A stretch of DNA of 64,000 nt from an uncultured virus (IMG/VR IMGVR_UViG_3300015360_000026) (lineage: Duplodnaviria; Heunggongvirae; Uroviricota; Caudoviricetes), in the IMG/VR virus record IMGVR_UViG_3300015360_000026, one strand, 5' to 3'. The notes beneath the pieces are model-generated. The model saw nothing but the letters and a program-made list of their open reading frames with translations, had not been told where the DNA came from and ran no database searches. A program made the position numbers and the translations under genes. Below, piece by piece: positions 1 through 64,000 of this stretch (the first letter of the stretch is position 1; every line of letters begins with the position of its first letter).

Positions 1-103
1 AGGTGGTGCTCTTGCCGATGGCCCGGCCACAGGGGATCACCATCATGGCGGGGACGTGGTGGGCCTTCACCCGGCCACGAGGCAGCGGCAGTGTCTCGGT
101 CAT
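1..103 (-). CDS. Hypothetical protein, N-terminal part only (runs off window)
   Basis: ATG at 103 preceded by AAGGAAGGGA just after the stop of the 116-1678 gene; open to window edge (MTETLPLPRGRVKAHH...). Confidence 0.55.
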   Translation of the reverse strand, partial: MTETLPLPRGRVKAHHVPAMMVIPCGRAIGKSTT

Positions 104-115
104 GGAATCCCTTCC

Positions 116-1678
116 TTACAGGCACTGCCCGCTGTGGTATCGTACCCGCACGCTCTCACGGATGAGGGTGTAGGGCAGCGACTCTTGGTACGCCGTGCCG
201 GTGAATGTTTTGACGGACTCGGTGAACCCCGGTCGCAAGTCATCCCCTGGTGCGTCCAGTGTAACCGGGTCGTCTTGAAAAACCAATTCCACCAGCACGA
301 CGCAGCACTGCCCAGGGGGCACGAGGCGGCGGGCCAAGGTCGCGACCGACATGCCCAACGCACCGGGACCGAACGACGCGGTCCGCAGCTTAACGACAAA
401 CAGGTTGTTGCGGAAGAGGTTACTCGTCAGGAAGCCCAGCGGGTTGACGGTCGCGGGCAGGGCCATCGCGGTCGGCTGACTGGTCCGAGCGGACGCCGGC
501 CGCTGGTCCAGGAGCATCGCCAACGTCTGCCCGGAGGCCACGCCGTTTCGGTGCACGTCGGCCCAGAAGGCTTCAGCGTCGGCCGGCACGCCACCCACCT
601 CGAACGATACCTTGGTGTACCCGTCGACGTCCTCTTCGACGACCAGGGGTACTACTTTGTTCTCAAACACGAGGTCTTGGAAGTACCCGGACCCGAGCAG
701 TCCCTCGCCGACCGCGAGTGCCCGCAGGTCGGGGGGCAGCTGGCCTCGGTTGAACTCGAACACCGTCAAGGCGTCCGACAGGCTGTCGCCCTTGCGGATG
801 GTGTCGCCCACGGCGGGAACGATCGTCGACCGGGGGTTGAATCGGTAAACGAACTTGTCGGTGATGACGAGGGTTGTGTTCGGCTCGTAAACAATGTCCT
901 CAACGACCTCGGTGCCGTGGGCCAAATCCACGCCCGCCACGGTCGCGAACAGGCGGTCGAGAGACAACGACGAGCCGCCGTCGATCAGGCCATCAAAGAC
1001 GGCGTTAATCAGTTCCCGGTAGCCCTCGGACGAGGACAGGTGGACGCCGAGGGCGTAACCGAACTGCTCGTACACGGTATTGAGGTCGAGTTCGCCCCGG
1101 TAGATCCACAGCCCAGCCTGACGGTCAATGACTTTGTTGTCCTTGAGCAGCGTCCGGATCGGGGTCAGCGGGTCGGCGAACGGGTCGTCGCGGAACGTGA
1201 GACTTGTTTTCCCGTTGTTGGCATTTTTCTCAAGCAGGAAATCAACCCCGTTTAAGAAAGTCAGGCTGGGGTCGGTGATGCGGTTGGTGATCGCCGGCAC
1301 ATCGACCAGCTGCGGGTCCACGTTCCAACTGAACATCGACCCGGCGACAGGGATGCCGTATTCGAGGTCGCCCGGCTGGTAGGCGTGGGTGCCGATGTAC
1401 CTCGCCAGATTGGCGTCCGATAGATTCCTCTGCGACTCCAGCAGCTCTAGAAAGTACCAGTTCTCCTTGCGGAATACGGGGACCGTGTACCGACTCACGG
1501 AGGCCAGTAGGTCGAGGGTGTTGAGGTAGAGTTGGGCGTCGAGCTGGCCGCGAGCGTAGAGGTAGCTTTGGACGGGGAACGACCCCTGGTAGACGTTCTC
1601 CCAGAACGTCCCGACCAGAGCGAGCAACGCCTCTGGCTTGTCCAGTTGGTTCGTCGGATAGGTGTAGGGCTGCGTCAT
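116..1678 (-). CDS. Putative baseplate wedge / tail structural protein
   Basis: 520 aa ORF with typical codon usage and beta-rich composition, downstream of baseplate genes; function inferred from context. Confidence 0.55.
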   Translation of the reverse strand: MTQPYTYPTNQLDKPEALLALVGTFWENVYQGSFPVQSYLYARGQLDAQLYLNTLDLLASVSRYTVPVFRKENWYFLELLESQRNLSDANLARYIGTHAYQPGDLEYGIPVAGSMFSWNVDPQLVDVPAITNRITDPSLTFLNGVDFLLEKNANNGKTSLTFRDDPFADPLTPIRTLLKDNKVIDRQAGLWIYRGELDLNTVYEQFGYALGVHLSSSEGYRELINAVFDGLIDGGSSLSLDRLFATVAGVDLAHGTEVVEDIVYEPNTTLVITDKFVYRFNPRSTIVPAVGDTIRKGDSLSDALTVFEFNRGQLPPDLRALAVGEGLLGSGYFQDLVFENKVVPLVVEEDVDGYTKVSFEVGGVPADAEAFWADVHRNGVASGQTLAMLLDQRPASARTSQPTAMALPATVNPLGFLTSNLFRNNLFVVKLRTASFGPGALGMSVATLARRLVPPGQCCVVLVELVFQDDPVTLDAPGDDLRPGFTESVKTFTGTAYQESLPYTLIRESVRVRYHSGQCL

Positions 1679-1681
1679 GGT

Positions 1682-1697
1682 TAGAAGCCAGTTTCTA
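1682..1697. promoter_or_regulatory. 16-bp quasi-palindrome, copy 1 (TAGAAGCCAGTTTCTA)
   Basis: Reverse complement TAGAAACTGGCTTCTA is identical to copies at 11477 and 21538; lies a few nt upstream of the ATG at 1678. Confidence 0.6.
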
Positions 1698-1703
1698 ACG
1701 AAT

Positions 1704-1733
1704 GAGGGGTCAGCCCGTCAGAGCTGACCCCTC
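1704..1733 (-). terminator. Stem-loop, probable terminator of the secreted-protein cassette
   Basis: 11-bp perfect stem GAGGGGTCAGC/GCTGACCCCTC with 8-nt loop, intergenic, weak U-tract. Confidence 0.5.
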
Positions 1734-1763
1734 GTTGCGGGCAGGGTACGCAAGGTCACCGAA

Positions 1764-2459
1764 TCAGTGGCACTGGGCGATGTACTGCCGTTGCGGTGCC
1801 GTCACGATGTACTGCGGGGCCTGCACGTATCTAACGTACTGCGGGGCCTGCACGACCTGCTGCACCTGCGGCGGGCAAGGATCGACAACGGACAACGGAG
1901 TGGCGTCAGGGGCCTTCACCGGAGCCGGTGCGACCATTGGAGCCGGTGCTACCATTGGGGCTGGCTGGACAACTGGAGCCGCCTGCACGACCTGCACCGG
2001 TTGCACGTACTGGTACGCCGGCACCTGAATCACTTGCTGCGGAGCGTACTGAATGTTCTGAACGGTGTTGTACGGCGTGTAGCTGTACGTGTTCAGCTGG
2101 TTCAGTTGCAGGCGTTGACCAACCAGGAGTTGCTGCTGCTGCACGTGCTGCACCTGCACGACCTGTTGGACGTGCTGCACCTGCACCTGCTGGATCTGCT
2201 GCACGTGCTGCACCCGCACCTGCTGCACGTGCACCGGGGCAACGAGCAGACGCTGCCGGGGGACAATCACCCGCTGAGGAGCGACGATCACCCGCTGGGG
2301 GGCGACCACGATCCGCTGTGGAGCGATGAAGCCGCCGCCGACCTGCACGATATTGGTCCGACGGCCGAGGAGGCCACGGTTGTTGACGACAGTGACCTGG
2401 CCGAAGGCGTCGGTGGCGAGGCAGAGAAGGGCCAGAGTGGCCAAAGCGAGAGTCCGCAT
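1764..2459 (-). CDS. Secreted Gln/Val/Pro-rich low-complexity protein
   Basis: Start moved to ATG 2459 (RBS AAGGAGG); signal peptide MRTLALATLALLCLATDAFG; APQRVIV, VQHVQQ and APMVAP repeats. Confidence 0.7.
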   Translation of the reverse strand: MRTLALATLALLCLATDAFGQVTVVNNRGLLGRRTNIVQVGGGFIAPQRIVVAPQRVIVAPQRVIVPRQRLLVAPVHVQQVRVQHVQQIQQVQVQHVQQVVQVQHVQQQQLLVGQRLQLNQLNTYSYTPYNTVQNIQYAPQQVIQVPAYQYVQPVQVVQAAPVVQPAPMVAPAPMVAPAPVKAPDATPLSVVDPCPPQVQQVVQAPQYVRYVQAPQYIVTAPQRQYIAQCH

Positions 2460-2530
2460 AACTAACCTCCTTGTAACTGCGATTACCATCCAGACACACA
2501 TGCCTGCCGGTAGGTTCCAGAGACCGTATT

Positions 2531-3229
2531 CTACGGCGAAACGGTCCACTTCAGCAAGGCCGGCAGGTATTCCTGTTTCAGGGCCTTGCTGCCGTCATTG
2601 ACGGCCTCGGGCGGCATGACGCCGGTCGACGCCTGCCCGTAGATCATCCACTTCCGCTCTTTGCCGTGTTTGGCGAGGGCGTAGTTGCCGTTCTGTTCGT
2701 ACAGGAGCCGCAGGTTGCCCTTGGTCCCCATGGAGCCGCCGTGGCACTTGTAGCACGTCCCCACGAACGCGGCGATCACTTGGGGGTCGCCCTTGTCGTC
2801 GATACCAAGGTCAGTCCGGACTCCCGACTGGGTCACAGGCGGTTGGATCATAGGAGCGGGGGCCACGGCAGGGGGCGGCGTATATGTTGCCCCCGGAGCG
2901 ACGGGCTGCCCCTGGGTGGCCAAATAGTTGCGAAGTTCTTCGCGGATCACGTCGCGGATCGCGGCCCGCTGCTGGTAGGCGTCGTGGACCGAGTAGTAGT
3001 GTGTCGCCCCGTACGCCTGAATTGGGACAGCGTAGCTGACAACGGGGACGGTCACGACCAGGGGAGCGACGACCACCTCTTGGGCGACGACCTTTTGGAC
3101 CGGGGCAGTGTAGTAGTTGTACCCGCTCGACTGATACGTCGGCTGGTAGTACGTCTGGCAGCGGATTTGAGCCTTCGCCTCGGCCGCGACGAGCAGCAGT
3201 GCGACGGCCGCGATTGCGGTGCGGAACAT
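2531..3229 (-). CDS. Secreted protein with C-terminal c-type cytochrome-like domain
   Basis: Signal peptide (AEAKA), RBS AAGGAG, CYKCH heme motif (2741-2755) followed later by G-V-M-P-P (candidate axial Met). Confidence 0.7.
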   Translation of the reverse strand: MFRTAIAAVALLLVAAEAKAQIRCQTYYQPTYQSSGYNYYTAPVQKVVAQEVVVAPLVVTVPVVSYAVPIQAYGATHYYSVHDAYQQRAAIRDVIREELRNYLATQGQPVAPGATYTPPPAVAPAPMIQPPVTQSGVRTDLGIDDKGDPQVIAAFVGTCYKCHGGSMGTKGNLRLLYEQNGNYALAKHGKERKWMIYGQASTGVMPPEAVNDGSKALKQEYLPALLKWTVSP

Positions 3230-3281
3230 GTGGACTCCTTCCCATATGTGCGTGCGGACACGCGGGTTGCATTATCCCTGG

Positions 3282-5051
3282 TCACGGGGCTACGGACAAG
3301 GGCGGTAGCCCTCGCAGCTCGCGGTCCGCCTGGACGGCCTTGCGGTACTCCATCAAAAGGAGGAACGCCTCCTGGTATCCGCCCCTCTCCCACGTCGTGC
3401 GGGGGATCGGCTTGCCGTCGAGGATCAATCGACCGATGCGGCCCTTGGTCGACAGCGATATAGCGTCGGCAAACTCTTGGGGATTGCTGCCGCACTCACG
3501 GGCGGCTTGCTCCAGGCTCAGTGGGGCGATGTACCACAGGCGGTGTTTCTTGAACTGCTCGGCGTTCTCGTCACCCGACAGCCCGTTGCACTCTTTGATG
3601 AAGTCCTTGTAGGCTTCCTGGTCGTTCCGCACCAGCCGCTGGATGTTCGATAGGTAGAAGGACTGGATCTGTTGCTTGGTTTGAATGTTGGCGTTCAGCT
3701 TGACACCACTGCGAAGGATCGCACTTACCTCGTTCTTGGGGGTGATGATGCCCTCGACGTGGCACGCCACGCAGCTCTTCCATGTTAGCACGATACCCTT
3801 CTCGCCCGATATCGTGTCGTGTACGACGCGAGGGTCGCCGAACTCCACACGCTGGTTCTCGCCGTTGGTGAGCAGGTAGTATTGGGCACCCTTCATGTCC
3901 TGGAAGATGATCTCGGCCGCATCGAACTTCGTCGGGGGTACGGGTAGGGTCTCCAGGAAGTCCTGGTCCCCGGCGGTGCGGAATACGTCGTACGTCTGCC
4001 ACAGCACGCCCCCTGGCCCCTGAATGCGTCGCAGTACGCGGTTCTGGTACGACACGTAGCTCTCGCCCTGGTCGACGACAACACCGCGATCCGCGTACCG
4101 TTTACGAGCCTGCTTTTCGTCCACGCCCCAGAACTTGAAGAACTCGTCCGTCGTCTTCGGGACTGTCCCGGCAATCTTCTGCTTGACGGTCTTCTTGGTC
4201 TTCTGAACGACCTTCCGGGTGGCGTACTCTTTCTCCATGTACTTGTGGCCCTTCGGAAACACGGTCCCCTTGAGATCGGGACCACCAGGCCAGATCTTCT
4301 CCACCATCCGCCCGGTTTCGTACGCCTCATCGGTCGAAGTCTCGACCTCAGTCTCGACCTCCTTCTCGGCCGTGCTGTACGAATACAGGAGCTGGTAGTA
4401 GAAGGCGTTGTCAGCTTGAGTCGCGGCCGACGCCAGGAATTGGGTGGTGTCGCCCACGTAGTAGACGAACCAGTCGGACCGGACGACGCCGTTGCCGATC
4501 ATGCTTTTCGTGTATGCCAAACCTCGGCTGTCCGACGGGATCAAGGGCTCGCGGAAGTAAGGGTCCTCGGCCGAGATCTTCTCGAACACTTCGGGCGTCC
4601 AGCAGTACCACCGCAGGTCGATCCAGTAGAGGCGGTTGTCCGTATTCGGGACTACGCGGGGTCGCTCGACGACTGGCCCGGCCGAGGCCGAGTTGCAAGT
4701 GAAGAGGAGGGACGCAGTGGCTTCAGGGAGGCGATTACGCGGCACGCCCGACAGGTCGAAGAATCGCAGGTAGGCGACCTCCTCCGTTGCCTTCTTCTCT
4801 GCTGTTCGCAGATCAGATCCACCGGCGAGGAAGTCGGCTGTGAAATACTTGTGCATGACCGATACGTGCTCGGCCACCCGTTCCACGACATACGCGGGAC
4901 TCCACGCGGGCAATTCGGGGTTGAGCTTCAATCGGAGTTTTTCCCATCCCGCGTCCGGTGGTTCCAATACGTCCGACTGGCCTCCCGCCGGCAGGATTGC
5001 CAGCAGGAGGCCGAGCAGGACGGCCGGAATCAGTGCGACCCGTGGGGTCAT
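3282..5051 (-). CDS. Secreted CxxCH (c-type heme-binding) protein
   Basis: Hydrophobic signal peptide; SCVACH motif (3759-3773); FDAAEIIF...QYYLL segment recalls planctomycete heme-binding proteins (from memory, not searched). Confidence 0.65.
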   Translation of the reverse strand: MTPRVALIPAVLLGLLLAILPAGGQSDVLEPPDAGWEKLRLKLNPELPAWSPAYVVERVAEHVSVMHKYFTADFLAGGSDLRTAEKKATEEVAYLRFFDLSGVPRNRLPEATASLLFTCNSASAGPVVERPRVVPNTDNRLYWIDLRWYCWTPEVFEKISAEDPYFREPLIPSDSRGLAYTKSMIGNGVVRSDWFVYYVGDTTQFLASAATQADNAFYYQLLYSYSTAEKEVETEVETSTDEAYETGRMVEKIWPGGPDLKGTVFPKGHKYMEKEYATRKVVQKTKKTVKQKIAGTVPKTTDEFFKFWGVDEKQARKRYADRGVVVDQGESYVSYQNRVLRRIQGPGGVLWQTYDVFRTAGDQDFLETLPVPPTKFDAAEIIFQDMKGAQYYLLTNGENQRVEFGDPRVVHDTISGEKGIVLTWKSCVACHVEGIITPKNEVSAILRSGVKLNANIQTKQQIQSFYLSNIQRLVRNDQEAYKDFIKECNGLSGDENAEQFKKHRLWYIAPLSLEQAARECGSNPQEFADAISLSTKGRIGRLILDGKPIPRTTWERGGYQEAFLLLMEYRKAVQADRELRGLPPLSVAP

Positions 5052-5062
5052 GGCTCACTCCG

Positions 5063-6046
5063 TCAGGCAATCTTCTTACCGTCGAGGAAGATCCCCGTGG
5101 CCCCCTCAATGAGGAGGAACGACTTGTTGCCGGGGGTTGACGGCGTAGTCGGACCCGGCGGCACGGGAACCGTCGGAGGTACGGGAGTCGGCGGCGGTAC
5201 GTTGTCGGGCGGGCCGTACCGGGCTTGGATACGGGGTACGTCGTCGTTGCCTTGGGGGCCGCTGATGTTGACGTTGTAGTACGGGGCCATGAGGGCCGAG
5301 CCGACCTTGCTGTGGTCGAGGCCGAGCAAGTGGCCGAACTCGTGACAAGCGACGTTCATCATCAGAATGCCCCGTTGGTTGGGGTCCGTGATCCACGTCT
5401 CGTCCACGTCGAACCGCATCTGCAACTGCTGGTCGCTGCCGTCGGGCAAGTACGCCCAAGCCAGGACGCCGCCGGAGCCATCGAAGTTCGATTTCTGCCC
5501 CTGGCCAGTACCGATTAAGATGTCGCACGACTCGCCCGACCGGGCCTTCTCGATGTTCAGCTTGGCGACCCGCATCCAGCGGTTGAACGCCTCTTGGAGG
5601 ATCGCGTCCTGCTCGATCTTGCCGAGGCCACTGACGTAATCCGTGATGCAATACTTGATCGACGTCTTCCGCCACCGGGGCAGGTTCAGCTCGGCGAACT
5701 GCTTCATCTTCATGTACTGGGCACCGCTGGCCGTGTCCGGCTGCACCAGGTCGGGGCACCCGCACCGTTGCAGCTCCATCGCCCGGACGGTCTTGGCGTC
5801 GATCTGCCCGCTCTCCTTCAGGCCGAAGAACTTCTGGAACGCCGAGACAGCGTTGACGATGTCCCCCAGGCTGATGTCCGTCCAGCCGGACAGTTCCTTG
5901 CCGAGGTAGCCGAAGGCGTCGAGGTAATTGAGGGCGAACCGGGCCTCTGGTTTGGCCGATCGCGAGTCGTTGATTCGGTTGAAGTCGGTCAGGGCTTGCA
6001 CGGCGTGCTCGACGTGCCCGCTGCTCGGATCTGTGCTCGAATTCAT
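5063..6046 (-). CDS. Matrixin (M10) zinc metalloprotease with propeptide
   Basis: HEFGHLLGLDH zinc motif, ALMAPYY Met-turn, FDGSGGVLAWA, RCGCPD cysteine switch, PG-binding-like AVSAFQKFFGLKESG. Confidence 0.9.
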   Translation of the reverse strand: MNSSTDPSSGHVEHAVQALTDFNRINDSRSAKPEARFALNYLDAFGYLGKELSGWTDISLGDIVNAVSAFQKFFGLKESGQIDAKTVRAMELQRCGCPDLVQPDTASGAQYMKMKQFAELNLPRWRKTSIKYCITDYVSGLGKIEQDAILQEAFNRWMRVAKLNIEKARSGESCDILIGTGQGQKSNFDGSGGVLAWAYLPDGSDQQLQMRFDVDETWITDPNQRGILMMNVACHEFGHLLGLDHSKVGSALMAPYYNVNISGPQGNDDVPRIQARYGPPDNVPPPTPVPPTVPVPPGPTTPSTPGNKSFLLIEGATGIFLDGKKIA

Positions 6047-6064
6047 TGCCGTCCTCCTTGACAG

Positions 6065-7717
6065 TTACACGTTCGTGGGCACCGCCGAGACTACCGCAAT
6101 CCCGACGTCGGCGGCGTCCAAGAAGAACTGCACCGTCCGTGGTGTCACCATGTTCGCCGGAGAGTTCGGGACCTGGAGGGTCTCGTCACTCCGGATGTAT
6201 TTGATCGAGTTGTTAGGGTATCTGATGCGGCCGAACATGTCGATAGCACCGGTGCTCATGCCGTCCGACAGGTAGGGGGCGATGACGGCTTGGAGCGTGC
6301 TGGCACTGACGGTGCCTGTGAACCCGGTAGTGTTGACGGTGTGGACCAGGGCGTTGGCAATCGCCGCGACGTCCGGGTCGGCTGACAAGTTCCGCTTGAC
6401 GATCTTGAACGACAGCTGGACGAAACACGGCACCGGGGCCTTGACCAAAACGTCAGTACCGCGACTGCGGACCTCGGGCATGTTGATCGTGTCCTGGATG
6501 TCGCCAATGAGGGGTAAGCACCGGACTTCGAGGGTGTACAGGTTCGTTGCCCCCGGTAGCAGGCCAGTCGTCGGCGTGACGGTATCGGTGAACTGGATCA
6601 CGGCCGTCTGGTAGCGGGTGTACGCCCCCTCGGCCAAGGTGCGGATGTCGGGGACGAATCCGGTCAACCCGGTGAAGTCGAGGGCACGGGCGTCTGAGTT
6701 GATCGTGAACCCGCCGATGACGTTCTCGGCGTCAGCCCGGCGGATGTTGGCGACCTCGTAGAAGCCTGGGGCGTCGTCGCGGCTTACGTTGAACTGCCAT
6801 AGGCCGCTACCATCATTGTTGACCCGCACCAAGCTGGCCGTCTTCGAGAGGGCCAAGTGGAACAGGTCGTCCTGGGACCGGATGTACCAGTCGGCCCGCC
6901 CGCCGTAACTGACGGGGAAGATGGTGTGCCGATCCCGGTGCATCTCAGGGTCGCCGTAGCCGATGACGGATGTCACGGGCACCGCACTGTACGCCGTGAT
7001 CGACCGCAGGAAGGCGTTCATGTTGACGCGGTTCGACAGGGTCTTGGCGGCGATGCCCTGCTGGAGACGGTTGATCAGTTCCTGGTTGGTCTCGGTGTTT
7101 CGCCCCTCGGTGAAGTCACTGACCACATAACTGCGGAGGTAGTGCGACGGCAGCTGAGTCGGAACGATCGGCGTGTCCTTCTTGAGCAGCCCGGCCGACC
7201 CGACGGCCTGGGCGAACACGGTGATCGTGAACACGTAGGTGCCGTCCTGGAGCAGCGTCAGGAGTCGGTCGCTTGCGTCGTTGATCTGGGCCGGGTCGTT
7301 CTTCGCCGCGTACACCTGGTCGGTCTGGAAGATCTGCCCGTCGGCCTCGAAGGTGGTGCCCAGGGACAGCGTGACGATCGTGTTCGTTGACAGGACGATG
7401 GCGACCTCACCCTGGGCGACCGTCCCGGCGTACCGGAACAAGCCGAAGTTCGACAGCACGCCGTCGACCGTGTCTGGGTCGGCCAGGGTCGGATCGGCCT
7501 GGATGTCGATGAGGCTGCGGGCCGACAGGTAATCTTTGACGTTGGCGTCGAGCTGGGCTTCGAGGACCGCATGGTAGTAAGCGAGGAGGTTGTGCAGCAC
7601 CCCGAACCGAAGGTCCAAGGTCGGGTTGTCCTCCTGCACCCGTGCCGTGACCTCGGACAGGTTCTGAGCCACGACGGCCGCGTCCAGGGTCGTCAGGTCT
7701 CGGAGTGCAATCGTCAT
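6065..7717 (-). CDS. Baseplate J-like wedge protein
   Basis: LSNFGLFRYAGTVAQGEV and EGRNTETNQELINRL resemble baseplate J family patterns; follows a small gp25-like gene. Confidence 0.7.
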   Translation of the reverse strand: MTIALRDLTTLDAAVVAQNLSEVTARVQEDNPTLDLRFGVLHNLLAYYHAVLEAQLDANVKDYLSARSLIDIQADPTLADPDTVDGVLSNFGLFRYAGTVAQGEVAIVLSTNTIVTLSLGTTFEADGQIFQTDQVYAAKNDPAQINDASDRLLTLLQDGTYVFTITVFAQAVGSAGLLKKDTPIVPTQLPSHYLRSYVVSDFTEGRNTETNQELINRLQQGIAAKTLSNRVNMNAFLRSITAYSAVPVTSVIGYGDPEMHRDRHTIFPVSYGGRADWYIRSQDDLFHLALSKTASLVRVNNDGSGLWQFNVSRDDAPGFYEVANIRRADAENVIGGFTINSDARALDFTGLTGFVPDIRTLAEGAYTRYQTAVIQFTDTVTPTTGLLPGATNLYTLEVRCLPLIGDIQDTINMPEVRSRGTDVLVKAPVPCFVQLSFKIVKRNLSADPDVAAIANALVHTVNTTGFTGTVSASTLQAVIAPYLSDGMSTGAIDMFGRIRYPNNSIKYIRSDETLQVPNSPANMVTPRTVQFFLDAADVGIAVVSAVPTNV

Positions 7718-7730
7718 GGCGTCCTGCCCC

Positions 7731-8222
7731 TTATCGCAACGTCACAGGGATGGGGGCGATAAACGCCCGCTTGGTGCCGGCCTCGCTGACCAGAGCCAGC
7801 CGGAGGATAACATAATCGGGTGCCGTCAGCACGATCGACAGCACCGTCACGCCGTTGAACCGCTCGTCGGGCGGGTCAGTCGCCAGCTGGAGTGCCCGCA
7901 GTTGCCGCTTGACGTCAACCATCGAGAACGAGAACGATTGGAGCACGTCGGTGGACGTCCGCCACCGCCCCTGGCGGGCGTCTTGCATGAACGGGCAACC
8001 GGCGTCGGGGTTGTACGGCTGTGACCCCTTGTCCGTGAGGAGCAGCATGAGGAACCTCTGGGCCAGCTTGAAGATGCCCGTGAGGACCTCGCCGCCCTCG
8101 CCCGGCTGGGCGATGGCCTGGTCGACCTGCTTGTCCGTACCGTAGCCGGCACCGTGAAAGCAGCTGATGTCGATCGTGCGTCCGACGTAGTCGACGACCG
8201 TGGTCTTGGGGGCAATGGTCAT
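7731..8222 (-). CDS. Putative baseplate wedge / sheath-initiator (gp25-like) protein
   Basis: Start moved to ATG 8222 (ATGA overlap with upstream stop); GIFKLAQRFLMLLLTDKGS...PDAG and DPPDER; immediately before the J-like gene. Confidence 0.55.
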   Translation of the reverse strand: MTIAPKTTVVDYVGRTIDISCFHGAGYGTDKQVDQAIAQPGEGGEVLTGIFKLAQRFLMLLLTDKGSQPYNPDAGCPFMQDARQGRWRTSTDVLQSFSFSMVDVKRQLRALQLATDPPDERFNGVTVLSIVLTAPDYVILRLALVSEAGTKRAFIAPIPVTLR

Positions 8223-8680
8223 TGCGGTCCTTTCGCCCTCTTGATAGAGCGGCTGACAAACTCGATCCCGCACTCTTTGAACACCCCAAGGCTAGACCCC
8301 TGGCCATGTCGCGTCCCCGCGAGGTGGGCGAACCGCCGCGATCGGTTCATGGTCATGCGTGCCCGGAACGACCGCTCCATCACCGCGAGGTAATCGACCA
8401 TGGTGCAGGCGTTGATGATGTCCTGCACCACACCCGGCGTGTTGGGGCTCTCGATCGCCCGGACCGCATCATTGTTCGACTTCGACCGGTCGAACGGGGT
8501 CGCCATACCGGTGTGGTCGAACGGGTTGCCGTTCCACCCCGTCGGCCGCATCCACCGGATCTGCCCGCCGGTGCGGAGCTGCTGCTCCTGCTCCTGGCAC
8601 AGCTGCTGGACCCGCTCCAGCTGCCGCTGGAACACGGGGTCCATGTCGACCTTGGACACGGGCTTGGCGACGTCGGGCAT
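8219..8680 (-). CDS. Hypothetical protein
   Basis: 153 aa ORF tightly packed in the operon. Confidence 0.6.
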   Translation of the reverse strand: MPDVAKPVSKVDMDPVFQRQLERVQQLCQEQEQQLRTGGQIRWMRPTGWNGNPFDHTGMATPFDRSKSNNDAVRAIESPNTPGVVQDIINACTMVDYLAVMERSFRARMTMNRSRRFAHLAGTRHGQGSSLGVFKECGIEFVSRSIKRAKGPQ

Positions 8681-8687
8681 GGTGTCC

Positions 8688-9416
8688 TCAGAACGGCGAC
8701 AGCTCGTCGCCCTTGTTCAGTTGCTCTTGGATGTACTTCTTCCGCTGGCTGACGAGGCCGGGGCTGCGGCGGATCTTGTCGGCGATCTGGTGGTTGGCCA
8801 AGACCTTCTTGCCGTTGTACCCGAGGGTGTGCTCGAAGATCAGCTTGTCGGTGGGCGTCAGGTCGTCGTACACGATCTGGTGCCACATGGTTGATTTGGG
8901 TGAGCCGGTGCCGCCGAACACCATCTGCTCGGGGTTCGACGCCTCCAGGGTCCCCTCGGCCACAGCCGGGTTGTACGTCCGCACGTGCTTCATCCGCTTG
9001 TGGGAGAAGCCGGTGCGATCGGCCAGCTCGGCGTCCGACGGGTCGCGGCCCAGTTCGTGCGACAGCTCTTGGTGGGCGTTCTCCATGTTGTACCGGTCGA
9101 GGGACACCCGCTCGGGGACCTTCATGACCGACCCTTGCTGGCGGCTGACTCGCTTCAACCCTTGGAGCTGGTTGAACAGGTGCGTCTGCAACCGGGACCG
9201 CTTTGGGTCGTACGTGCCGAGTGAGTCGAGGGTCATCCGCCGAGCCCGGCTGGTAATTAGCGGGTTGGGCTCGCCGACGTGGGTACGAATCGCCTTGTCG
9301 ATGGTTGGTTGGAGGTGCGTGAGGATGGCGGCATTGGCCTCGGGGGTCTTGGCCCCCTTCCACGTCCCGAAGGCTTCCGTGTGTTCGGGTTCCAACATGC
9401 TGGTGCTAGGTAACAT
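8688..9416 (-). CDS. Sigma-70 family RNA polymerase sigma factor-like protein
   Basis: Start at ATG 9416 (RBS GGGAGG); region 2-like YDPKRSRLQTHL, region 3 VMKVPER...LSHELGRDPSDAELA, region 4 LTPTDKLIF...HQIADKI..SPGLVSQ helix-turn-helix. Confidence 0.8.
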   Translation of the reverse strand: MLPSTSMLEPEHTEAFGTWKGAKTPEANAAILTHLQPTIDKAIRTHVGEPNPLITSRARRMTLDSLGTYDPKRSRLQTHLFNQLQGLKRVSRQQGSVMKVPERVSLDRYNMENAHQELSHELGRDPSDAELADRTGFSHKRMKHVRTYNPAVAEGTLEASNPEQMVFGGTGSPKSTMWHQIVYDDLTPTDKLIFEHTLGYNGKKVLANHQIADKIRRSPGLVSQRKKYIQEQLNKGDELSPF

Positions 9417-11157
9417 CGCTGCCTCCCAAATCGCCGCCGAAATTCCCGTCACTACGATTCAAGTTCTCGTGACCGGGGACCAGAGGCATGCCGGCCTGCA
9501 CTCTGCTGCCGAATAGCGGATGCACAGGGACGCTGGTCCGCCCGTCCGTACTGCTATTCTCGGTGTTGGTCCGGACGTGTGACAAGCTGAATGTCGTTTG
9601 GGCCTGGGCAGACTCGGCGTTGATCGCGATCGTGACGCGGGCGACTGAGCCGACGAGGTCCATGGCCAGGCTGTCCTCGCCGGCCAGGAACTTCTCCTCG
9701 GACGCCTTGACGATGATGATTGATCCGGGGCCGATGTCGAACCGGAGTTTGCCGCCGACCAGCCCGGTGCGGCCCCGGAGCATATTAGCGACGTACACCG
9801 ATTGGGCGTACCGGTTGAACAGATCGAGCACGTCCTTAGCGAGCTTGTCGCCCTTGGGGTCGGGACCGGCAACGCCCTTTGCGTTGGGCGTGGTGGCGGT
9901 CTTGGTGACCTTGTCGTTGCCGATGCCGGACGTGCCCGATACGTTGTCGGTCGCGTCCTTGATGCCGGCCAGCCACGCGGGCGGCGACACATACTGGACA
10001 ACGCCGTCACTTGCGTCGACAGAGGTGGCTGAGAAACAACCACCGACGATCGGAATGGACCCGTACCGCCCGGCCTGGACGAGGCCGTAGTCACCGGAGT
10101 AGTTCGAGATGACGCCCACGGCCCGCAGCGGGCGGTCGAGTTCAGCTTGCATCTGGAAGCTGTCGTACTCGTCCGGAGTGATGGCCTTCCACGGCTCGCC
10201 GTTGTATGCCGGGGTATCGGCCGCGACGCACGCGAACTCGACCGACGGGTAGATCGCCATGTTGAACTGGGGGAAGAAGGTCCCCAACATCTTGTCCCAA
10301 AAATTGGTGTTCGCGTACGACTCAACAGCTCCCTGGGACAGTGCCCGTGACACGGACTCGGTTGCCATCGGCACGCTCGCGACGTCCAACTTGAGAGGCG
10401 TGCCGTACACGTACGCCTTATCGCAGTTCGGAGCGTTCGTGCCCTTGGCACCAGGACCCTCAATCTTTTTGAGTGCGTTCGAGGCCCGGTCATTCTTGAC
10501 AGCAGCTTCCGTCCCGGCTCCCGAGCACTTGGCATCCCCGACACCAGGTTCGGCTTTGACGTCGGCGAGCTGACAGAACAGTCCCTTCATCGCCCCCCAC
10601 AGGTCGGCGGTGACCGTATCGACAGTCGTCTTGTACCATACCATCGACGCAATGTAATTGCCCTTGCCGAGGTTCGCTCCGGTGAGGTTGCCGTTGGCCA
10701 TGACAGCCCGTGAGGTCATGGCCCACGGGTTAGCGGGGTGACTGTTCTTGGCTAGGCAGCTGGAGTTGGCCAGGTCGATCAGCCAGTGCCGAAGGTTGGC
10801 GATCACCTGGATCTTGCCGCTAATCTTGGTGTACGCGAGGCCGACCATGTACCCTTCAAAGATCACGAACGGATCTTCGGGCCACTGGATGCCTTTGGTG
10901 TCCCAATCGCCCTTGAGTTGCAGGGTGACCCTCGCCGGCTGCATCTGCTTGACCTTCGAGAACACACTGTGGATAACGGCGTCTTCTAGTGTCCGGGCGT
11001 TGCGACCCACGGCCAAAAGGATCTGGGCACTCGGGATCTCATTCACCGCGAAGCTACTCGTGAACTGGCTCACGTCGAACTTGAGACCGTTGACTTCGAG
11101 TGTCAGCGTCGTGCCCTCGCCCAGGTGCGTCAGTGCCCACTGCTTAGTTTGTCCCAC
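9406..11157 (-). CDS. Putative baseplate hub protein
   Basis: 583 aa; IFEGYMVG and LRFDIGPGSII patterns; located after tape measure and tube-like genes. Confidence 0.55.
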   Translation of the reverse strand: MGQTKQWALTHLGEGTTLTLEVNGLKFDVSQFTSSFAVNEIPSAQILLAVGRNARTLEDAVIHSVFSKVKQMQPARVTLQLKGDWDTKGIQWPEDPFVIFEGYMVGLAYTKISGKIQVIANLRHWLIDLANSSCLAKNSHPANPWAMTSRAVMANGNLTGANLGKGNYIASMVWYKTTVDTVTADLWGAMKGLFCQLADVKAEPGVGDAKCSGAGTEAAVKNDRASNALKKIEGPGAKGTNAPNCDKAYVYGTPLKLDVASVPMATESVSRALSQGAVESYANTNFWDKMLGTFFPQFNMAIYPSVEFACVAADTPAYNGEPWKAITPDEYDSFQMQAELDRPLRAVGVISNYSGDYGLVQAGRYGSIPIVGGCFSATSVDASDGVVQYVSPPAWLAGIKDATDNVSGTSGIGNDKVTKTATTPNAKGVAGPDPKGDKLAKDVLDLFNRYAQSVYVANMLRGRTGLVGGKLRFDIGPGSIIIVKASEEKFLAGEDSLAMDLVGSVARVTIAINAESAQAQTTFSLSHVRTNTENSSTDGRTSVPVHPLFGSRVQAGMPLVPGHENLNRSDGNFGGDLGGSDVT

Positions 11158-11947
11158 GTTCAGCTCTCCACGCTTGGTCCATGCGGTACGCCACGGCCAT
11201 CAGCAACGCACTGAGCCGCAGTGGCAGCTCTTTCTGATTCTTCCACAGATTGCGGAAGGTCAGGTAAGGTTGCTCGGCCGTGATGCCGAACAGGGCGTTC
11301 AGGTTGGGCTCGCCGATGTTAGTAAGACTCGCCAGCAGGTCCGCTAGGTCCGCCTGGGGGCGGTTCCGGACGACGACGTCCCAGGCCATTCCGGGGCTCG
11401 TTGTCGTCAGGCGGACCGAGTATCCGGACTGGCCGAGTGGGACCGCGTCCGACAGGCCGTCCGTCAGGGCGAAAGGTAGAAACTGGCTTCTAGATGTCGG
11501 TGTGATCTCCTGCACCTGTACGGACGTCGGGCCGGCAACGCGGACCTCGACGGTCGTTTCGATCTGCCCAGTGGTATCCGGAGCGGTCGGTACGCCCTGA
11601 ACGTAGAGTGTAGTCGGTACACCTTGGAGCTGCATCACAACCGGCATAAATGCGGCGGCGGGCACGAGGGCGGCGTCGGTCAAGGAGTACGTCACGCGGG
11701 GGTCGAGTTGGAACACGTAGTCGACCAGTGGCGTGGCGTGGATCAGGCGAACGAACTGCCGGCACCGGTAGTTCACCATGTGGCGATCGGGCTTGGAGCC
11801 GAATAAGAGGGACCGAACCACGGTCAAGTACCCAGGGACGGCCTTCAGGGGCACGAAGTCCGTGGGCGTAGCTTCCTCGGCGAGGTACGACGCCGAGCCG
11901 TTGAAAGATGCCTGGTTGGCCAGCATCGTGCGTGCGTGGTTGTACAC
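11144..11947 (-). CDS. Hypothetical tail/baseplate protein
   Basis: Start moved to GTG 11947 (GGAG upstream, next to the stop at 11949). Confidence 0.55.
   Translation of the reverse strand: MYNHARTMLANQASFNGSASYLAEEATPTDFVPLKAVPGYLTVVRSLLFGSKPDRHMVNYRCRQFVRLIHATPLVDYVFQLDPRVTYSLTDAALVPAAAFMPVVMQLQGVPTTLYVQGVPTAPDTTGQIETTVEVRVAGPTSVQVQEITPTSRSQFLPFALTDGLSDAVPLGQSGYSVRLTTTSPGMAWDVVVRNRPQADLADLLASLTNIGEPNLNALFGITAEQPYLTFRNLWKNQKELPLRLSALLMAVAYRMDQAWRAERGTN
11477..11492. promoter_or_regulatory. 16-bp quasi-palindrome, copy 2 (intragenic)
   Basis: TAGAAACTGGCTTCTA. Confidence 0.5.
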
Positions 11948-11948
11948 T

Positions 11949-12428
11949 TCAAGTCTCCGGGAGGGTCTGCATGCTGAGACCCCACTGAACCATGCCCGAC
12001 TCGGGCTCGACCGTGTCGAAGGTCGAGCTGGTGACAAAACCCTCGATCGTGTTATTCGGATTCGTGCCGATGGTAATACGGACCGGGGCACCGGTCTTGG
12101 AGACGCGGTTTCGCCTGTACCAATCCATCATCAGGGCCATGCCGTGGTCCTGGTTGGTGTCGCACGGGGCCGCGAAGGATAAGCCCGCCAGACTCAGACT
12201 GCCGATCCGGTCGCCGAATACGTACACGTAGATCGAGGCCCCTAGGGTGTGCAGGAACTGCACGTTCGCCTGTTGGCTGAGTGTCACCCGCGTGATGATC
12301 GACTGCTGTGACTCGAAGTCGATCTCCTCCCGCACGTCCTGGAACCCGACGAAGCCGACGCGAGCCTGGGCGGTCGGATCGTCGACACGGACGACAGTAC
12401 CGCGATTTTTCTCAAAGATGACGGGCAC
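11949..12428 (-). CDS. Tail tube initiator-like protein
   Basis: QANVQFLHTLG..IYVYVFGDRIGSLSLAG parallels the tube gene (QNISRLYEVG..IYYVGGRTQGTLGLG); directly after tape measure. Confidence 0.55.
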   Translation of the reverse strand: MPVIFEKNRGTVVRVDDPTAQARVGFVGFQDVREEIDFESQQSIITRVTLSQQANVQFLHTLGASIYVYVFGDRIGSLSLAGLSFAAPCDTNQDHGMALMMDWYRRNRVSKTGAPVRITIGTNPNNTIEGFVTSSTFDTVEPESGMVQWGLSMQTLPET

Positions 12429-12437
12429 GGGGGCTCC

Positions 12438-15400
12438 TTACGGCTTTGTGACCGGGTTGAGGGGGTTGCCGCTACTCGCACCGTCGACTTCGGCCTGGCT
12501 GCCCTTAATCGTAAGCGTGCCGGTGAACTTGACATTGTCCCACTTCGACCCACCCTTGTCGGTGTCAGCTTGCGGCAGTCGCTGTCCACCCTGTTCCATG
12601 ATCGTGTACGCCTTATTAAGCTGTTCAAGGGAGACGTTGCCGTCCTTGTTCCGCTCCAGCAGACCCTGCTGCTGCTGGACCTCCAGGGCACCCTTGACCT
12701 TCTCCCATTGATGGTCGTCTCCGATGTGCAGTTTGCTCCGGAGATTGTTGAGGTTCTCGGTCCTCTTCTTCTCGTCGGAGACGTTGACCGTCGCGTCGTT
12801 GAATGCCTTGCCGAGTTCGCCCACGTTGGCAAACGACTTCTGGCTGCCCTGGACCGCACCCTTGAGTTCATTCTCCGAGTTGACGATGCTCTCCGTACCC
12901 GCCGCCGACTGGGAACCGATCCTCCCGGCGAGTGCGGACCACTTCTGCCCGTCTCGCTCGGCTTCGTCGATGCCGAAGACGTTGCCGACCCGCGTCAGCC
13001 GCATGCTGCCGCTCTCCCTGGTCCGGTCGTAATACTTTTCCGCCGCCGCCTTTTGCACCTCGATGACGCCAATCGCACCGGGCAGTGCCTCGGCCGACAC
13101 GCCGATCTTCGTGGCGATTTTCTCCATCTGGGCCTTCTGTTCCGTCGTGGCCTTGTCGCCCGCTGCCATGATGGTGCGAACGGACTGTTCTTCCTCGCCC
13201 GTCATCTTGCGGGCGATGCCGACGTTGTCCGCCTGCTTCTTGAGGAGCACCCGGCGGGCGAAGTCGAGCGGGTTAAGGCCCTCGCCGTTACCCTTCTCCA
13301 GTCGCTTCATCTCCTCGTCGGTTAGGCCCATCAGGGTGTGGGCCTCCTTCATGTTGCCGACTTGCTCCTGGCGGGCGACGACACGCTTCTTGTAGTCCTC
13401 GTCTGTCTCACCGGCCTTCTTGGCTTCAATGTCCTTCTTGGCCTGTTCCTCGTCGCCCAACCAGAACTGACGACCGAGTTTGCCGGTAGTATCGTGCAAC
13501 ATCCCGACGATGCCGCCCTGTTCGGTTTGGAGTTCCTTGATCTCGTTCATGACCTTCTCGTACGTCTCCTTGTTCCCGAACGTCTGGATGTCGCCGTGCA
13601 GGAGCTTGGCGATGTCGCCGCCTGCGTACTTGAGGGCCAGCTCATGTTTGCGGGTCGTGATGTCGTTAAGCCGCGTGTGTGCCGCGATACCACGGGTGCC
13701 GAACCGTTGGGCCGATGGGGCGGTAACGGCTTTGTCGGCAATCGTCTGGTAGGCGTCCTCGGACCGCATGATGCTGCTGCGGGCCATCTTCCCGTCGTCG
13801 GTACGCCAGAACTCGCCGAACCGATCCGATCGGTCCTGGAAGCGTTTCTCCAACATCGTCTTCCTGGCTGTATCAATGTCCCCGTCCTTGATGCCTGGGT
13901 TCGCCTTCCTGACGTCATCGTCGGATACGTTGAAAATCACCTTCTCCTCCCGGTCGATCAGTTCGCCGAGCTTCCTGCGTTCATCGGCCGGGGTGAACGG
14001 GGTCTTGGCGGCTTCAGCTGCCTTCCGGGCCTCGTCGATCTCGTGGCTGAACCCCCACCGCTTAGCCCGTTGACGAGCTGCGGCAAGTTCCTCCGCGTCG
14101 GCAGGAGACATGCCGCCCTTGATCAGGGCGTCGACGGCTGCTCGCGGCGGACGGAACCCCGTCGCCCGGCGTTCGGCGATGATGACGGCACGGGCCTGTT
14201 CGTCCGTTGTGATTTGGCCCTTCTGCATCTCCAGTTCCATGTCTGAGTGACTGATCTGCGACATATCGCGACCCTTGGCGTCGCGGGAGCCGGGCTTCGT
14301 CGACCACGTGGCAATCTGGTTGTTGATGATCTCGTTGCGGGCATCATCCTCCGAGAGTACCGTGCGGTCGAGGGCCTTGCGTCGTTGGATGGTGGCGTCG
14401 ATGTCCTCCTTGGAGATCGCTGACTTGTCGGTCCGCATCCGCTCAATCGTCTCCCGTCGGCGGGCGATGATGGCGGCTGCCGCTTGGTCGGTGGTAACTG
14501 GCTTGTTGACCCGGTAGTCCCTTTTGACTGCGTCGATCTCGGGCCGTTCGATCTGCGAGCCAGACGCACTGCGGATGCCGGCCGTCTCTGCGACTTCTCG
14601 GGAGATGTCGCGGGCGGCACTCAACGCCTCCTTGGTGTCCTTCGCGGAGACGCCGGTCTCGCCGAAGAACCCGAAGTCAGCTGACACCTTGGCCAGGTTC
14701 GATGCGTCGTCGGTTAGCTCCCTCATCCCGGTGTCGTGCTGCTCTTGGAGTTTGTCGCGGGCCTCACCGGGCTTCTCCTTGAGGATCTTTGCCTGCAACT
14801 CTTCGAGGGCGGCTCGCTTCTCTTGGAGCTTCTGGAGGGGGGCGACAAGGGCCTTGTTGACGTCCTCGTTCTTGACACCGCCGAAGGCCGTCGCGATCAG
14901 CTCGATCGGACTGTCGGTCGACTTGGCGTTCTGGAGGAACTGCATGGCCCGCGACAGGGCCGTCCCCTTACCCAGCGGGGAAAGGGCGTCCTGTAACTGT
15001 CCGGTGAAGTTCTGGCGTTGTCGGTTCCGATCGGCCGCTGCCATCGTCTCGGGGTTGAAAATCCGCTGGACGTTGCCGACGTTCTCCAGGCCGGCGAAGC
15101 CCGAGTTCTGGAGGGCGAGGTTGGACTGACCCTTCCACCGCTCGGCGGCAAGACCGAAGAACTGGTTACGTTCCTGATCCGGCATTGCCGCCAGGGCCTT
15201 GCCGGCGTCGGAGCCGGCCAGCTGGGTCTCCATGATCTTCTGGAAGTTCGCCTTGAACTTCTGTGGGTCGTTGAAGTCCGCCGTCGACATACTAAAGACC
15301 TGCTTCGTTGCCTCAGCGGACACCTTACCCATCGCCTCCTTGGCGGCGTCCTCGTTGATGCCCTTCGCCTTCAGCTTCTCGACCATCGTCTCGTGCATGC

Positions 15401-17033
15401 GGTCGGCGAGAAATGGCATCACCTGCTTCTCGCCCTGGAGCCCACGGACGGAGTCACCGATCTTGTACTTGTCGACTTGCTCTCGGTTGTCGAACTGCCG
15501 GGTGAGCATCTCCTGGACGTCATTCTGGGTGATGCCCCGCGACTTGCCGCTGGCGTCGACGCCGTGGGTGAGGGTGTGAATGAGGTCTTCCTCGGACAGG
15601 GCGATCGACTTGAATTTGCCGTCTGCTCCTCGGTACTCCTTTTGACCCGTCTTGATCGCCTTAATCAGGTTGGCGGCTTCTGAGTCTTTCTTGAACCCGC
15701 CCACGGAGTCCGCGACGCGGACGGCCGCACCGAGGCGGTTCGCCATGTTGGAGCCAGACGCCGACGTGGTCAGGTTGGCGTCGAGTTGCGTCAACTGGTC
15801 GGAGTTCATCGCCCCCCAGGCCGTGACCGCCCCCTCGCCGCGAGCCCGGTAGGCCCCGCCGAAGGCCAGAGCGTGCTGCGTGGCTGAGACACCGAACTGC
15901 GACTCGATACCCAACGCCGCTGCGTGCTGGGAGGCGTGGCCCTGGATCATCAGGGCGTTGTCGATTGAGACGCCGGTCGACTTGGCCAGATTGTACGTCT
16001 GGCGGGCAATCATGCCGGCCTTGGCCGGGTCCATCTGGGCCAGGTTGCCGCCCGTCAGCTGTTCAAGGCCCCGCATCAGCTCGGACATGGGGGCGTTAGG
16101 CCGACCCTGGTCACCAAAGATCTCCCGCATCGCCGACACAGCCCCGGCGTAGTTCTTGATCGACTTCGCGATCCGCCCCGTGTCGATGGACCGCATTTTC
16201 TCCGAGACCGCCGGATCGAGGGACAGCTTGTCGATGTCTTCGGCGGACAACTTCTCGACGCCGCCGGCCGGCAGGGTCATTTTCTGGCGGCTGGCAGCCT
16301 TCTGGAGTTGCTCGGCTGACATCCCCCGGACGACGTCCGACGTCTTGGTCCCCACCGACCGGGTGTCCTGGTCGACCATGCCCCGCATCTGGAGTTCCTG
16401 GAACAGCGACCCGGCCTGGCCCGCCGTGACGCCCTTCATGTCGCCGATCTTGGCCTTATCGCCATAGAGCTTTTCGTACAGCTCGCGTGACTGCTGACCG
16501 ACGGTCTCGGCCGACATGCCCATCCGGCCGGTGGCCGGGTCCATGCGGTAACGACCGCCCTCGATCATGCGGCTGGCCATCACCGTCGCCGAGCCCCGGA
16601 GACCGCCGAGTTGGTCGAGCGTGTCCGGGGCGATCTGAGCCATAATGGGAGCGGCAAACTGGGCGGCGTCCGCCAGCGTACCGGCGGCACGCCGCTGGGA
16701 CGCACCAAACTCCTGGCCGCTCATTGCGGCTACGCCCCGGAACGTCCGCATGAAACTCTGGCGATCTACTGCCGAGGCGTCGGACATGGCCTGTCGCTGC
16801 ATCGCGGTGAATTCGCGGTGCTTAAGCGTGTCCCACGCATTCTGATCGTGGCCGAGACCCATCGGGGTCATGTTCATCCCGCCCATTGCGTTCATCAACA
16901 GCGGCGACGCCGCCATCCCGACGAGCGGGTTGCTGGAAATGAACGGAGCCCCCTCAAGCCCGTACCGGTACTGGGGGGCGTAACCTGCGGCCATGGGGGC
17001 GTACCCCATCGCCTGTCGCTGCATCGGGTCCAT
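12438..17033 (-). CDS. Tape measure protein
   Basis: 1531 aa Ala/Gly/Gln/Lys-rich helical protein, preceded by a chaperone pair and followed by baseplate genes. Confidence 0.7.
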   Translation of the reverse strand: MDPMQRQAMGYAPMAAGYAPQYRYGLEGAPFISSNPLVGMAASPLLMNAMGGMNMTPMGLGHDQNAWDTLKHREFTAMQRQAMSDASAVDRQSFMRTFRGVAAMSGQEFGASQRRAAGTLADAAQFAAPIMAQIAPDTLDQLGGLRGSATVMASRMIEGGRYRMDPATGRMGMSAETVGQQSRELYEKLYGDKAKIGDMKGVTAGQAGSLFQELQMRGMVDQDTRSVGTKTSDVVRGMSAEQLQKAASRQKMTLPAGGVEKLSAEDIDKLSLDPAVSEKMRSIDTGRIAKSIKNYAGAVSAMREIFGDQGRPNAPMSELMRGLEQLTGGNLAQMDPAKAGMIARQTYNLAKSTGVSIDNALMIQGHASQHAAALGIESQFGVSATQHALAFGGAYRARGEGAVTAWGAMNSDQLTQLDANLTTSASGSNMANRLGAAVRVADSVGGFKKDSEAANLIKAIKTGQKEYRGADGKFKSIALSEEDLIHTLTHGVDASGKSRGITQNDVQEMLTRQFDNREQVDKYKIGDSVRGLQGEKQVMPFLADRMHETMVEKLKAKGINEDAAKEAMGKVSAEATKQVFSMSTADFNDPQKFKANFQKIMETQLAGSDAGKALAAMPDQERNQFFGLAAERWKGQSNLALQNSGFAGLENVGNVQRIFNPETMAAADRNRQRQNFTGQLQDALSPLGKGTALSRAMQFLQNAKSTDSPIELIATAFGGVKNEDVNKALVAPLQKLQEKRAALEELQAKILKEKPGEARDKLQEQHDTGMRELTDDASNLAKVSADFGFFGETGVSAKDTKEALSAARDISREVAETAGIRSASGSQIERPEIDAVKRDYRVNKPVTTDQAAAAIIARRRETIERMRTDKSAISKEDIDATIQRRKALDRTVLSEDDARNEIINNQIATWSTKPGSRDAKGRDMSQISHSDMELEMQKGQITTDEQARAVIIAERRATGFRPPRAAVDALIKGGMSPADAEELAAARQRAKRWGFSHEIDEARKAAEAAKTPFTPADERRKLGELIDREEKVIFNVSDDDVRKANPGIKDGDIDTARKTMLEKRFQDRSDRFGEFWRTDDGKMARSSIMRSEDAYQTIADKAVTAPSAQRFGTRGIAAHTRLNDITTRKHELALKYAGGDIAKLLHGDIQTFGNKETYEKVMNEIKELQTEQGGIVGMLHDTTGKLGRQFWLGDEEQAKKDIEAKKAGETDEDYKKRVVARQEQVGNMKEAHTLMGLTDEEMKRLEKGNGEGLNPLDFARRVLLKKQADNVGIARKMTGEEEQSVRTIMAAGDKATTEQKAQMEKIATKIGVSAEALPGAIGVIEVQKAAAEKYYDRTRESGSMRLTRVGNVFGIDEAERDGQKWSALAGRIGSQSAAGTESIVNSENELKGAVQGSQKSFANVGELGKAFNDATVNVSDEKKRTENLNNLRSKLHIGDDHQWEKVKGALEVQQQQGLLERNKDGNVSLEQLNKAYTIMEQGGQRLPQADTDKGGSKWDNVKFTGTLTIKGSQAEVDGASSGNPLNPVTKP

Positions 17034-17046
17034 AGGCGTCCTGCCT

Positions 17047-17523
17047 TTATGTCTTCTTCAACTCGCGGAATCGGCGGTTGATCCTCTCCTCGTCGGTCTC
17101 GGCCTGAGCAACCGGGACGTACCAGTCGCGGATCTCCTGGGCCAACTTCCTCTTAAACTCGGGATCATCGGGGTCGCCGATGATCTTCTTGAACTGTTCC
17201 TTCAGCCCGGCGATCTCAGAATCCTTACCCGCCTCACGGGCGTTCCAGGGGTGCAAGAGGCCGATGATGTTGTTGAACGTCTCCACGGCGTTCTTCGTTG
17301 ACTTTTTCCAGCTCTCGTCCGTCAGGCTGGAGTTCGCAACCAAGGCGAGGTGGTAAGCGTAGGCCGCTTGCGACAACTTGAGGTCGTCCTCGCGGGACAT
17401 CCCGTCGATCAGGATGTTCACCTTACGCCACCATCGTACGTCCAGCAGCCTCGCCTGGCGAAAGTCGATGACGCCCTTCGTGGCTGCCTGAATCGTCAGG
17501 ACTGCTCCTCGGTCGCGTTCCAA
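17047..17523 (-). CDS. Tail assembly chaperone, frameshift extension (GT-like)
   Basis: -1 frame overlap with upstream ORF, only a TTG candidate start and no clear RBS; directly before tape measure. Confidence 0.6.
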   Translation of the reverse strand: MERDRGAVLTIQAATKGVIDFRQARLLDVRWWRKVNILIDGMSREDDLKLSQAAYAYHLALVANSSLTDESWKKSTKNAVETFNNIIGLLHPWNAREAGKDSEIAGLKEQFKKIIGDPDDPEFKRKLAQEIRDWYVPVAQAETDEERINRRFRELKKT

Positions 17524-18707
17524 AAATCCGAGTTGTCGACCATGCCCTCCAGTCGCGACACCAGGCGGTTAAACCGCTGGGCCTGGTTCGCGATAACGCG
17601 GTTGAGACTCTCGCTGCGGAGTACCTTTTCCAGCACGTACTTCTCGATGTGCTGGAGCCCCGTGTCGGACGGGTCGGCCGGGTCGGGCAGTTTCCAGTGG
17701 GCCTCGGCGTTTGGGTTCGATTCCTTCGATAGGCCATCGGGCAGGTCTTCACTGAACTGCGTCGAGCGGAACTGCTGGATCTGGAGGTACAGCCGCAGGC
17801 GGTTGACCCGTTCCCAAAAGTCCAGCTCGGTCGGCAGGAGGCCCCGGAACCGTTCCTGGTAGGCATGCTTGAAGACGACGTCCAGTTCCTGGGTCGTTAG
17901 CGTGCGGAATACGACGGACACCGCCCCACCGAACAGCGGGTACTCCTTGACGAAGCACTTCAAGCCGAGGATCGCGTGCAGGAACGACATCTTCTCGCCG
18001 TACGGCGGCGTGGGGATGTCCTCCTGGTTAAGCGGCCACTCGCAGTGCGGACAGTGCGACATTAACTTGTCCGCACCGAGATCCGTTGTCGGAGTCGGTG
18101 TAGCCGTGGGTGGCGTGGGTGGCGTGGGTGGCGGTGCCGCCGCCGGAGGAGGCACCTGCTCCATGTCATTGACAATCATGGGCTCTTCCCGCCGCCGCTG
18201 GCCGATCGCCCGGTCGGCGTCGGCCTCCAGTTTTCGGACGCCGGCCTCGATCTGGGGCGGGAGGGCGGATGAGGTCGGGGAGAACGCCGTCAGCGTCTCG
18301 GATATCTTCCGACGGATCTCGGCTTGCTGCGTGGGCGTCAGGTCCTTCTCACGGACCGTGGCGACTTCAAGGTCCTTGAGCCGTGGGTCGGCGGACAGGT
18401 CGGTGTTCGCGATCTCCTTGGCCGAGTTGGCCTGGACCTGGCCGAGTATGTCCGCCATGTTCGACGGAACGTCCTCGCCCTCCCGCCAGCCGACCTTCTT
18501 CAGGTCCTTCTTCTCCTCCTCGGAGAGGGAGCTGGCCTTGATCACGGTCACCGGTCGGTCGGTCGGGAGCGGCAGCGTGCCCTTGACGCCGGGGATCTGC
18601 CGACCGCCGGGCGGCACGGGCATGGTCGCCTTGGCCACCTTTGCCTTGATGTCGTCGTAGGTGACGGGCGGCTTGCCGGCTGCGGAAAGGTCAACTTCCT
18701 TGGCCAC
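17496..18707 (-). CDS. Tail assembly chaperone (G-like) with Pro-rich N-terminal region
   Basis: RBS AAGGAGG and GTG start; CPHC motif; ends ...NSDFWN over slippery G GAT TTT. Confidence 0.6.
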   Translation of the reverse strand: MAKEVDLSAAGKPPVTYDDIKAKVAKATMPVPPGGRQIPGVKGTLPLPTDRPVTVIKASSLSEEEKKDLKKVGWREGEDVPSNMADILGQVQANSAKEIANTDLSADPRLKDLEVATVREKDLTPTQQAEIRRKISETLTAFSPTSSALPPQIEAGVRKLEADADRAIGQRRREEPMIVNDMEQVPPPAAAPPPTPPTPPTATPTPTTDLGADKLMSHCPHCEWPLNQEDIPTPPYGEKMSFLHAILGLKCFVKEYPLFGGAVSVVFRTLTTQELDVVFKHAYQERFRGLLPTELDFWERVNRLRLYLQIQQFRSTQFSEDLPDGLSKESNPNAEAHWKLPDPADPSDTGLQHIEKYVLEKVLRSESLNRVIANQAQRFNRLVSRLEGMVDNSDFWNATEEQS

Positions 18708-18718
18708 CGTGGGCCTCC

Positions 18719-21466
18719 TTAGTTTGGTTTGACGATCTTGAAATTTTGGGCCAGTGACGCCGTCTCGTTCTCCGGCAAGGTCGGCGACTCGTACTGACTT
18801 TGGTTACTACTGCGTTCCTTGTCAACACCGCGACCCCAGTCGTACAGGCCGAGCTGGGCCAGCCGGAGGAATACGGAGGAGTCTTCCCACTTGGCCTTGC
18901 CGGGCCACGGGTACAGTTGTCGTCCCTGGTAGCTGACGGGCTTCTCCTCCCACGTGTCGCCACCGGACCCGCCGCCCAGCCGCTGGATCTGGTGCCACCG
19001 GCTCTCCACAAACTGCAAGGTGGTCGTGTGGTACTGCTTACCCGGTTCGTCCGAGTCGCGGTAGCTGAAGCCGATCGCACTGATGGTGTCGTCGCTGCCG
19101 AGGGACTGCGTCCCGTACCACGGCACGGTGACGTCGCCCGTCATGGCCAACTGCCCGTCTTTCGTGACCTTTTGGAGGGCCTGGCAGGCGTCCTGGCATA
19201 GCTCGGTGACGGCCGTAGCCGCCTGATCGCCGCCGGGGCCGACGAGGCCCTCCTTCTTGGCGATGTACTGCCCGCCGCTCGCGACACCCTTCACGGCGGC
19301 AATGCTGCCGTTGACGGCGAGGTTGCCGCTGCCGCACGAGCCGACGATCAGGCCCTTGGCCAAGACCATCGACCCCTCGTGTGTCACGTTGTTCTGGCCG
19401 AACCGGTGGCTCTTCACCATCGACGGTGCCGTGGTGCCGGAGATCGAACCCGAATAGTGCCAGATGGTGAAGTCGTTCTTGACGTACGCATCGACCTTCT
19501 TGGCGTTGACGGCGACCGTGCCCAGGCCCTTGCCTGCGTCGAGGACGATGTCACCTGTTTGCTTCTTCGCACCCGATCGGATATACACGTCCTCACCGAG
19601 TAGCCCGACGACACTGGCAGACTTGAGGACGATGCCGCCCGCGTCGACGTCCTCGCCGATCTTGTCCTGGTAGTCCTGCGTCTTGCTGGTGCTCTTGGAC
19701 TCCACGAGGACGGTGTTCTCGCCGAGGATCTGGAGGTTCTTGAACGCCCGCAAGCGGACGTCCTTGTTCGACGACGAGATGTCGACCGAGTCGTGGCTCT
19801 TGACGATGACCTCACCCGACATGATGAGGGCCGTGCGGCCGGGCAGGATCTGGACGGACCCAGGAGCCTCGATCCGGACATTGCCGGCCGTCATGGTAAT
19901 CTGCGACCCGAATCCGTCGGCAATGGCGATGCCGCCGTCGTCGAGGAAGGCGATGAACGCCTCACGCTGGAAGTATTCGACGTCGTTGTACCGCTTGTCG
20001 ATGCGGAGGACCTTGGGCGTGGGGTCCGACATGTACGACTGGGACGACAGGACGCCGAAGTCGAGGTTGTCCATCGTGCGGCTGAAGAACTGGCTCTGAC
20101 TCTCCTCGGCGACCTGGTAATCCTTCTTGTGGTAGTGGAACGGGTGGAGCCGCTTCCAGTTAATGTTCCACGCCAGGATGTCCTGCACGCCGCCGACCCG
20201 CCGGATGGACCGGTTGGTGCCGGTCACCTTCATGTCGTTGACCTTGTGGTCCTCGCCGCTACCGAACTGGGACGAGAACTTGTAGTTGCCGGCTTCGGCG
20301 TCGTCGCCCGTCGCATCGTTGACGAGCTTCTGCTGCTTGGGCACCGGGATCAGGCACCGCTTGGCGAAGATCATGCTCTTGGCGGACTGCACCACGTACG
20401 AACCGTCGAGTCCAACGTGCTGGGCGAACACGCCCTCGTCGGCGACCGGATCACTGTACCGCTGGACGCCGGAGTCCCGTTGCAGCTTGACGACGTAGTC
20501 GAGCCCGCCTTGGCCGAGGTAGCCGCCGTAGTGCCGGACCCGGTGGATGGGCTGGACGTCCTTGCCGGTGTCGGGCAAGTCGACCTTGCCGACGGGCTTG
20601 TTGTACTGCACGTCTTCGTCACTGTACTCCTGGGTGAAGTCCGTACCGGGGGCGTATAAGCCCAGAGCCTCCCACGGATACGTCGCCACCATGTGCTGGT
20701 AGTTCGCCTCACCCTCATCGGCGTACGCCTGCTCGTCGTGGATTGCTGACGTGATCTCCAGCTGGGAGCCCGCCAGGCTGCATAGGCCGTCCCAGAAGCT
20801 CAGGGATAGGCCGCACATCTCGTTGACGCGAAGGAACGCCATGAAGCTGTCGATGTGGATGCCGACGCCCGTCTCGGTGATCTTGTTCCATTCCAGGCTC
20901 GTCGAGTCAACGGGGGACTGGCAGGAGAAGTCCTGGATGCCGCCGGACCGCTCCATGCCCTTGGCGACCTGCTTGTGAATGCGTTCCCGCTTGTACCCTG
21001 CCTGACTGCCCTGGGAGATCCAGCCGGGGCAGGCGACGCCGTCGTCCTCCAGGGCGTGAGGGACGACGCCGAGGATGGCGGACGGCCCCGATCCCGACTC
21101 CGTCGGGCAGAAGATGATGACCGTGCTGCCGGCCGTCAGGGGTGCCCCGGAGCGGGGGCCGAGGGGAGTCTTGATGGAGTCCGACAGGTGATAGGCGGCG
21201 ACCCACCCGGAGTCGCCGAGTTGGACCTTGTACCAGTTGAGGCCGGGGATCGAGTGGACGATGACGCCGATCCGGAGGCCGCTGTGGCGTCCCGGATGGT
21301 TCAGAAGACCCGCAATGACGCGGGCGGGGTCGCGGGTGAGGCGATTGGCTTGCTGACCCAGGGCGTCGAGTTCGCTCTGGAGGTTGGTGATCCCCTGGAT
21401 GCGACCGTCCGGCTGGGACACGCCCATACCGGGGTCCTGGGAACCCCGATGTGACTCGGTTGACAT
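18719..21466 (-). CDS. Putative baseplate central spike (gp5/VgrG-like) protein
   Basis: 915 aa; N-terminal OB-fold-like YKVQL..GWV...AGSTVII...AILG; long beta-helix-like I/V-x-I repeats (GNVRIEAPGSVQI, DVRLRA). Confidence 0.55.
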   Translation of the reverse strand: MSTESHRGSQDPGMGVSQPDGRIQGITNLQSELDALGQQANRLTRDPARVIAGLLNHPGRHSGLRIGVIVHSIPGLNWYKVQLGDSGWVAAYHLSDSIKTPLGPRSGAPLTAGSTVIIFCPTESGSGPSAILGVVPHALEDDGVACPGWISQGSQAGYKRERIHKQVAKGMERSGGIQDFSCQSPVDSTSLEWNKITETGVGIHIDSFMAFLRVNEMCGLSLSFWDGLCSLAGSQLEITSAIHDEQAYADEGEANYQHMVATYPWEALGLYAPGTDFTQEYSDEDVQYNKPVGKVDLPDTGKDVQPIHRVRHYGGYLGQGGLDYVVKLQRDSGVQRYSDPVADEGVFAQHVGLDGSYVVQSAKSMIFAKRCLIPVPKQQKLVNDATGDDAEAGNYKFSSQFGSGEDHKVNDMKVTGTNRSIRRVGGVQDILAWNINWKRLHPFHYHKKDYQVAEESQSQFFSRTMDNLDFGVLSSQSYMSDPTPKVLRIDKRYNDVEYFQREAFIAFLDDGGIAIADGFGSQITMTAGNVRIEAPGSVQILPGRTALIMSGEVIVKSHDSVDISSSNKDVRLRAFKNLQILGENTVLVESKSTSKTQDYQDKIGEDVDAGGIVLKSASVVGLLGEDVYIRSGAKKQTGDIVLDAGKGLGTVAVNAKKVDAYVKNDFTIWHYSGSISGTTAPSMVKSHRFGQNNVTHEGSMVLAKGLIVGSCGSGNLAVNGSIAAVKGVASGGQYIAKKEGLVGPGGDQAATAVTELCQDACQALQKVTKDGQLAMTGDVTVPWYGTQSLGSDDTISAIGFSYRDSDEPGKQYHTTTLQFVESRWHQIQRLGGGSGGDTWEEKPVSYQGRQLYPWPGKAKWEDSSVFLRLAQLGLYDWGRGVDKERSSNQSQYESPTLPENETASLAQNFKIVKPN

Positions 21467-21506
21467 TGCCTCACCTCAAGGGTGCGTTTGTGGGCTTAAA
21501 GCCCTG

Positions 21507-21532
21507 GAGGGGGAGGGCCGTCCCTCCCCCTC
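21507..21532. terminator. Intergenic stem-loop after tail tube gene
   Basis: 11-bp stem GAGGGGGAGGG/CCCTCCCCCTC, 4-nt loop. Confidence 0.45.
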
Positions 21533-21537
21533 AGAGT

Positions 21538-21553
21538 TAGAAACTGGCTTCTA
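21538..21553. promoter_or_regulatory. 16-bp quasi-palindrome, copy 3
   Basis: TAGAAACTGGCTTCTA, intergenic. Confidence 0.6.
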
Positions 21554-21556
21554 GGG

Positions 21557-22033
21557 TCAGTTGCCGTAGAAGACCATACTGGCGAAGACCATCTGCGACT
21601 GCTCATTGACGATCATATCCTGAGCCGCCACCGAAATGCCGACCTGGGTCAGGCAGCACCCGTAGAGCCCGTACCCGCCGTACCCGCCGGCAGGCGGGCA
21701 GGAGAGCGGGTTGAACTCCAGCCCGATGTTGTTGTACTGGGCGTTGCAGACCTTCCCGAACTTGTTGTAGAAGGCGGAAATGGTTGTCGTCGGCCCCAGG
21801 ACCCGACCGAGGCCGAGCGTGCCCTGCGTTCGACCGCCGACGTAGTAGATGTTGGTTTGGCCGTAGGTGCCGTTGCCCACTTCGTACAGGCGACTGATGT
21901 TCTGGACGTAAGTGGCGTTGACGTTCTGGACGAGGGCGTTGCTTACCACCCCGCCGAAGTTTAACTTGGCGAGTTCGGCCGAGAATGCACCGCCGAGCTG
22001 TGCACCGTTCGCCAGGAAGATATCACCGGGCAT
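21557..22033 (-). CDS. Tail tube protein
   Basis: 158 aa, RBS GGAGG, directly after sheath; RLYEVG and LYGCCLTQVGISV...EQSQM tube-like strands. Confidence 0.75.
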   Translation of the reverse strand: MPGDIFLANGAQLGGAFSAELAKLNFGGVVSNALVQNVNATYVQNISRLYEVGNGTYGQTNIYYVGGRTQGTLGLGRVLGPTTTISAFYNKFGKVCNAQYNNIGLEFNPLSCPPAGGYGGYGLYGCCLTQVGISVAAQDMIVNEQSQMVFASMVFYGN

Positions 22034-22139
22034 GGAAAAAACCTCCGTGTGTGAAGCCGAGCCTTACCACAGGCTTGGCGGCTGTCCTTATAGGAAAGCT
22101 CCCCCCGGCATACGTGCCTGGGGGAGTTGGTGGCTGGGA

Positions 22140-24962
22140 TCAGAACGTCAGGTGGATCTCGATGTTGTTCAGAGCGTACGGGACGACGAGGGACAGGTTC
22201 ACGACGATCCGGTCCTTGAGTGTCGGGTGCTGGTGCACGTCGATTACCGTGCCGTCGATGAGCTGTCCGCCCAGCAACTTTGTCGAGGATTCGATCTTGA
22301 GCACGTTGATCAGCGTGTTCGTGTCGAGGCGGATGCGGGACACCGTTCCGGGGGTGACGTTGGTGACCCCGATGAACGGGGCGAACGTGTCCTTGAACCG
22401 GTAAGAGATCGAGTCCACGTTGCGGGTGATCATCTCCTCCCGCTTGTTGATGTCACTGTTCAACGCGGTCGTGACCGCGTGTCGCGTGAAGATCGTGCCG
22501 ACGATTGGGTCCTGGGTGACAATCCAGGTGCCTGCCAGGGCCATGGCGTCGAGCTGGGCCTTGTTGAACTTCGCGGTTGTCCGGTCCACGTTCGAGTACC
22601 CGGTGATCTCCAGGTGCGTGAGTCCCTGGTGGGGCAGCACGCCGCCGGACAAGGCCGCGAGCGAGCAGCACAGGAAGGTCCCGTCCATGATCGTGCCGGC
22701 CGACTCGATCTGGTCCGGCCACACCGCACGAATGCGGCGGTCGCCCCAGCTGCCAGCCGACAGAGCGATCTCCTGGGACTCTTCGCCGGCACTGAGGTGC
22801 CGCCAGATTTCCGTCTTGGCCCCGACGGACAGCGGGCCGGACGGGCCGACGAGAAGCCGGAGCTGGTCCTCGGCAGTAACCACGTCGACGACGAACTCGG
22901 TGTACGAGTAGTTACCGAAGCCGTCGCCGGTGTACTCGGTCCGGACGATGTCGCCGGGGCGGACGTTGTTGGTGATGAACCCGCCGTTGTCGCTCGTGCA
23001 CCGGAGGATGGTGAAGCTCGACCCGATGAAGAACGGGTCCTGCTCGACGACGCACAGACAGACATCGCCGTCCGTCGTGGTGGCCGTCAGGTGGTTGGCG
23101 ACCGTCGACCCGGACGAGACGATCGGGATGAGTGGGACGCCCATCAGGTTGAACCAGGTAACCCGCCACAGGGCGGCGGTTGCCACCGACTGGTCATCGA
23201 CGTGAGCAGCCCACAGGTCCTGGACCGTGCGGTTCTTCGTCAGCGGGACGAGCCCGTAGACGTCGTCGCGACCGATCAGGATGCCGAGTACGTCGGCCCA
23301 CGAGGAGACGTCGGCCGGGTTGCACACCGACGAGAATTTGACGTCCGTGCCGTTCGCGTTCTCCAGGGCCTTGAACACGCCCCACTTGAGGGGGTTGTCC
23401 GGGTGCAAGGCACCGCTGATCTGGTCGTTGATGGTGCCGACATCATTGATCGTGAACACCTCGTTGCAGAGGTCCGACAGCCAGGCCCGGTATTCGACGT
23501 ACACTTGGCCGTACTGCTTGCTTGCTTCCGACGACAGGGGAAGGGCAACCGGAACTCCGCTGTTCGTCCAGGTCGCGTCGAACGCCTGGATGCCGTCGTT
23601 GATCGTGATCTGTTCGGCAGTCTGGTCCCAGTTGGTCAGCGGGGCGGACCCGATGCGGTTCTTTTCGATCTGGAGTACCGGCTTGCGGATGAACAAGGTC
23701 AGGTCCAGTTCGTTGCCGGCCGGGATGGCGGACGGCAGGTTCTGGCCCAGTTCAATTGCCTTGATCGGTCCCTCGGCTGCGGACAACACGGGGACATAGA
23801 AGCGGTCACCCGTCCGCAGGGCGACGCCCGAGAACATGATGGTCGCCCCGAGCGTACCGATCGGCACAGCCGTGGCGGACGCCGGGACAACAATCGGCCC
23901 GCTGATGTCGATGCCGTTCGTGGTCGTGATGTTGATCTGAGGGTCGTTCGGGTACGTACCACCCCGGTTGACGACCACGATGTAGGTCGTGTCGTTGAGG
24001 CCGGTGTACGTGCCGCCCGATGTCGCAGACGGGGCCGTGAACAGCTGGTTCACGGTCACACGCCACCGCTGGCCGACCACGATGTCTGCCGGGAGGACGC
24101 CGTCGCCGATGGCCGAGATCGAGTCGCCGCCGCTACCACTGCTGTCAAACGTGACCGTGAGGCCACGGGTGCCGATCGGCGTGGGCACGTTCATGCCGTT
24201 CGGGACCACCGACAGGATGTCGTCCGTACCCGAACCGGAGATGATGCGGATCTTGCCTTTGGTCAGGTCACTGCTGACCGACGTCTCAGTGACGATGATG
24301 TCGTACGTTTCGGTAATGTACCCCGATGCCAGGCCGTCGTAGGCTGTGCCGTCAGGGATCAGGATGATGGCGTTGTCAGGGCCACTGACCTTGGTGTACG
24401 AAGCCGAGTACGACTGCGTGGGCTTGTTGTTGACGTCGTTCGCCGCCGCCAGGACCGAGCTGGCGATCTGGTCGCCGTGCAGAGCCTTGACGTAAGTCCA
24501 CAGCGTGACCGGGGACAAGGTGTTGTCCAGGCCGCGAACCTTGACCACGTCGCCCGGCTGAACGTCGCGGTCGAGGAACTCGTTCGAGCGGACGTAGATC
24601 CCGTTCTCGGCGAAGTTCAGGTTGGTCGAGTGGATGCGGTTACCGTACGACGCCATCTTGGTGACCATGTGGCCACCGCCAATGAACGTGGTGAAGTATT
24701 GGAGCAGGGCGTCCTTGACCCACACCTTCGTGTAGGTCGCGTCGACGATCCCGCCAGCCGGCCGGTGCGGCCATGCGTGCGGCTGCGGCAGGAGGTTGTC
24801 GTAGTAGCCGAGGAAGCCCTTGGCCTGCTCGTCGGTCTCGTTGTAGCGGAGCAGCTGGGCGTGCGGCCCGGTGATGTGCGACCGCAGCGGGTTTGCGACC
24901 GCCGCCGGGACGATGTTGAACTCTTGGAAAACCAAAACCTGGGGAAGGACGTACGTCGCCAT
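22140..24962 (-). CDS. Contractile tail sheath protein
   Basis: 940 aa; N-terminal YVLPQVLVFQEF; C-terminal RHAVTT..REEMITRNVDSIS..FIG...VPYALNNIEI sheath-like; followed by tube gene. Confidence 0.8.
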   Translation of the reverse strand: MATYVLPQVLVFQEFNIVPAAVANPLRSHITGPHAQLLRYNETDEQAKGFLGYYDNLLPQPHAWPHRPAGGIVDATYTKVWVKDALLQYFTTFIGGGHMVTKMASYGNRIHSTNLNFAENGIYVRSNEFLDRDVQPGDVVKVRGLDNTLSPVTLWTYVKALHGDQIASSVLAAANDVNNKPTQSYSASYTKVSGPDNAIILIPDGTAYDGLASGYITETYDIIVTETSVSSDLTKGKIRIISGSGTDDILSVVPNGMNVPTPIGTRGLTVTFDSSGSGGDSISAIGDGVLPADIVVGQRWRVTVNQLFTAPSATSGGTYTGLNDTTYIVVVNRGGTYPNDPQINITTTNGIDISGPIVVPASATAVPIGTLGATIMFSGVALRTGDRFYVPVLSAAEGPIKAIELGQNLPSAIPAGNELDLTLFIRKPVLQIEKNRIGSAPLTNWDQTAEQITINDGIQAFDATWTNSGVPVALPLSSEASKQYGQVYVEYRAWLSDLCNEVFTINDVGTINDQISGALHPDNPLKWGVFKALENANGTDVKFSSVCNPADVSSWADVLGILIGRDDVYGLVPLTKNRTVQDLWAAHVDDQSVATAALWRVTWFNLMGVPLIPIVSSGSTVANHLTATTTDGDVCLCVVEQDPFFIGSSFTILRCTSDNGGFITNNVRPGDIVRTEYTGDGFGNYSYTEFVVDVVTAEDQLRLLVGPSGPLSVGAKTEIWRHLSAGEESQEIALSAGSWGDRRIRAVWPDQIESAGTIMDGTFLCCSLAALSGGVLPHQGLTHLEITGYSNVDRTTAKFNKAQLDAMALAGTWIVTQDPIVGTIFTRHAVTTALNSDINKREEMITRNVDSISYRFKDTFAPFIGVTNVTPGTVSRIRLDTNTLINVLKIESSTKLLGGQLIDGTVIDVHQHPTLKDRIVVNLSLVVPYALNNIEIHLTF

Positions 24963-25011
24963 TGAGAGTGCCTCCGTGCACGAACGGGTGTGTCAGGAAC
25001 GAAGAATGGTT

Positions 25012-25716
25012 TTAGCACGACAGTAGCGTGCTGAGGGCAATTCGCCGCAGCTTCATGGACTCCAGTTCGAGCCGCCAGTTCTCGGCGTAGGCCCAGCCTA
25101 TCGTGATCGGAACGACGAAACTCTCTTTGGACTCCTCGATCTCAGCGATAGCTCCGACTTCGGTTACGTTCCATCGGAGCAGCCCCAGGTACTCGACAAT
25201 TACCTGGTGGAAGCGATTGAGGTAGCTTACCACTTCAGTCGCGAGTATCTCGACACTGGCACCCGTTCCATGGATGCAAAAGACGGTGTGCGAGCCGACC
25301 CATCCGGTCGTGAACTCAACGTGGCCGTCTTCGGTTGTGCGTACGCGGTCTGCGATTCCGAATCGCATGTTCTGGTACGCATTTCGCTTCATGATGATCG
25401 CGGGACGCTTCTCTACGAGATCGCCACGCCACCGATGAATGCTTTCAATGAGAATACCAGTTGGCGGGTTCTCGTTCCAGATGTACTTGCGGAGGTCTTC
25501 TTCCGTGATGTTGCTCGGCACCGCGAAGTGCCGCACCAGCATGTCCCGCAGGAGTCCGGTGATCAAGATGGGTCGCCAGCCCTTCGAGCATAGATTGCTG
25601 AATAGACCGGGGATGATCTGCGTCGCGGGCGGCTCCGTAAACGGCGACGGGTCGGGGTTCTGGTTGCCCGGATTGTTCGGGTCGTTCGGGTCGCACCATC
25701 CTGGTGGAACGGCCAT
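25012..25716 (-). CDS. Putative tail completion/terminator protein
   Basis: 234 aa upstream of sheath; KRPAIIMKR motif. Confidence 0.55.
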   Translation of the reverse strand: MAVPPGWCDPNDPNNPGNQNPDPSPFTEPPATQIIPGLFSNLCSKGWRPILITGLLRDMLVRHFAVPSNITEEDLRKYIWNENPPTGILIESIHRWRGDLVEKRPAIIMKRNAYQNMRFGIADRVRTTEDGHVEFTTGWVGSHTVFCIHGTGASVEILATEVVSYLNRFHQVIVEYLGLLRWNVTEVGAIAEIEESKESFVVPITIGWAYAENWRLELESMKLRRIALSTLLSC

Positions 25717-25979
25717 TACTGCTTCTCCTTCTTCTTCTCCGGTCGCACCAGTCCGGCGGTACGCTCGTCCTTGTAGATCTCGCGGTCATTGAACAAGTGC
25801 TTAGCGACTGTCAGCGGGTCCACGTCGAACTTCCACAGGCTGATCTTGTCGAGGCCGACGGTCTTACGGATCGCGGACTGGTCATCCTTGGCGACCGGAG
25901 GCAGGCTCGCTTTGTTCTGCTTCGGGGCCTGCGTTCCGGGGGTTGCGGACGACAGCTTGCGGGGTTGGTCGTTTGGCAC
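25716..25979 (-). CDS. Small hypothetical protein
   Basis: 87 aa; stop overlaps next start (TAATG). Confidence 0.55.
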   Translation of the reverse strand: MPNDQPRKLSSATPGTQAPKQNKASLPPVAKDDQSAIRKTVGLDKISLWKFDVDPLTVAKHLFNDREIYKDERTAGLVRPEKKKEKQ

Positions 25980-25987
25980 GGTGTCTC

Positions 25988-26938
25988 TTATGGTTCGGGG
26001 AAGTTCGGCCCGTACGACGAGTAGCCCTCGTCGGGCGTGTGGGCTGGGTCAGGGAAGTCGATGCCGGCGTCGGGCAGTTGCCCGAGGTGGGCCAGCTGGT
26101 CGGGTATCTTGATGTCGTAGACCACGGACGAGTACGCGATGGGCCTCATCTCGACGTTGCCGATGAGCGGGCACCCCCGGATCTCACTGACGTGGTCGAT
26201 CTTGTGGATGTAATACCGGTCGTCGGTCCTCTTGTTGACCCAGATGTCGTCCTCACCCATCAGGTCAGTAAGCAGCATGCGGGCCTGAACGACGATGTCA
26301 TTGACGGTTGCTCGGGTCTCGCCGTCGATGTGAATGCGACGGCTCTTGGGGCTCAGGTCGGCCCAGGTACAAGCCATCGGGTAGAAGTACCCACACAGGA
26401 AGCCGGTGCCGTAGCAATACTCGCAGTTGGCGTCCGTGACCTCCTGCGTCTGGTAGTCGAGGCAGTGCGTGCACCGGACACCCGTGACACGACGTTTGAG
26501 CAGGTAACCGTCCTGCCCCGCCCCGATGCGGAACCGGAGCTTCTCCTTGCGGATAATCTCGCGGGCATTCCGCCAGTCGCGACGGTCGAGAGTGCCGATA
26601 GCCGCGACCGGCTGCGACACGTAGGTGCCCTTGGAGCTGGTGACCAGGACCCGGTAGTACGTCCAGTTGGTCTTACCGAAGACTCGCTTCTCGGGGTCGA
26701 TGGCGTAGAAGGCGTTCTCGATGGGTCCGCCCACGTTGGCCCAGTCGTCGGCGTCCTGATTGGCGGACTGGCCGACCTGGAGTTGGAAGACGAGTGGGTT
26801 GGGGTCCGTGAAGGTGTCGAGCAATTCCCACATGATGCGGGTGCCGCCCCGGATGAGGTAGCTCACCACGACCCGGTCGAAAACGGGTTCACACTGGTTG
26901 GGGCAGAGGCGGCACCGGTGGAAGTGTGAGTTGGCCAT
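25988..26938 (-). CDS. Putative neck / head-closure protein with Cys clusters
   Basis: Start moved to ATG 26938; RRVTGVRCTHC...NCEYCYGTGF..GYFYP; position between head and tail genes. Confidence 0.6.
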   Translation of the reverse strand: MANSHFHRCRLCPNQCEPVFDRVVVSYLIRGGTRIMWELLDTFTDPNPLVFQLQVGQSANQDADDWANVGGPIENAFYAIDPEKRVFGKTNWTYYRVLVTSSKGTYVSQPVAAIGTLDRRDWRNAREIIRKEKLRFRIGAGQDGYLLKRRVTGVRCTHCLDYQTQEVTDANCEYCYGTGFLCGYFYPMACTWADLSPKSRRIHIDGETRATVNDIVVQARMLLTDLMGEDDIWVNKRTDDRYYIHKIDHVSEIRGCPLIGNVEMRPIAYSSVVYDIKIPDQLAHLGQLPDAGIDFPDPAHTPDEGYSSYGPNFPEP

Positions 26939-26959
26939 CCGTGGCCCCCGCTGATAGGT

Positions 26960-26994
26960 AAAAAAAGGCGTTCCTTCATGATGAAGGATACGCC
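26960..26994 (-). terminator. Intrinsic terminator
   Basis: Minus strand GGCGTATCCTTCAT-C-ATGAAGGAACGCC followed by 7 T. Confidence 0.75.
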
Positions 26995-27005
26995 CAAAGC
27001 AAAAC

Positions 27006-27206
27006 TCAATCAACCCGCGTGGCCCGCTCTCCTGTCGAGTGGGCCACCCTGGCTGCTGTACGATTGATCGGGCGACTACGATGTGTCGCCGCCCGCCGAC
27101 CGAACCCGCCCCTCTGGTAACCCATCGCATATGGGTTATCCTCGAACATTGCCACCTCTTGCTTGGGTGTGAGTTGTTCACCGTGGTTGTTCTTCTTTGC
27201 GGACAT
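27006..27206 (-). CDS. Small basic hypothetical protein
   Basis: 66 aa with RBS AAGGAG, followed by terminator. Confidence 0.45.
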   Translation of the reverse strand: MSAKKNNHGEQLTPKQEVAMFEDNPYAMGYQRGGFGRRAATHRSRPINRTAARVAHSTGERATRVD

Positions 27207-27333
27207 GGAAGACTCCTTCCGCCCATGCAGGACGGTGGGTAAAGAAACACCCCGACCGAATTGGCCGGGATCAGTACCGAATCGGCACTTCTCCGCACCC
27301 CGGTGCCGTCACCGGGGCAGGAAGAAAAGTCGA

Positions 27334-27669
27334 TCAGGATCGCGAGTACACCTCGTCCTCGGGGAACCGTTCACGGACCTCTTCCTCGTCGTCGCCCGTG
27401 TCGACTACATCGACACACGGGTCAGCCTTCTTCGGCGTCTCCGTGACACGGGCATCCCGTGTCAGGAGATAAACTGTCACTACCGCACTCGCAAAGAGTG
27501 CGATCCACGGGAGGGCCTCCAGCACCATCTCGGACTTTTTTTCCGTGGCCCGCTTCTCAACGAGATAGCGGGTCCACTGCACCGTCCGAACCACCAACAT
27601 GAACCCGAACGAGACCGCGAACGCAATCACGAACGCGGGGGCGAACGACGCCCAGAAGCCATCGAACAT
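27334..27669 (-). CDS. Small membrane protein (2 predicted TM helices)
   Basis: RBS AGGAG; two hydrophobic stretches and an acidic tail. Confidence 0.6.
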   Translation of the reverse strand: MFDGFWASFAPAFVIAFAVSFGFMLVVRTVQWTRYLVEKRATEKKSEMVLEALPWIALFASAVVTVYLLTRDARVTETPKKADPCVDVVDTGDDEEEVRERFPEDEVYSRS

Positions 27670-27733
27670 AATGCTCTCCTGTTATTCCCCGCCCAATGGG
27701 CGAGGAGGGATGGGAAAAAAAGACACCGCGACC

Positions 27734-28039
27734 TCACCAGAACTTCAAGGCGTGCCACCAACGCCGTTTCTTCTCAGCCTCGATCCGGGCCAGTTCGGCC
27801 TCCTCACGGGCCTTCCGCTCCGCTTCGAGCCTGGCCAATTCTTCGGCCCGCTCCTTCACCTTGGTGACTTCCAACTCCACGGCTTGGCGGTGAACCTCCA
27901 TGGCCTTCGCCTGCTCCTGGAGCGTCGACACGCTCTTGTCCTGCCGAGCGATCTCCTTCTGGGGCTGGAACCCCAGGTCGTTCCGGGCGAAGACGTACAC
28001 GATCCCGAGCACGAACACGGTCATAAGAACTGCTTTCAC
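27734..28039 (-). CDS. Membrane-anchored coiled-coil protein
   Basis: Start moved to GTG 28039; MKAVLMTVFVLGIVYVF anchor, then E/A/K/R heptads. Confidence 0.6.
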   Translation of the reverse strand: MKAVLMTVFVLGIVYVFARNDLGFQPQKEIARQDKSVSTLQEQAKAMEVHRQAVELEVTKVKERAEELARLEAERKAREEAELARIEAEKKRRWWHALKFW

Positions 28040-28144
28040 AGGAACACCCTCAAAGAACCACACCCTAGTGCTCGCCAACCAAAGTGGTCGACGTCTAGGG
28101 TGTAAGATTTCTCTCAGGTAATATGACCCGTTTCGGTCGTTTAT

Positions 28145-29062
28145 TTAGAAGCCACGCATCCCGCCGTAGGGGCTGCCCACGTGGCCCGAAACCTGCATCA
28201 TGTTCAGCTCCAGCTTCTTCAGGTTCACGAACTCCGTCCACTCGGCCATCAGCTCCTTGCTGGCCTGGCCGTACTCGTTGAACCGGTTGAGGTCGTCGAT
28301 GGCCGTACCACCCGCTTGATACGACAGGTGGTTCCGCCGGTAGTTGGTCGCGGCGAACTCGTACAGGTGAGCCAGTGCCGCCTTACGCCACGCCTCCCGG
28401 AACGGGAAGTTGCGGGTCGAGAACTTGTACCCGAGGGGCGGCGGACGCTCGTTGAAGTAGTCGATCGGCCGGGTGAGGGCCAGGAGGATCTGCTCGGCCC
28501 CGAACTCGATGTCGTCGAGCCGCAGGTTCTCCGACGGCGACGAGTCCATCATCGTCATCCGCAGTTCTTGGACAGTCAGCGACCCCATACCGTCCATGAC
28601 GTTGTTGATGTCCATCGCGAAGAGGCTGGCCTCCACGCTCATGATCGCGTTGTCGACGCAGAGGATCTTCTTGTTGGCGTCCTCGATTGCCCAGCACAGC
28701 TGGTAGACGCCCCGGCGATCGACGATCTTGGGGTCGAGAGTGGCTCGGACGACGCCCATGCTGGGGGCGTAGTCCCAAGCCGGGTTCTCCCACAGCGGGT
28801 TCTGCTCCGGGCTCAGCCCCCTACCGACGGCCTCCTTGATCCGGAGGCGGACCTTGCCCCCGGCCTCGGCCGTGCTGACGCTGTTGTTCTCGGGGCCGAA
28901 GATCGGGCTCAGGTCGATAGGGTTGCCCTTGCGGTCCCTGAACGTGTGCTCCAAAGTCGCGTGTGTCCCCTGGTCGACCAAGAACGCCTTCAAGCGGGTC
29001 AAGACCGGGCACTCGTCGACCTCCGGGATGCCGGCCGTAATGATGCCGAGTTCGCTGGCCAC
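28145..29062 (-). CDS. Putative head-tail adaptor (neck) protein
   Basis: 305 aa, RBS GGGAGG; IDYFNERPP...RRNHLSYQAGG..IDD pattern; downstream of capsid genes. Confidence 0.6.
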   Translation of the reverse strand: MASELGIITAGIPEVDECPVLTRLKAFLVDQGTHATLEHTFRDRKGNPIDLSPIFGPENNSVSTAEAGGKVRLRIKEAVGRGLSPEQNPLWENPAWDYAPSMGVVRATLDPKIVDRRGVYQLCWAIEDANKKILCVDNAIMSVEASLFAMDINNVMDGMGSLTVQELRMTMMDSSPSENLRLDDIEFGAEQILLALTRPIDYFNERPPPLGYKFSTRNFPFREAWRKAALAHLYEFAATNYRRNHLSYQAGGTAIDDLNRFNEYGQASKELMAEWTEFVNLKKLELNMMQVSGHVGSPYGGMRGF

Positions 29063-29083
29063 GTGCTGTCCTCCCTGATGGGT

Positions 29084-29120
29084 AAAAAAAAAAGGCTGTG
29101 ACCCTTGCGGGTACAGCCTT
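29084..29120 (-). terminator. Intrinsic terminator ending the head operon
   Basis: GGCTGTACCC-GCAA-GGGTCACAGCC followed by 10 T on the minus strand. Confidence 0.85.
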
Positions 29121-29194
29121 AATCTTACCGATCTCTACGAGCCCACGCATCATCGCGTGGTTTCTCGTTGAGCCACCGGGGTGGTTCGTTGTAG

Positions 29195-29560
29195 TTAGCT
29201 CGGACCTTCCTCGACCACCGAGCCGGGGTTCGCCCAGCACGGGTCGACGACGCCGAGAGCCCCGCCCGACAGCTGAAGCATCTTGATGGCCTGCGTCGCC
29301 TGGTCCTGGAAGATCGGGGCCGGGGTGTGCACGATGACCATGTCGCCACGGGAGATGGCGGACTCGAACGCCTGGATGTCACGCCGCGACGAGACGCGGT
29401 CACCACGGCGGTGGGCAATCAGGTCGATGATGTTGCCGAAGACGGTGAACTCCTCGCCAGCTTGCAGCTCCCGCCCGTGCGGGGGAAGGAAGCCGAAGAG
29501 GATGCGACCGGCGGTGTTGTTCCGCACGGTCGAGAACAGGCAGTGGGTGTCTTGAGACAC
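29195..29560 (-). CDS. Hypothetical virion protein
   Basis: 121 aa, RBS AGGAGG and GTG start. Confidence 0.65.
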   Translation of the reverse strand: MSQDTHCLFSTVRNNTAGRILFGFLPPHGRELQAGEEFTVFGNIIDLIAHRRGDRVSSRRDIQAFESAISRGDMVIVHTPAPIFQDQATQAIKMLQLSGGALGVVDPCWANPGSVVEEGPS

Positions 29561-29617
29561 GTACGGTCCTCCTATGACCTGTCCGACGCGGGAGACCCGC
29601 GACGGGGTTGTTGGTGG

Positions 29618-30049
29618 TTATCGACCCTGGGCAGCCATCGCGGCGTAGCTGTCGGCCTCGTGGGCCTTCAACGCCAGGACGCTGTCGTAGATCAGGGGGT
29701 CCTGCATGACGATCGAAGCGGCCTGCTTCATCGACATGAGTTCGTCCTGCTCGGCCGCAGCCTTGACGGAGCCGAAGCCCGCCTGGGCCAGGACCTGGTC
29801 AAGAGCCGAGTTTGCGGCGGCGAACGGGTCGTAGGCGTCTTCCGCCTGCTTCACCGCCGCCTCCTCCTCGACGAGCCGCAGCTTGCCGGCGAGGTCGAGG
29901 AGATCGGACGCCTGCTTCTGCGTCCGGGGCACGTGGCCAAGCTGGGCCAGCTTGTGGAAGAAGACCCGCTGGGCAACCCCGTCGAACACGTTCTGGTAGG
30001 CCGTCTGAGGGTCAGGAAGAGCGGCCTGCTGATTGGCGGTCCCTGCCAA
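29618..30049 (-). CDS. Hypothetical head protein with K-x-A motifs
   Basis: RBS AAGGAGG and TTG start; KLA, KQA (x3), KAA. Confidence 0.65.
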   Translation of the reverse strand: MAGTANQQAALPDPQTAYQNVFDGVAQRVFFHKLAQLGHVPRTQKQASDLLDLAGKLRLVEEEAAVKQAEDAYDPFAAANSALDQVLAQAGFGSVKAAAEQDELMSMKQAASIVMQDPLIYDSVLALKAHEADSYAAMAAQGR

Positions 30050-30070
30050 GGGACACCTCCTTGATGGTTC

Positions 30071-30086
30071 AAGAATCTGGTTTCTA
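30071..30086. promoter_or_regulatory. 16-bp quasi-palindrome, copy 4
   Basis: Reverse complement TAGAAACCAGATTCTT, just upstream of the RBS of 29618-30049. Confidence 0.5.
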
Positions 30087-30113
30087 GCCGCTCTCCGGTG
30101 AGGGCCAGTTGGG

Positions 30114-30476
30114 TCAGCCGGTGATCACCGCCGGTCCACCAGTCGTTGCCGGCAGAGCAGGGGTCGGGTTGTTCACGTTGTCGAAGACGGAGGCGACGCC
30201 GCCGTTCTTCGAGTAGTCGTTGCCCCGGTTCCAGTACGCCGGTGCGATCGGGGTCGCGTCGGTGTGGCTGAAGCCGGACTTTTGGGCCTCGTTGACGTCG
30301 GCCGCACTGTACGGGTCGTACACCGTCGTCAGCTGGTGGTTGTTGACCCCGGTGTTGGCCGGCGGGGCGGGCTTCGGCGTCTGGGTGAAGTTGTCGGGGT
30401 TGCTGCCGGTCACCGTCCCAGGGGACTGGTACGTGTCCGCACTCAGCGATCCGAACTTGTTGGCGTTGGCACTCAC
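30114..30476 (-). CDS. Hypothetical virion protein
   Basis: Start moved to GTG 30476 (RBS AAGGAGGA); T/P/N-rich. Confidence 0.6.
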   Translation of the reverse strand: MSANANKFGSLSADTYQSPGTVTGSNPDNFTQTPKPAPPANTGVNNHQLTTVYDPYSAADVNEAQKSGFSHTDATPIAPAYWNRGNDYSKNGGVASVFDNVNNPTPALPATTGGPAVITG

Positions 30477-30515
30477 GACTGTTCCTCCTTGAACAGGGGT
30501 CGGTTTGTGAAGCAA

Positions 30516-30537
30516 GGCCGGGTCCCATGACCCGGCC
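30516..30537. terminator. Stem-loop after major capsid gene
   Basis: GGCCGGGTC-CCAT-GACCCGGCC. Confidence 0.4.
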
Positions 30538-30557
30538 GACGCGACCGTCAAGGTCGA

Positions 30558-31496
30558 TTATCGGTAGTCGATTCGGGCGAGCCCGCTCGTGTGACCGATG
30601 GTGCCGCCCATCGTCTCGTACGCGAAGAACTCCAACATGTACGCCTCGCGGCGAATGTACATTGTGGTGTCCTCAAGAACGTACGACTTTCCGATGAACT
30701 TGGGATCAGCGAAGTGGTACATGGTGTTGGTGGCCACCAGACCCTTCTTGATCGTGACCAGCCACTTGCACCCCATGAACTCTTGCAGGCTCCAGCCCTG
30801 CTTCATGATGTCCTGGGCGAGGTCGCCGCCCATTTCGTTGCGGGTGAACTTCCCGACTTCCTTGATGGTGATGTTGTTCAGCAACACCATGTGGACTTCG
30901 AGGTTCGACGGCGTGTTGGGCATCACCTTCAGTGAGTCCCACAACGTGTCGCGGGTGATGCCACCGGCGATCACCTCGTACTGCACCACGCCCGAGGTCG
31001 GGACGATGAGGCCCGGTCCGACGAGGGCCGTGTTTACGGCTCGAAGGAACTTGCCGTCTTCTTCCGCCAGCATGTCCTTGATCGCGTTGTCGCTGAGGAC
31101 CTGGCGGATGTCCATGATCCACGTCCTCAATTCATCCACGTCCTTCGTGAATCGAGGGGTCGCGATCCGGTCAAACATCACGCGGTAGCGGGGACCACGG
31201 ATGTAGAGGTTCTGGGGCAACGTCGCGAACGGAATGCTGATGGCCGCAGGGCTGTCAGGTTCCTTGTCGACGATCTTCACCGGCTTGTCGGTGTCGACCT
31301 GGCGGTCGAGTTCGTCGTTGGTGATCGGGATCGGCGGCATGATCCGCCGGTAGAAGCCGTCTTCACGCATCTTCGTGCGGGTGAAGTCGTTGACGGCGTC
31401 GATCGCCTGCTTTTCGAGGACGGGGTCCCGAGAAGACAGCTTCTCGAAGATCGTCTCGTTGAGGAGTTTCGCCTCCTCCTGGGTGGACATGGCCAT
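30558..31496 (-). CDS. Major capsid protein
   Basis: 312 aa, RBS GGAGG, strong codon bias; follows protease/scaffold/decoration genes; REDGFYRRIMPP...KEPDS...EEDGKF pattern of large-phage capsid proteins. Confidence 0.7.
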   Translation of the reverse strand: MAMSTQEEAKLLNETIFEKLSSRDPVLEKQAIDAVNDFTRTKMREDGFYRRIMPPIPITNDELDRQVDTDKPVKIVDKEPDSPAAISIPFATLPQNLYIRGPRYRVMFDRIATPRFTKDVDELRTWIMDIRQVLSDNAIKDMLAEEDGKFLRAVNTALVGPGLIVPTSGVVQYEVIAGGITRDTLWDSLKVMPNTPSNLEVHMVLLNNITIKEVGKFTRNEMGGDLAQDIMKQGWSLQEFMGCKWLVTIKKGLVATNTMYHFADPKFIGKSYVLEDTTMYIRREAYMLEFFAYETMGGTIGHTSGLARIDYR

Positions 31497-31576
31497 CGAA
31501 TGAGTACCTCCGTGTAACGTCGAGCTGCTAGGGGCAGCCTTATTGGTTGAGGGTTAGAGTCCTTCCTGTCCCCGGA

Positions 31577-32119
31577 TCACGGGTTGGACGGGATGTAGAT
31601 CGGCCAGAACGCGATCGCGTCGTAGCCGTATCCGTTATCGACGACGCCGCGAGACACAATACCGCAGATGGTATCGGTCCAGACGGTGCCCACCTTCAGC
31701 TGCCCGGCGTCAATGGCCGGCGAGACCGTCGACGTCAGGTGGTCGTTCGGAGCGTACGTGCCCGCCACGAACGCGGTCGAGACGAGTTCGTACGCACCAA
31801 TCGCGACGAGGGCCATGGCCTGGCCGGTCGGATTGATGGGGATGAACACGCCCTTGGTGGTCGAGGCGTCTGCCGAGTTGTTCATGACGTCCGGGTCGTC
31901 CGACCCGTTGAACATGAACAGGGGCATCACCTTGAGGTCGCCGACGCCGAGCAGGTACTGGCCGGCGGGTGAGAGGTGAACAACAGAACCAGGGAGCACG
32001 ACGGCGTTGCCCGCGATTACGGTCGGGTCGAACGTCGTGTTGAAGTCAACGGCTGCCGGCTGCGGCCACCCCTTGAGTGCGTTGAGGGTGTACTGCGTCA
32101 TCTGCCGTGGGGCACCCAT
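31577..32119 (-). CDS. Putative head decoration/cement protein
   Basis: 180 aa directly upstream of the capsid gene; YAPNDHLT...GQL...ICGIVS. Confidence 0.5.
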   Translation of the reverse strand: MGAPRQMTQYTLNALKGWPQPAAVDFNTTFDPTVIAGNAVVLPGSVVHLSPAGQYLLGVGDLKVMPLFMFNGSDDPDVMNNSADASTTKGVFIPINPTGQAMALVAIGAYELVSTAFVAGTYAPNDHLTSTVSPAIDAGQLKVGTVWTDTICGIVSRGVVDNGYGYDAIAFWPIYIPSNP

Positions 32120-32189
32120 GTGTCAAATCCTCCGTGAAAAATCTAGTGGCCGCGAGGGCCGCTAGGTGGAAATCGTTTCCGAACACTTA

Positions 32190-32636
32190 TCAGCGGTCGG
32201 GAGACCCGAGCACGGCCAACATGGCCATATCGGACGCCTTCTTTTGGGACGTCTTGCGACCCACGAACGGGTCGTTGAGGCTGTCGTAGTCGGTCGGGAC
32301 CGAGCCGTTGAGCCCGGCCTGCTTCTCGTCCACGCCCTTGCCCAGGTCGCTGCCCTTCTTGAGCCGCTCCTTGTGCAGTTCGTCGACGGCGTTCTTGAGC
32401 AGTTGCAGGGTCTCCGCGTGGCTGCCCAGCATGGCGGCGGCTGCCGCACGCTGGTCCTCGCGGACGGCCCCTGTCTTAATCATCAGGTCGAGCACCGGAC
32501 CGGTGAGGTCCGACGCCTTCTTCTGCATCGACCGGTGAACCTCAATTTCGTCGCACGCCCGCTTCATTCCGAAGCTGCCGATTTCGACGAACTTGAGGGT
32601 ATTGTCGATGAACTGCTGCATGAGTGCAGGGTTCAT
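32190..32636 (-). CDS. Scaffold-like head protein
   Basis: 148 aa helical, RBS GGAGGAG, KKAS motifs. Confidence 0.55.
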   Translation of the reverse strand: MNPALMQQFIDNTLKFVEIGSFGMKRACDEIEVHRSMQKKASDLTGPVLDLMIKTGAVREDQRAAAAAMLGSHAETLQLLKNAVDELHKERLKKGSDLGKGVDEKQAGLNGSVPTDYDSLNDPFVGRKTSQKKASDMAMLAVLGSPDR

Positions 32637-32691
32637 TAGCGAATCTCCTCCATGAGAAAAGGCGGTAGGTTACTGTCGGTTCAAACGCGGA

Positions 32692-34173
32692 TCAACGGCC
32701 GCTGCGACGCGACCGCTGGATGACTTCGGTGATGTAGTCCTTCATGCCGTCGCGGTGGTTACCCTGCTTGGCAGCTGCCTGCTTGGGCCGGTTCCGACGG
32801 TCATGACCCATCTTCGGTTCGCCGCCGCCATCGCCCATGGCGTCGCCGCCAGGAGGTGCGTCGCCGCCCGGAGGGGGAGCACCGCCGCCCGCATCGGCAC
32901 CGCCGCCACCGCCACCGCCCTCTTGGGCCATAGCCTGTTGCAGTTCTTCCGGCGTGACGCCGAGCTGGTCGAGGAGGTCAGCCAGGTGCTGGGCCTCGTC
33001 ACCGCCGCCTCCCTCGCCACCGCCCGGAGGGGCACCGACGTCGCCGCCACCGCCGCCCGCATCGGCACCGCCGCCGAGAGCGGCCATCATGCCGCCCGCG
33101 TCGCCGCCACCGCCAGGAGGGGGAGCACCGCCACCCATGGGGTCACCGCCGGGAGCACCGCCACCACCGCCGGCCATCATGGCCGGGTCGATCGGAGGCA
33201 TCTCGCCGCCACCGCCCATCGGGTCACCTTCGGCCTGCTTCTGAGCCTGGAAGAAGTTGTCGAGGAAGTGGGCCACACGAACGGCGTCGTCGTTCGCGGT
33301 CTTGATGACGCCGGTGAGGGCCTCGTGGACCATCTGGTCGGCGGCTTGCTTGTCGAAGTTGTTGGTCGCCAAGCCGGCCAGTTCCCAGCCAGCCTGCATC
33401 TGGAGGCTGGCATCGGCGTCGCCGGCCTGCTTCCGTTGCCCGCCGCCGTTGTTGGCCGCGTGCTGGCGGGCGTCAGCCGCCGTCTTGGAATTGCCGAGTT
33501 GCTCGGACATCTGGCTGATCTGGGCACAGATCAGGTTGCCGAGGCCCTGCATGTCCGCCGCGATCTTGTGCAGCGGGGTATCTGAGGCGTACTTGTGGCC
33601 GTCGAGGGACTCGTTGTCCGTCCGGGCCGGGTGCAAGGAACCGGGGTCCTTCTTGCCTGCCTTGACACCCTTGGTCTCGATGTCGGGCGTCTGCCCGGTC
33701 GGCTGAGGGTTCAGCGGGCTATCGACGTGATCGTCGGCAGCGGAGCCGGCCGTCTGGACGGCACCCTCGGCCTTCTTGAGGCGGGCCTTCTTGTCGCGAC
33801 CCTTCTTCTCGTCCGACTCGTCGGAGTCCGACGACTCGGCCTTGAGGTCCTGCTCGACCTTCTTCATGAAGGGGTTCTCGGCCTTCTTGGAGAACTGGCC
33901 CAGGAACGCCGACGCCGTCTTGGCTTTCGCCTCGGCGGTGCTGTCGACGCTGATGGCACCCTGCTCTTCCTTGACGTCCTTTTCGTTCTCCTTGGAACGA
34001 GCACCAGTCTGTGCGACTTCGGTGCGGTCGTCGACGTTTTTGACGGGGTGCTCGGTCTCACCGCCGATGGAGCCCGCTTCGGTGTGGGCCTCCTCGGCTG
34101 ACTTGGTGTGACCGACGCGGCTGAGAAACGATTCGATGGTGGCCATCGAACTCTGTGCGGATTTGGTTGCCAT
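32692..34173 (-). CDS. Scaffold/core-like protein with Gly-Pro-rich C-terminus
   Basis: Start probably ATG 34173; about a dozen K-x-A motifs; acidic, disordered. Confidence 0.6.
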   Translation of the reverse strand: MATKSAQSSMATIESFLSRVGHTKSAEEAHTEAGSIGGETEHPVKNVDDRTEVAQTGARSKENEKDVKEEQGAISVDSTAEAKAKTASAFLGQFSKKAENPFMKKVEQDLKAESSDSDESDEKKGRDKKARLKKAEGAVQTAGSAADDHVDSPLNPQPTGQTPDIETKGVKAGKKDPGSLHPARTDNESLDGHKYASDTPLHKIAADMQGLGNLICAQISQMSEQLGNSKTAADARQHAANNGGGQRKQAGDADASLQMQAGWELAGLATNNFDKQAADQMVHEALTGVIKTANDDAVRVAHFLDNFFQAQKQAEGDPMGGGGEMPPIDPAMMAGGGGGAPGGDPMGGGAPPPGGGGDAGGMMAALGGGADAGGGGGDVGAPPGGGEGGGGDEAQHLADLLDQLGVTPEELQQAMAQEGGGGGGGADAGGGAPPPGGDAPPGGDAMGDGGGEPKMGHDRRNRPKQAAAKQGNHRDGMKDYITEVIQRSRRSGR

Positions 34174-34258
34174 AGCTGGCAGCACTCCTTTGCTTCGGTT
34201 ACCTGTGTTGGTCCGTATCGCCAGTCCCTGAGCGGACCTCAGCCACCGTTAGGAGGCG

Positions 34259-35767
34259 TCAGATCACCTGATTCTGGACGATACCCAGTCTCGCTGTCAA
34301 CATGAACTCGTCGTCGAACGCCGCGATGCGTTGCAACGCCGCGACCTTGTAAAGGGCGTACGCCCTCGCGAGTTCTTCTGCCTCGTGCTTGTCCGAGGCG
34401 GACTTCTCGCTCCAGATTCCAGTTTCTAGAACTGGCATCCGGTAGGACCGGATCGAGGCGAGCTGGCAGCGGTGGTCGACCGCCGCCTTCTCCAAGGACA
34501 GCCCGTCCCGGATTTGCAACACCCAGCGGCGAAGCTGGGCCGATGCGGTTTTGGTGGAGAGAGCAAACGGATTGTTCGTCAGCCGCCGCTCCAAGGACCC
34601 GTCAGTAATCATTCGCCCGTAAACGCCACGCAACGCCGCCGCTGCGGGGGCCACGAACTCGGCCTTCTTGGTGAGCTTCGCGAATTCGCGGAGCGGCAGG
34701 ATGACCTTCTCGACCGCGAGTGCAGCCAGGGCCTCGGCACACTTCTGCGTGCCGGGTTCGCCCAGCATCGCAGGATCGACTTTTCCTTGCAACCGGTCGT
34801 CGAAGGCGAGCTTGTAGATGTCGTGTACCTGGCGGCGGTCCATGGTCCGCTCCAAGTGGTCGAGCCCTGCGGCCAGCTTCACCTGTTGGTCAACGTCCGT
34901 GGGGTTCATCCGGGAGAAGTAGTCGTCGGCCATCATGACAGCCAGGGGAGCAGAAACGCCCAGGTCCTCGGCCACCTTGCTGCTGTACGCCCCGTAGGTG
35001 CCGTCCCAGCGATCGGACGCAGCCTTGGTGAGGTAGTCCGCCCGATTAGCGTACGCGATGCGGTCCGCCGGACGGAAGACGTTACTCATGTCGAACCACG
35101 TCGGGCGGGGGTTGTCGACGTGCAGCTGGTGGACGTCGTTGCCGACCTTCACCAGGCGGCTCAGGTTGTCCTTGCACCCGCCGGCCTTGCAGCTGGCTTC
35201 TTTGCAGTAGTCGTCGCGGGTCCTGGCCTGATTGCCGCACCACGAGCACGTGTCGTACGGGACGCGGCACGCCATCGACACGGCGATGTCCTCGCCACGT
35301 GCCAGCTTCTCCATCTCCTTGTCGGCGACCAGCCCGCCGTTGCGTTCCGCCGCCGACTTCTCCTTGTTCAGGAACGCCAGCAACTCGACGCGACGCATGG
35401 TCTCGTTGTACGCGGACTTCTTGATGATCCCGTACGACGCCTGGGGGTCCTTGTTCTTGTGGTTCCGATACCACCGGGCGAACTTCTCGAACGTGTTGTG
35501 GTACTCGCGGCAGGTGGCCTCCTTGAAGCCGTCGCCGTTGCGGTTGGGGCCGTACGCCTCAGTCGCCCCGTGGGACAAGACGTGGACAGGCTCCTCGTCC
35601 TTCGCCGCCTTGATGTTGTCGATGACATCGAGAAAGGCGTGGGACGCCCGCTTGACGAAGTCCGAGCGGTCGTTGCCGATGAGGCCACGACTGCCGATCT
35701 TAATCATGGACACGACGGGACCGTCGAAGTCCCAACCGTGCGGGCTGATAATCTTAACCATTCCCAT
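34259..35767 (-). CDS. Prohead (capsid maturation) protease
   Basis: GPNRNGDGF, YRNHKNKD, AVSMACRVPYDTCSWCGN..YC, FDMSNV..PAD (His/Ser/Asp candidates); upstream of scaffold and capsid genes. Confidence 0.65.
   Translation of the reverse strand: MGMVKIISPHGWDFDGPVVSMIKIGSRGLIGNDRSDFVKRASHAFLDVIDNIKAAKDEEPVHVLSHGATEAYGPNRNGDGFKEATCREYHNTFEKFARWYRNHKNKDPQASYGIIKKSAYNETMRRVELLAFLNKEKSAAERNGGLVADKEMEKLARGEDIAVSMACRVPYDTCSWCGNQARTRDDYCKEASCKAGGCKDNLSRLVKVGNDVHQLHVDNPRPTWFDMSNVFRPADRIAYANRADYLTKAASDRWDGTYGAYSSKVAEDLGVSAPLAVMMADDYFSRMNPTDVDQQVKLAAGLDHLERTMDRRQVHDIYKLAFDDRLQGKVDPAMLGEPGTQKCAEALAALAVEKVILPLREFAKLTKKAEFVAPAAAALRGVYGRMITDGSLERRLTNNPFALSTKTASAQLRRWVLQIRDGLSLEKAAVDHRCQLASIRSYRMPVLETGIWSEKSASDKHEAEELARAYALYKVAALQRIAAFDDEFMLTARLGIVQNQVI
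34413..34428. promoter_or_regulatory. 16-bp quasi-palindrome, copy 5 (intragenic)
   Basis: Reverse complement TAGAAACTGGAATCTG. Confidence 0.45.
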
Positions 35768-35778
35768 TGCCTGTCTCC

Positions 35779-37065
35779 TTACTTGCCGGCGGGCACGAGC
35801 GGCTTGAGACCGCCCTCGGCTCGCATCTTCTTGAACATCTCTGCCATGGTCTCGTGGCGGACCTTGTCCTCGGTGGCTCCGCGTCCGAGGTAGCCGGCGG
35901 CGTCCAGGGCCATGGGTAAGCCGTACCCGAACACCCGTGCCGGCGTCGACAGGCCCTTGTTCATCACATTCTTTTCGCGAAGAGCCCTAAACCCGATTGT
36001 GTTGACGTGCCGTACATCGGCCTTCGACATGGTTGCCGGGAGGCCCGGTGCCGACTTGGCGTGGCTCTTGATCAGAGCGTCCAGTTTTTTCAACGTGCCG
36101 GCTGACGCTGGGCCACTGGTCTGCACTTTGTCGCGGAACGCTTTCACGGCGTCTGGAACACCAGGGGTTGGCGGGGGCGTGAAGTTGTGTACGACCTTAT
36201 CACCGCTCAAACCGCCCTTGCTGAATAAGTCACGAATGCCGCCGAACCACCGCCCGCCGCCGAACAGACCCTGGTTGGTGTTCTGAAGGAGCTTAGCCCG
36301 CTCAACGGCGGCGTCTGGTCCGCCCATGAGGTTCTTGATCATCGCTTGCCGCTCAGGCGTGGCGAACATGGGATGGTCTTTACCGATCTGTTCTAGCCCG
36401 GTCATAAACATACGCGGATCGCGGCCCATACCGCGAGCGTTCTGATACATGGTCTTGATATCGTGCAGGCCCAAGAGCCCGCCACCGTACAACGAGAACG
36501 GGGCATTTTCAGCCAGCGTACTCTTGACGCCCCTGACCACGTTCAGAGCCTTTTCCGGCACCGTCGGCTTACTTGCCGCCTCGATCTTGGCGACCATGTC
36601 CGGATGATCAGCGACGTACTTCGGATCGATCGAGAACTTCTTTCCGGTCGTCAGGTCGGTGAAGACGCCAGGACCGTCGGTCGGCACCTTCGGACCGCCG
36701 CCGCCCATGCTCGGCCAGTATTTCTGAGCCGCCCCGATGCCGCCACCCAAGGCACCGCCGGCCAGGGCACCGGTCAAGGCACTGCCGAGCATGCCCTTAC
36801 GCTTGCTCTCGGGCGTGCCGTCCTGGTTGCCCATGTAGTGACTGGCCCCGCCGGCCAACGCTCCGACGCCCCCGCCGAGAAGGGCCTTGCCGACGATCGG
36901 GTCCTTGGCGACGTCCCCCACCGAGGTCATGATGTCGGACAAGCCGAGGGCCTTTTTCTCGGTCCACGTGTGGCCCTCGGTGCGTACCTTCGCCGCCCGC
37001 TCGGCGAGGTAATCGACCGCTTGCTTGAGGGTGCCGTCAACCAAGAAGTCCAGAGGGAGCGTCAT
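35779..37065 (-). CDS. Putative internal virion protein with glycine-zipper segments
   Basis: GGGVGALAGG and GALAGGALGGGIG hydrophobic helices after EKKA. Confidence 0.6.
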   Translation of the reverse strand: MTLPLDFLVDGTLKQAVDYLAERAAKVRTEGHTWTEKKALGLSDIMTSVGDVAKDPIVGKALLGGGVGALAGGASHYMGNQDGTPESKRKGMLGSALTGALAGGALGGGIGAAQKYWPSMGGGGPKVPTDGPGVFTDLTTGKKFSIDPKYVADHPDMVAKIEAASKPTVPEKALNVVRGVKSTLAENAPFSLYGGGLLGLHDIKTMYQNARGMGRDPRMFMTGLEQIGKDHPMFATPERQAMIKNLMGGPDAAVERAKLLQNTNQGLFGGGRWFGGIRDLFSKGGLSGDKVVHNFTPPPTPGVPDAVKAFRDKVQTSGPASAGTLKKLDALIKSHAKSAPGLPATMSKADVRHVNTIGFRALREKNVMNKGLSTPARVFGYGLPMALDAAGYLGRGATEDKVRHETMAEMFKKMRAEGGLKPLVPAGK

Positions 37066-38671
37066 TGAGGATGCTCGTGTTAGGCGTTGAGATCCGGGTC
37101 GCCGTGATACCCTTCTCGATGTCGGTCAGTTCCTTCGTCTCGAACGGTTCCGTGTGCCCGGCGAGACGCTTCCGCAGAAGCGGCTTTAACGCCCCGGCGT
37201 GCTCGGCGGTCCGGGGAGCCAGCTGGGCGATTTCGTTGTACGCCGACACGACCTTATCCGGGTCGTGACCCGAGATGGGGTCGTCGGGGTCGGTCAACAT
37301 CGAGTTCAGCATGGCGTGAGTCTTGATCTTCCGCAACTCGTTCTGGTGCTGCGGGTCCTCCAGGTCGAGCCACGCATCCTCGATCAGATCGTTCTTGGTC
37401 TTGGGGTACTCGCCCAGGCCGCGACTGATCATCGACCCAATGGCCGAAGTGCTAATCTGGGAGAGGGCTCGCTTCTCGGCTCCCGGTGTGACCATAGCTT
37501 TTGCGGCCTGGTCCTTGATCTCCTCGATCGCCGCCAAGCGGTCTTCGTCCTCCGGGTCCGGCTCATCGTCTTCGATCGGGCCGCGAGCGGCAGGACCGCC
37601 GTGTTCGCCCTGGCCTATGCGGTTGAGGACCACGCCACCGCCGATGTCGCCGGCAGCGATAACCCCGGCGTCGATCAGGAGGCTCATCGGGGTGTGGGCA
37701 GCTTGCTTGGTCCCGCCCAGCAGGTTCCAGCTACTTGCGGAAGTAGACTGGTTTGGGGCCGTGGCCCTGCTGGACGGTTCCGCGAAAGGGACGAGGTGTC
37801 CCGAAACCTGGTCGAAGTAATCCTGTGCCTCCTTCGCCCACACACGGGCCTGGTTCACGTCCCGAGCCGCCTTGATGGCGGCGACGACGATCGTGAACGG
37901 CTCGTGGTGCAGGTCGAACGCAACCTTCTGGACGGGCGTCTTGTCGGCACCAGGCTCCCGCAACTTGGCCCGATCGTACGCCATCTTGCACAGATCGACA
38001 GCAAGGGGACCGTAGTACGTCTTGGCGGCGTGTTCGACCTGGGCGTACGGCAGACGGTAGCACGCTGCCTGCTTGAGGTACGAGGTCAGGTCGGCCACGT
38101 GGTGACGCAGCTTGTCTTCGCAGTCGGCCGCGTGCCGGCGTGACTCATCGGCCGCGTTCTTGGCTCGCTGGAACTTGCCGTAGTCCCGCTTGAGCACCGT
38201 GGCGGCTTCCGGTTTGGGTTTGGACACCGGCAGCACCTTGCCAGCCTTGGCGTCCGCCGCCGCCTTCTCCATGAGCGGGGTGTCCCGCCGCTGGGCTGCG
38301 AGCTTCCGCTCGTCGGGCAGCCACGTCGGCGGGGCGTTGTAGTCGGCGTCGAAGGCGACCTTGTGCATGGCCTCCTTCTTCGTGTCGACCTTCTCCGGGT
38401 AGACGGAGGAGACGATCTTGGCGGGGTCGCACAGCGGGTAGCTGGCGAGCTTGTCGAGGATCGACGTGTTGGCCCGCCACTGGCCGAGCTGTCGCCCCGT
38501 GTTGTAGGCCCGGCCCAGCATGGTAATCATGCCGGGGCCGAACTGTTCGTCGCGGGCCACCTTCTCGACCGCCTGGTCGGGACTCATGTTCTTCTGGTCG
38601 ACGTAGTCCACCGCCGTCTTGATTGCACTCAAGAGGCGGCGTTCGTCGCTGCTGGCAATTTCTTGTGGCAT
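37037..38671 (-). CDS. Hypothetical virion protein (K-x-A rich)
   Basis: Start moved to ATG 38671 (RBS GGAGG). Confidence 0.65.
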   Translation of the reverse strand: MPQEIASSDERRLLSAIKTAVDYVDQKNMSPDQAVEKVARDEQFGPGMITMLGRAYNTGRQLGQWRANTSILDKLASYPLCDPAKIVSSVYPEKVDTKKEAMHKVAFDADYNAPPTWLPDERKLAAQRRDTPLMEKAAADAKAGKVLPVSKPKPEAATVLKRDYGKFQRAKNAADESRRHAADCEDKLRHHVADLTSYLKQAACYRLPYAQVEHAAKTYYGPLAVDLCKMAYDRAKLREPGADKTPVQKVAFDLHHEPFTIVVAAIKAARDVNQARVWAKEAQDYFDQVSGHLVPFAEPSSRATAPNQSTSASSWNLLGGTKQAAHTPMSLLIDAGVIAAGDIGGGVVLNRIGQGEHGGPAARGPIEDDEPDPEDEDRLAAIEEIKDQAAKAMVTPGAEKRALSQISTSAIGSMISRGLGEYPKTKNDLIEDAWLDLEDPQHQNELRKIKTHAMLNSMLTDPDDPISGHDPDKVVSAYNEIAQLAPRTAEHAGALKPLLRKRLAGHTEPFETKELTDIEKGITATRISTPNTSILNDAPSGLLG

Positions 38672-38691
38672 AGGGCGGTCCTCCATAACCG

Positions 38692-39726
38692 CTACTTGGT
38701 GTCCGTCGGCAAGGCCCGGACCGGCGACGGCAGTCGCAGGCTCTCCAGGTCGTCCAACCCCTTCACGTTCAGGCCGGCAGCGAGTGCCCCGACCTCACCG
38801 TCCCGAAGTTCAGCCGCCATCTTATCGTAGACCTTCACCTTCGGGCTCAGGAACTCGTTCGTCTCGTCACCGATCGAGTACACGTTCTCGATCTCGGACA
38901 TCAGCCCGCCGATGCTCTGCTCGATCTGGTTCTTCTTCTGGTCGAGGGTCTCCTCGGACTTCTCGATCTCCATCAGCCGGGCGTGGATGCCGAACAACTC
39001 AATGACGTTGAACTTGTTGATCTCGAACGTCCGGACCGCCTGGCTGGAGCGGGCACGCAACGTCGTCGCCCAGTGGTCATCCAGGTACTTCGCCATCTCA
39101 TCCTGAGAGTTGCAAATCTTCCCCGTCTGGAAACTTTGCAGCATGAACTCCAGCACGATCGGCCCGGCGAAGTACGCGAACATCTTGATCGAGGCGTCGA
39201 GGAAGGGGCGGGCGATGATCTCCTTACTCCACGGCATGACCGGGTTGTCGGCGTCGTGGTGCGACGGGACCAGGCCGAAGTTCCTCTGCATCGCCGGAAT
39301 CAGCACGTTCTTGGTGATGTAGTCCCGGTACTTCAGCCGGTCGCGGACATTGAAGAACAGCTGCTCGTAATACTCGATCGTGTTGGGGAGGATGCCGGTC
39401 GCGTTGTGGATCTGGTCGTTGCTCTGGCCCGCCAGGATGCGGGCCTGGATCATCATCGCGGTGTCGGACTCCTCCAGCTCCTTCTCGTGGATCTTGTAGG
39501 CGTAGAACATGTCGATGTTCCTCGCGAACAGCTCGTCGAGGTGGTCCTCCTGGTCGGGGGCGTTGTATTTGAGGATGAAGTTACGCCCGTCTCGAACGTA
39601 CTTGTCGTCCGACCGGCCCGGCCTACGCGGGGTCGGCTTGTGCCCGGCCAGTACGAGTACACGTTCCCACCGCCAGTCCGGGCGGCGGAAGAAGCTGTAC
39701 GTCTCCATCGCGTGGTGCAGATTCAT
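38692..39726 (-). CDS. Hypothetical protein
   Basis: Start at ATG 39726 (ATGA overlap); globular, typical codon usage. Confidence 0.65.
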   Translation of the reverse strand: MNLHHAMETYSFFRRPDWRWERVLVLAGHKPTPRRPGRSDDKYVRDGRNFILKYNAPDQEDHLDELFARNIDMFYAYKIHEKELEESDTAMMIQARILAGQSNDQIHNATGILPNTIEYYEQLFFNVRDRLKYRDYITKNVLIPAMQRNFGLVPSHHDADNPVMPWSKEIIARPFLDASIKMFAYFAGPIVLEFMLQSFQTGKICNSQDEMAKYLDDHWATTLRARSSQAVRTFEINKFNVIELFGIHARLMEIEKSEETLDQKKNQIEQSIGGLMSEIENVYSIGDETNEFLSPKVKVYDKMAAELRDGEVGALAAGLNVKGLDDLESLRLPSPVRALPTDTK

Positions 39727-40205
39727 TGCATGTCCGTCGAGGAACCGATGTTCACGCAGAACTCCCAGCCGTCGGTCGCCGTGATCACAACCCACAGGAC
39801 GCGGTTGTTGGCTTGGAGGCGGTCCGAGACGCCGGTGATCGGCGTCTGTTGGAGGGGGTCCTGGCTGAAAAAATAGTGACCAAAGCCGCCGGGCGACTCA
39901 TCAGCGTCGTACCGGGCCACGCCGAGTGTCCCGGCGATCGTCGGCTGCACGACAAACAGCTCCCGCGACAGGGCGTTGCCGTCCGCGTCCGTGACCGGCG
40001 TGTTGAAGGCCGCTTCCCGCCGGTTGTAGATGTCGACCGCGAAGCCTCCGACGCCGGGGGAGTCGGTCCGGCAGATGACGATCTTGTTGAGCAGCACGCG
40101 GCTGGGGACCTTGAGGCCGATGATGGCCTTGCCCGAGATGCCGCCGAATTCGGCGTCGCCGATGACGATGCCGCCGCGTGGTTCGATTTCGTGGGGGACA
40201 CCCAT
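39723..40205 (-). CDS. Hypothetical protein
   Basis: 160 aa, RBS GGAG. Confidence 0.6.
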   Translation of the reverse strand: MGVPHEIEPRGGIVIGDAEFGGISGKAIIGLKVPSRVLLNKIVICRTDSPGVGGFAVDIYNRREAAFNTPVTDADGNALSRELFVVQPTIAGTLGVARYDADESPGGFGHYFFSQDPLQQTPITGVSDRLQANNRVLWVVITATDGWEFCVNIGSSTDMQ

Positions 40206-40216
40206 TGCACTCTCCG

Positions 40217-42823
40217 TTAGTTACGGGCAGCTTCCTGCACACTCGGGTCGGACGGGTTGGCCATGTTACCGAACTGGCCGTCCATACCGCCACCGACTTG
40301 CTTCTCCTTGAGGAAGAGGCAGACGTCGCCCATGACCTCGAAGGCGTTGCGGAGGGAGTCTTCGAGTTCCGGCAAGTCCTGCTTGCCGTAGCGGTCCTCG
40401 AACTCCTCTTGGTGCCAGTAGAACATGAACAGGATGCGGCCCAGCTTGTCCAGGGCCTTCATCAGATCGCCCAGGTAGCGATCGACCAGGCTGTCCTGGC
40501 GGACGGCTTTGAGCATCCCCGAGATCATTGCCGTGTCGAAGACCTCTTTCTGGCCCGCCGCCCCGGCCTCCTGGGCCGTCTGCATCGCCTGCTGGTCGGG
40601 CTGGTAGAACGGGTCGTAGATCGTCGGGTCCGTCTTGGCGGACATCAGTTCGGGGGCCTGATGGAACTCCTCCTGCGGGTAGATCGCGTTGACCTGTCCG
40701 TTGCCGACCCGCTCCATGCCTTGCTCGGCCGGCGGGAACGCGGGAGCCCCAGGACCACCCGACAACGCAGACTGAGTCGGCCCGCCGAAGCCCTCGGCGT
40801 ACTTGATGCGGTAGGTCGCGGACCCCTTCTTCTCGGCCTGCCGCATGATGGCACGGGCCGACGCCTCGTCGGTGCCGTGGTCACGGACCAGGCTGATGAA
40901 CGCCGCCTTCTTGGTCATCCGGTGCTCGCGGCCATTCGCCTTGACGTACACGTCGCAGCCCCGGTCGAGGACGCGGATCGCCGCCGTCTTCTCGAACAAC
41001 ATGAGCTGCACGTCGTTGATGTTGCCGGGGTTGATCGGCCGCTCCTCGGTGCCGCTGCCGGGGTCGGACTCCGACATCGAACAACACGCGAGCAGGCCGT
41101 CCTCCTCACGCTTCTTCGGCTTGGGCGGGTCCTTGAGCTTGAAGACCTTGAAGTTCTTGGGCACGTTCAGCTCGCCACCGACGGACCGCAGCCCGGACCC
41201 TTCACGCGGGTTGATGTGCAACAGGACGTCATACGTCGAGACGTACTCCTCGCCCGACAGCCACCGGTTGTTACTGTGCGTCGGCGGCAGCCAGGTCGGG
41301 CGATCCTTGCCGTACGAACAGGCGTCCTTGAAGTCGACCCGATAGGTGTCGTCGTCGACCTTCTTGCGGACGCGGAACGGCGTGGTGCCCGCCCCGTTCT
41401 CGCCAACGGCCAGGTAATGGCCCTCCTGCTCCAGCGTGTCCGAGTCCGATACGCCCTTCCACCACTTCTGGAAGTCCGGGCGGTCGGGCTTGGCGTTGGG
41501 CTTCACCCACAGGTTGGAGGCGTGGATGTTCACCCAGTTCTTCGGGTCCGACAGGCGGATCACGGTGGCCCACTGCTCCCGGCCTCGGTTGGTCTGGGGG
41601 TGCATGATGACCAGCATCTCGTCGAACGAGCCCGGCTTCTCTAGGACGTCGAAGACCCCGGTCTCTCCGGGGTTGGTGAGTTCCATGCGGACCTGGGTGT
41701 CGTACACCTGGCTGACGCCCTGGGAGTCCCGCTTGTCCTTGATGAGGACGGTGTCCTTGAGGAGCTTCTCCCGCTCGTCGGAGTCCAGCTCCTCCTTGTT
41801 CTGGGTGAAGCCGCCGGGGGCATCCATGTCGACCTTGTTCTCGGTCGCCCGCTTGCCCATGGCCCCCGCGAGGGCGTCGTAGACGATGATCTGGAGGGCA
41901 CCGCTCTTGATCGGGTGCACGGCCGGCAGCGGGTCGGCGACGAGGGACCCGCCAACGCGGCGGTCGGCCGCGACCTTGGTTCGGACCGGGTCGACCTTCT
42001 TGATGAGTGACTTCGCGTCGGCCAACATGTCCTGGCCAAGTTTCAAGAAAAAGTCCCTGCCGTAGAACTTCTCGAAACCGGCTTTTAGGAGCGGGTGTCG
42101 CTGGGTCAACTCGAACGCCCCCTCGGCGAGCTTAATGTTCTCGCCCAAGAACCGCGTCAGAGTGAGCCGCTCGTCGAGGCCAGCGTGCTTCTGGAAGATC
42201 TTGTCGCTCTTGGTCGCGGCGGCACCAGCGAACGCCAAGAACGGGAGAGCCCACTCCTGGATGCGGGGCCGATAGTGGTCCGAGCCGTACTTCGACGACG
42301 TCGGCGGGTGCGACAGGCGATAGATGTCCGGCGGGACACCGCCGAGCTGGTAGGTGTCCTTGGGCGAAGCCTCGCCCAGGACGTGGGGCTTGCGGGAGAT
42401 CAGGTAGTTGACCCAGTTCTCCTTCATCGGCACGAAGGCGTCCTGCTTCTTGACGTACAGAAGCTCGTGGCCTTTCAAGTCGCCGTTCAAAAAGAACACC
42501 GGGGCGTAGAGCCACTGGTCGCCGACCTTGAACCCGAAGACGCCCATGGCCTTCGTGTTGTCCTCGTTCCGGTCGACGAGCTGAAAGCCGATGATGTAGT
42601 CGATGAGCCGGGGACTCTTGTCCTTCAGGTAGGCGTAGGCGAGCGAGGAGAAGGCTTGCTCGAAGCCCGACTCCTGCTCGCCGCCGATGGACGCCTGCTT
42701 GATCTTGGTGCGGTCGAGGTCCCGGACGGCCTGACGCAGGGGCGTCTTGGCCGACTTGGACGCCCAGTACCAGCCCTGGTCCGTGGATCGCTTCTCGAAT
42801 TTGGTCGTGGCGGTAATGCTCAT
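40217..42823 (-). CDS. Large hypothetical virion protein
   Basis: About 870 aa (start uncertain, 42823 or 42874); several K-x-A motifs. Confidence 0.65.
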   Translation of the reverse strand: MSITATTKFEKRSTDQGWYWASKSAKTPLRQAVRDLDRTKIKQASIGGEQESGFEQAFSSLAYAYLKDKSPRLIDYIIGFQLVDRNEDNTKAMGVFGFKVGDQWLYAPVFFLNGDLKGHELLYVKKQDAFVPMKENWVNYLISRKPHVLGEASPKDTYQLGGVPPDIYRLSHPPTSSKYGSDHYRPRIQEWALPFLAFAGAAATKSDKIFQKHAGLDERLTLTRFLGENIKLAEGAFELTQRHPLLKAGFEKFYGRDFFLKLGQDMLADAKSLIKKVDPVRTKVAADRRVGGSLVADPLPAVHPIKSGALQIIVYDALAGAMGKRATENKVDMDAPGGFTQNKEELDSDEREKLLKDTVLIKDKRDSQGVSQVYDTQVRMELTNPGETGVFDVLEKPGSFDEMLVIMHPQTNRGREQWATVIRLSDPKNWVNIHASNLWVKPNAKPDRPDFQKWWKGVSDSDTLEQEGHYLAVGENGAGTTPFRVRKKVDDDTYRVDFKDACSYGKDRPTWLPPTHSNNRWLSGEEYVSTYDVLLHINPREGSGLRSVGGELNVPKNFKVFKLKDPPKPKKREEDGLLACCSMSESDPGSGTEERPINPGNINDVQLMLFEKTAAIRVLDRGCDVYVKANGREHRMTKKAAFISLVRDHGTDEASARAIMRQAEKKGSATYRIKYAEGFGGPTQSALSGGPGAPAFPPAEQGMERVGNGQVNAIYPQEEFHQAPELMSAKTDPTIYDPFYQPDQQAMQTAQEAGAAGQKEVFDTAMISGMLKAVRQDSLVDRYLGDLMKALDKLGRILFMFYWHQEEFEDRYGKQDLPELEDSLRNAFEVMGDVCLFLKEKQVGGGMDGQFGNMANPSDPSVQEAARN

Positions 42824-42880
42824 GACTCCATCCGTGGATTCGGCTGTGTGTCTGCCATTCCTTCGGCACCGCACCGATGG

Positions 42881-44173
42881 TCACTGACTTCCGAAGACTC
42901 TCTTCGTGACTCGCGAGTAGTCGCCGGACTCTTGGGGGTTCGGCCGCTCGGTGGTCGGAACCGAGCCGACGGGGTGAACGGTATCGTGGTTCGTAAAGAC
43001 CCGTTGGTTGGTCTTATTGCCGCCGCTGTGGTCCGCCTTCAGACCCGGCGGTGTGGTGTCCTGCGGGACCGGCTTCAGCAGGTCGTCGAGGTTCAGCCCA
43101 AAGGACTCGGCTTTGATCTGTTGTTGCTTCTGCAACTCGTTCATGTTCGTAGGCGACTGCCCGTGGAACCGATCAGCCCAGACGTTGTTGGCACCGCCGA
43201 GGTTCTGACCGGTCGTCTGAAGTTTCAGCCTGGCATCTTGCATCTTCTTTTGCAACTCGGCCATATTGCCGTACTTGCCAGTCTTTAGGCCCGCAACTGC
43301 CTCTTCGTGCTGCTGCTTCAGCTGGGCTGCGTACGTCTTCGGGTTGAACCCGGCGTACATCTGGTCCTTGGTCGGCTGGTACGTACCTGTCTCGACTTGC
43401 TGCATCTGATCCGCGAGGTTTTGGATGTGGGCATTGTGGGACTCGGTCAATCGCTGGGCCTCTTGGTGTGCCCCGGCGTACGTATCAATCGGGTGGTCGC
43501 CACGAATGGCGTCGGAGATCTGCCTGCGGCCCGCATACACGCCACCAACAGCCGCAGGGACGCCGAGACCTACGCCGGCACGACCCAGCCACTTGCCGGA
43601 CGCGGTCCCCAGCGACGCCGGGGTCGGCATCGTCGGAAGCGAGTTCAGTGAACTCGGAGTCGCGGCCGGGCTGGGAACCGCCGACCGCGTCACGTTCGGG
43701 ACCGGCCTTGTCGGTGCGGAGACCGGGCCGGGAACCGCCGACCGCGTCACGTTCGGGACCGGCCTTGTCGGTGCGGAGACCGGGCCGGTCCCGCCCACCG
43801 ACGCCCGCGACGACATCGTCGAGGCGGGTGCCGGCACCAGTTTCGGGCCGGGCATACTCTTAACGATCGGGGTAGGCGGGATAGGTTGGTTGATCACCCT
43901 TCCCCCGACAGCCTGAGTCGGCAGCGTACGCCCCGCAGTCAGCTGCTTCGCCTTGCCGCTGAATTTGCCGAATTCCAGCAAGGTATTGCCGGCGTCCCGC
44001 AGCGTCCTGGGGTCCAGGCGACCAGCAGCATCTTTCTCCATCAAGACAACGACGGCCGCGATCTTGGCCATTGACGAGATGGCAGTCAGCGGAGACGGAG
44101 AAGCGACCTGGCGATGCCCGCTACGGGCACCGCCGGCCGCTCGTGCCAGTTGTGCGATGACATCCATGCCCAT
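42881..44173 (-). CDS. Putative internal virion protein, Pro/Thr-rich with one hydrophobic helix
   Basis: Start moved to ATG 44173 (RBS GGGAGGGAG); AGVGLGVPAAVGGVYAG. Confidence 0.55.
   Translation of the reverse strand: MGMDVIAQLARAAGGARSGHRQVASPSPLTAISSMAKIAAVVVLMEKDAAGRLDPRTLRDAGNTLLEFGKFSGKAKQLTAGRTLPTQAVGGRVINQPIPPTPIVKSMPGPKLVPAPASTMSSRASVGGTGPVSAPTRPVPNVTRSAVPGPVSAPTRPVPNVTRSAVPSPAATPSSLNSLPTMPTPASLGTASGKWLGRAGVGLGVPAAVGGVYAGRRQISDAIRGDHPIDTYAGAHQEAQRLTESHNAHIQNLADQMQQVETGTYQPTKDQMYAGFNPKTYAAQLKQQHEEAVAGLKTGKYGNMAELQKKMQDARLKLQTTGQNLGGANNVWADRFHGQSPTNMNELQKQQQIKAESFGLNLDDLLKPVPQDTTPPGLKADHSGGNKTNQRVFTNHDTVHPVGSVPTTERPNPQESGDYSRVTKRVFGSQ
43673..43788. repeat. Perfect 57-bp tandem duplication (19 aa: GPVSAPTRPVPNVTRSAVP)
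   Basis: Units start at 43673 and 43730 and are identical. Confidence 0.9.
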
Positions 44174-44227
44174 TGCTGTACTCCCTCCCGCGATTATAAC
44201 GACAAGTCGTTCCTGCAAACCAGACGA

Positions 44228-47200
44228 TTACCGAAGCAAGCTCAGCCAGTCGGAGCCGCCCTTCTTCATAACCGCTGGAGTTCGGAACTTTGCAAGTTCC
44301 GGATAGCGGTCGAAGATGGCGTCCTTCTTCGGGTCGCCCGTCGAGCGAAAGTTGACCAAGTTATTGCAGTCCGCCTGCTGGAGCTGGAACTTCGACGCAA
44401 GCTCGGAGAGCTCGTCCTGGAACTTGTCAAAGATCTTGGCCTCGTCCACGGACAGTTGAGGCTTGACGGGGGTGGCGGGTGCTGCGGGAGCGGCCTTCTG
44501 GATCGGCGGGATCGACGGGGAGACGGACTCGTCGCCCTGGTAGCCCGGACCGGTCAACGGGGTCGTACGCCGGTTCGGGTAGGTGAGGTCGATCGGCCGA
44601 CGGGTGGACGCGGGCGGCATGCCGAGGTTCTGGTTGTATTGGTCCGCCACCTTGCGGTCCTGCTCGCGTTTCACCGCAGCGACCATCAGCGTCTTCGCGT
44701 AGTCGCCGTACATTGGCCCTTTAACCGGGTCGCGGCGGATGTTCGTAAGTTGGGTCGACGACAGTTTCGCCGGGTCTCCGTATTCCTTCAGAAATAGGGC
44801 CTGTTGGTCCGCCATCCGATTCGCCGAGGCAGCCTCCTCCTCCTTCACCTTGTGTTTTCGCTCGGTGGCCTCTTGCGAAAACTGGGCTTGGAACTTCTGG
44901 TCCAGTGTCTTGTGCCACTCGGGGTCGGTGACGTTCTGGGACCGGATCTCGGCGATGCGTTCTAGGGCTTTCTGCTTCAGCTCCGGCGGCGTGTCCGGAT
45001 TATTAGCCCGCCGGTGCAGCAACGCATACTCGCTAGCGGCGTTGTTCTGCTCGTCTTGGGCGATGTCGCGACGCTCTTGGATTATCGAGCCACCAGTGTG
45101 CCCGAGCAGCCGAGCCTGGTGGGCGGGGTTCAAGAAAAAGTTGGCGGCGTCACTGACAGGTGACTCCGACTTGCCGGCGAACAGGTTAAACGCATCTTGC
45201 AGGGACTGCTCGTTGCGATTTCTCGTGCCCTCGTAATTGCCGCCGATTGCGTTCCCGATATCCTCGCCCACATCGTTACCCACCATCAGCGGTCGCACGA
45301 ACTTGCCGAGGAACCCGGCCACGCCCATACGTCCCGGTACTGCCGGGACACCGGGAGCCGGATTGACCGCCTTAGTCCCGGCCAGGGCGTTGCCGATGCG
45401 AGAAAAGAGACTACCCTCGCTGCTGACGGTACGTAGGACACGACCGGTTGCCGCCGCAGTTAGCCCGCCTGCCGCCAGAGCCGCGGGAGCCGCCTTGGCC
45501 ACGTCAGCCAAACCGATATTCGGCATCTGCGGCCCGCTGTCGGCTTGATTCTGCCCCGGCATGACGCCGCCACCGGGGTGGTAGTATTCTTCCTGCCCGT
45601 CGCCGTCCTCGTCGCCGTCACCCGGAACACCGCCCATGCCTACCCCACGCCGGCCTGGGTACTTCGACTGCATGTTGTGGCCGTGGATCTGCCCGGTCAA
45701 GACACCCCAGGCGTTCTGATCGAGGCCGTGACCGATCGCCCCGATGCCGCCCTCTTCGATATGCTGCTGAGCCTGGGTAGGGTCCATGTGGTGTAGGTAG
45801 TTCTGGCCGCGTCGGAACCCGCCGTTGTACACGACCGGGTTCTGCTGCTGAGCCTTCTGCTGAATGTTGGCGGTCGTCGCCGTGCCGACGCCACCGACGT
45901 AATCGTACGACGGCTTCGGGGCCGCAGGGGAGGCCCCAGTTGAGGCCCCAGTAGGAGCCCCAGTCGCCGCTGGTGGCGAGACCTGCGGTGCAGGCGGCGG
46001 TGCAGGCGGCGGTGCAGGCGTCGTCTTCGGGGCGGTCGACGCGATCGGTTTGGGGGCAGTGGCCGGGTCGTCGGCCTTCTTCAACCGAGACTTCTTGTCC
46101 TCCGACCACTTCATTAGGCTGGCCCAGTTCTTCTTGGGGGCCGGTGCCGGTGCGGGTGCCGCCGGGTGTTTCGCGGCCACGGGCACGCTCGGTCCCGACA
46201 GGTCGGGTTTGCTGGTCGGCTCGGGCTGCCGGACCATACCGACCCGGCCGAAGTCCACGGCCCGTGACAGACCCGGAACAAAGGACGTGCCCAGCTCGTT
46301 CGACGTGCCGCCGCGTTGGGCCGCTTCGAGCAGGCTGGCCTTCTGCCCCGACCCGTACATCTTGGTCATCCAGTCGGGGTCGTGGGCGACGTTCGCCATG
46401 CCCCGGATCATCTCGGCCTGGAACGGCGGCGGCTCGGCGTGGACGGTGACGTTGTCGACACCGAAGTGCTCGAACTCCTTCAGCATCGACGGCCGGACCT
46501 TGGTGCCGATCGTGTGGTGTAAGATCGGCCGTTCTAGGTACTTGCCCAGGGCCTTCTTCGGGTGAACGGACTCGTGCCCGTCGCGGGGCTCGTAAGTGTG
46601 CTCCAGCGTCGAGTACGGGACGACGTCGTCCTGTACATGGTCGCCGTGCTCCTCGGTAAGCCGGACGTGGTTGATGAGGCCGCGTGACAAGACCTCCAGG
46701 TTCCGCCGGTTGACCTTGAGCCCGGCCCCCCGCATGGCGTCACGCATGGCCCCCATGAAGTACCGCCGGCCCTCACCGATGCCCTTGTGCTCGATCACGG
46801 TCGACGGATTCGGCCACCCGTCGGAGAGTATGTCACCAGCTTCGACCTGGTCTCCTGGTTTCACCCTCGGGTCGTACCCACGACCGACATAGTGCTGTTG
46901 CCCGTCGATGGTGATGAACTTGCCGCCCGCCGGGGCGTCCTCAATCCGCTGGACGATGCCGTCGACGGTGGAGTGGGCTGCACCGCCCTTGAACGTCTTG
47001 GGGGCCTGGATGAGCTGGTTGACGGCCTCGAAGCCGCTCACGGACTTCTCCTGACCGGCGACGCCGCCGGAGTGCTTGGCACTCAGCTGGCCTTGCTGGA
47101 GTGGCTCGGACAGGGCCTGGGCGGCTTGGAGGCCGATCTGCTCGCCCCGCCCAGGGAGACCGCCCCGCTCGCGAACGCCGACGTCACGGGAGTAGACACC

Positions 47201-48085
47201 GCCATCGGGTGAGCCGCCGACCAACGCACTGCGGACGAGGATCTTGTCGTGGCCGAGGGCCTTCATGTGTTTGAGGATCTTTGGCGTCAGCATCATGTGC
47301 CGCTTGTACGGCCCGACGTCCTGGGCCAGGAGGGCACCCTCACTGTCCATGTCGTCGACATCGACTGGGAGGCCCCGGTTGGCAGGGTACTCCTGGTCGT
47401 GGTCGAGGGCACTGACCATGAGCCGGTGGCTGATCTGGTTCAACTGCTTGGACAGGAAGCCAGCGTCCTGGGTGGCGAACTTGGTCGCCATGACGCCCTT
47501 GCGGGCACCGTACGTGCCAGCCCAGTATTCGGCCGGAGTGAGCCCCTGGCTGTACGAGCGTATCACAGGCAGGGGGATGACGTTGTCGTGGTGGTCGGTG
47601 TACAGCATGTCGCTGCCACGGAGCGACGACAGGTTCATCTCGTTGCCGCGACTGCCCGACTGGACCTGACGGGCCAGGGGGTTGCCCTCGGCGAGGGACT
47701 CGGCGTACACGTCCTTCATCTGCTGATCTTGTGCAGCCCCAGCCTTCCGGATGATGAGTTCGTGCCGCTGCGTGTCGGTGAGCTTGTCGTCGTTGAGGAT
47801 CTTGTCGATGTCGCCCTGGAGGCTGACGCCGATCTTGTGGGCCGACTTGGCCTTGAGGAGGTGTTCAAGGGAAAAGCTGTTGCCGCCCGAGCGGGTGGCG
47901 ACGTGCCGGCCGACGTCGGCCAGCTTCTTCGAGACTTCCAGATACTTCTCGGGGCTCTTCTCAGCGATCTCCCGGAGAAGGGCGTTCATGCCCTTCTTGT
48001 CCATCACCCGGTCGTAATTGCGGTACTCCTCCGGCAACGCTTCGTTGATGAGGAGCTGACCCATCGTTGTGCGGAGGGGAGGCAT
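44228..48085 (-). CDS. rpoC: RNA polymerase beta' C-terminal subunit with long low-complexity extension
   Basis: SGSRGN, bridge helix GLTPAEYW..GARKG..TKFATQDAGFLSKQL, trigger loop IGLQAAQALSEPLQQGQLSAKHSGG, jaw V.PGDQVEAGDILSDG.PNP. Confidence 0.85.
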   Translation of the reverse strand: MPPLRTTMGQLLINEALPEEYRNYDRVMDKKGMNALLREIAEKSPEKYLEVSKKLADVGRHVATRSGGNSFSLEHLLKAKSAHKIGVSLQGDIDKILNDDKLTDTQRHELIIRKAGAAQDQQMKDVYAESLAEGNPLARQVQSGSRGNEMNLSSLRGSDMLYTDHHDNVIPLPVIRSYSQGLTPAEYWAGTYGARKGVMATKFATQDAGFLSKQLNQISHRLMVSALDHDQEYPANRGLPVDVDDMDSEGALLAQDVGPYKRHMMLTPKILKHMKALGHDKILVRSALVGGSPDGGVYSRDVGVRERGGLPGRGEQIGLQAAQALSEPLQQGQLSAKHSGGVAGQEKSVSGFEAVNQLIQAPKTFKGGAAHSTVDGIVQRIEDAPAGGKFITIDGQQHYVGRGYDPRVKPGDQVEAGDILSDGWPNPSTVIEHKGIGEGRRYFMGAMRDAMRGAGLKVNRRNLEVLSRGLINHVRLTEEHGDHVQDDVVPYSTLEHTYEPRDGHESVHPKKALGKYLERPILHHTIGTKVRPSMLKEFEHFGVDNVTVHAEPPPFQAEMIRGMANVAHDPDWMTKMYGSGQKASLLEAAQRGGTSNELGTSFVPGLSRAVDFGRVGMVRQPEPTSKPDLSGPSVPVAAKHPAAPAPAPAPKKNWASLMKWSEDKKSRLKKADDPATAPKPIASTAPKTTPAPPPAPPPAPQVSPPAATGAPTGASTGASPAAPKPSYDYVGGVGTATTANIQQKAQQQNPVVYNGGFRRGQNYLHHMDPTQAQQHIEEGGIGAIGHGLDQNAWGVLTGQIHGHNMQSKYPGRRGVGMGGVPGDGDEDGDGQEEYYHPGGGVMPGQNQADSGPQMPNIGLADVAKAAPAALAAGGLTAAATGRVLRTVSSEGSLFSRIGNALAGTKAVNPAPGVPAVPGRMGVAGFLGKFVRPLMVGNDVGEDIGNAIGGNYEGTRNRNEQSLQDAFNLFAGKSESPVSDAANFFLNPAHQARLLGHTGGSIIQERRDIAQDEQNNAASEYALLHRRANNPDTPPELKQKALERIAEIRSQNVTDPEWHKTLDQKFQAQFSQEATERKHKVKEEEAASANRMADQQALFLKEYGDPAKLSSTQLTNIRRDPVKGPMYGDYAKTLMVAAVKREQDRKVADQYNQNLGMPPASTRRPIDLTYPNRRTTPLTGPGYQGDESVSPSIPPIQKAAPAAPATPVKPQLSVDEAKIFDKFQDELSELASKFQLQQADCNNLVNFRSTGDPKKDAIFDRYPELAKFRTPAVMKKGGSDWLSLLR

Positions 48086-48101
48086 CCGTGCCCCTAAGAT
48101 C

Positions 48102-48117
48102 TAGAAACCGGAATCTA
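48102..48117. promoter_or_regulatory. 16-bp quasi-palindrome, copy 6
   Basis: TAGAAACCGGAATCTA, upstream of the beta' C-terminal gene. Confidence 0.6.
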
Positions 48118-48140
48118 GCGGCCCGCAACGTGCGGGCCGC
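48118..48140. terminator. Intergenic stem-loop
   Basis: GCGGCCCGCA-ACG-TGCGGGCCGC perfect 10-bp stem. Confidence 0.5.
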
Positions 48141-48149
48141 ACGAGGTGC

Positions 48150-49052
48150 TTAGCGGCGGTTCTTCTTGGCCTTCTTGCCGGTCACGGGGAGTGCGGGCAA
48201 GGGCGGCTCAATCTTCTTGTCCTCGGGGGGCAGGTCGAACAGGTCGTCAACCTCGGCTGCCTCAGCCGGCTGCACGGCCGACAGGAAGTTCGACGGCGGG
48301 GCCATGACGACCGGTTCCTCGGGTTGGAGGAAGTCGTCCGTGCCGTCATCGACCTCGACAGGGGGCGGGGCCTCGGGGATCGCCTCTTCTTCGACCTCGT
48401 CGGTCTTGAGGAAGTCCATCGGGTCGCCCAGGACCGGCTTTTCGCTGCCCTCGCCGTTGGCGACCGGGGCACCGTAGATCTCGTCAGGCGTCCGCGTCTC
48501 CTTGAGCACGTGAGCCGGACCTCGACCGAGAATGGCGATGTCCCGGTACTGGTCCTCGGTGATCGTCTCGCGGGTCACGAGCATCTCCAGCCGCGTCCGC
48601 AGCCGCATGACCAAGGCGTTGTCGCCGAACACGTGGATCGTCACCGGCCCGGTCGGGACCATGTTGACGGCCGAGTGAACGACCGCGTCGACCTCGCGGG
48701 CGTCGGTGAGCATCAGCTGACCAGGCACCCGACTGGGGACCGTGGCCATGCCGTTGACGGGAATGTCGCCGATTTTGACGCGGTGCCCGCCGGGACGACC
48801 AGTCTTCAGTGCGGCGACCTGCTGAGGCGTCGGCTTGCGGTCCTTCGACCGGTAGTACCGGTCGGTGTCCTTGTCGTTAAGGTCGGCGAGCGAGGCCAAG
48901 TTGGTGGGCGGGCCAGGCATGATCGCCTCGCCCGGCTTCATGGTTGTGCTGTCAACGGGCTGGCCGGCGAACACCGACGGAGTGCCCGATCGGTAGTACC
49001 GGTCAGCGTTGTTGGTGTCGAACCGGTTGCGAAGGTCGTCCTGCTGACTCAT
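48150..49052 (-). CDS. Hypothetical protein with acidic Pro-rich C-terminus
   Basis: Start at ATG 49052 (RBS AGGAG); internal repeat DRYYRS x2. Confidence 0.6.
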   Translation of the reverse strand: MSQQDDLRNRFDTNNADRYYRSGTPSVFAGQPVDSTTMKPGEAIMPGPPTNLASLADLNDKDTDRYYRSKDRKPTPQQVAALKTGRPGGHRVKIGDIPVNGMATVPSRVPGQLMLTDAREVDAVVHSAVNMVPTGPVTIHVFGDNALVMRLRTRLEMLVTRETITEDQYRDIAILGRGPAHVLKETRTPDEIYGAPVANGEGSEKPVLGDPMDFLKTDEVEEEAIPEAPPPVEVDDGTDDFLQPEEPVVMAPPSNFLSAVQPAEAAEVDDLFDLPPEDKKIEPPLPALPVTGKKAKKNRR

Positions 49053-49053
49053 G

Positions 49054-49335
49054 TCATTCTCCTGGCTTCGGCCCCGCAATCAGTCGGGCACCGGGCGGTG
49101 GTTTGGGAAGTTCCAACCGGTCGCAGACGACCGTCTCGCCGATGCCGAGGTTCCTCAGCATGCGGTTGAAGTCGTCCTGGCCGACGATGGAGATGGCCTG
49201 GCTCCGGCCACCTCCGTACTCCGCAGCGACGCCGATCGGGGTGCCGGTGTCCTGGCGGATCAGGATCTGATTGACCTGCAAGACCAGTGGCCTGCTGTTG
49301 CCGATCCCGTCCTTGAGAATCAACTCTACGATCAC
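49054..49335 (-). CDS. Small hypothetical protein
   Basis: 93 aa globular ORF filling the operon gap. Confidence 0.6.
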   Translation of the reverse strand: MIVELILKDGIGNSRPLVLQVNQILIRQDTGTPIGVAAEYGGGRSQAISIVGQDDFNRMLRNLGIGETVVCDRLELPKPPPGARLIAGPKPGE

Positions 49336-49346
49336 GGGTCACCCCA

Positions 49347-50099
49347 CTACGCCGCCGGACGCCGACGAAGGCTGGCGATCATGGCGGCTTTGTTCATGGT
49401 CTCTTCCAGGCCCTTGTGGGAGTACGCCACGCCCGCGTCGGCAGCCGCCTTGCCGCCGCCTCCGGGTGGTGCACCGCCCATGTCGGGCTGCCCGCCCATC
49501 GGGGGCATGCCGCCGGGGGCACCCATGGCCGAGTCCTGCTGCCCGCCGGACTGCTGCTTCGCGGCCATCTGGGTCAGATCGGTCGGCGTGGCGATCATCT
49601 CGCTGGCCGGGATCTTGACACCGAGGGCGTCCGCAATGCGGGCGATCATCTTCGACATCTGCATGATGGCGACGTTGACGTCGATCTTGGGCTTGATCTG
49701 CCCGGCCATGTTCGAGCCAGACTGAGCCGACCCGCCCTGGACGGCCTGGAGGATCTGGTCCATCTTGGCCGTCATCGCCGGGTCGCCGCCACCCCCGCCG
49801 CCCGGAGGCGGCATCGGAGGCATGCCCATCATGGACGGGTCCATCGGAGGAGCACCGCCGCCGGACGGGTCACCGCCGGGAGGCGGGCCACCCATCATAG
49901 ACGGGTCCATCGGAGGGGCACCGCCGCCCATGGACGGATCGCCGCCAGGAGGAGGGGCACCACCGCCGCCGGTCATGGAGGGGTCACCACCGGGCACGAA
50001 CGCGAGTTTGGTGAAGTTCGCCGACATCTTGCGGCGGGCTTCCTTCACCAACTCGGGGTTACACAGGTGGTCGCCGTAAGGCGTCATCAATTGGCTCAT
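49347..50099 (-). CDS. Gly/Pro/Met-rich low-complexity protein
   Basis: GGGAPPMDPSMMG repeats. Confidence 0.65.
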   Translation of the reverse strand: MSQLMTPYGDHLCNPELVKEARRKMSANFTKLAFVPGGDPSMTGGGGAPPPGGDPSMGGGAPPMDPSMMGGPPPGGDPSGGGAPPMDPSMMGMPPMPPPGGGGGGDPAMTAKMDQILQAVQGGSAQSGSNMAGQIKPKIDVNVAIMQMSKMIARIADALGVKIPASEMIATPTDLTQMAAKQQSGGQQDSAMGAPGGMPPMGGQPDMGGAPPGGGGKAAADAGVAYSHKGLEETMNKAAMIASLRRRPAA

Positions 50100-50169
50100 G
50101 GAAATCCCTTTCCCGCAGAGGATACCGTATCGAGTTCAAGTTTACTGCAACGCCACGCCACAGAGAAGA

Positions 50170-51918
50170 CTACTCCATGATGTGCACGGGAGTGTCCTCG
50201 GTGATCTCGCCCTGGTGGAGGGCCGCGAGGGCGTCCTGCTTGTTCCGGAAGACGCGGGGCCGACCCTTCTCCTTCTTGGCCGTGCTGGCGTGGTGCAAAC
50301 CGCCCAGGTACTCCTGGCCGGGCACGTGCACGGGGCTCTTGAAGTCGGCCGGGGATAGAAGGTTTTTCGACGGCAGCATCCGCTCCAGGGCCTCCTTCTT
50401 GGCCTCCTCGGAGGTCGGCACGTGGAACTGCATGGCGTCACCGTCGAAGTCAGCGTTGAACCCCTTGACGATCAGCGGGGACACCTGCATCGTGTCGCCC
50501 TTCACCAGCTTGGGGCGAAACGCCATGATACCGAATCGGTGGAGAACGGGTGCCCGATTGATGAACACCGGACGGTCTTCCATCTCCTCCTGGAGGATCG
50601 ACCGGGCCTTGTCGGTCTTATCCTTGACGTGCTGGAGGGCCTGGCTGATCGGCATCCCCTGGCGGTGCATCCGCCGGACGAGGAACTTGGAGTACACCTC
50701 GAACGCCTTCGACTCGGGGATGCCTACCGTGTCCATGTCGTAGTCCGGGTTCGGGCTGATCACCGCCCGGCCGACGTTGTCGACAGTCGAGGACAGGAGC
50801 TTCCTTTGCACCGTGCCGAACTTGGGGGACGTGCCGAAGATGCTCTTCAAGATGCCCTTGACGTTCTTGTCCTGGCTCTTCTGGGTGATCGGATCGCCCA
50901 GGCCGGTGACCGCCTTGAAGGCGTGGTACACGGCCAACCGTTCGGCCCCCGCGTTGTCGTGGCCGACCATGCCCTTCATCTCGCCGAGGTTCTTGTTGGC
51001 CTCGATCAGCTCCTTGTAGAGGTAGTTCGGGTCCGATACCAGCGGGATGCCCGACTGCCCCATCATCGACACCGGGCGGAACGCAGGAGGCAGGACGGGG
51101 GCGTGATCGAGCATCCAGTCCTTGGGGTGCAGGCCGAGGCTCTGGGCACTCTTCAGGTAGCCGAGCTTGCGAACCGCCTCGTCCCGCTTACTACGACTCG
51201 ACGACTGAACCTGGGTCCTAGCGGTCGCCAGCTCCTTGGTCAGGTTGATGTCCTCCAACGCGGCCTTGAGGGCCTTCGGGCCGGTGCCGTGCCCGCCAAT
51301 CGTCTCAGTGCCCGCCAACACGCCCTCGAACTGCTTGGCCGTCAACCCGAGGATTCGCCGCATCGGCTCCTCCATGACAGGGTTGGGCATGGGCTCGTCG
51401 AACTTAATCTTCGACCACTGCTTGCCGCCGTGCCCGCCGGTCATCGCCGGGTCGAACAGACCCCCGGCCACTGGCTTCAAGTCCCGGTCGAAGTTGACCG
51501 TCTCGCCGTGCGTAAGGACGCGGTTGCCGCCCAAGGCGTCCACGTCCTTGTTGGTCATGGCCATGATGTGAGTGCGAGGGCCATCCCGGACGACATTGAT
51601 CCCGGACGCCTTGAGCTGGTGGTGGAACTTGTCGTACACCATCGGGGTCTTCACAGCACTGGGCATATGTCCCTGCATGAACTGCAACCAGTATTGCTCG
51701 TTCCGCTGACCCCGGATACTGCCCACGTCCCGGAGATTCTCGACGGCCCCGTGGGACAGGAGGGCATTCACGTCGAGCATCGAGATCCGCTTGGAGTTCG
51801 ACACCAGGACGTTGTTGGCGAAGTACAGGTGGATGCCGTCGACAGTGACGTCGTACACGTCGACCAGCCCGTTCGCCTTCGTGACGCCCCGGTAAGGGCC
51901 GATGTACGCCACCTTCAT
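50170..51918 (-). CDS. rpoC: C-intein + RNAP beta C-terminus + beta' catalytic N-terminal half
   Basis: NADFDGD catalytic motif, NRAPVLHRFGIMAF, GRAVISP, PVLPPAFRP, GLFDP; N-terminal 41 aa intein C fragment. Confidence 0.9.
   Translation of the reverse strand: MKVAYIGPYRGVTKANGLVDVYDVTVDGIHLYFANNVLVSNSKRISMLDVNALLSHGAVENLRDVGSIRGQRNEQYWLQFMQGHMPSAVKTPMVYDKFHHQLKASGINVVRDGPRTHIMAMTNKDVDALGGNRVLTHGETVNFDRDLKPVAGGLFDPAMTGGHGGKQWSKIKFDEPMPNPVMEEPMRRILGLTAKQFEGVLAGTETIGGHGTGPKALKAALEDINLTKELATARTQVQSSSRSKRDEAVRKLGYLKSAQSLGLHPKDWMLDHAPVLPPAFRPVSMMGQSGIPLVSDPNYLYKELIEANKNLGEMKGMVGHDNAGAERLAVYHAFKAVTGLGDPITQKSQDKNVKGILKSIFGTSPKFGTVQRKLLSSTVDNVGRAVISPNPDYDMDTVGIPESKAFEVYSKFLVRRMHRQGMPISQALQHVKDKTDKARSILQEEMEDRPVFINRAPVLHRFGIMAFRPKLVKGDTMQVSPLIVKGFNADFDGDAMQFHVPTSEEAKKEALERMLPSKNLLSPADFKSPVHVPGQEYLGGLHHASTAKKEKGRPRVFRNKQDALAALHQGEITEDTPVHIME
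51796..51918 (-). other. Split intein C-terminal fragment (IntC, 41 aa)
   Basis: Block F VYDVTVDGIHLYFAN, block G VLVSN followed by Ser+1. Confidence 0.85.
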
Positions 51919-52319
51919 CGCTGCTTCCTCGTCCAGAAGTCGTGTAGGCCGGACAGGGCTTGGCCGGTCATGCCACGCAGCTTCATCATCAGACTCCGCT
52001 GCATGGCCCGACGGGGGTCGATGCTCTGGGGCGTGGCGGCTTCGACCGGGGCCGGCTTGGCTGCCGGCTTGGCCATCGGCTTACCCGGCCTCGCCCGCCG
52101 CCGGGGCGTGGGCTTCTCGGAAACCTCGCCGAACCTTTGGAACTTGACCGGGGCGAACGGTAAGTCGACCGGCGGACGGTTGCCCGCCGTCATGAGCGTC
52201 TGCTGGCCTGCCCCGAGGGGTGAGCCCGACTGCCCCTCGCCGGGGTCGGCCGGGTCGACGGCAGCCGTCTTCATGCGGAGAGCTGCCGCCTTGGCCGCGA
52301 GAATGTTGAGCCCGTCCAT
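51915..52319 (-). CDS. Hypothetical protein between the split-intein halves
   Basis: 134 aa; TGATG overlap with the beta gene and ATGA overlap with the IntC gene; basic, Pro/Ala-rich. Confidence 0.65.
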   Translation of the reverse strand: MDGLNILAAKAAALRMKTAAVDPADPGEGQSGSPLGAGQQTLMTAGNRPPVDLPFAPVKFQRFGEVSEKPTPRRRARPGKPMAKPAAKPAPVEAATPQSIDPRRAMQRSLMMKLRGMTGQALSGLHDFWTRKQR

Positions 52320-52618
52320 CACGCCCCCTGTAGTTCGTCGCCGACGACCAGGTCGCCGGCCAGTTTCCTCGATCCGTCCGCCAGGATGATCTCGTGGTTC
52401 CTGGTGACCTCCAAAACACGGCCAGTGTCGGTCACGACCTCCATGATGTCGATCGGCTTGACGGCGAACGTGAACCAGTCGACGACCGGCATCCACATGA
52501 GCTTGCCGCCCGTGGCTTTCTTGGTCAGGACGTTGATGGCCAGTTTCTTCTGCACGACCTCGGCGATCGACACCAGGCCGCTCGACTCGGTATGGAGGAA
52601 AACCCGCTCGGTGAAGCA
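52319..52618 (-). other. Split intein N-terminal fragment (IntN, 99 aa)
   Basis: Block A CFTERVFL (Cys1 codon at 52616-52618), block B LEVTRNHEI (TxxH), tail AGDLVVGDEL. Confidence 0.85.
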
Positions 52619-55435
52619 GCCGCTCTCGCCGCCCTTGCTGGGCGTCTCGTCCATGCCGTACCCGCCGCCGCCACGACCCTGGCCCTTGCTTTCGGCCGTG
52701 TGGTGCAACTTCATAAAGAACCGGTTGCCCGTGTGGACGCCGGGGATCTTGGACCCCGTGGCCGGATCGACGATGTCCTCGGTCGAAGTCAGGCCGTGCT
52801 TCCGCAGCTCGTCAATCGTGAACTGGTTTAAGTCCTTGATGCTACCGAAGTCTTCCAGCTTGTACCTCTTGCCTGTCAACGCGGCAATCTTGCCTAGCTG
52901 GGCCTCGACCATCTGGGCTGGATTGGTACGACTGATCACACCGAGGGGGTTGAGCAGGATCTCGTAGGGCTTACCGTTGCGGTCGTGCGGCATCTGGTGG
53001 TCGGGGACGACGGCACTGATGACGCCCTTGTCGCCGTACCGGCCGGAGAGTTTGTCACCCACCTGCATCTGTGAAGAAGACTTAACGAGGACGACAGGCC
53101 CGTCCTTGCCCCGTACGACGTCGGTAACGACCCCAGAATCATGATGCTGCCACACAACGGATTGGTCATTGTGTCCCGCCTGCTTCTTCTTGTGGACCTT
53201 GTTGTCTGCCCGGTCGTTCTCGCGTGCGGCCAAAATGAGAGGTTGGCCGTGCTCGATTTTGGTGCCAGGTTTGATGATGCCGTCGTCGTCGAGGGACGCC
53301 AGCGTCTCCCGGTCAAACTTGCCGGGGAACAAACTGATGAAGTTCTTCTTCCCCATCTTGTGCTTGTCGTCAACCATCACCTCGTGGTGGTACATGTGGT
53401 CGCTCGACAGCCGCTTCGCCGCCGTCTCCGAGATGACCTGAGCGTCCTCGAAGTTGTACCCCTTCCACGGCGTGTACGCCACGCGGAAGTTCGCACCGAG
53501 GGCCGCAGCCCCGGTGTGGTCGGTGTAGTTGCTCTTGGCCAAGAGCTGGCCCGCTTTGAATGTGTCCCCTGGCTTCAGTGCAGGAGTATTGTGGATGTAC
53601 GTCTTCCGGTTGAAGGGAAAGTTGTGATAGAGATCGACACGATCTTTGCGTCCGTCTGCGTATTGGACGTCCATCCCTCCGTCACTGATCCCAAGGACCC
53701 GACCCCCGTGTTCACCAGCATGCACGGCCCCGAGATGACGTCCGTATTCTTCTTCAAAAGATCTCGCTCCACCCGATCCTGGAAGGCCCGATTGAACCAG
53801 GGGTGCTTCTGCGTTCGTAAGTGGTAGTGCTTGAGTGAGCATCCGAGACGCCATAGCGACCCGTTGCCCTTTGACCATGCTCTTGAGCGGGACCATGTTG
53901 CCCAGGGGCGAGAAGGCATTCTCAAAGTGGGGCAACTCGAATTGGACTTCGTTGCGTGGGACATATGCGATCTTGCCTCCCTTCATGACCGGGATACGTT
54001 TCGCGGTCGACGCCAGTCCGCCGGGGAACGCGATCGCCGCCTCGGCCAGGTCCTGGGGGCTCTTCCAACCAAGCCTACCCGTCCTAACGTCCCGGAACTC
54101 GGAGTACATGCGACCGTCGCCGCCTTTTCGTGCCCCCCGAGCCATGTTCAGGTCGATGCCAACGCGGAAACTCTCGGGCGTCCGCAAGGGGTCCATGAAC
54201 CCCATATGACCGGGCTGCACGCTCCGGGCGTCGTCGGGAACCGACTCCATCGACGGGATGCCGCCTTCACCCAGGCGGGTGATCCGGCTCTGCTTGTCGA
54301 ACACCTCGGCAGGGTTGATCTCTTCGATCGCCTGGCCCAGGCCAGAGCCCAGGAGCGTCTGCTCGATTTGCCGGGTCAGTGCCCCTGACGGCATGTCTTT
54401 CAGGTGTCCCTTCATGCTCATCTTGTGAAACAGCATCTTCTGGACGCGACCGTGGTCGCGGGCCACCCGCTCGGAGATCAGGTCCTCGGGACCCAGCACG
54501 GTCTGGAAGTGCGGGGCGTCCCGGTCGTCGACTTCGTCCTCGCCCCGACTGACGGCCAAGAGCTTCTTGGTTGCCGCCAGGATGGTGTCCTTATTCATCC
54601 GGGTGTGGGGGTGTTTGAGCGTGTACTTGGTGACCTCGGGGTCGACCTCCATGTCCTCGAACTTCTTGACCAGGGCCAGGCGACGGTGCTGCTCGTCTGG
54701 GTTGTCCCGGTCGACCTTACTCAGAATCTTGTTCTGGAGCTTGGTCAGTACCCCGCCCTCAGACTTGAGCATATTGCTCTGGTACAGCTCGGACCCCCAG
54801 TGCTCATACAGCTCTCGGTCGGTCGTACCCATCGCCTTCAGGAGCGGCAGCAACGGCATCTCAGCTTGGCCGATCTTGATCTTGAACACGCCCTTGGCCG
54901 GATCGAGCAGGTAACGGTGGGAGACGCCCTTGCCGGGCAGGATGTTGGCGTGGGACTCCAGCTCACCGTTGTCCTTGCGACGGGTGAAGACACCGGGCAT
55001 GAGCCGCTGCTGGTGGTTCAAAGTGTAATCGTTACCGCCGTGGACAAACGTGCCCATGTTCGTCAAGTGAGGGACGCGGGCGATAACCTGCTCACGGCGA
55101 TCGACGAGAGCACCCGTGGCGTTGTCGGTCAACTCCCACGTGCCCTTCATGCGGCGGGCCAGGGTGCCGCCAGTCAGGAGGGCTTGCTTCCGTTGGTCGA
55201 TACTGAAGTGGTCAGGGTCGATGTACTCCGGACTGTGGAGCCGGAGAGTGTGCCGGACGTTGGAAACCGGCTGAATGCCCTGAGCCGCCTTCAGGACGTT
55301 GCCGTAGATGTTCTGCCGCGTCTTGACGTGGTCGCCAAAGTCGCGGATGTGGGACTCCGGAAGCACGGGCGGCGGTGGCGGCGTGCTGCCGGGCAGGAGG
55401 GACGGACCCTTATCGGGGATGAGACTGTCAGGCAT
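52319..55435 (-). CDS. rpoB: RNA polymerase beta subunit (N-extein) + N-intein
   Basis: HMGFMDPLRTPES, MASRMLTQALPL, GYNFEDA, GDKLSGRYGDKGVIS, LNPLGVISRTN, FMKLHH. Confidence 0.92.
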   Translation of the reverse strand: MPDSLIPDKGPSLLPGSTPPPPPVLPESHIRDFGDHVKTRQNIYGNVLKAAQGIQPVSNVRHTLRLHSPEYIDPDHFSIDQRKQALLTGGTLARRMKGTWELTDNATGALVDRREQVIARVPHLTNMGTFVHGGNDYTLNHQQRLMPGVFTRRKDNGELESHANILPGKGVSHRYLLDPAKGVFKIKIGQAEMPLLPLLKAMGTTDRELYEHWGSELYQSNMLKSEGGVLTKLQNKILSKVDRDNPDEQHRRLALVKKFEDMEVDPEVTKYTLKHPHTRMNKDTILAATKKLLAVSRGEDEVDDRDAPHFQTVLGPEDLISERVARDHGRVQKMLFHKMSMKGHLKDMPSGALTRQIEQTLLGSGLGQAIEEINPAEVFDKQSRITRLGEGGIPSMESVPDDARSVQPGHMGFMDPLRTPESFRVGIDLNMARGARKGGDGRMYSEFRDVRTGRLGWKSPQDLAEAAIAFPGGLASTAKRIPVMKGGKIAYVPRNEVQFELPHFENAFSPLGNMVPLKSMVKGQRVAMASRMLTQALPLTNAEAPLVQSGLPGSGGARSFEEEYGRHLGAVHAGEHGGRVLGISDGGMDVQYADGRKDRVDLYHNFPFNRKTYIHNTPALKPGDTFKAGQLLAKSNYTDHTGAAALGANFRVAYTPWKGYNFEDAQVISETAAKRLSSDHMYHHEVMVDDKHKMGKKNFISLFPGKFDRETLASLDDDGIIKPGTKIEHGQPLILAARENDRADNKVHKKKQAGHNDQSVVWQHHDSGVVTDVVRGKDGPVVLVKSSSQMQVGDKLSGRYGDKGVISAVVPDHQMPHDRNGKPYEILLNPLGVISRTNPAQMVEAQLGKIAALTGKRYKLEDFGSIKDLNQFTIDELRKHGLTSTEDIVDPATGSKIPGVHTGNRFFMKLHHTAESKGQGRGGGGYGMDETPSKGGESGCFTERVFLHTESSGLVSIAEVVQKKLAINVLTKKATGGKLMWMPVVDWFTFAVKPIDIMEVVTDTGRVLEVTRNHEIILADGSRKLAGDLVVGDELQGA

Positions 55436-55453
55436 TCCGTTGCCCCTAACGAG

Positions 55454-56551
55454 TTACGCGACCGGCTGTTGGTCCGCCGACGAGTGGGCGATCGGCTCCG
55501 GTGTGGCGAAGATCTCGGTCGGGGATTGGTTGAACTTGCGACGGTCGCGACGCTGGAGGGCCTTCTGCAAGACAGCCGAACGGCTTCGCTTCCGCATCTT
55601 GTCGTACACGACGGCCCCAGTCAGCAGGCTCGACAGACCGGCGTACATGCCGTACCCGCCCATGGCCTGGCCGAGGACGTTAGAACTTCCCTGGCCGAGA
55701 TAGTCGGATAGAGCAGCCTGTTTCTCGACGAAAGCGTCATACAGCCGATCAAGGGCCTCGTCGAGGGCCTTCTTCTCGCCCCACTTGTGACCGCAAGAGT
55801 TGCACGCCCCGCTGTACGGGTCACCCTCCATGCTCGCACCGCATTTCGGGCAGTCCTCGCCCTTGAACGTGTGGTCGCCGGCAGACTTGGCCACGGCCTT
55901 GGGCTTGTCGTACTGCGATAGCAGAGCGTCGTGGAACTCCTGGCGGGCCGAATCGAGGGCCTGCTCGCGTTCCGTCTTGCGACGACTTTCCATCACCGCG
56001 TCGACGCCCTTCCAGCCGAGGCCCAGACCGCCAAGACCGCCGGCCAGCATCGACAGACCGTACCACGGGATGCCGCCCTTGGTCGTCGCGTCACCGCCGA
56101 GTAACCACGGGACCGGGGTGGCCTCCTTGTCCATGGCTGCCTTCCTCTTCGGCACGTCCTCGTCTTCTTCCTCGGCCGGGATCGGCAGGGGCAGCATCGC
56201 CGACCCCGCCGTACTCCGTGCCCCGGCCATGTTCTGGCGAAGCATGTGGTGCAAGCCGACCGCCCCTCGGGCACCGGCCCCGACGCCGAGGCCGATCCCG
56301 AGGATCTTGCCGACGTCGCCCATCGCGGACTCCCGCAACGCCGTGTTCTTGGCCTCGCTTATGGCCTGGCTGATCACGAGCTGCTGGGGGGTCGGGGCCG
56401 AGCCAGTGAGCGAGTCCAAGGCCCCACGGCCCAGGTCGACGACGGGCTTGGCGGCGGCTCCGATGGCGTCGCCCACGGCCCCGAGGAAGCCCTCTTTTTG
56501 CATCTCCTCGCGGACCTTACTGAGCACCGACTGGCAGGTTAGGCTGTCCAT
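55454..56551 (-). CDS. Putative internal virion membrane-interacting protein with Zn-ribbon insert
   Basis: Three Gly-rich hydrophobic helices; CPKC...CNSC; K-x-A motifs. Confidence 0.6.
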   Translation of the reverse strand: MDSLTCQSVLSKVREEMQKEGFLGAVGDAIGAAAKPVVDLGRGALDSLTGSAPTPQQLVISQAISEAKNTALRESAMGDVGKILGIGLGVGAGARGAVGLHHMLRQNMAGARSTAGSAMLPLPIPAEEEDEDVPKRKAAMDKEATPVPWLLGGDATTKGGIPWYGLSMLAGGLGGLGLGWKGVDAVMESRRKTEREQALDSARQEFHDALLSQYDKPKAVAKSAGDHTFKGEDCPKCGASMEGDPYSGACNSCGHKWGEKKALDEALDRLYDAFVEKQAALSDYLGQGSSNVLGQAMGGYGMYAGLSSLLTGAVVYDKMRKRSRSAVLQKALQRRDRRKFNQSPTEIFATPEPIAHSSADQQPVA

Positions 56552-56918
56552 TGACCAACTCCATTTGTCCGGCCGTCATGAACGGTGCCCGGTTACCGTC
56601 TTCCATGAAGTATTCGACCCACTCGACGTAGACCATTATCTGGGCGGCGTCGTACTGCCGCTTAATGTGGATGCACTGGAACCACCCGTTGGCGATCCCG
56701 TCGAGTACCTCCAAATACTTCTTATTCTGGTCCGGGTCGGTCGTGTCGAAGTGACCGTTGTGAGGGTCGGCCACCTTGACGGTCTTGTCTTCCCACTCGT
56801 CTGAAGTATACATCGGGGACGATTGGCCGCGAAACGGCATGCCGTCCTCGGTCGCCCGCCCCCAGTGCACCTTCTGGCCGTTGTGCTCCGTTCGGTTGCT
56901 GAACTTGATCAGGCTCAT
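56517..56918 (-). CDS. Hypothetical protein
   Basis: 133 aa, RBS AAGGA. Confidence 0.6.
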   Translation of the reverse strand: MSLIKFSNRTEHNGQKVHWGRATEDGMPFRGQSSPMYTSDEWEDKTVKVADPHNGHFDTTDPDQNKKYLEVLDGIANGWFQCIHIKRQYDAAQIMVYVEWVEYFMEDGNRAPFMTAGQMELVNGQPNLPVGAQ

Positions 56919-56927
56919 CTGACGTCC

Positions 56928-57320
56928 TTACAGGAACATCCGCCCGCCACGACTCTGCTTAGCCTGCTGCAACCGCCGAATCGCCTGCTGCCGGCGGACC
57001 TTGGCAGCTTCGGTACGGTAGGTGTCGATGACCTCGCGGTCCTTGATGTCGGCGACGTCCTTGTCGGTCACGTCCGTGGCCTTGGCCAAACCGGCCCCGG
57101 CGATGCCGCCCAGGATCGGCGGGGCGGCAAGGGCCAGAGGCACCCCGACGCTGCCGACGAGCTGCGTCAACGCCGTGGCGGCGTCACCGACGGCCCCGAA
57201 CAACGCGAGCTTGTCCATCGCGGCCTTGACCGCCCCCGCCATTTGTTGGGCGGTCATCCCGTGCTCGACGCACCGGGCCACGAACCCGACCTTGAATGCT
57301 TCCCGTGCAGTCAGTGGCAT
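56928..57320 (-). CDS. Hypothetical virion protein with hydrophobic helix
   Basis: 130 aa, RBS AAGGAGG; MDKLA motif, PPILGGIAGAGLA. Confidence 0.65.
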   Translation of the reverse strand: MPLTAREAFKVGFVARCVEHGMTAQQMAGAVKAAMDKLALFGAVGDAATALTQLVGSVGVPLALAAPPILGGIAGAGLAKATDVTDKDVADIKDREVIDTYRTEAAKVRRQQAIRRLQQAKQSRGGRMFL

Positions 57321-57368
57321 TTGGCCGTCCTCCTTGACAGCTAAGAAAAGGATCTCACCCCTGAATAG

Positions 57369-57566
57369 CTACCGGACCATCACGGGGCCGGCAGACACCG
57401 CACCGAACAACACCAATCCCAGGATTAGCACGCAGAACCACGGGATCAGACAATAGACGCCAAAGTTCAGTCCGTTGAATGCGGCCCCTCGTGGTTCACG
57501 AAGCCTGCACCCAGCAGGCAGCCAGAACATCATCAGTACGACCCAAATGATGACCCAAATCGTCAT
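57369..57566 (-). CDS. Small two-TM membrane protein
   Basis: Start at ATG 57566 (RBS AAGGA); very hydrophobic. Confidence 0.55.
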   Translation of the reverse strand: MTIWVIIWVVLMMFWLPAGCRLREPRGAAFNGLNFGVYCLIPWFCVLILGLVLFGAVSAGPVMVR

Positions 57567-57589
57567 AGCGTTCCTTCGGAGCGGTAAGG

Positions 57590-57982
57590 TCACATGATCC
57601 CGTTTCCGCCGGAAACGCAGACCGTCGTCGGCTGCCGGCGACGGAGGTCGCGGCAGGCCGAAGCGTCGTCCGGCATGCCCTGCTCCTGGGCCTTCCGAGC
57701 GATGTACGCCGCTTTGTCGGTAATGTTCTGCATGTAGCTCTTGAGATCGGCGTCGGCACCACGACCGGGCGTGTCCGCCGAGTTACCAAGCATCTGGCTC
57801 AAGGCCAGCGTGTGCCGCAAGAACTCGCGAACGGACAGCGTCTCGTACGAGTTGTCGAGGGAGTCTTCGCAATGGATCAAGCCCCGGTCCGCCCAGAAGC
57901 GAACCGAGCGGTTGATGCCTTCCTTGGTCTTGCCCTGAATGATCAAGACGTCGTGACCGAAGGTGCCAATCTCGATGGTCAT
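57590..57982 (-). CDS. Hypothetical protein
   Basis: 130 aa, RBS AGGAG. Confidence 0.6.
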   Translation of the reverse strand: MTIEIGTFGHDVLIIQGKTKEGINRSVRFWADRGLIHCEDSLDNSYETLSVREFLRHTLALSQMLGNSADTPGRGADADLKSYMQNITDKAAYIARKAQEQGMPDDASACRDLRRRQPTTVCVSGGNGIM

Positions 57983-57992
57983 CCCTGACTCC

Positions 57993-58008
57993 TAGAAACC
58001 AGAATCTA
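57993..58008. promoter_or_regulatory. 16-bp quasi-palindrome, copy 7
   Basis: TAGAAACCAGAATCTA, abutting the RBS of 57590-57982. Confidence 0.6.
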
Positions 58009-58109
58009 ACTCAGAACTCGCCCAGCAGGATCTTGCGACGGACGACCGGGTCGAGCGGCAGGAGTGCCAGACCGAACCCGGTGTCGATGATCTCGTAGTC
58101 CGCACCCCT

Positions 58110-58535
58110 TCAGTAGGGTGTGAACGTCGGCGTCGCGTCCGCCGTCGCGGACGGCTTGGCGACCAGCATGCCGGTCAGTGCATCATAAGCCTGGCCGATG
58201 ATTGCCGGAAGGGCACGCTCGATGGCAGGCCCGATGAACGTGTTGAAGATGAACGGGTGGCCGATCGCCGTCGCCAGGTAGCTCTGGATCGACTGCTTGT
58301 AAAACGCCATCGTTGCGTCGATGACGATTTGCCTTCGGTCCTCGGGCGACGCACCGACAACCTGCCCAGCCAAGTTGGTAACGGAACCGATGAACTTCGT
58401 CAGGATGCCGACCCAGTCGACAGCCGGAAGGACCGTCCCCGGTTCCGTCACGAACATGGGCACGGTGGAACCGTAGTGAATCAGAGCCTTGTCGATCTCG
58501 GGTTGCAACTGCGTGTACAGCGGGGTCACCATCAT
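58110..58535 (-). CDS. Hypothetical protein
   Basis: Start at ATG 58535 (RBS AGGAG); amphipathic helices. Confidence 0.6.
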   Translation of the reverse strand: MMVTPLYTQLQPEIDKALIHYGSTVPMFVTEPGTVLPAVDWVGILTKFIGSVTNLAGQVVGASPEDRRQIVIDATMAFYKQSIQSYLATAIGHPFIFNTFIGPAIERALPAIIGQAYDALTGMLVAKPSATADATPTFTPY

Positions 58536-58543
58536 GGGATCTC

Positions 58544-59683
58544 CTAGTGAAACAGTTTCGGCACAACTGACCCGATGAGGCCGAGAGCGGCGACACCCTT
58601 GCCGATTTGGCTGAAGGTGTAGGGCGTGCCGACCACCTGGTTTAGCACCGCTCCGACCCAAGCCCCAGTAAGGTAATCTTTCCCCGCGTTCATTGCTAGT
58701 TGACCTAGCTGCCCGCCCGTGACGTGTCCGGGACTGCTCCGCTCGTCAGGCAGTTGCTGGGCCGCGTACATGGCCCCCATCGTCGTCGCGGCGAGGTCCG
58801 GTGACGCCCCCGACTCCCACAGCGTCTGACCGAGGGCGTTGATGTTGACGTCGTACGGCGTGCGGTGCCGATGGTCGCCGCCGCCGAACATGTCCCCGAA
58901 CGCCCGCTTTACAAACGAGTCGCAAGCACCCTTGTAAGCATCGCCCACCTGTGGGGCGAGCAGGTGCTTGTTCGAGAACTCTTGGCTGTACTCTTCGGTC
59001 TGTGGGCGGCTGGTGCCGGCGAGTCGGCTTTCCAGGAGACTCGGCCGATCGAACTTAGGCGAGTCCGACAGCTGCTCGATCGGTGGGGTATCCAGCGGGT
59101 GCGGGTCGAGGAGGGAGTGGCCGGTCGCATGATTGGCGTACGCCCAGGCAGCACCGGGAGCCGCACCCGCCAGAGCACCGAGAATGGCTCCCGTCCGCTT
59201 CAATTTCTTGCCGTACTTGTGCGGCATTAACGCTTCAGCCAGAGAGCCAACACCATAACCAAGACCACCGCCCACCAATCCGGTCGTAAGCATCGCAGCC
59301 AAAGGACTCGGGGCGTTAGGGATTCCACCGGGGTAGGTTCCTGGGAAGAAGTTGAGGAGTTCACCGGCCCGCCGCAGCGTCTCGCTGTAGGCGACCTTGA
59401 CCCAATCGCCACCCGTGGCCTCATCCCGAGTCAGGTAAGTCTCCCGCACGTGATCGGCACCGACCGCCCGCTCGGCGGCACGCTTACACCGCAGGGCATC
59501 AGGCCGATGGAAGTCGATAGACGTACGCGGGAACAGGGCGACCTGATCGCGGTCCGGGCTATAGAAGTAATCGACGGGGTACTTGGTGAAGATCGACGCT
59601 GCCGCCTGCTTCACGTCCCAGCACGGTGCCGCCGTCTTCACGACCCAGGCATCCAGGCGGGGGATCACGTCTTCCCAATCCAT
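58544..59683 (-). CDS. Putative internal virion protein with glycine-zipper helices
   Basis: KTAA, KQAA and KRA motifs; GLVGGGLGYGVG, GAILGALAGAA. Confidence 0.65.
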   Translation of the reverse strand: MDWEDVIPRLDAWVVKTAAPCWDVKQAAASIFTKYPVDYFYSPDRDQVALFPRTSIDFHRPDALRCKRAAERAVGADHVRETYLTRDEATGGDWVKVAYSETLRRAGELLNFFPGTYPGGIPNAPSPLAAMLTTGLVGGGLGYGVGSLAEALMPHKYGKKLKRTGAILGALAGAAPGAAWAYANHATGHSLLDPHPLDTPPIEQLSDSPKFDRPSLLESRLAGTSRPQTEEYSQEFSNKHLLAPQVGDAYKGACDSFVKRAFGDMFGGGDHRHRTPYDVNINALGQTLWESGASPDLAATTMGAMYAAQQLPDERSSPGHVTGGQLGQLAMNAGKDYLTGAWVGAVLNQVVGTPYTFSQIGKGVAALGLIGSVVPKLFH

Positions 59684-59701
59684 GGGCAGGGCTCCAATGC
59701 G

Positions 59702-59730
59702 AAGAGGTCGGGGTTGACCCCCGACCTCTT
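59702..59730. terminator. Stem-loop after ribonucleotide reductase gene
   Basis: 12-bp stem AAGAGGTCGGGG/CCCCGACCTCTT. Confidence 0.55.
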
Positions 59731-59766
59731 ATCATACTCGGTTTCCGTCTGCGGGCTCAACCGGTA

Positions 59767-62094
59767 CTACAGCTCACACTTGTCCCCGCTGCACGCATAC
59801 GTCCGAGAACCCGTGGTGGTGTCGACCTCCTCGTACCGTGGCAGCTTCGCCCAGTCGATGACCGGGAACTTCGCAGCCAGCTCGTTGTACTGCTCCTCGG
59901 TGACCACCTCGTTGGGAGCCGCCTTGTAGCTGCCGTTGTCCCACGGCAGGAAGGAGATGCCCGTAATCTCGTCGAAGTGCTCCCACACCCACGTGCCAAC
60001 CGCAGGCCACTCATGGTCCTTGACGTAGATCGTCACCGAGCAAGAGTGATCCGCCCAGTGCCGTTTCCACAGCAACCAGTTCTCCAGCTGCTGCATGGCC
60101 GTCACGTCTTCGCGGAGGGTGCAGCCCTCGGGGTTCTTCTTGATCCACGAGAACGCGACCAGGGACGGGTCTTCGGGGGCCACCTCCCACGGCACGCCCG
60201 ACTCCTTGAGGAACTTGCACATCGGGGTGTGCATCGACTCGCGGGTCCGACGGATCTGGTGGCGACCGAACCGTGGCGACAGACCCGAGCCGCAGTCGAA
60301 GAACACGGCCGAGTCGCCGCTGGGCTTCACGGTGGTGTCGGCTGCCGACCGGTTGATGCCGAACCGTTTGGCCAGCATCTCGTTCGTCTCGGTCACGATC
60401 TGCTTGAGGGCCGTCAGCAGTTCCTCGCGACCGGGAGCACCCGGCTGGAGCAGCGGACAGTCCGCGTGGCCGGTGATGTCGACGCCGAGCAGCCGCTCCT
60501 CGTCGCAGTTCTTCTTCCAGTCCTTGCGGATGTACTGGAAGTTGGTGCAGCACGACTGGAGGGTGCCGAAGTAGGTCGCCGCCCGCACCTTCTCCATCAG
60601 CGTTTCCTTCGTGTCCTCCCGGCGGGCAACGGCGATCGAGAGGTTGCAGAACTGGAACGGCCGGAGCACGATTTCCGCACACGGGTTGCATCCGAACTTC
60701 CAGTTCTTGCGGCGGGCCGGGCGGTGTTTGCGGCACGCCTCGCGGTTGAAGATGCCCCGCTCCCCGGACTTCGACTTCACGAGGGCCAGCCACTCGTCCA
60801 TGAAGTCCTCGACCGGGGGCTTCTCGTTGTACGCGGCCGAGTTGTTGGCCATCGACAGGAAATCCCGATCACGCCACCACTCGCCATGCTTGGCGTGCCG
60901 CATGTTGCGGCTGTTCAGGTCGGAGATGGAGATGCAGGACGCACGCCGTACGCCGCCCACCTGGACGATCTTGCCGATCATGCAGCAGATGCAGTGGACA
61001 TCGTAATCCGACAGGCGGCGACCCTGAGCCGCCAAGATGACGCCACGCACGAACGTCAGGAGCTGGACGAGGGGTTCCGGACCTGACGACCGCCCACCCT
61101 TGGTAATCAGGCGTGTGCCCGCCTTCCGCACGTCGTTCGTGTCGAACTCCACGTCCTCGCCCGAGAACCACTTTGTGATCCCGAACAGCAAGGCGTCGCA
61201 CCACCCCTCGGTGGAATCCTTGACCTTGTACTTGTACTTCTTGGCGTGCTTGCCCTTCCCCTGCCGCTTGACGCGGGGGAGATCGTCAACGTAGTCGGTC
61301 TCGACCGAGAAGCCGCCGCCGGTGCCCTGCATGAGGATGTAGAGCAACTCGGCAAACGAGAAGAGATCCTTGATCGGGTGGTAGGCACAGTTGTAGGCAC
61401 CGACGTGGCACCGTTCGAGGGCAGGACCGGCCATCTGCACGACACGCATCGCGGGGCTGGACTTCAGCTCGAACATCATCTTGCGGAGCCAGACGACCTC
61501 CTCGGACTTGAGGTGGCCGAACTGCGGGATGGTGCCGAACCAGTCGAAGACGCGGTTGTTGCACTCTTGCCACGTCTCGCGGCGGTTGTCCTTCTCACGC
61601 CACCGGGAGAACTTGGAAAGGAACTGGTAATACTGGAGCGGGCTGGGGAAGTGCTGGGCGTCTTCGGTGATCGCCTCAGTAACGTGGGCCGGGATCGGCC
61701 GTTCCTCGCGAGTCTTACGACGCTCCTCGCGGTACAGCGTGTATTGCTCGGCAGCTTCGGCCAAGCCGTCCGCCCACAACTGAGTAATGACGGCCCGCTG
61801 CACCTCTTCGATCGTCATCGCCGACACGCTCTGGGCGGCGAAGTAATTCACGACTCTGACGGTGACGGCCTCGACCGTGTCGTGCGAGTCGTCAGGCGTG
61901 ACGTTGAGTCCGTTTTGAAAGCAGCGGGTGACGGCGTGGCGAATCTTGGTACAGTCGAACGGCTCGGTGCGGCCGTCGCGTTTGGTGACCTTCCAGTCCT
62001 GGGACAAAACTTCCGGGGTGAGCGTCTTGCCGTTAGCGTCCTGACGGCTCTGGTAATTACGACGCGACGACGCACTTGCAACGCCATGACTCAT
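59767..62094 (-). CDS. nrdJ: Class II (adenosylcobalamin-dependent) ribonucleotide reductase with N-terminal ATP-cone
   Basis: VTKRDGRTEPFD ATP-cone; AYNCAY, GTGGGFSV, GGVRRAS, NPCAEI..FQFCNL, TVKPSG, C-terminal CSGDKC; start at ATG 62094 (RBS GGAGG). Confidence 0.88.
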   Translation of the reverse strand: MSHGVASASSRRNYQSRQDANGKTLTPEVLSQDWKVTKRDGRTEPFDCTKIRHAVTRCFQNGLNVTPDDSHDTVEAVTVRVVNYFAAQSVSAMTIEEVQRAVITQLWADGLAEAAEQYTLYREERRKTREERPIPAHVTEAITEDAQHFPSPLQYYQFLSKFSRWREKDNRRETWQECNNRVFDWFGTIPQFGHLKSEEVVWLRKMMFELKSSPAMRVVQMAGPALERCHVGAYNCAYHPIKDLFSFAELLYILMQGTGGGFSVETDYVDDLPRVKRQGKGKHAKKYKYKVKDSTEGWCDALLFGITKWFSGEDVEFDTNDVRKAGTRLITKGGRSSGPEPLVQLLTFVRGVILAAQGRRLSDYDVHCICCMIGKIVQVGGVRRASCISISDLNSRNMRHAKHGEWWRDRDFLSMANNSAAYNEKPPVEDFMDEWLALVKSKSGERGIFNREACRKHRPARRKNWKFGCNPCAEIVLRPFQFCNLSIAVARREDTKETLMEKVRAATYFGTLQSCCTNFQYIRKDWKKNCDEERLLGVDITGHADCPLLQPGAPGREELLTALKQIVTETNEMLAKRFGINRSAADTTVKPSGDSAVFFDCGSGLSPRFGRHQIRRTRESMHTPMCKFLKESGVPWEVAPEDPSLVAFSWIKKNPEGCTLREDVTAMQQLENWLLWKRHWADHSCSVTIYVKDHEWPAVGTWVWEHFDEITGISFLPWDNGSYKAAPNEVVTEEQYNELAAKFPVIDWAKLPRYEEVDTTTGSRTYACSGDKCEL

Positions 62095-62193
62095 GGCATC
62101 TTCCTCCGACAAATTGGGGATGGGAACAAAACACCAGTGCCGACCTGTCCCGCGATTCCTTCCGGACAGACCTACCGCACCCGCATCCTCGAC

Positions 62194-62646
62194 CTACTTC
62201 AGCCAGACCGTACCCCGCACGGGGTCGACGGCGTATGACGCAGGTTCGTCGGGTGGCGGCAGGTTGAACACACGCAACAGAACGTGGTTCCCGGCGAACG
62301 ACCCTTGGATCAAGACCTCGGGACCGTCCATATCACCATTGTAGAGAGTGGGTGCAGACCAACCCACTTTCTCGACCACCGACATCGCCGACAAAATGCG
62401 GGTCACATCGAGGCAAAAGCCGGACACGCAGCGGTGCCCGTCGTTGGCCCCGCCCCGCCATTCGTTGGGCGTGGGGAACACGGAAACCATCCAACCAGGA
62501 AACGAGTTATGAGGGTTGGTCGGCTCCCACAGACGATACCCCAAGGGGCCGATAAAGCCCAGAGGGGTCATGGCTGAGAGGACGGTCTCGACCAGGGCGT
62601 CCACCCACTTGGGGGGCTCGCAGGTGTGGATCTCGAACACACTCAC
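62194..62646 (-). CDS. Hypothetical protein
   Basis: 150 aa globular ORF, GTG start. Confidence 0.6.
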   Translation of the reverse strand: MSVFEIHTCEPPKWVDALVETVLSAMTPLGFIGPLGYRLWEPTNPHNSFPGWMVSVFPTPNEWRGGANDGHRCVSGFCLDVTRILSAMSVVEKVGWSAPTLYNGDMDGPEVLIQGSFAGNHVLLRVFNLPPPDEPASYAVDPVRGTVWLK

Positions 62647-62659
62647 GGCGTACTCACGG

Positions 62660-64000
62660 TTACTCGGAGCTTCCCTGCCCCTGGACTTTTTGTTTCTTGT
62701 GCCTACGGGCCGTACTCAAAATCGACGGACCGAACTCACCAAGTCGGACACCGTTGAACGCCCGGTTGTCCCAGTACACATCGGCCATGACCTTGCCGCT
62801 GGAACCAGGAGGCTGGTCGGGGTTCTCGTTGATGTGGTCAAAGGGGATGCCATGCTCCTCCATCCACGTCTCGATCAACTTCGGGTTGTTGCGAACCGTG
62901 AAGATGATAATCCGAACGCCCGCTTCGTGTAAGAGCTTCATCCACTTCTTCGCCCCGCGACGGGGCAGACCGATGAAGTCCGGGTCATGCGGCTGCTTCT
63001 CCTCGGCCAGCGTCCCGTCGAGGTCAACGGCCACCGAGAACCGGCGTTCCTTGTAGTCGGCAGCCGTCTTGTCGGCGTAGTGGTTGATGACCTTGACGGA
63101 CGGATCAGACCGCCACCGGGGAAGGTACGCCTTGTAGATCTGAGTGCCGACCTTGGCCTTGGCCACCCGCTGCTTCCGCCACTCAAGCTCGTCGAGGCCC
63201 ATGGCCTTCGGGTTGTACTTGCTACTCGACCGGTCGCGGGTCAATCGCTGCTCGACGAGGCGATCAAGCGGCGTGTCGATGAGGTGCCGCTCGTGGGCCT
63301 TGAGCAACTCAGGATCACCGTGCATGAGCTGCACGCCCTCAATGATCGACGGCACCTTGGCCTTCCGGATCGCATCCTCAACGAGCTTGCGGTTGTTCAG
63401 GCGACGCATGGCGTTCTTCTCTTCGGGGTCGAGGTGAGACACCTCCATGCCCTTCCACTGCTTCCACAACGGGTGGGCGTCGAGTGATACATGAGGCATC
63501 TTGTTTTCGCCCGACAACTTCTTGGCGTATGTCGTCTTGCCTGCCCCCGAGAAACCTGTGACGAGGATGTGCTTCAAAGCTGGCGGCAGCCCCTTCAGGT
63601 GCTTGAGCACCTCCATACGCTTCGCGTTCGCTGCCACCAGCGTCGGACTCAGGCCGTCCTGCTTCGACATGGCCATGGCTTCGTCAATGTCGTAAAGTCC
63701 CACGCCCTTGCGGGACACCGGCTCAACCAGCTTGTTACCGTGGGGCTCGCCCAGATCGCCGACGAAGTAGTGCGTCCGGGAACCCCGGTAGGTCTTGGCC
63801 CGCTCGGCCTGCTTTTTTCCGCTGTAGGGCGGCGACCAGTCCAACTCGTGCGGGTCGAATGGAAGAGGTCGGGGGTTGTGGACGTGGTATCCGCTTTCTT
63901 CCGCGAACTCGCGGACCGCAGCCGTCGCCGGGTCTTCACCAGGGTCGATGCCGCCACCGAACGTCAGGAAGTTGCCAGCGTCAGCGAGACCCCCGAAGAT
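62660..64000 (-). CDS. Partial multidomain protein: Nudix hydrolase + P-loop kinase + HAD phosphatase
   Basis: Frame is open from window end: GGGIDPGEDPATAAVREFAEESG (Nudix box), ILVTGFSGAGKTT (Walker A), VAVDLDGTL...GKVMADVYWDNRA (HAD). Confidence 0.8.
   Translation of the reverse strand: MFGGLADAGNFLTFGGGIDPGEDPATAAVREFAEESGYHVHNPRPLPFDPHELDWSPPYSGKKQAERAKTYRGSRTHYFVGDLGEPHGNKLVEPVSRKGVGLYDIDEAMAMSKQDGLSPTLVAANAKRMEVLKHLKGLPPALKHILVTGFSGAGKTTYAKKLSGENKMPHVSLDAHPLWKQWKGMEVSHLDPEEKNAMRRLNNRKLVEDAIRKAKVPSIIEGVQLMHGDPELLKAHERHLIDTPLDRLVEQRLTRDRSSSKYNPKAMGLDELEWRKQRVAKAKVGTQIYKAYLPRWRSDPSVKVINHYADKTAADYKERRFSVAVDLDGTLAEEKQPHDPDFIGLPRRGAKKWMKLLHEAGVRIIIFTVRNNPKLIETWMEEHGIPFDHINENPDQPPGSSGKVMADVYWDNRAFNGVRLGEFGPSILSTARRHKKQKVQGQGSSE

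Follow-up and report, generated by a model that had tools for sequence, protein, structure and literature searches.

A split intein in the β-β′N RNA polymerase chain of an uncultured phage

Introduction

The split inteins of cyanobacterial DnaE end in Ser-Asn with a block F histidine and without a penultimate histidine, and are followed by cysteine at the +1 position; gp41-1 and NrdJ-1 are of the Cys1/Ser+1 type. In jumbo phages, archaea and plastids the RNA polymerase (RNAP) often has split subunits. The split-intein hosts named in the main text of Dassa et al. (2009, PMC2677866) are gp41, IMPDH, DnaE, NrdA, NrdJ, ligase and terminase, and split inteins of PolB are the subject in PMC6892783 and PMC10189870. 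The fastest known split-intein tools include gp41-1 and NrdJ-1 (rates in PMC11766414).

The inteins described in the second-largest RNAP subunits of eukaryotes and viruses by Goodwin et al. (2006, PMC1635734) are contiguous, and the word ‘split’ does not occur in the accessible text of that paper. That of the mReC phage paper (Weinheimer and Aylward 2020, PMC7481178) mentions neither inteins nor a split; the moraphage paper (PMC12619734) was set aside since its accessible part contains no RNAP. In a search of mainly open-access literature no naturally split intein was found described for an RNAP. A polymerase of the kind discussed here is found in Salmonella phage Arash (gp206 and gp216) and in the Vibrio phages D69, D148 and D181, all of which have the same fused β-β′N chain and a separate β′C; the word ‘intein’ does not occur in the Arash paper (PMC10585845). 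Here we analyze a locus at which such a chain is encoded in two parts, each of which carries one half of an intein.

Results

The locus

The DNA analyzed (the window) is a stretch of 64,000 nucleotides from an uncultured virus. It lies inside a genome that is a single contig of 208,145 bp with 62.5% GC, found in microbial-mat DNA runs of 2018 that probably belong to one campaign. No RNA run is among those listed for it, which has no bearing on expression. The genome encodes a baseplate wedge, and a major capsid protein (30558-31496, minus strand) that is 30% identical to Arash gp226 and to those of the three Vibrio phages.

All the components of the split gene are on the minus strand. An ORF of 1038 aa (52319-55435) comprises residues 1-939 of RNAP β, the N-extein (52619..55435; Pfam Rpb2_6, Rpb2_3 and Rpb2_2, NCBIfam rpoB), and a 99-aa tail beginning at Cys940. 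This tail is the N-intein, IntN (52319..52618 with its stop codon, the intein itself being 52322-52618; Cys1 codon 52616-52618). It contains the block B residues Thr72 and His75 (Thr1011 and His1014 in the full ORF; His codon 52394-52396) and ends in an acidic tail. The last residue of the N-extein is the Gly just ahead of the conserved switch-3/region-I Arg. The AF2 model of the N-extein resembles bacterial β chains with a TM score of about 0.7, and a fold search with the full model returned only β chains among the matches listed.

The second polymerase ORF is of 582 aa (50170-51918). It opens with the 41-aa C-intein, IntC (51796..51918), which has Asp23 and His30 in block F and ends in Val-Ser-Asn41, without a penultimate histidine. 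Ser+1 (Ser42 of the ORF; codon 51793-51795) is the first residue of the 541-aa C-extein (50170..51795), which contains the last ~70 residues of β followed by the N-terminal half of β′ with its NADFDGD motif (50437-50457, at aa 488 of the ORF). Between these ORFs lies a spacer gene of 134 aa (51915..52319) without a nuclease domain. Its ATG overlaps the stop codon of IntN and its own stop overlaps the ATG of IntC, and a GAGG-type site precedes the IntC start. The C-terminal half of β′ is encoded by a separate gene of 1285 aa (44228..48085; Pfam Rpb1_5 and Rpb1_4 with TIGR02386, matched part aa 4-482). The two-chain layout, β plus a β′N with NADFDGD and a separate β′C, is therefore found here. 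The β′C gene is about twice the length of Arash gp216 (606 aa), and its extra C-terminal half is of low complexity, being preceded by a stretch rich in Lys that contains a KxA site; this half may therefore be a fused, cleavable passenger.

A scan of positions 50000-52700 gave no promoters and two terminator-like sites, against 2.3 expected. GTDB genome contigs, when scanned by pattern, contained no match and so offered no clue to the host. Further along the window there is a class II (B12-type) ribonucleotide reductase with an ATP cone (59767-62112, minus strand), to which the RNAP-intein HMMs gave no match.

Identity and conservation of the intein halves

A first reading of the locus, made from the sequence only, had placed a 99-aa N-intein with Cys1 and TxxH at the end of the β gene, and a 41-aa C-intein ending in Ser-Asn and followed by Ser+1 at the start of the next RNAP gene. 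Both assignments hold; the 134-aa gene between the halves was no part of that reading. Cys1, Gly-1 and the TxxH block are each present in 61 out of 61 IntN relatives (the pattern allowed PxxH, but none was seen), and none of the 79 IntC relatives lacks the block F Asp, the terminal Asn or Ser+1. This conservation is found in a divergent set, with a mean pair identity in sampled pairs of about 41% for IntN and 51% for IntC, and lengths ranging over 92-130 and 37-46 aa, respectively. The block F His is more variable, being present in 62 and absent in 17 of the 79 IntC sequences.

Comparison with Hint and intein HMMs agrees with the assignment. TIGR01443 (intein_Cterm) passes, with 16.9 bits against a cut-off of 15.6; TIGR01445 (intein_Nterm) falls below, with 21.9 bits against 24.5; and PF14890 matches the halves with E of 0.05 and 0.02. 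These library matches are weak, though consistent. Npu DnaE or Mtu RecA intein chains make up 15 of the 17 PDB sequence matches of IntN (E 0.002-0.05), and a six-row IntN profile lifts them to E 4e-7. The contiguous allele P0145 matches PT-HINT, Intein_splicing and Hint. HMMs built from the relatives, leaving out the window protein and its nearest relative, match just the two halves in the 208-kb genome (E 1.7e-24 and 6.3e-15). Thus by its sequence this is a class-1 intein, with an in-frame insertion, Cys1 and TxxH, the block F Asp, the terminal Asn, Ser+1 and homology to Hint. The exception is the penultimate histidine, which is replaced by Ser here and is present in only one of the 79 IntC sequences; active inteins that lack it are known, with a Gly-Asn end (PMC1635734). 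The halves lie on separate genes, each joined to its own extein, and the break is at the position of the endonuclease. We regard the split intein in the β-β′N chain of this phage as confirmed at the level of the coding sequence.

The residue at the +1 position differs between alleles. The site reads Gly followed by Ser or Ala in the intein-free alleles, with Ala at +1 in 13 of 88, compared with Ser in all 79 that carry IntC (Fisher p 0.0002, a value inflated by shared ancestry). IntN is net acidic in 54 of 61 sequences. Of the 79 IntC sequences 19 have a net positive charge, and only the first strand of IntC is basic. In the window pair the overall charge is −2 for IntN and 0 for IntC, with −5 in the IntN tail and +3 in the IntC head. 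As judged from these sequences, the charge complementarity of the halves is local only.

Modelling of the two halves together supports their association: the predicted IntN-IntC complex scores 0.74, compared with 0.00 for the best of three controls, although the score may echo the likeness to solved split inteins and not the binding of this pair. At least 94% of contacts are shared between runs, and the partner pLDDT is at least 75. In a benchmark the mark applied to this score was reached by 116 of 157 solved pairs and by two of 215 mismatched pairs.

The splice site

We find the joined exteins to be colinear with their homologues, as had been anticipated, with the intein-free relatives aligning straight through the site. 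The expected product of ~1480 aa is matched too; 939 + 541 gives 1480, and 51 full-length intein-free homologues have a median of 1478 aa (range 1452-1501). The N-extein is 60-64% and the C-extein 68-70% identical to three tested intein-free homologues. Arash gp206 (1525 aa, about 30% identity) matches as one piece across the site. In two relatives (L036 and L032) the C-extein frame ends at 463-469 aa instead of about 540.

An alignment of an intein-free relative to bacterial β shows that the junction separates the two Gly residues of GGQR, two residues ahead of the conserved Arg. We take this to be between G1266 and G1267 of E. coli (our own count), at the end of switch 3 and beside the template-binding Arg1269; the conserved segment that holds the break presumably adjoins the nucleic-acid channel. 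About 70 residues of β remain after the junction. The second gene therefore opens with the end of β, and splicing would repair β without fusing subunits. The idea that splicing creates the β-β′ fusion must consequently be given up: the break is inside β, and the sequences indicate that a fused β-β′N chain is the norm of the Arash-like lineage.

The spacer gene

The 134-aa spacer has no Pfam or PHROG match and was assigned to no family, and the 637-aa spacer of another split locus, L164, has no Pfam match. A free-standing homing endonuclease was considered and rejected, there being no nuclease match where this was tested. From sequence comparison the spacers are a small family tied to split loci, in which (L/M)RxKxA occurs near the N-terminus and the C-terminus has a conserved Trp-x-Arg. 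The content of the gap is variable, comprising a gene of 95 aa in L162, one of 637 aa in L164, and 31 nt without a gene in L165/L166. The spacers of the window, L162 and L164 share their N-termini (0 of 2000 shuffles scored as high in all three pairs) and their C-termini (0, 0 and 12 of 2000). A spacer profile run against 1.84 billion representatives gave seven matches, of which two were members of the query, one (P0261) was dropped as a repeat artefact and four were new members. Each of the four has a longest contig equal in size to that of a split-intein protein. The (L/M)RxKxA motif is found at residues 14-21 in 7/7 spacers. Spacer HMMs gave no homologue elsewhere in the genome, nor in the flanks of intein-free loci. 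In the 31-nt gap of L165/L166 the frame ahead of IntC resembles the C-terminus of a spacer (Trp...Arg-Arg-Gly...Gly-Gly), and is possibly the remnant of one that was deleted.

Three genes immediately upstream of that for the capsid protein are enriched in KxA motifs, with 14, 18 and 15 occurrences against 4-5.4 expected (floor p 0.003 among 214 genes tested, uncorrected). The KxA-rich genes lie at 32692-38686 (minus strand), and also at 40217-42874 and 58544-59683. This suggests that the motifs are sites for a head protease (prohead protease). For one of these genes, of 502 aa (34259-35767), Atlas gave no family, with prohead-protease clusters below threshold at 0.89. Our guess is that the spacer might be a packaged head protein.

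Alleles at the site

How is the site occupied in related polymerases? Among the 120 matches listed for the second ORF, 79 start with IntC, 33 are intein-free, seven are truncated and one is unclear. Among the 120 listed for the end of the first ORF, 62 end in IntN (the window protein included), 56 are intein-free and two have contiguous mini-inteins. Apart from the window, these lists thus provide 61 IntN and 79 IntC halves at the same Gly-Ser site. For 31 of the 61 IntN proteins the longest contig is equal in size to that of an IntC protein (read by eye). Eighteen longer proteins include 15 that are intein-free at the site, two with contiguous inteins and one that ends in IntN.

Contiguous inteins at the site range from mini-inteins to full-length elements. 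A 379-aa intein carries LAGLIDADG_2 (E 1.5e-14). Full-length inteins of LAGLIDADG type are found in L085, confirmed by Pfam, and by sequence in L167, L041 and P0241 (396 aa); L163 (217 aa) and the mini-inteins of P0145 (138 aa) and P0172 (161 aa) are also contiguous. Further contiguous inteins occur at other RNAP sites in P0074, P0043, P0078, P0083, P0093 and P0079. That of P0074 is just 17 residues past the split junction, so that its C-precursor would need both trans- and cis-splicing.

Four other split loci, of three genotypes (L162, L164 and L165 = L166), have gaps of 31 nt to 1.9 kb and differing frames. Scans with an extein pattern gave 101 readable junctions from 161 loci, duplicates included; 99 were intein-free, two contiguous and none split. 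Split loci were found only by a pattern containing the IntC end, which gave six loci, four split and two contiguous. The query therefore biases the share of split alleles among the listed relatives, which must not be read as their prevalence. On the sequences, the split marks a subclade.

Phylogeny of the exteins

The split alleles all fall in one clade, with FastTree support of 1.0 in the tree of 133 N-exteins and 0.92 in that of 192 C-exteins. The same clade also holds intein-free alleles and two mini-intein alleles. The nuclease-bearing L167 and L041 are outside it in both trees; L085 is outside in the N-extein tree and inside in the C-extein tree. An IQ-TREE analysis of a 40-row subset gives the split-containing clade a support of 80/99, and its starred branches force at least four changes of the split label. 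A clade of split alleles only is rejected by the AU test (p 5e-33) on 22 rows, which had been chosen after seeing the trees.

The contiguous mini-intein P0172 nests among split alleles in the N-extein, C-extein and IntN trees, with IQ-TREE supports of 98/92, 100/100, 100/100, 99/98 and 96/99, and both its halves score best against split relatives of its own subclade. The spacer of its sister L162 has homologues in the window and at L164, both distant loci, from which it follows that the split predates P0172. The nesting of this contiguous allele and of several intein-free alleles suggests re-fusion and loss.

Discussion

We think it very probable that a naturally split class-1 intein (Cys1, Asn and Ser+1, divided at about 100 + 40 residues) acting by trans-splicing is the best explanation of this locus, from the sequences and the modelling taken together. 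In such a scheme a single operon, in which stop codons overlap start codons, would yield the two precursors. IntN and IntC would fold together into a Hint domain, and the four standard steps would follow, comprising an N-S shift at Cys1, transfer to Ser+1, cyclization of Asn and an O-N shift. Gly939 would thereby become joined to Ser+1, giving a chain of ~1480 aa, which in intein-free relatives is the product of a single gene. Packaging of the polymerase in the virion, as in Arash, would then be probable. In the virion preparation of Arash the homologous gp206 was detected more than any other protein, which according to the authors may reflect packaging or carry-over (PMC10585845), and splicing ahead of packaging is therefore plausible by analogy. 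The proposal that the intein acts as a post-translational switch on transcription finds no support here; the stop-to-start overlap of the three ORFs suggests constitutive, coupled and roughly equimolar synthesis.

Could the locus work in any other way? The two halves might serve as a non-covalent clamp, the polymerase functioning as unspliced or merely cleaved pieces. This lineage already makes β′ from two genes, and many RNAPs tolerate being split, yet every splicing residue, including Ser+1 and the terminal Asn, is invariant over 61-79 diverged alleles; moreover the conserved segment that is broken adjoins the nucleic-acid channel, and a retained domain of ~140 aa should interfere there. We therefore judge the clamp improbable. 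Joining before or during translation, by RNA splicing, ribosomal bypass or frameshifting, would yield a mini-intein that splices in cis, and the gap of only 31 nt in L165/L166 would be in keeping with this. But other gaps reach 1.9 kb and hold a conserved protein-coding gene, all 79 IntC sequences have their own Met or Val start 37-46 residues ahead of the junction, with the GAGG-type site here, and Rfam gave no matches in the window, L162, L164 and L165. This is a very improbable route. There is hardly any prospect that the locus is a decaying pseudogene or an assembly artefact. The sole contig spanning the whole stretch (run X1, depth 114, with no difference) may be the very source of the window, but both extein-intein junctions are unchanged in contigs of run X6, and the same two ends are found in a distinct genotype (P0122/P0001, 89-95% identical) and the layout in dozens of distant ones. 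Each RNAP part is present as a single copy in the 208-kb genome, and the intein codons keep its GC3 bias (0.88 and 0.95). Mis-assembly of a contiguous intein, the danger that the sequence-only reading had named, is thus not what is seen, and such replicates have largely refuted this explanation already.

The history of the split is less certain than its existence. A LAGLIDADG intein may have invaded the site and lost its nuclease, and a single split of the intein would then have followed, probably when the spacer gene was inserted, to be inherited by a large clade. The simplest history that the sequences allow is one split, followed in some lines by loss of the spacer, re-fusion and loss of the intein. 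In its full form, to which we incline slightly, one ancient insertion of a head-protein-like gene split the intein of a virion-packaged RNAP, and the split was kept across a diverged clade and yet was reversible, by spacer loss (L165), re-fusion (P0172) and precise intein loss (P0193, P0236 and P0188/P0207/P0228). It is possible, if rather doubtful, that no split was ever reversed, and that contiguous mini-inteins split many times independently or that recombination from outside supplied the nested intein-free alleles. Phages recombine freely, the deep branches of the split clade are weak (80/99 in IQ-TREE), P0145 is not placed firmly and has an intein that groups with L163, and P0172, P0193 and P0236 are known from protein sequence alone. 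Such a history has to contend with the nesting of P0172 in three trees and the best matches of both its halves to split relatives, as well as with the spacer of L162, whose homology to those of the window and L164 indicates that the split predates P0172.

Two aspects of the locus are new. On its sequence relationships the spacer is no homing endonuclease and belongs to a small family that goes with split loci. In the trees, moreover, the split clade includes one contiguous mini-intein and several intein-free alleles as nested branches. The short list of hosts for natural trans-splicing would gain a bacterial-type multisubunit RNAP, with the site inside β. Since all the allele states coexist at one site, it becomes testable how splitting can proceed without a lethal intermediate and whether a split can be undone. 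If our reading is true the family documents the whole life cycle of an intein as it occurs in nature, with the return from the split state included. It offers dozens of diverged Cys1/Ser+1 split pairs for tests of speed and orthogonality, and would amount to a library of 60-80 such pairs, some of them perhaps mutually orthogonal.

How does this intein compare with those already described? The likeness to the cyanobacterial DnaE IntC seen in the sequence-only reading is partial. The fragment sizes and the Ser-Asn end agree, but the +1 residue is Ser here and Cys in DnaE. The split at about 100 + 40 residues is that of Npu and Ssp DnaE, and Npu DnaE is among the best PDB matches of IntN. The DnaE halves lie at separate loci, however, whereas those of the RNAP are adjacent. 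In addition the DnaE break has been termed a ‘single, irreversible breaking event’ (main text of PMC2677866), in contrast to the apparent reversals in the RNAP family. The RNAP inteins of Goodwin et al. likewise occupy conserved sites near the cleft of a β-type subunit, including the hybrid-binding and anchor domains, but Cre RPB2-a is followed by Cys and the intein here by Ser (PMC1635734).

The fractured genes of Dassa et al. provide a close parallel, on the main text of PMC2677866. There too a host-N segment with IntN, a middle gene, and IntC with the host-C segment follow on one strand, and the break separates the N-terminal from the C-terminal motifs at the place that nucleases occupy. 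The middle gene overlaps IntC and is missing at some loci, and the origin is phage. The phrase ‘RNA polymerase’ does not occur in that text, and multisubunit RNAP is thus not among its hosts. There the middle gene encodes a GIY-YIG or Vsr-like nuclease, unlike the spacer here. Lastly, the gp41-1 to -7 proteins of that study are 89-100% identical, compared with about 41% for pairs of RNAP IntN.
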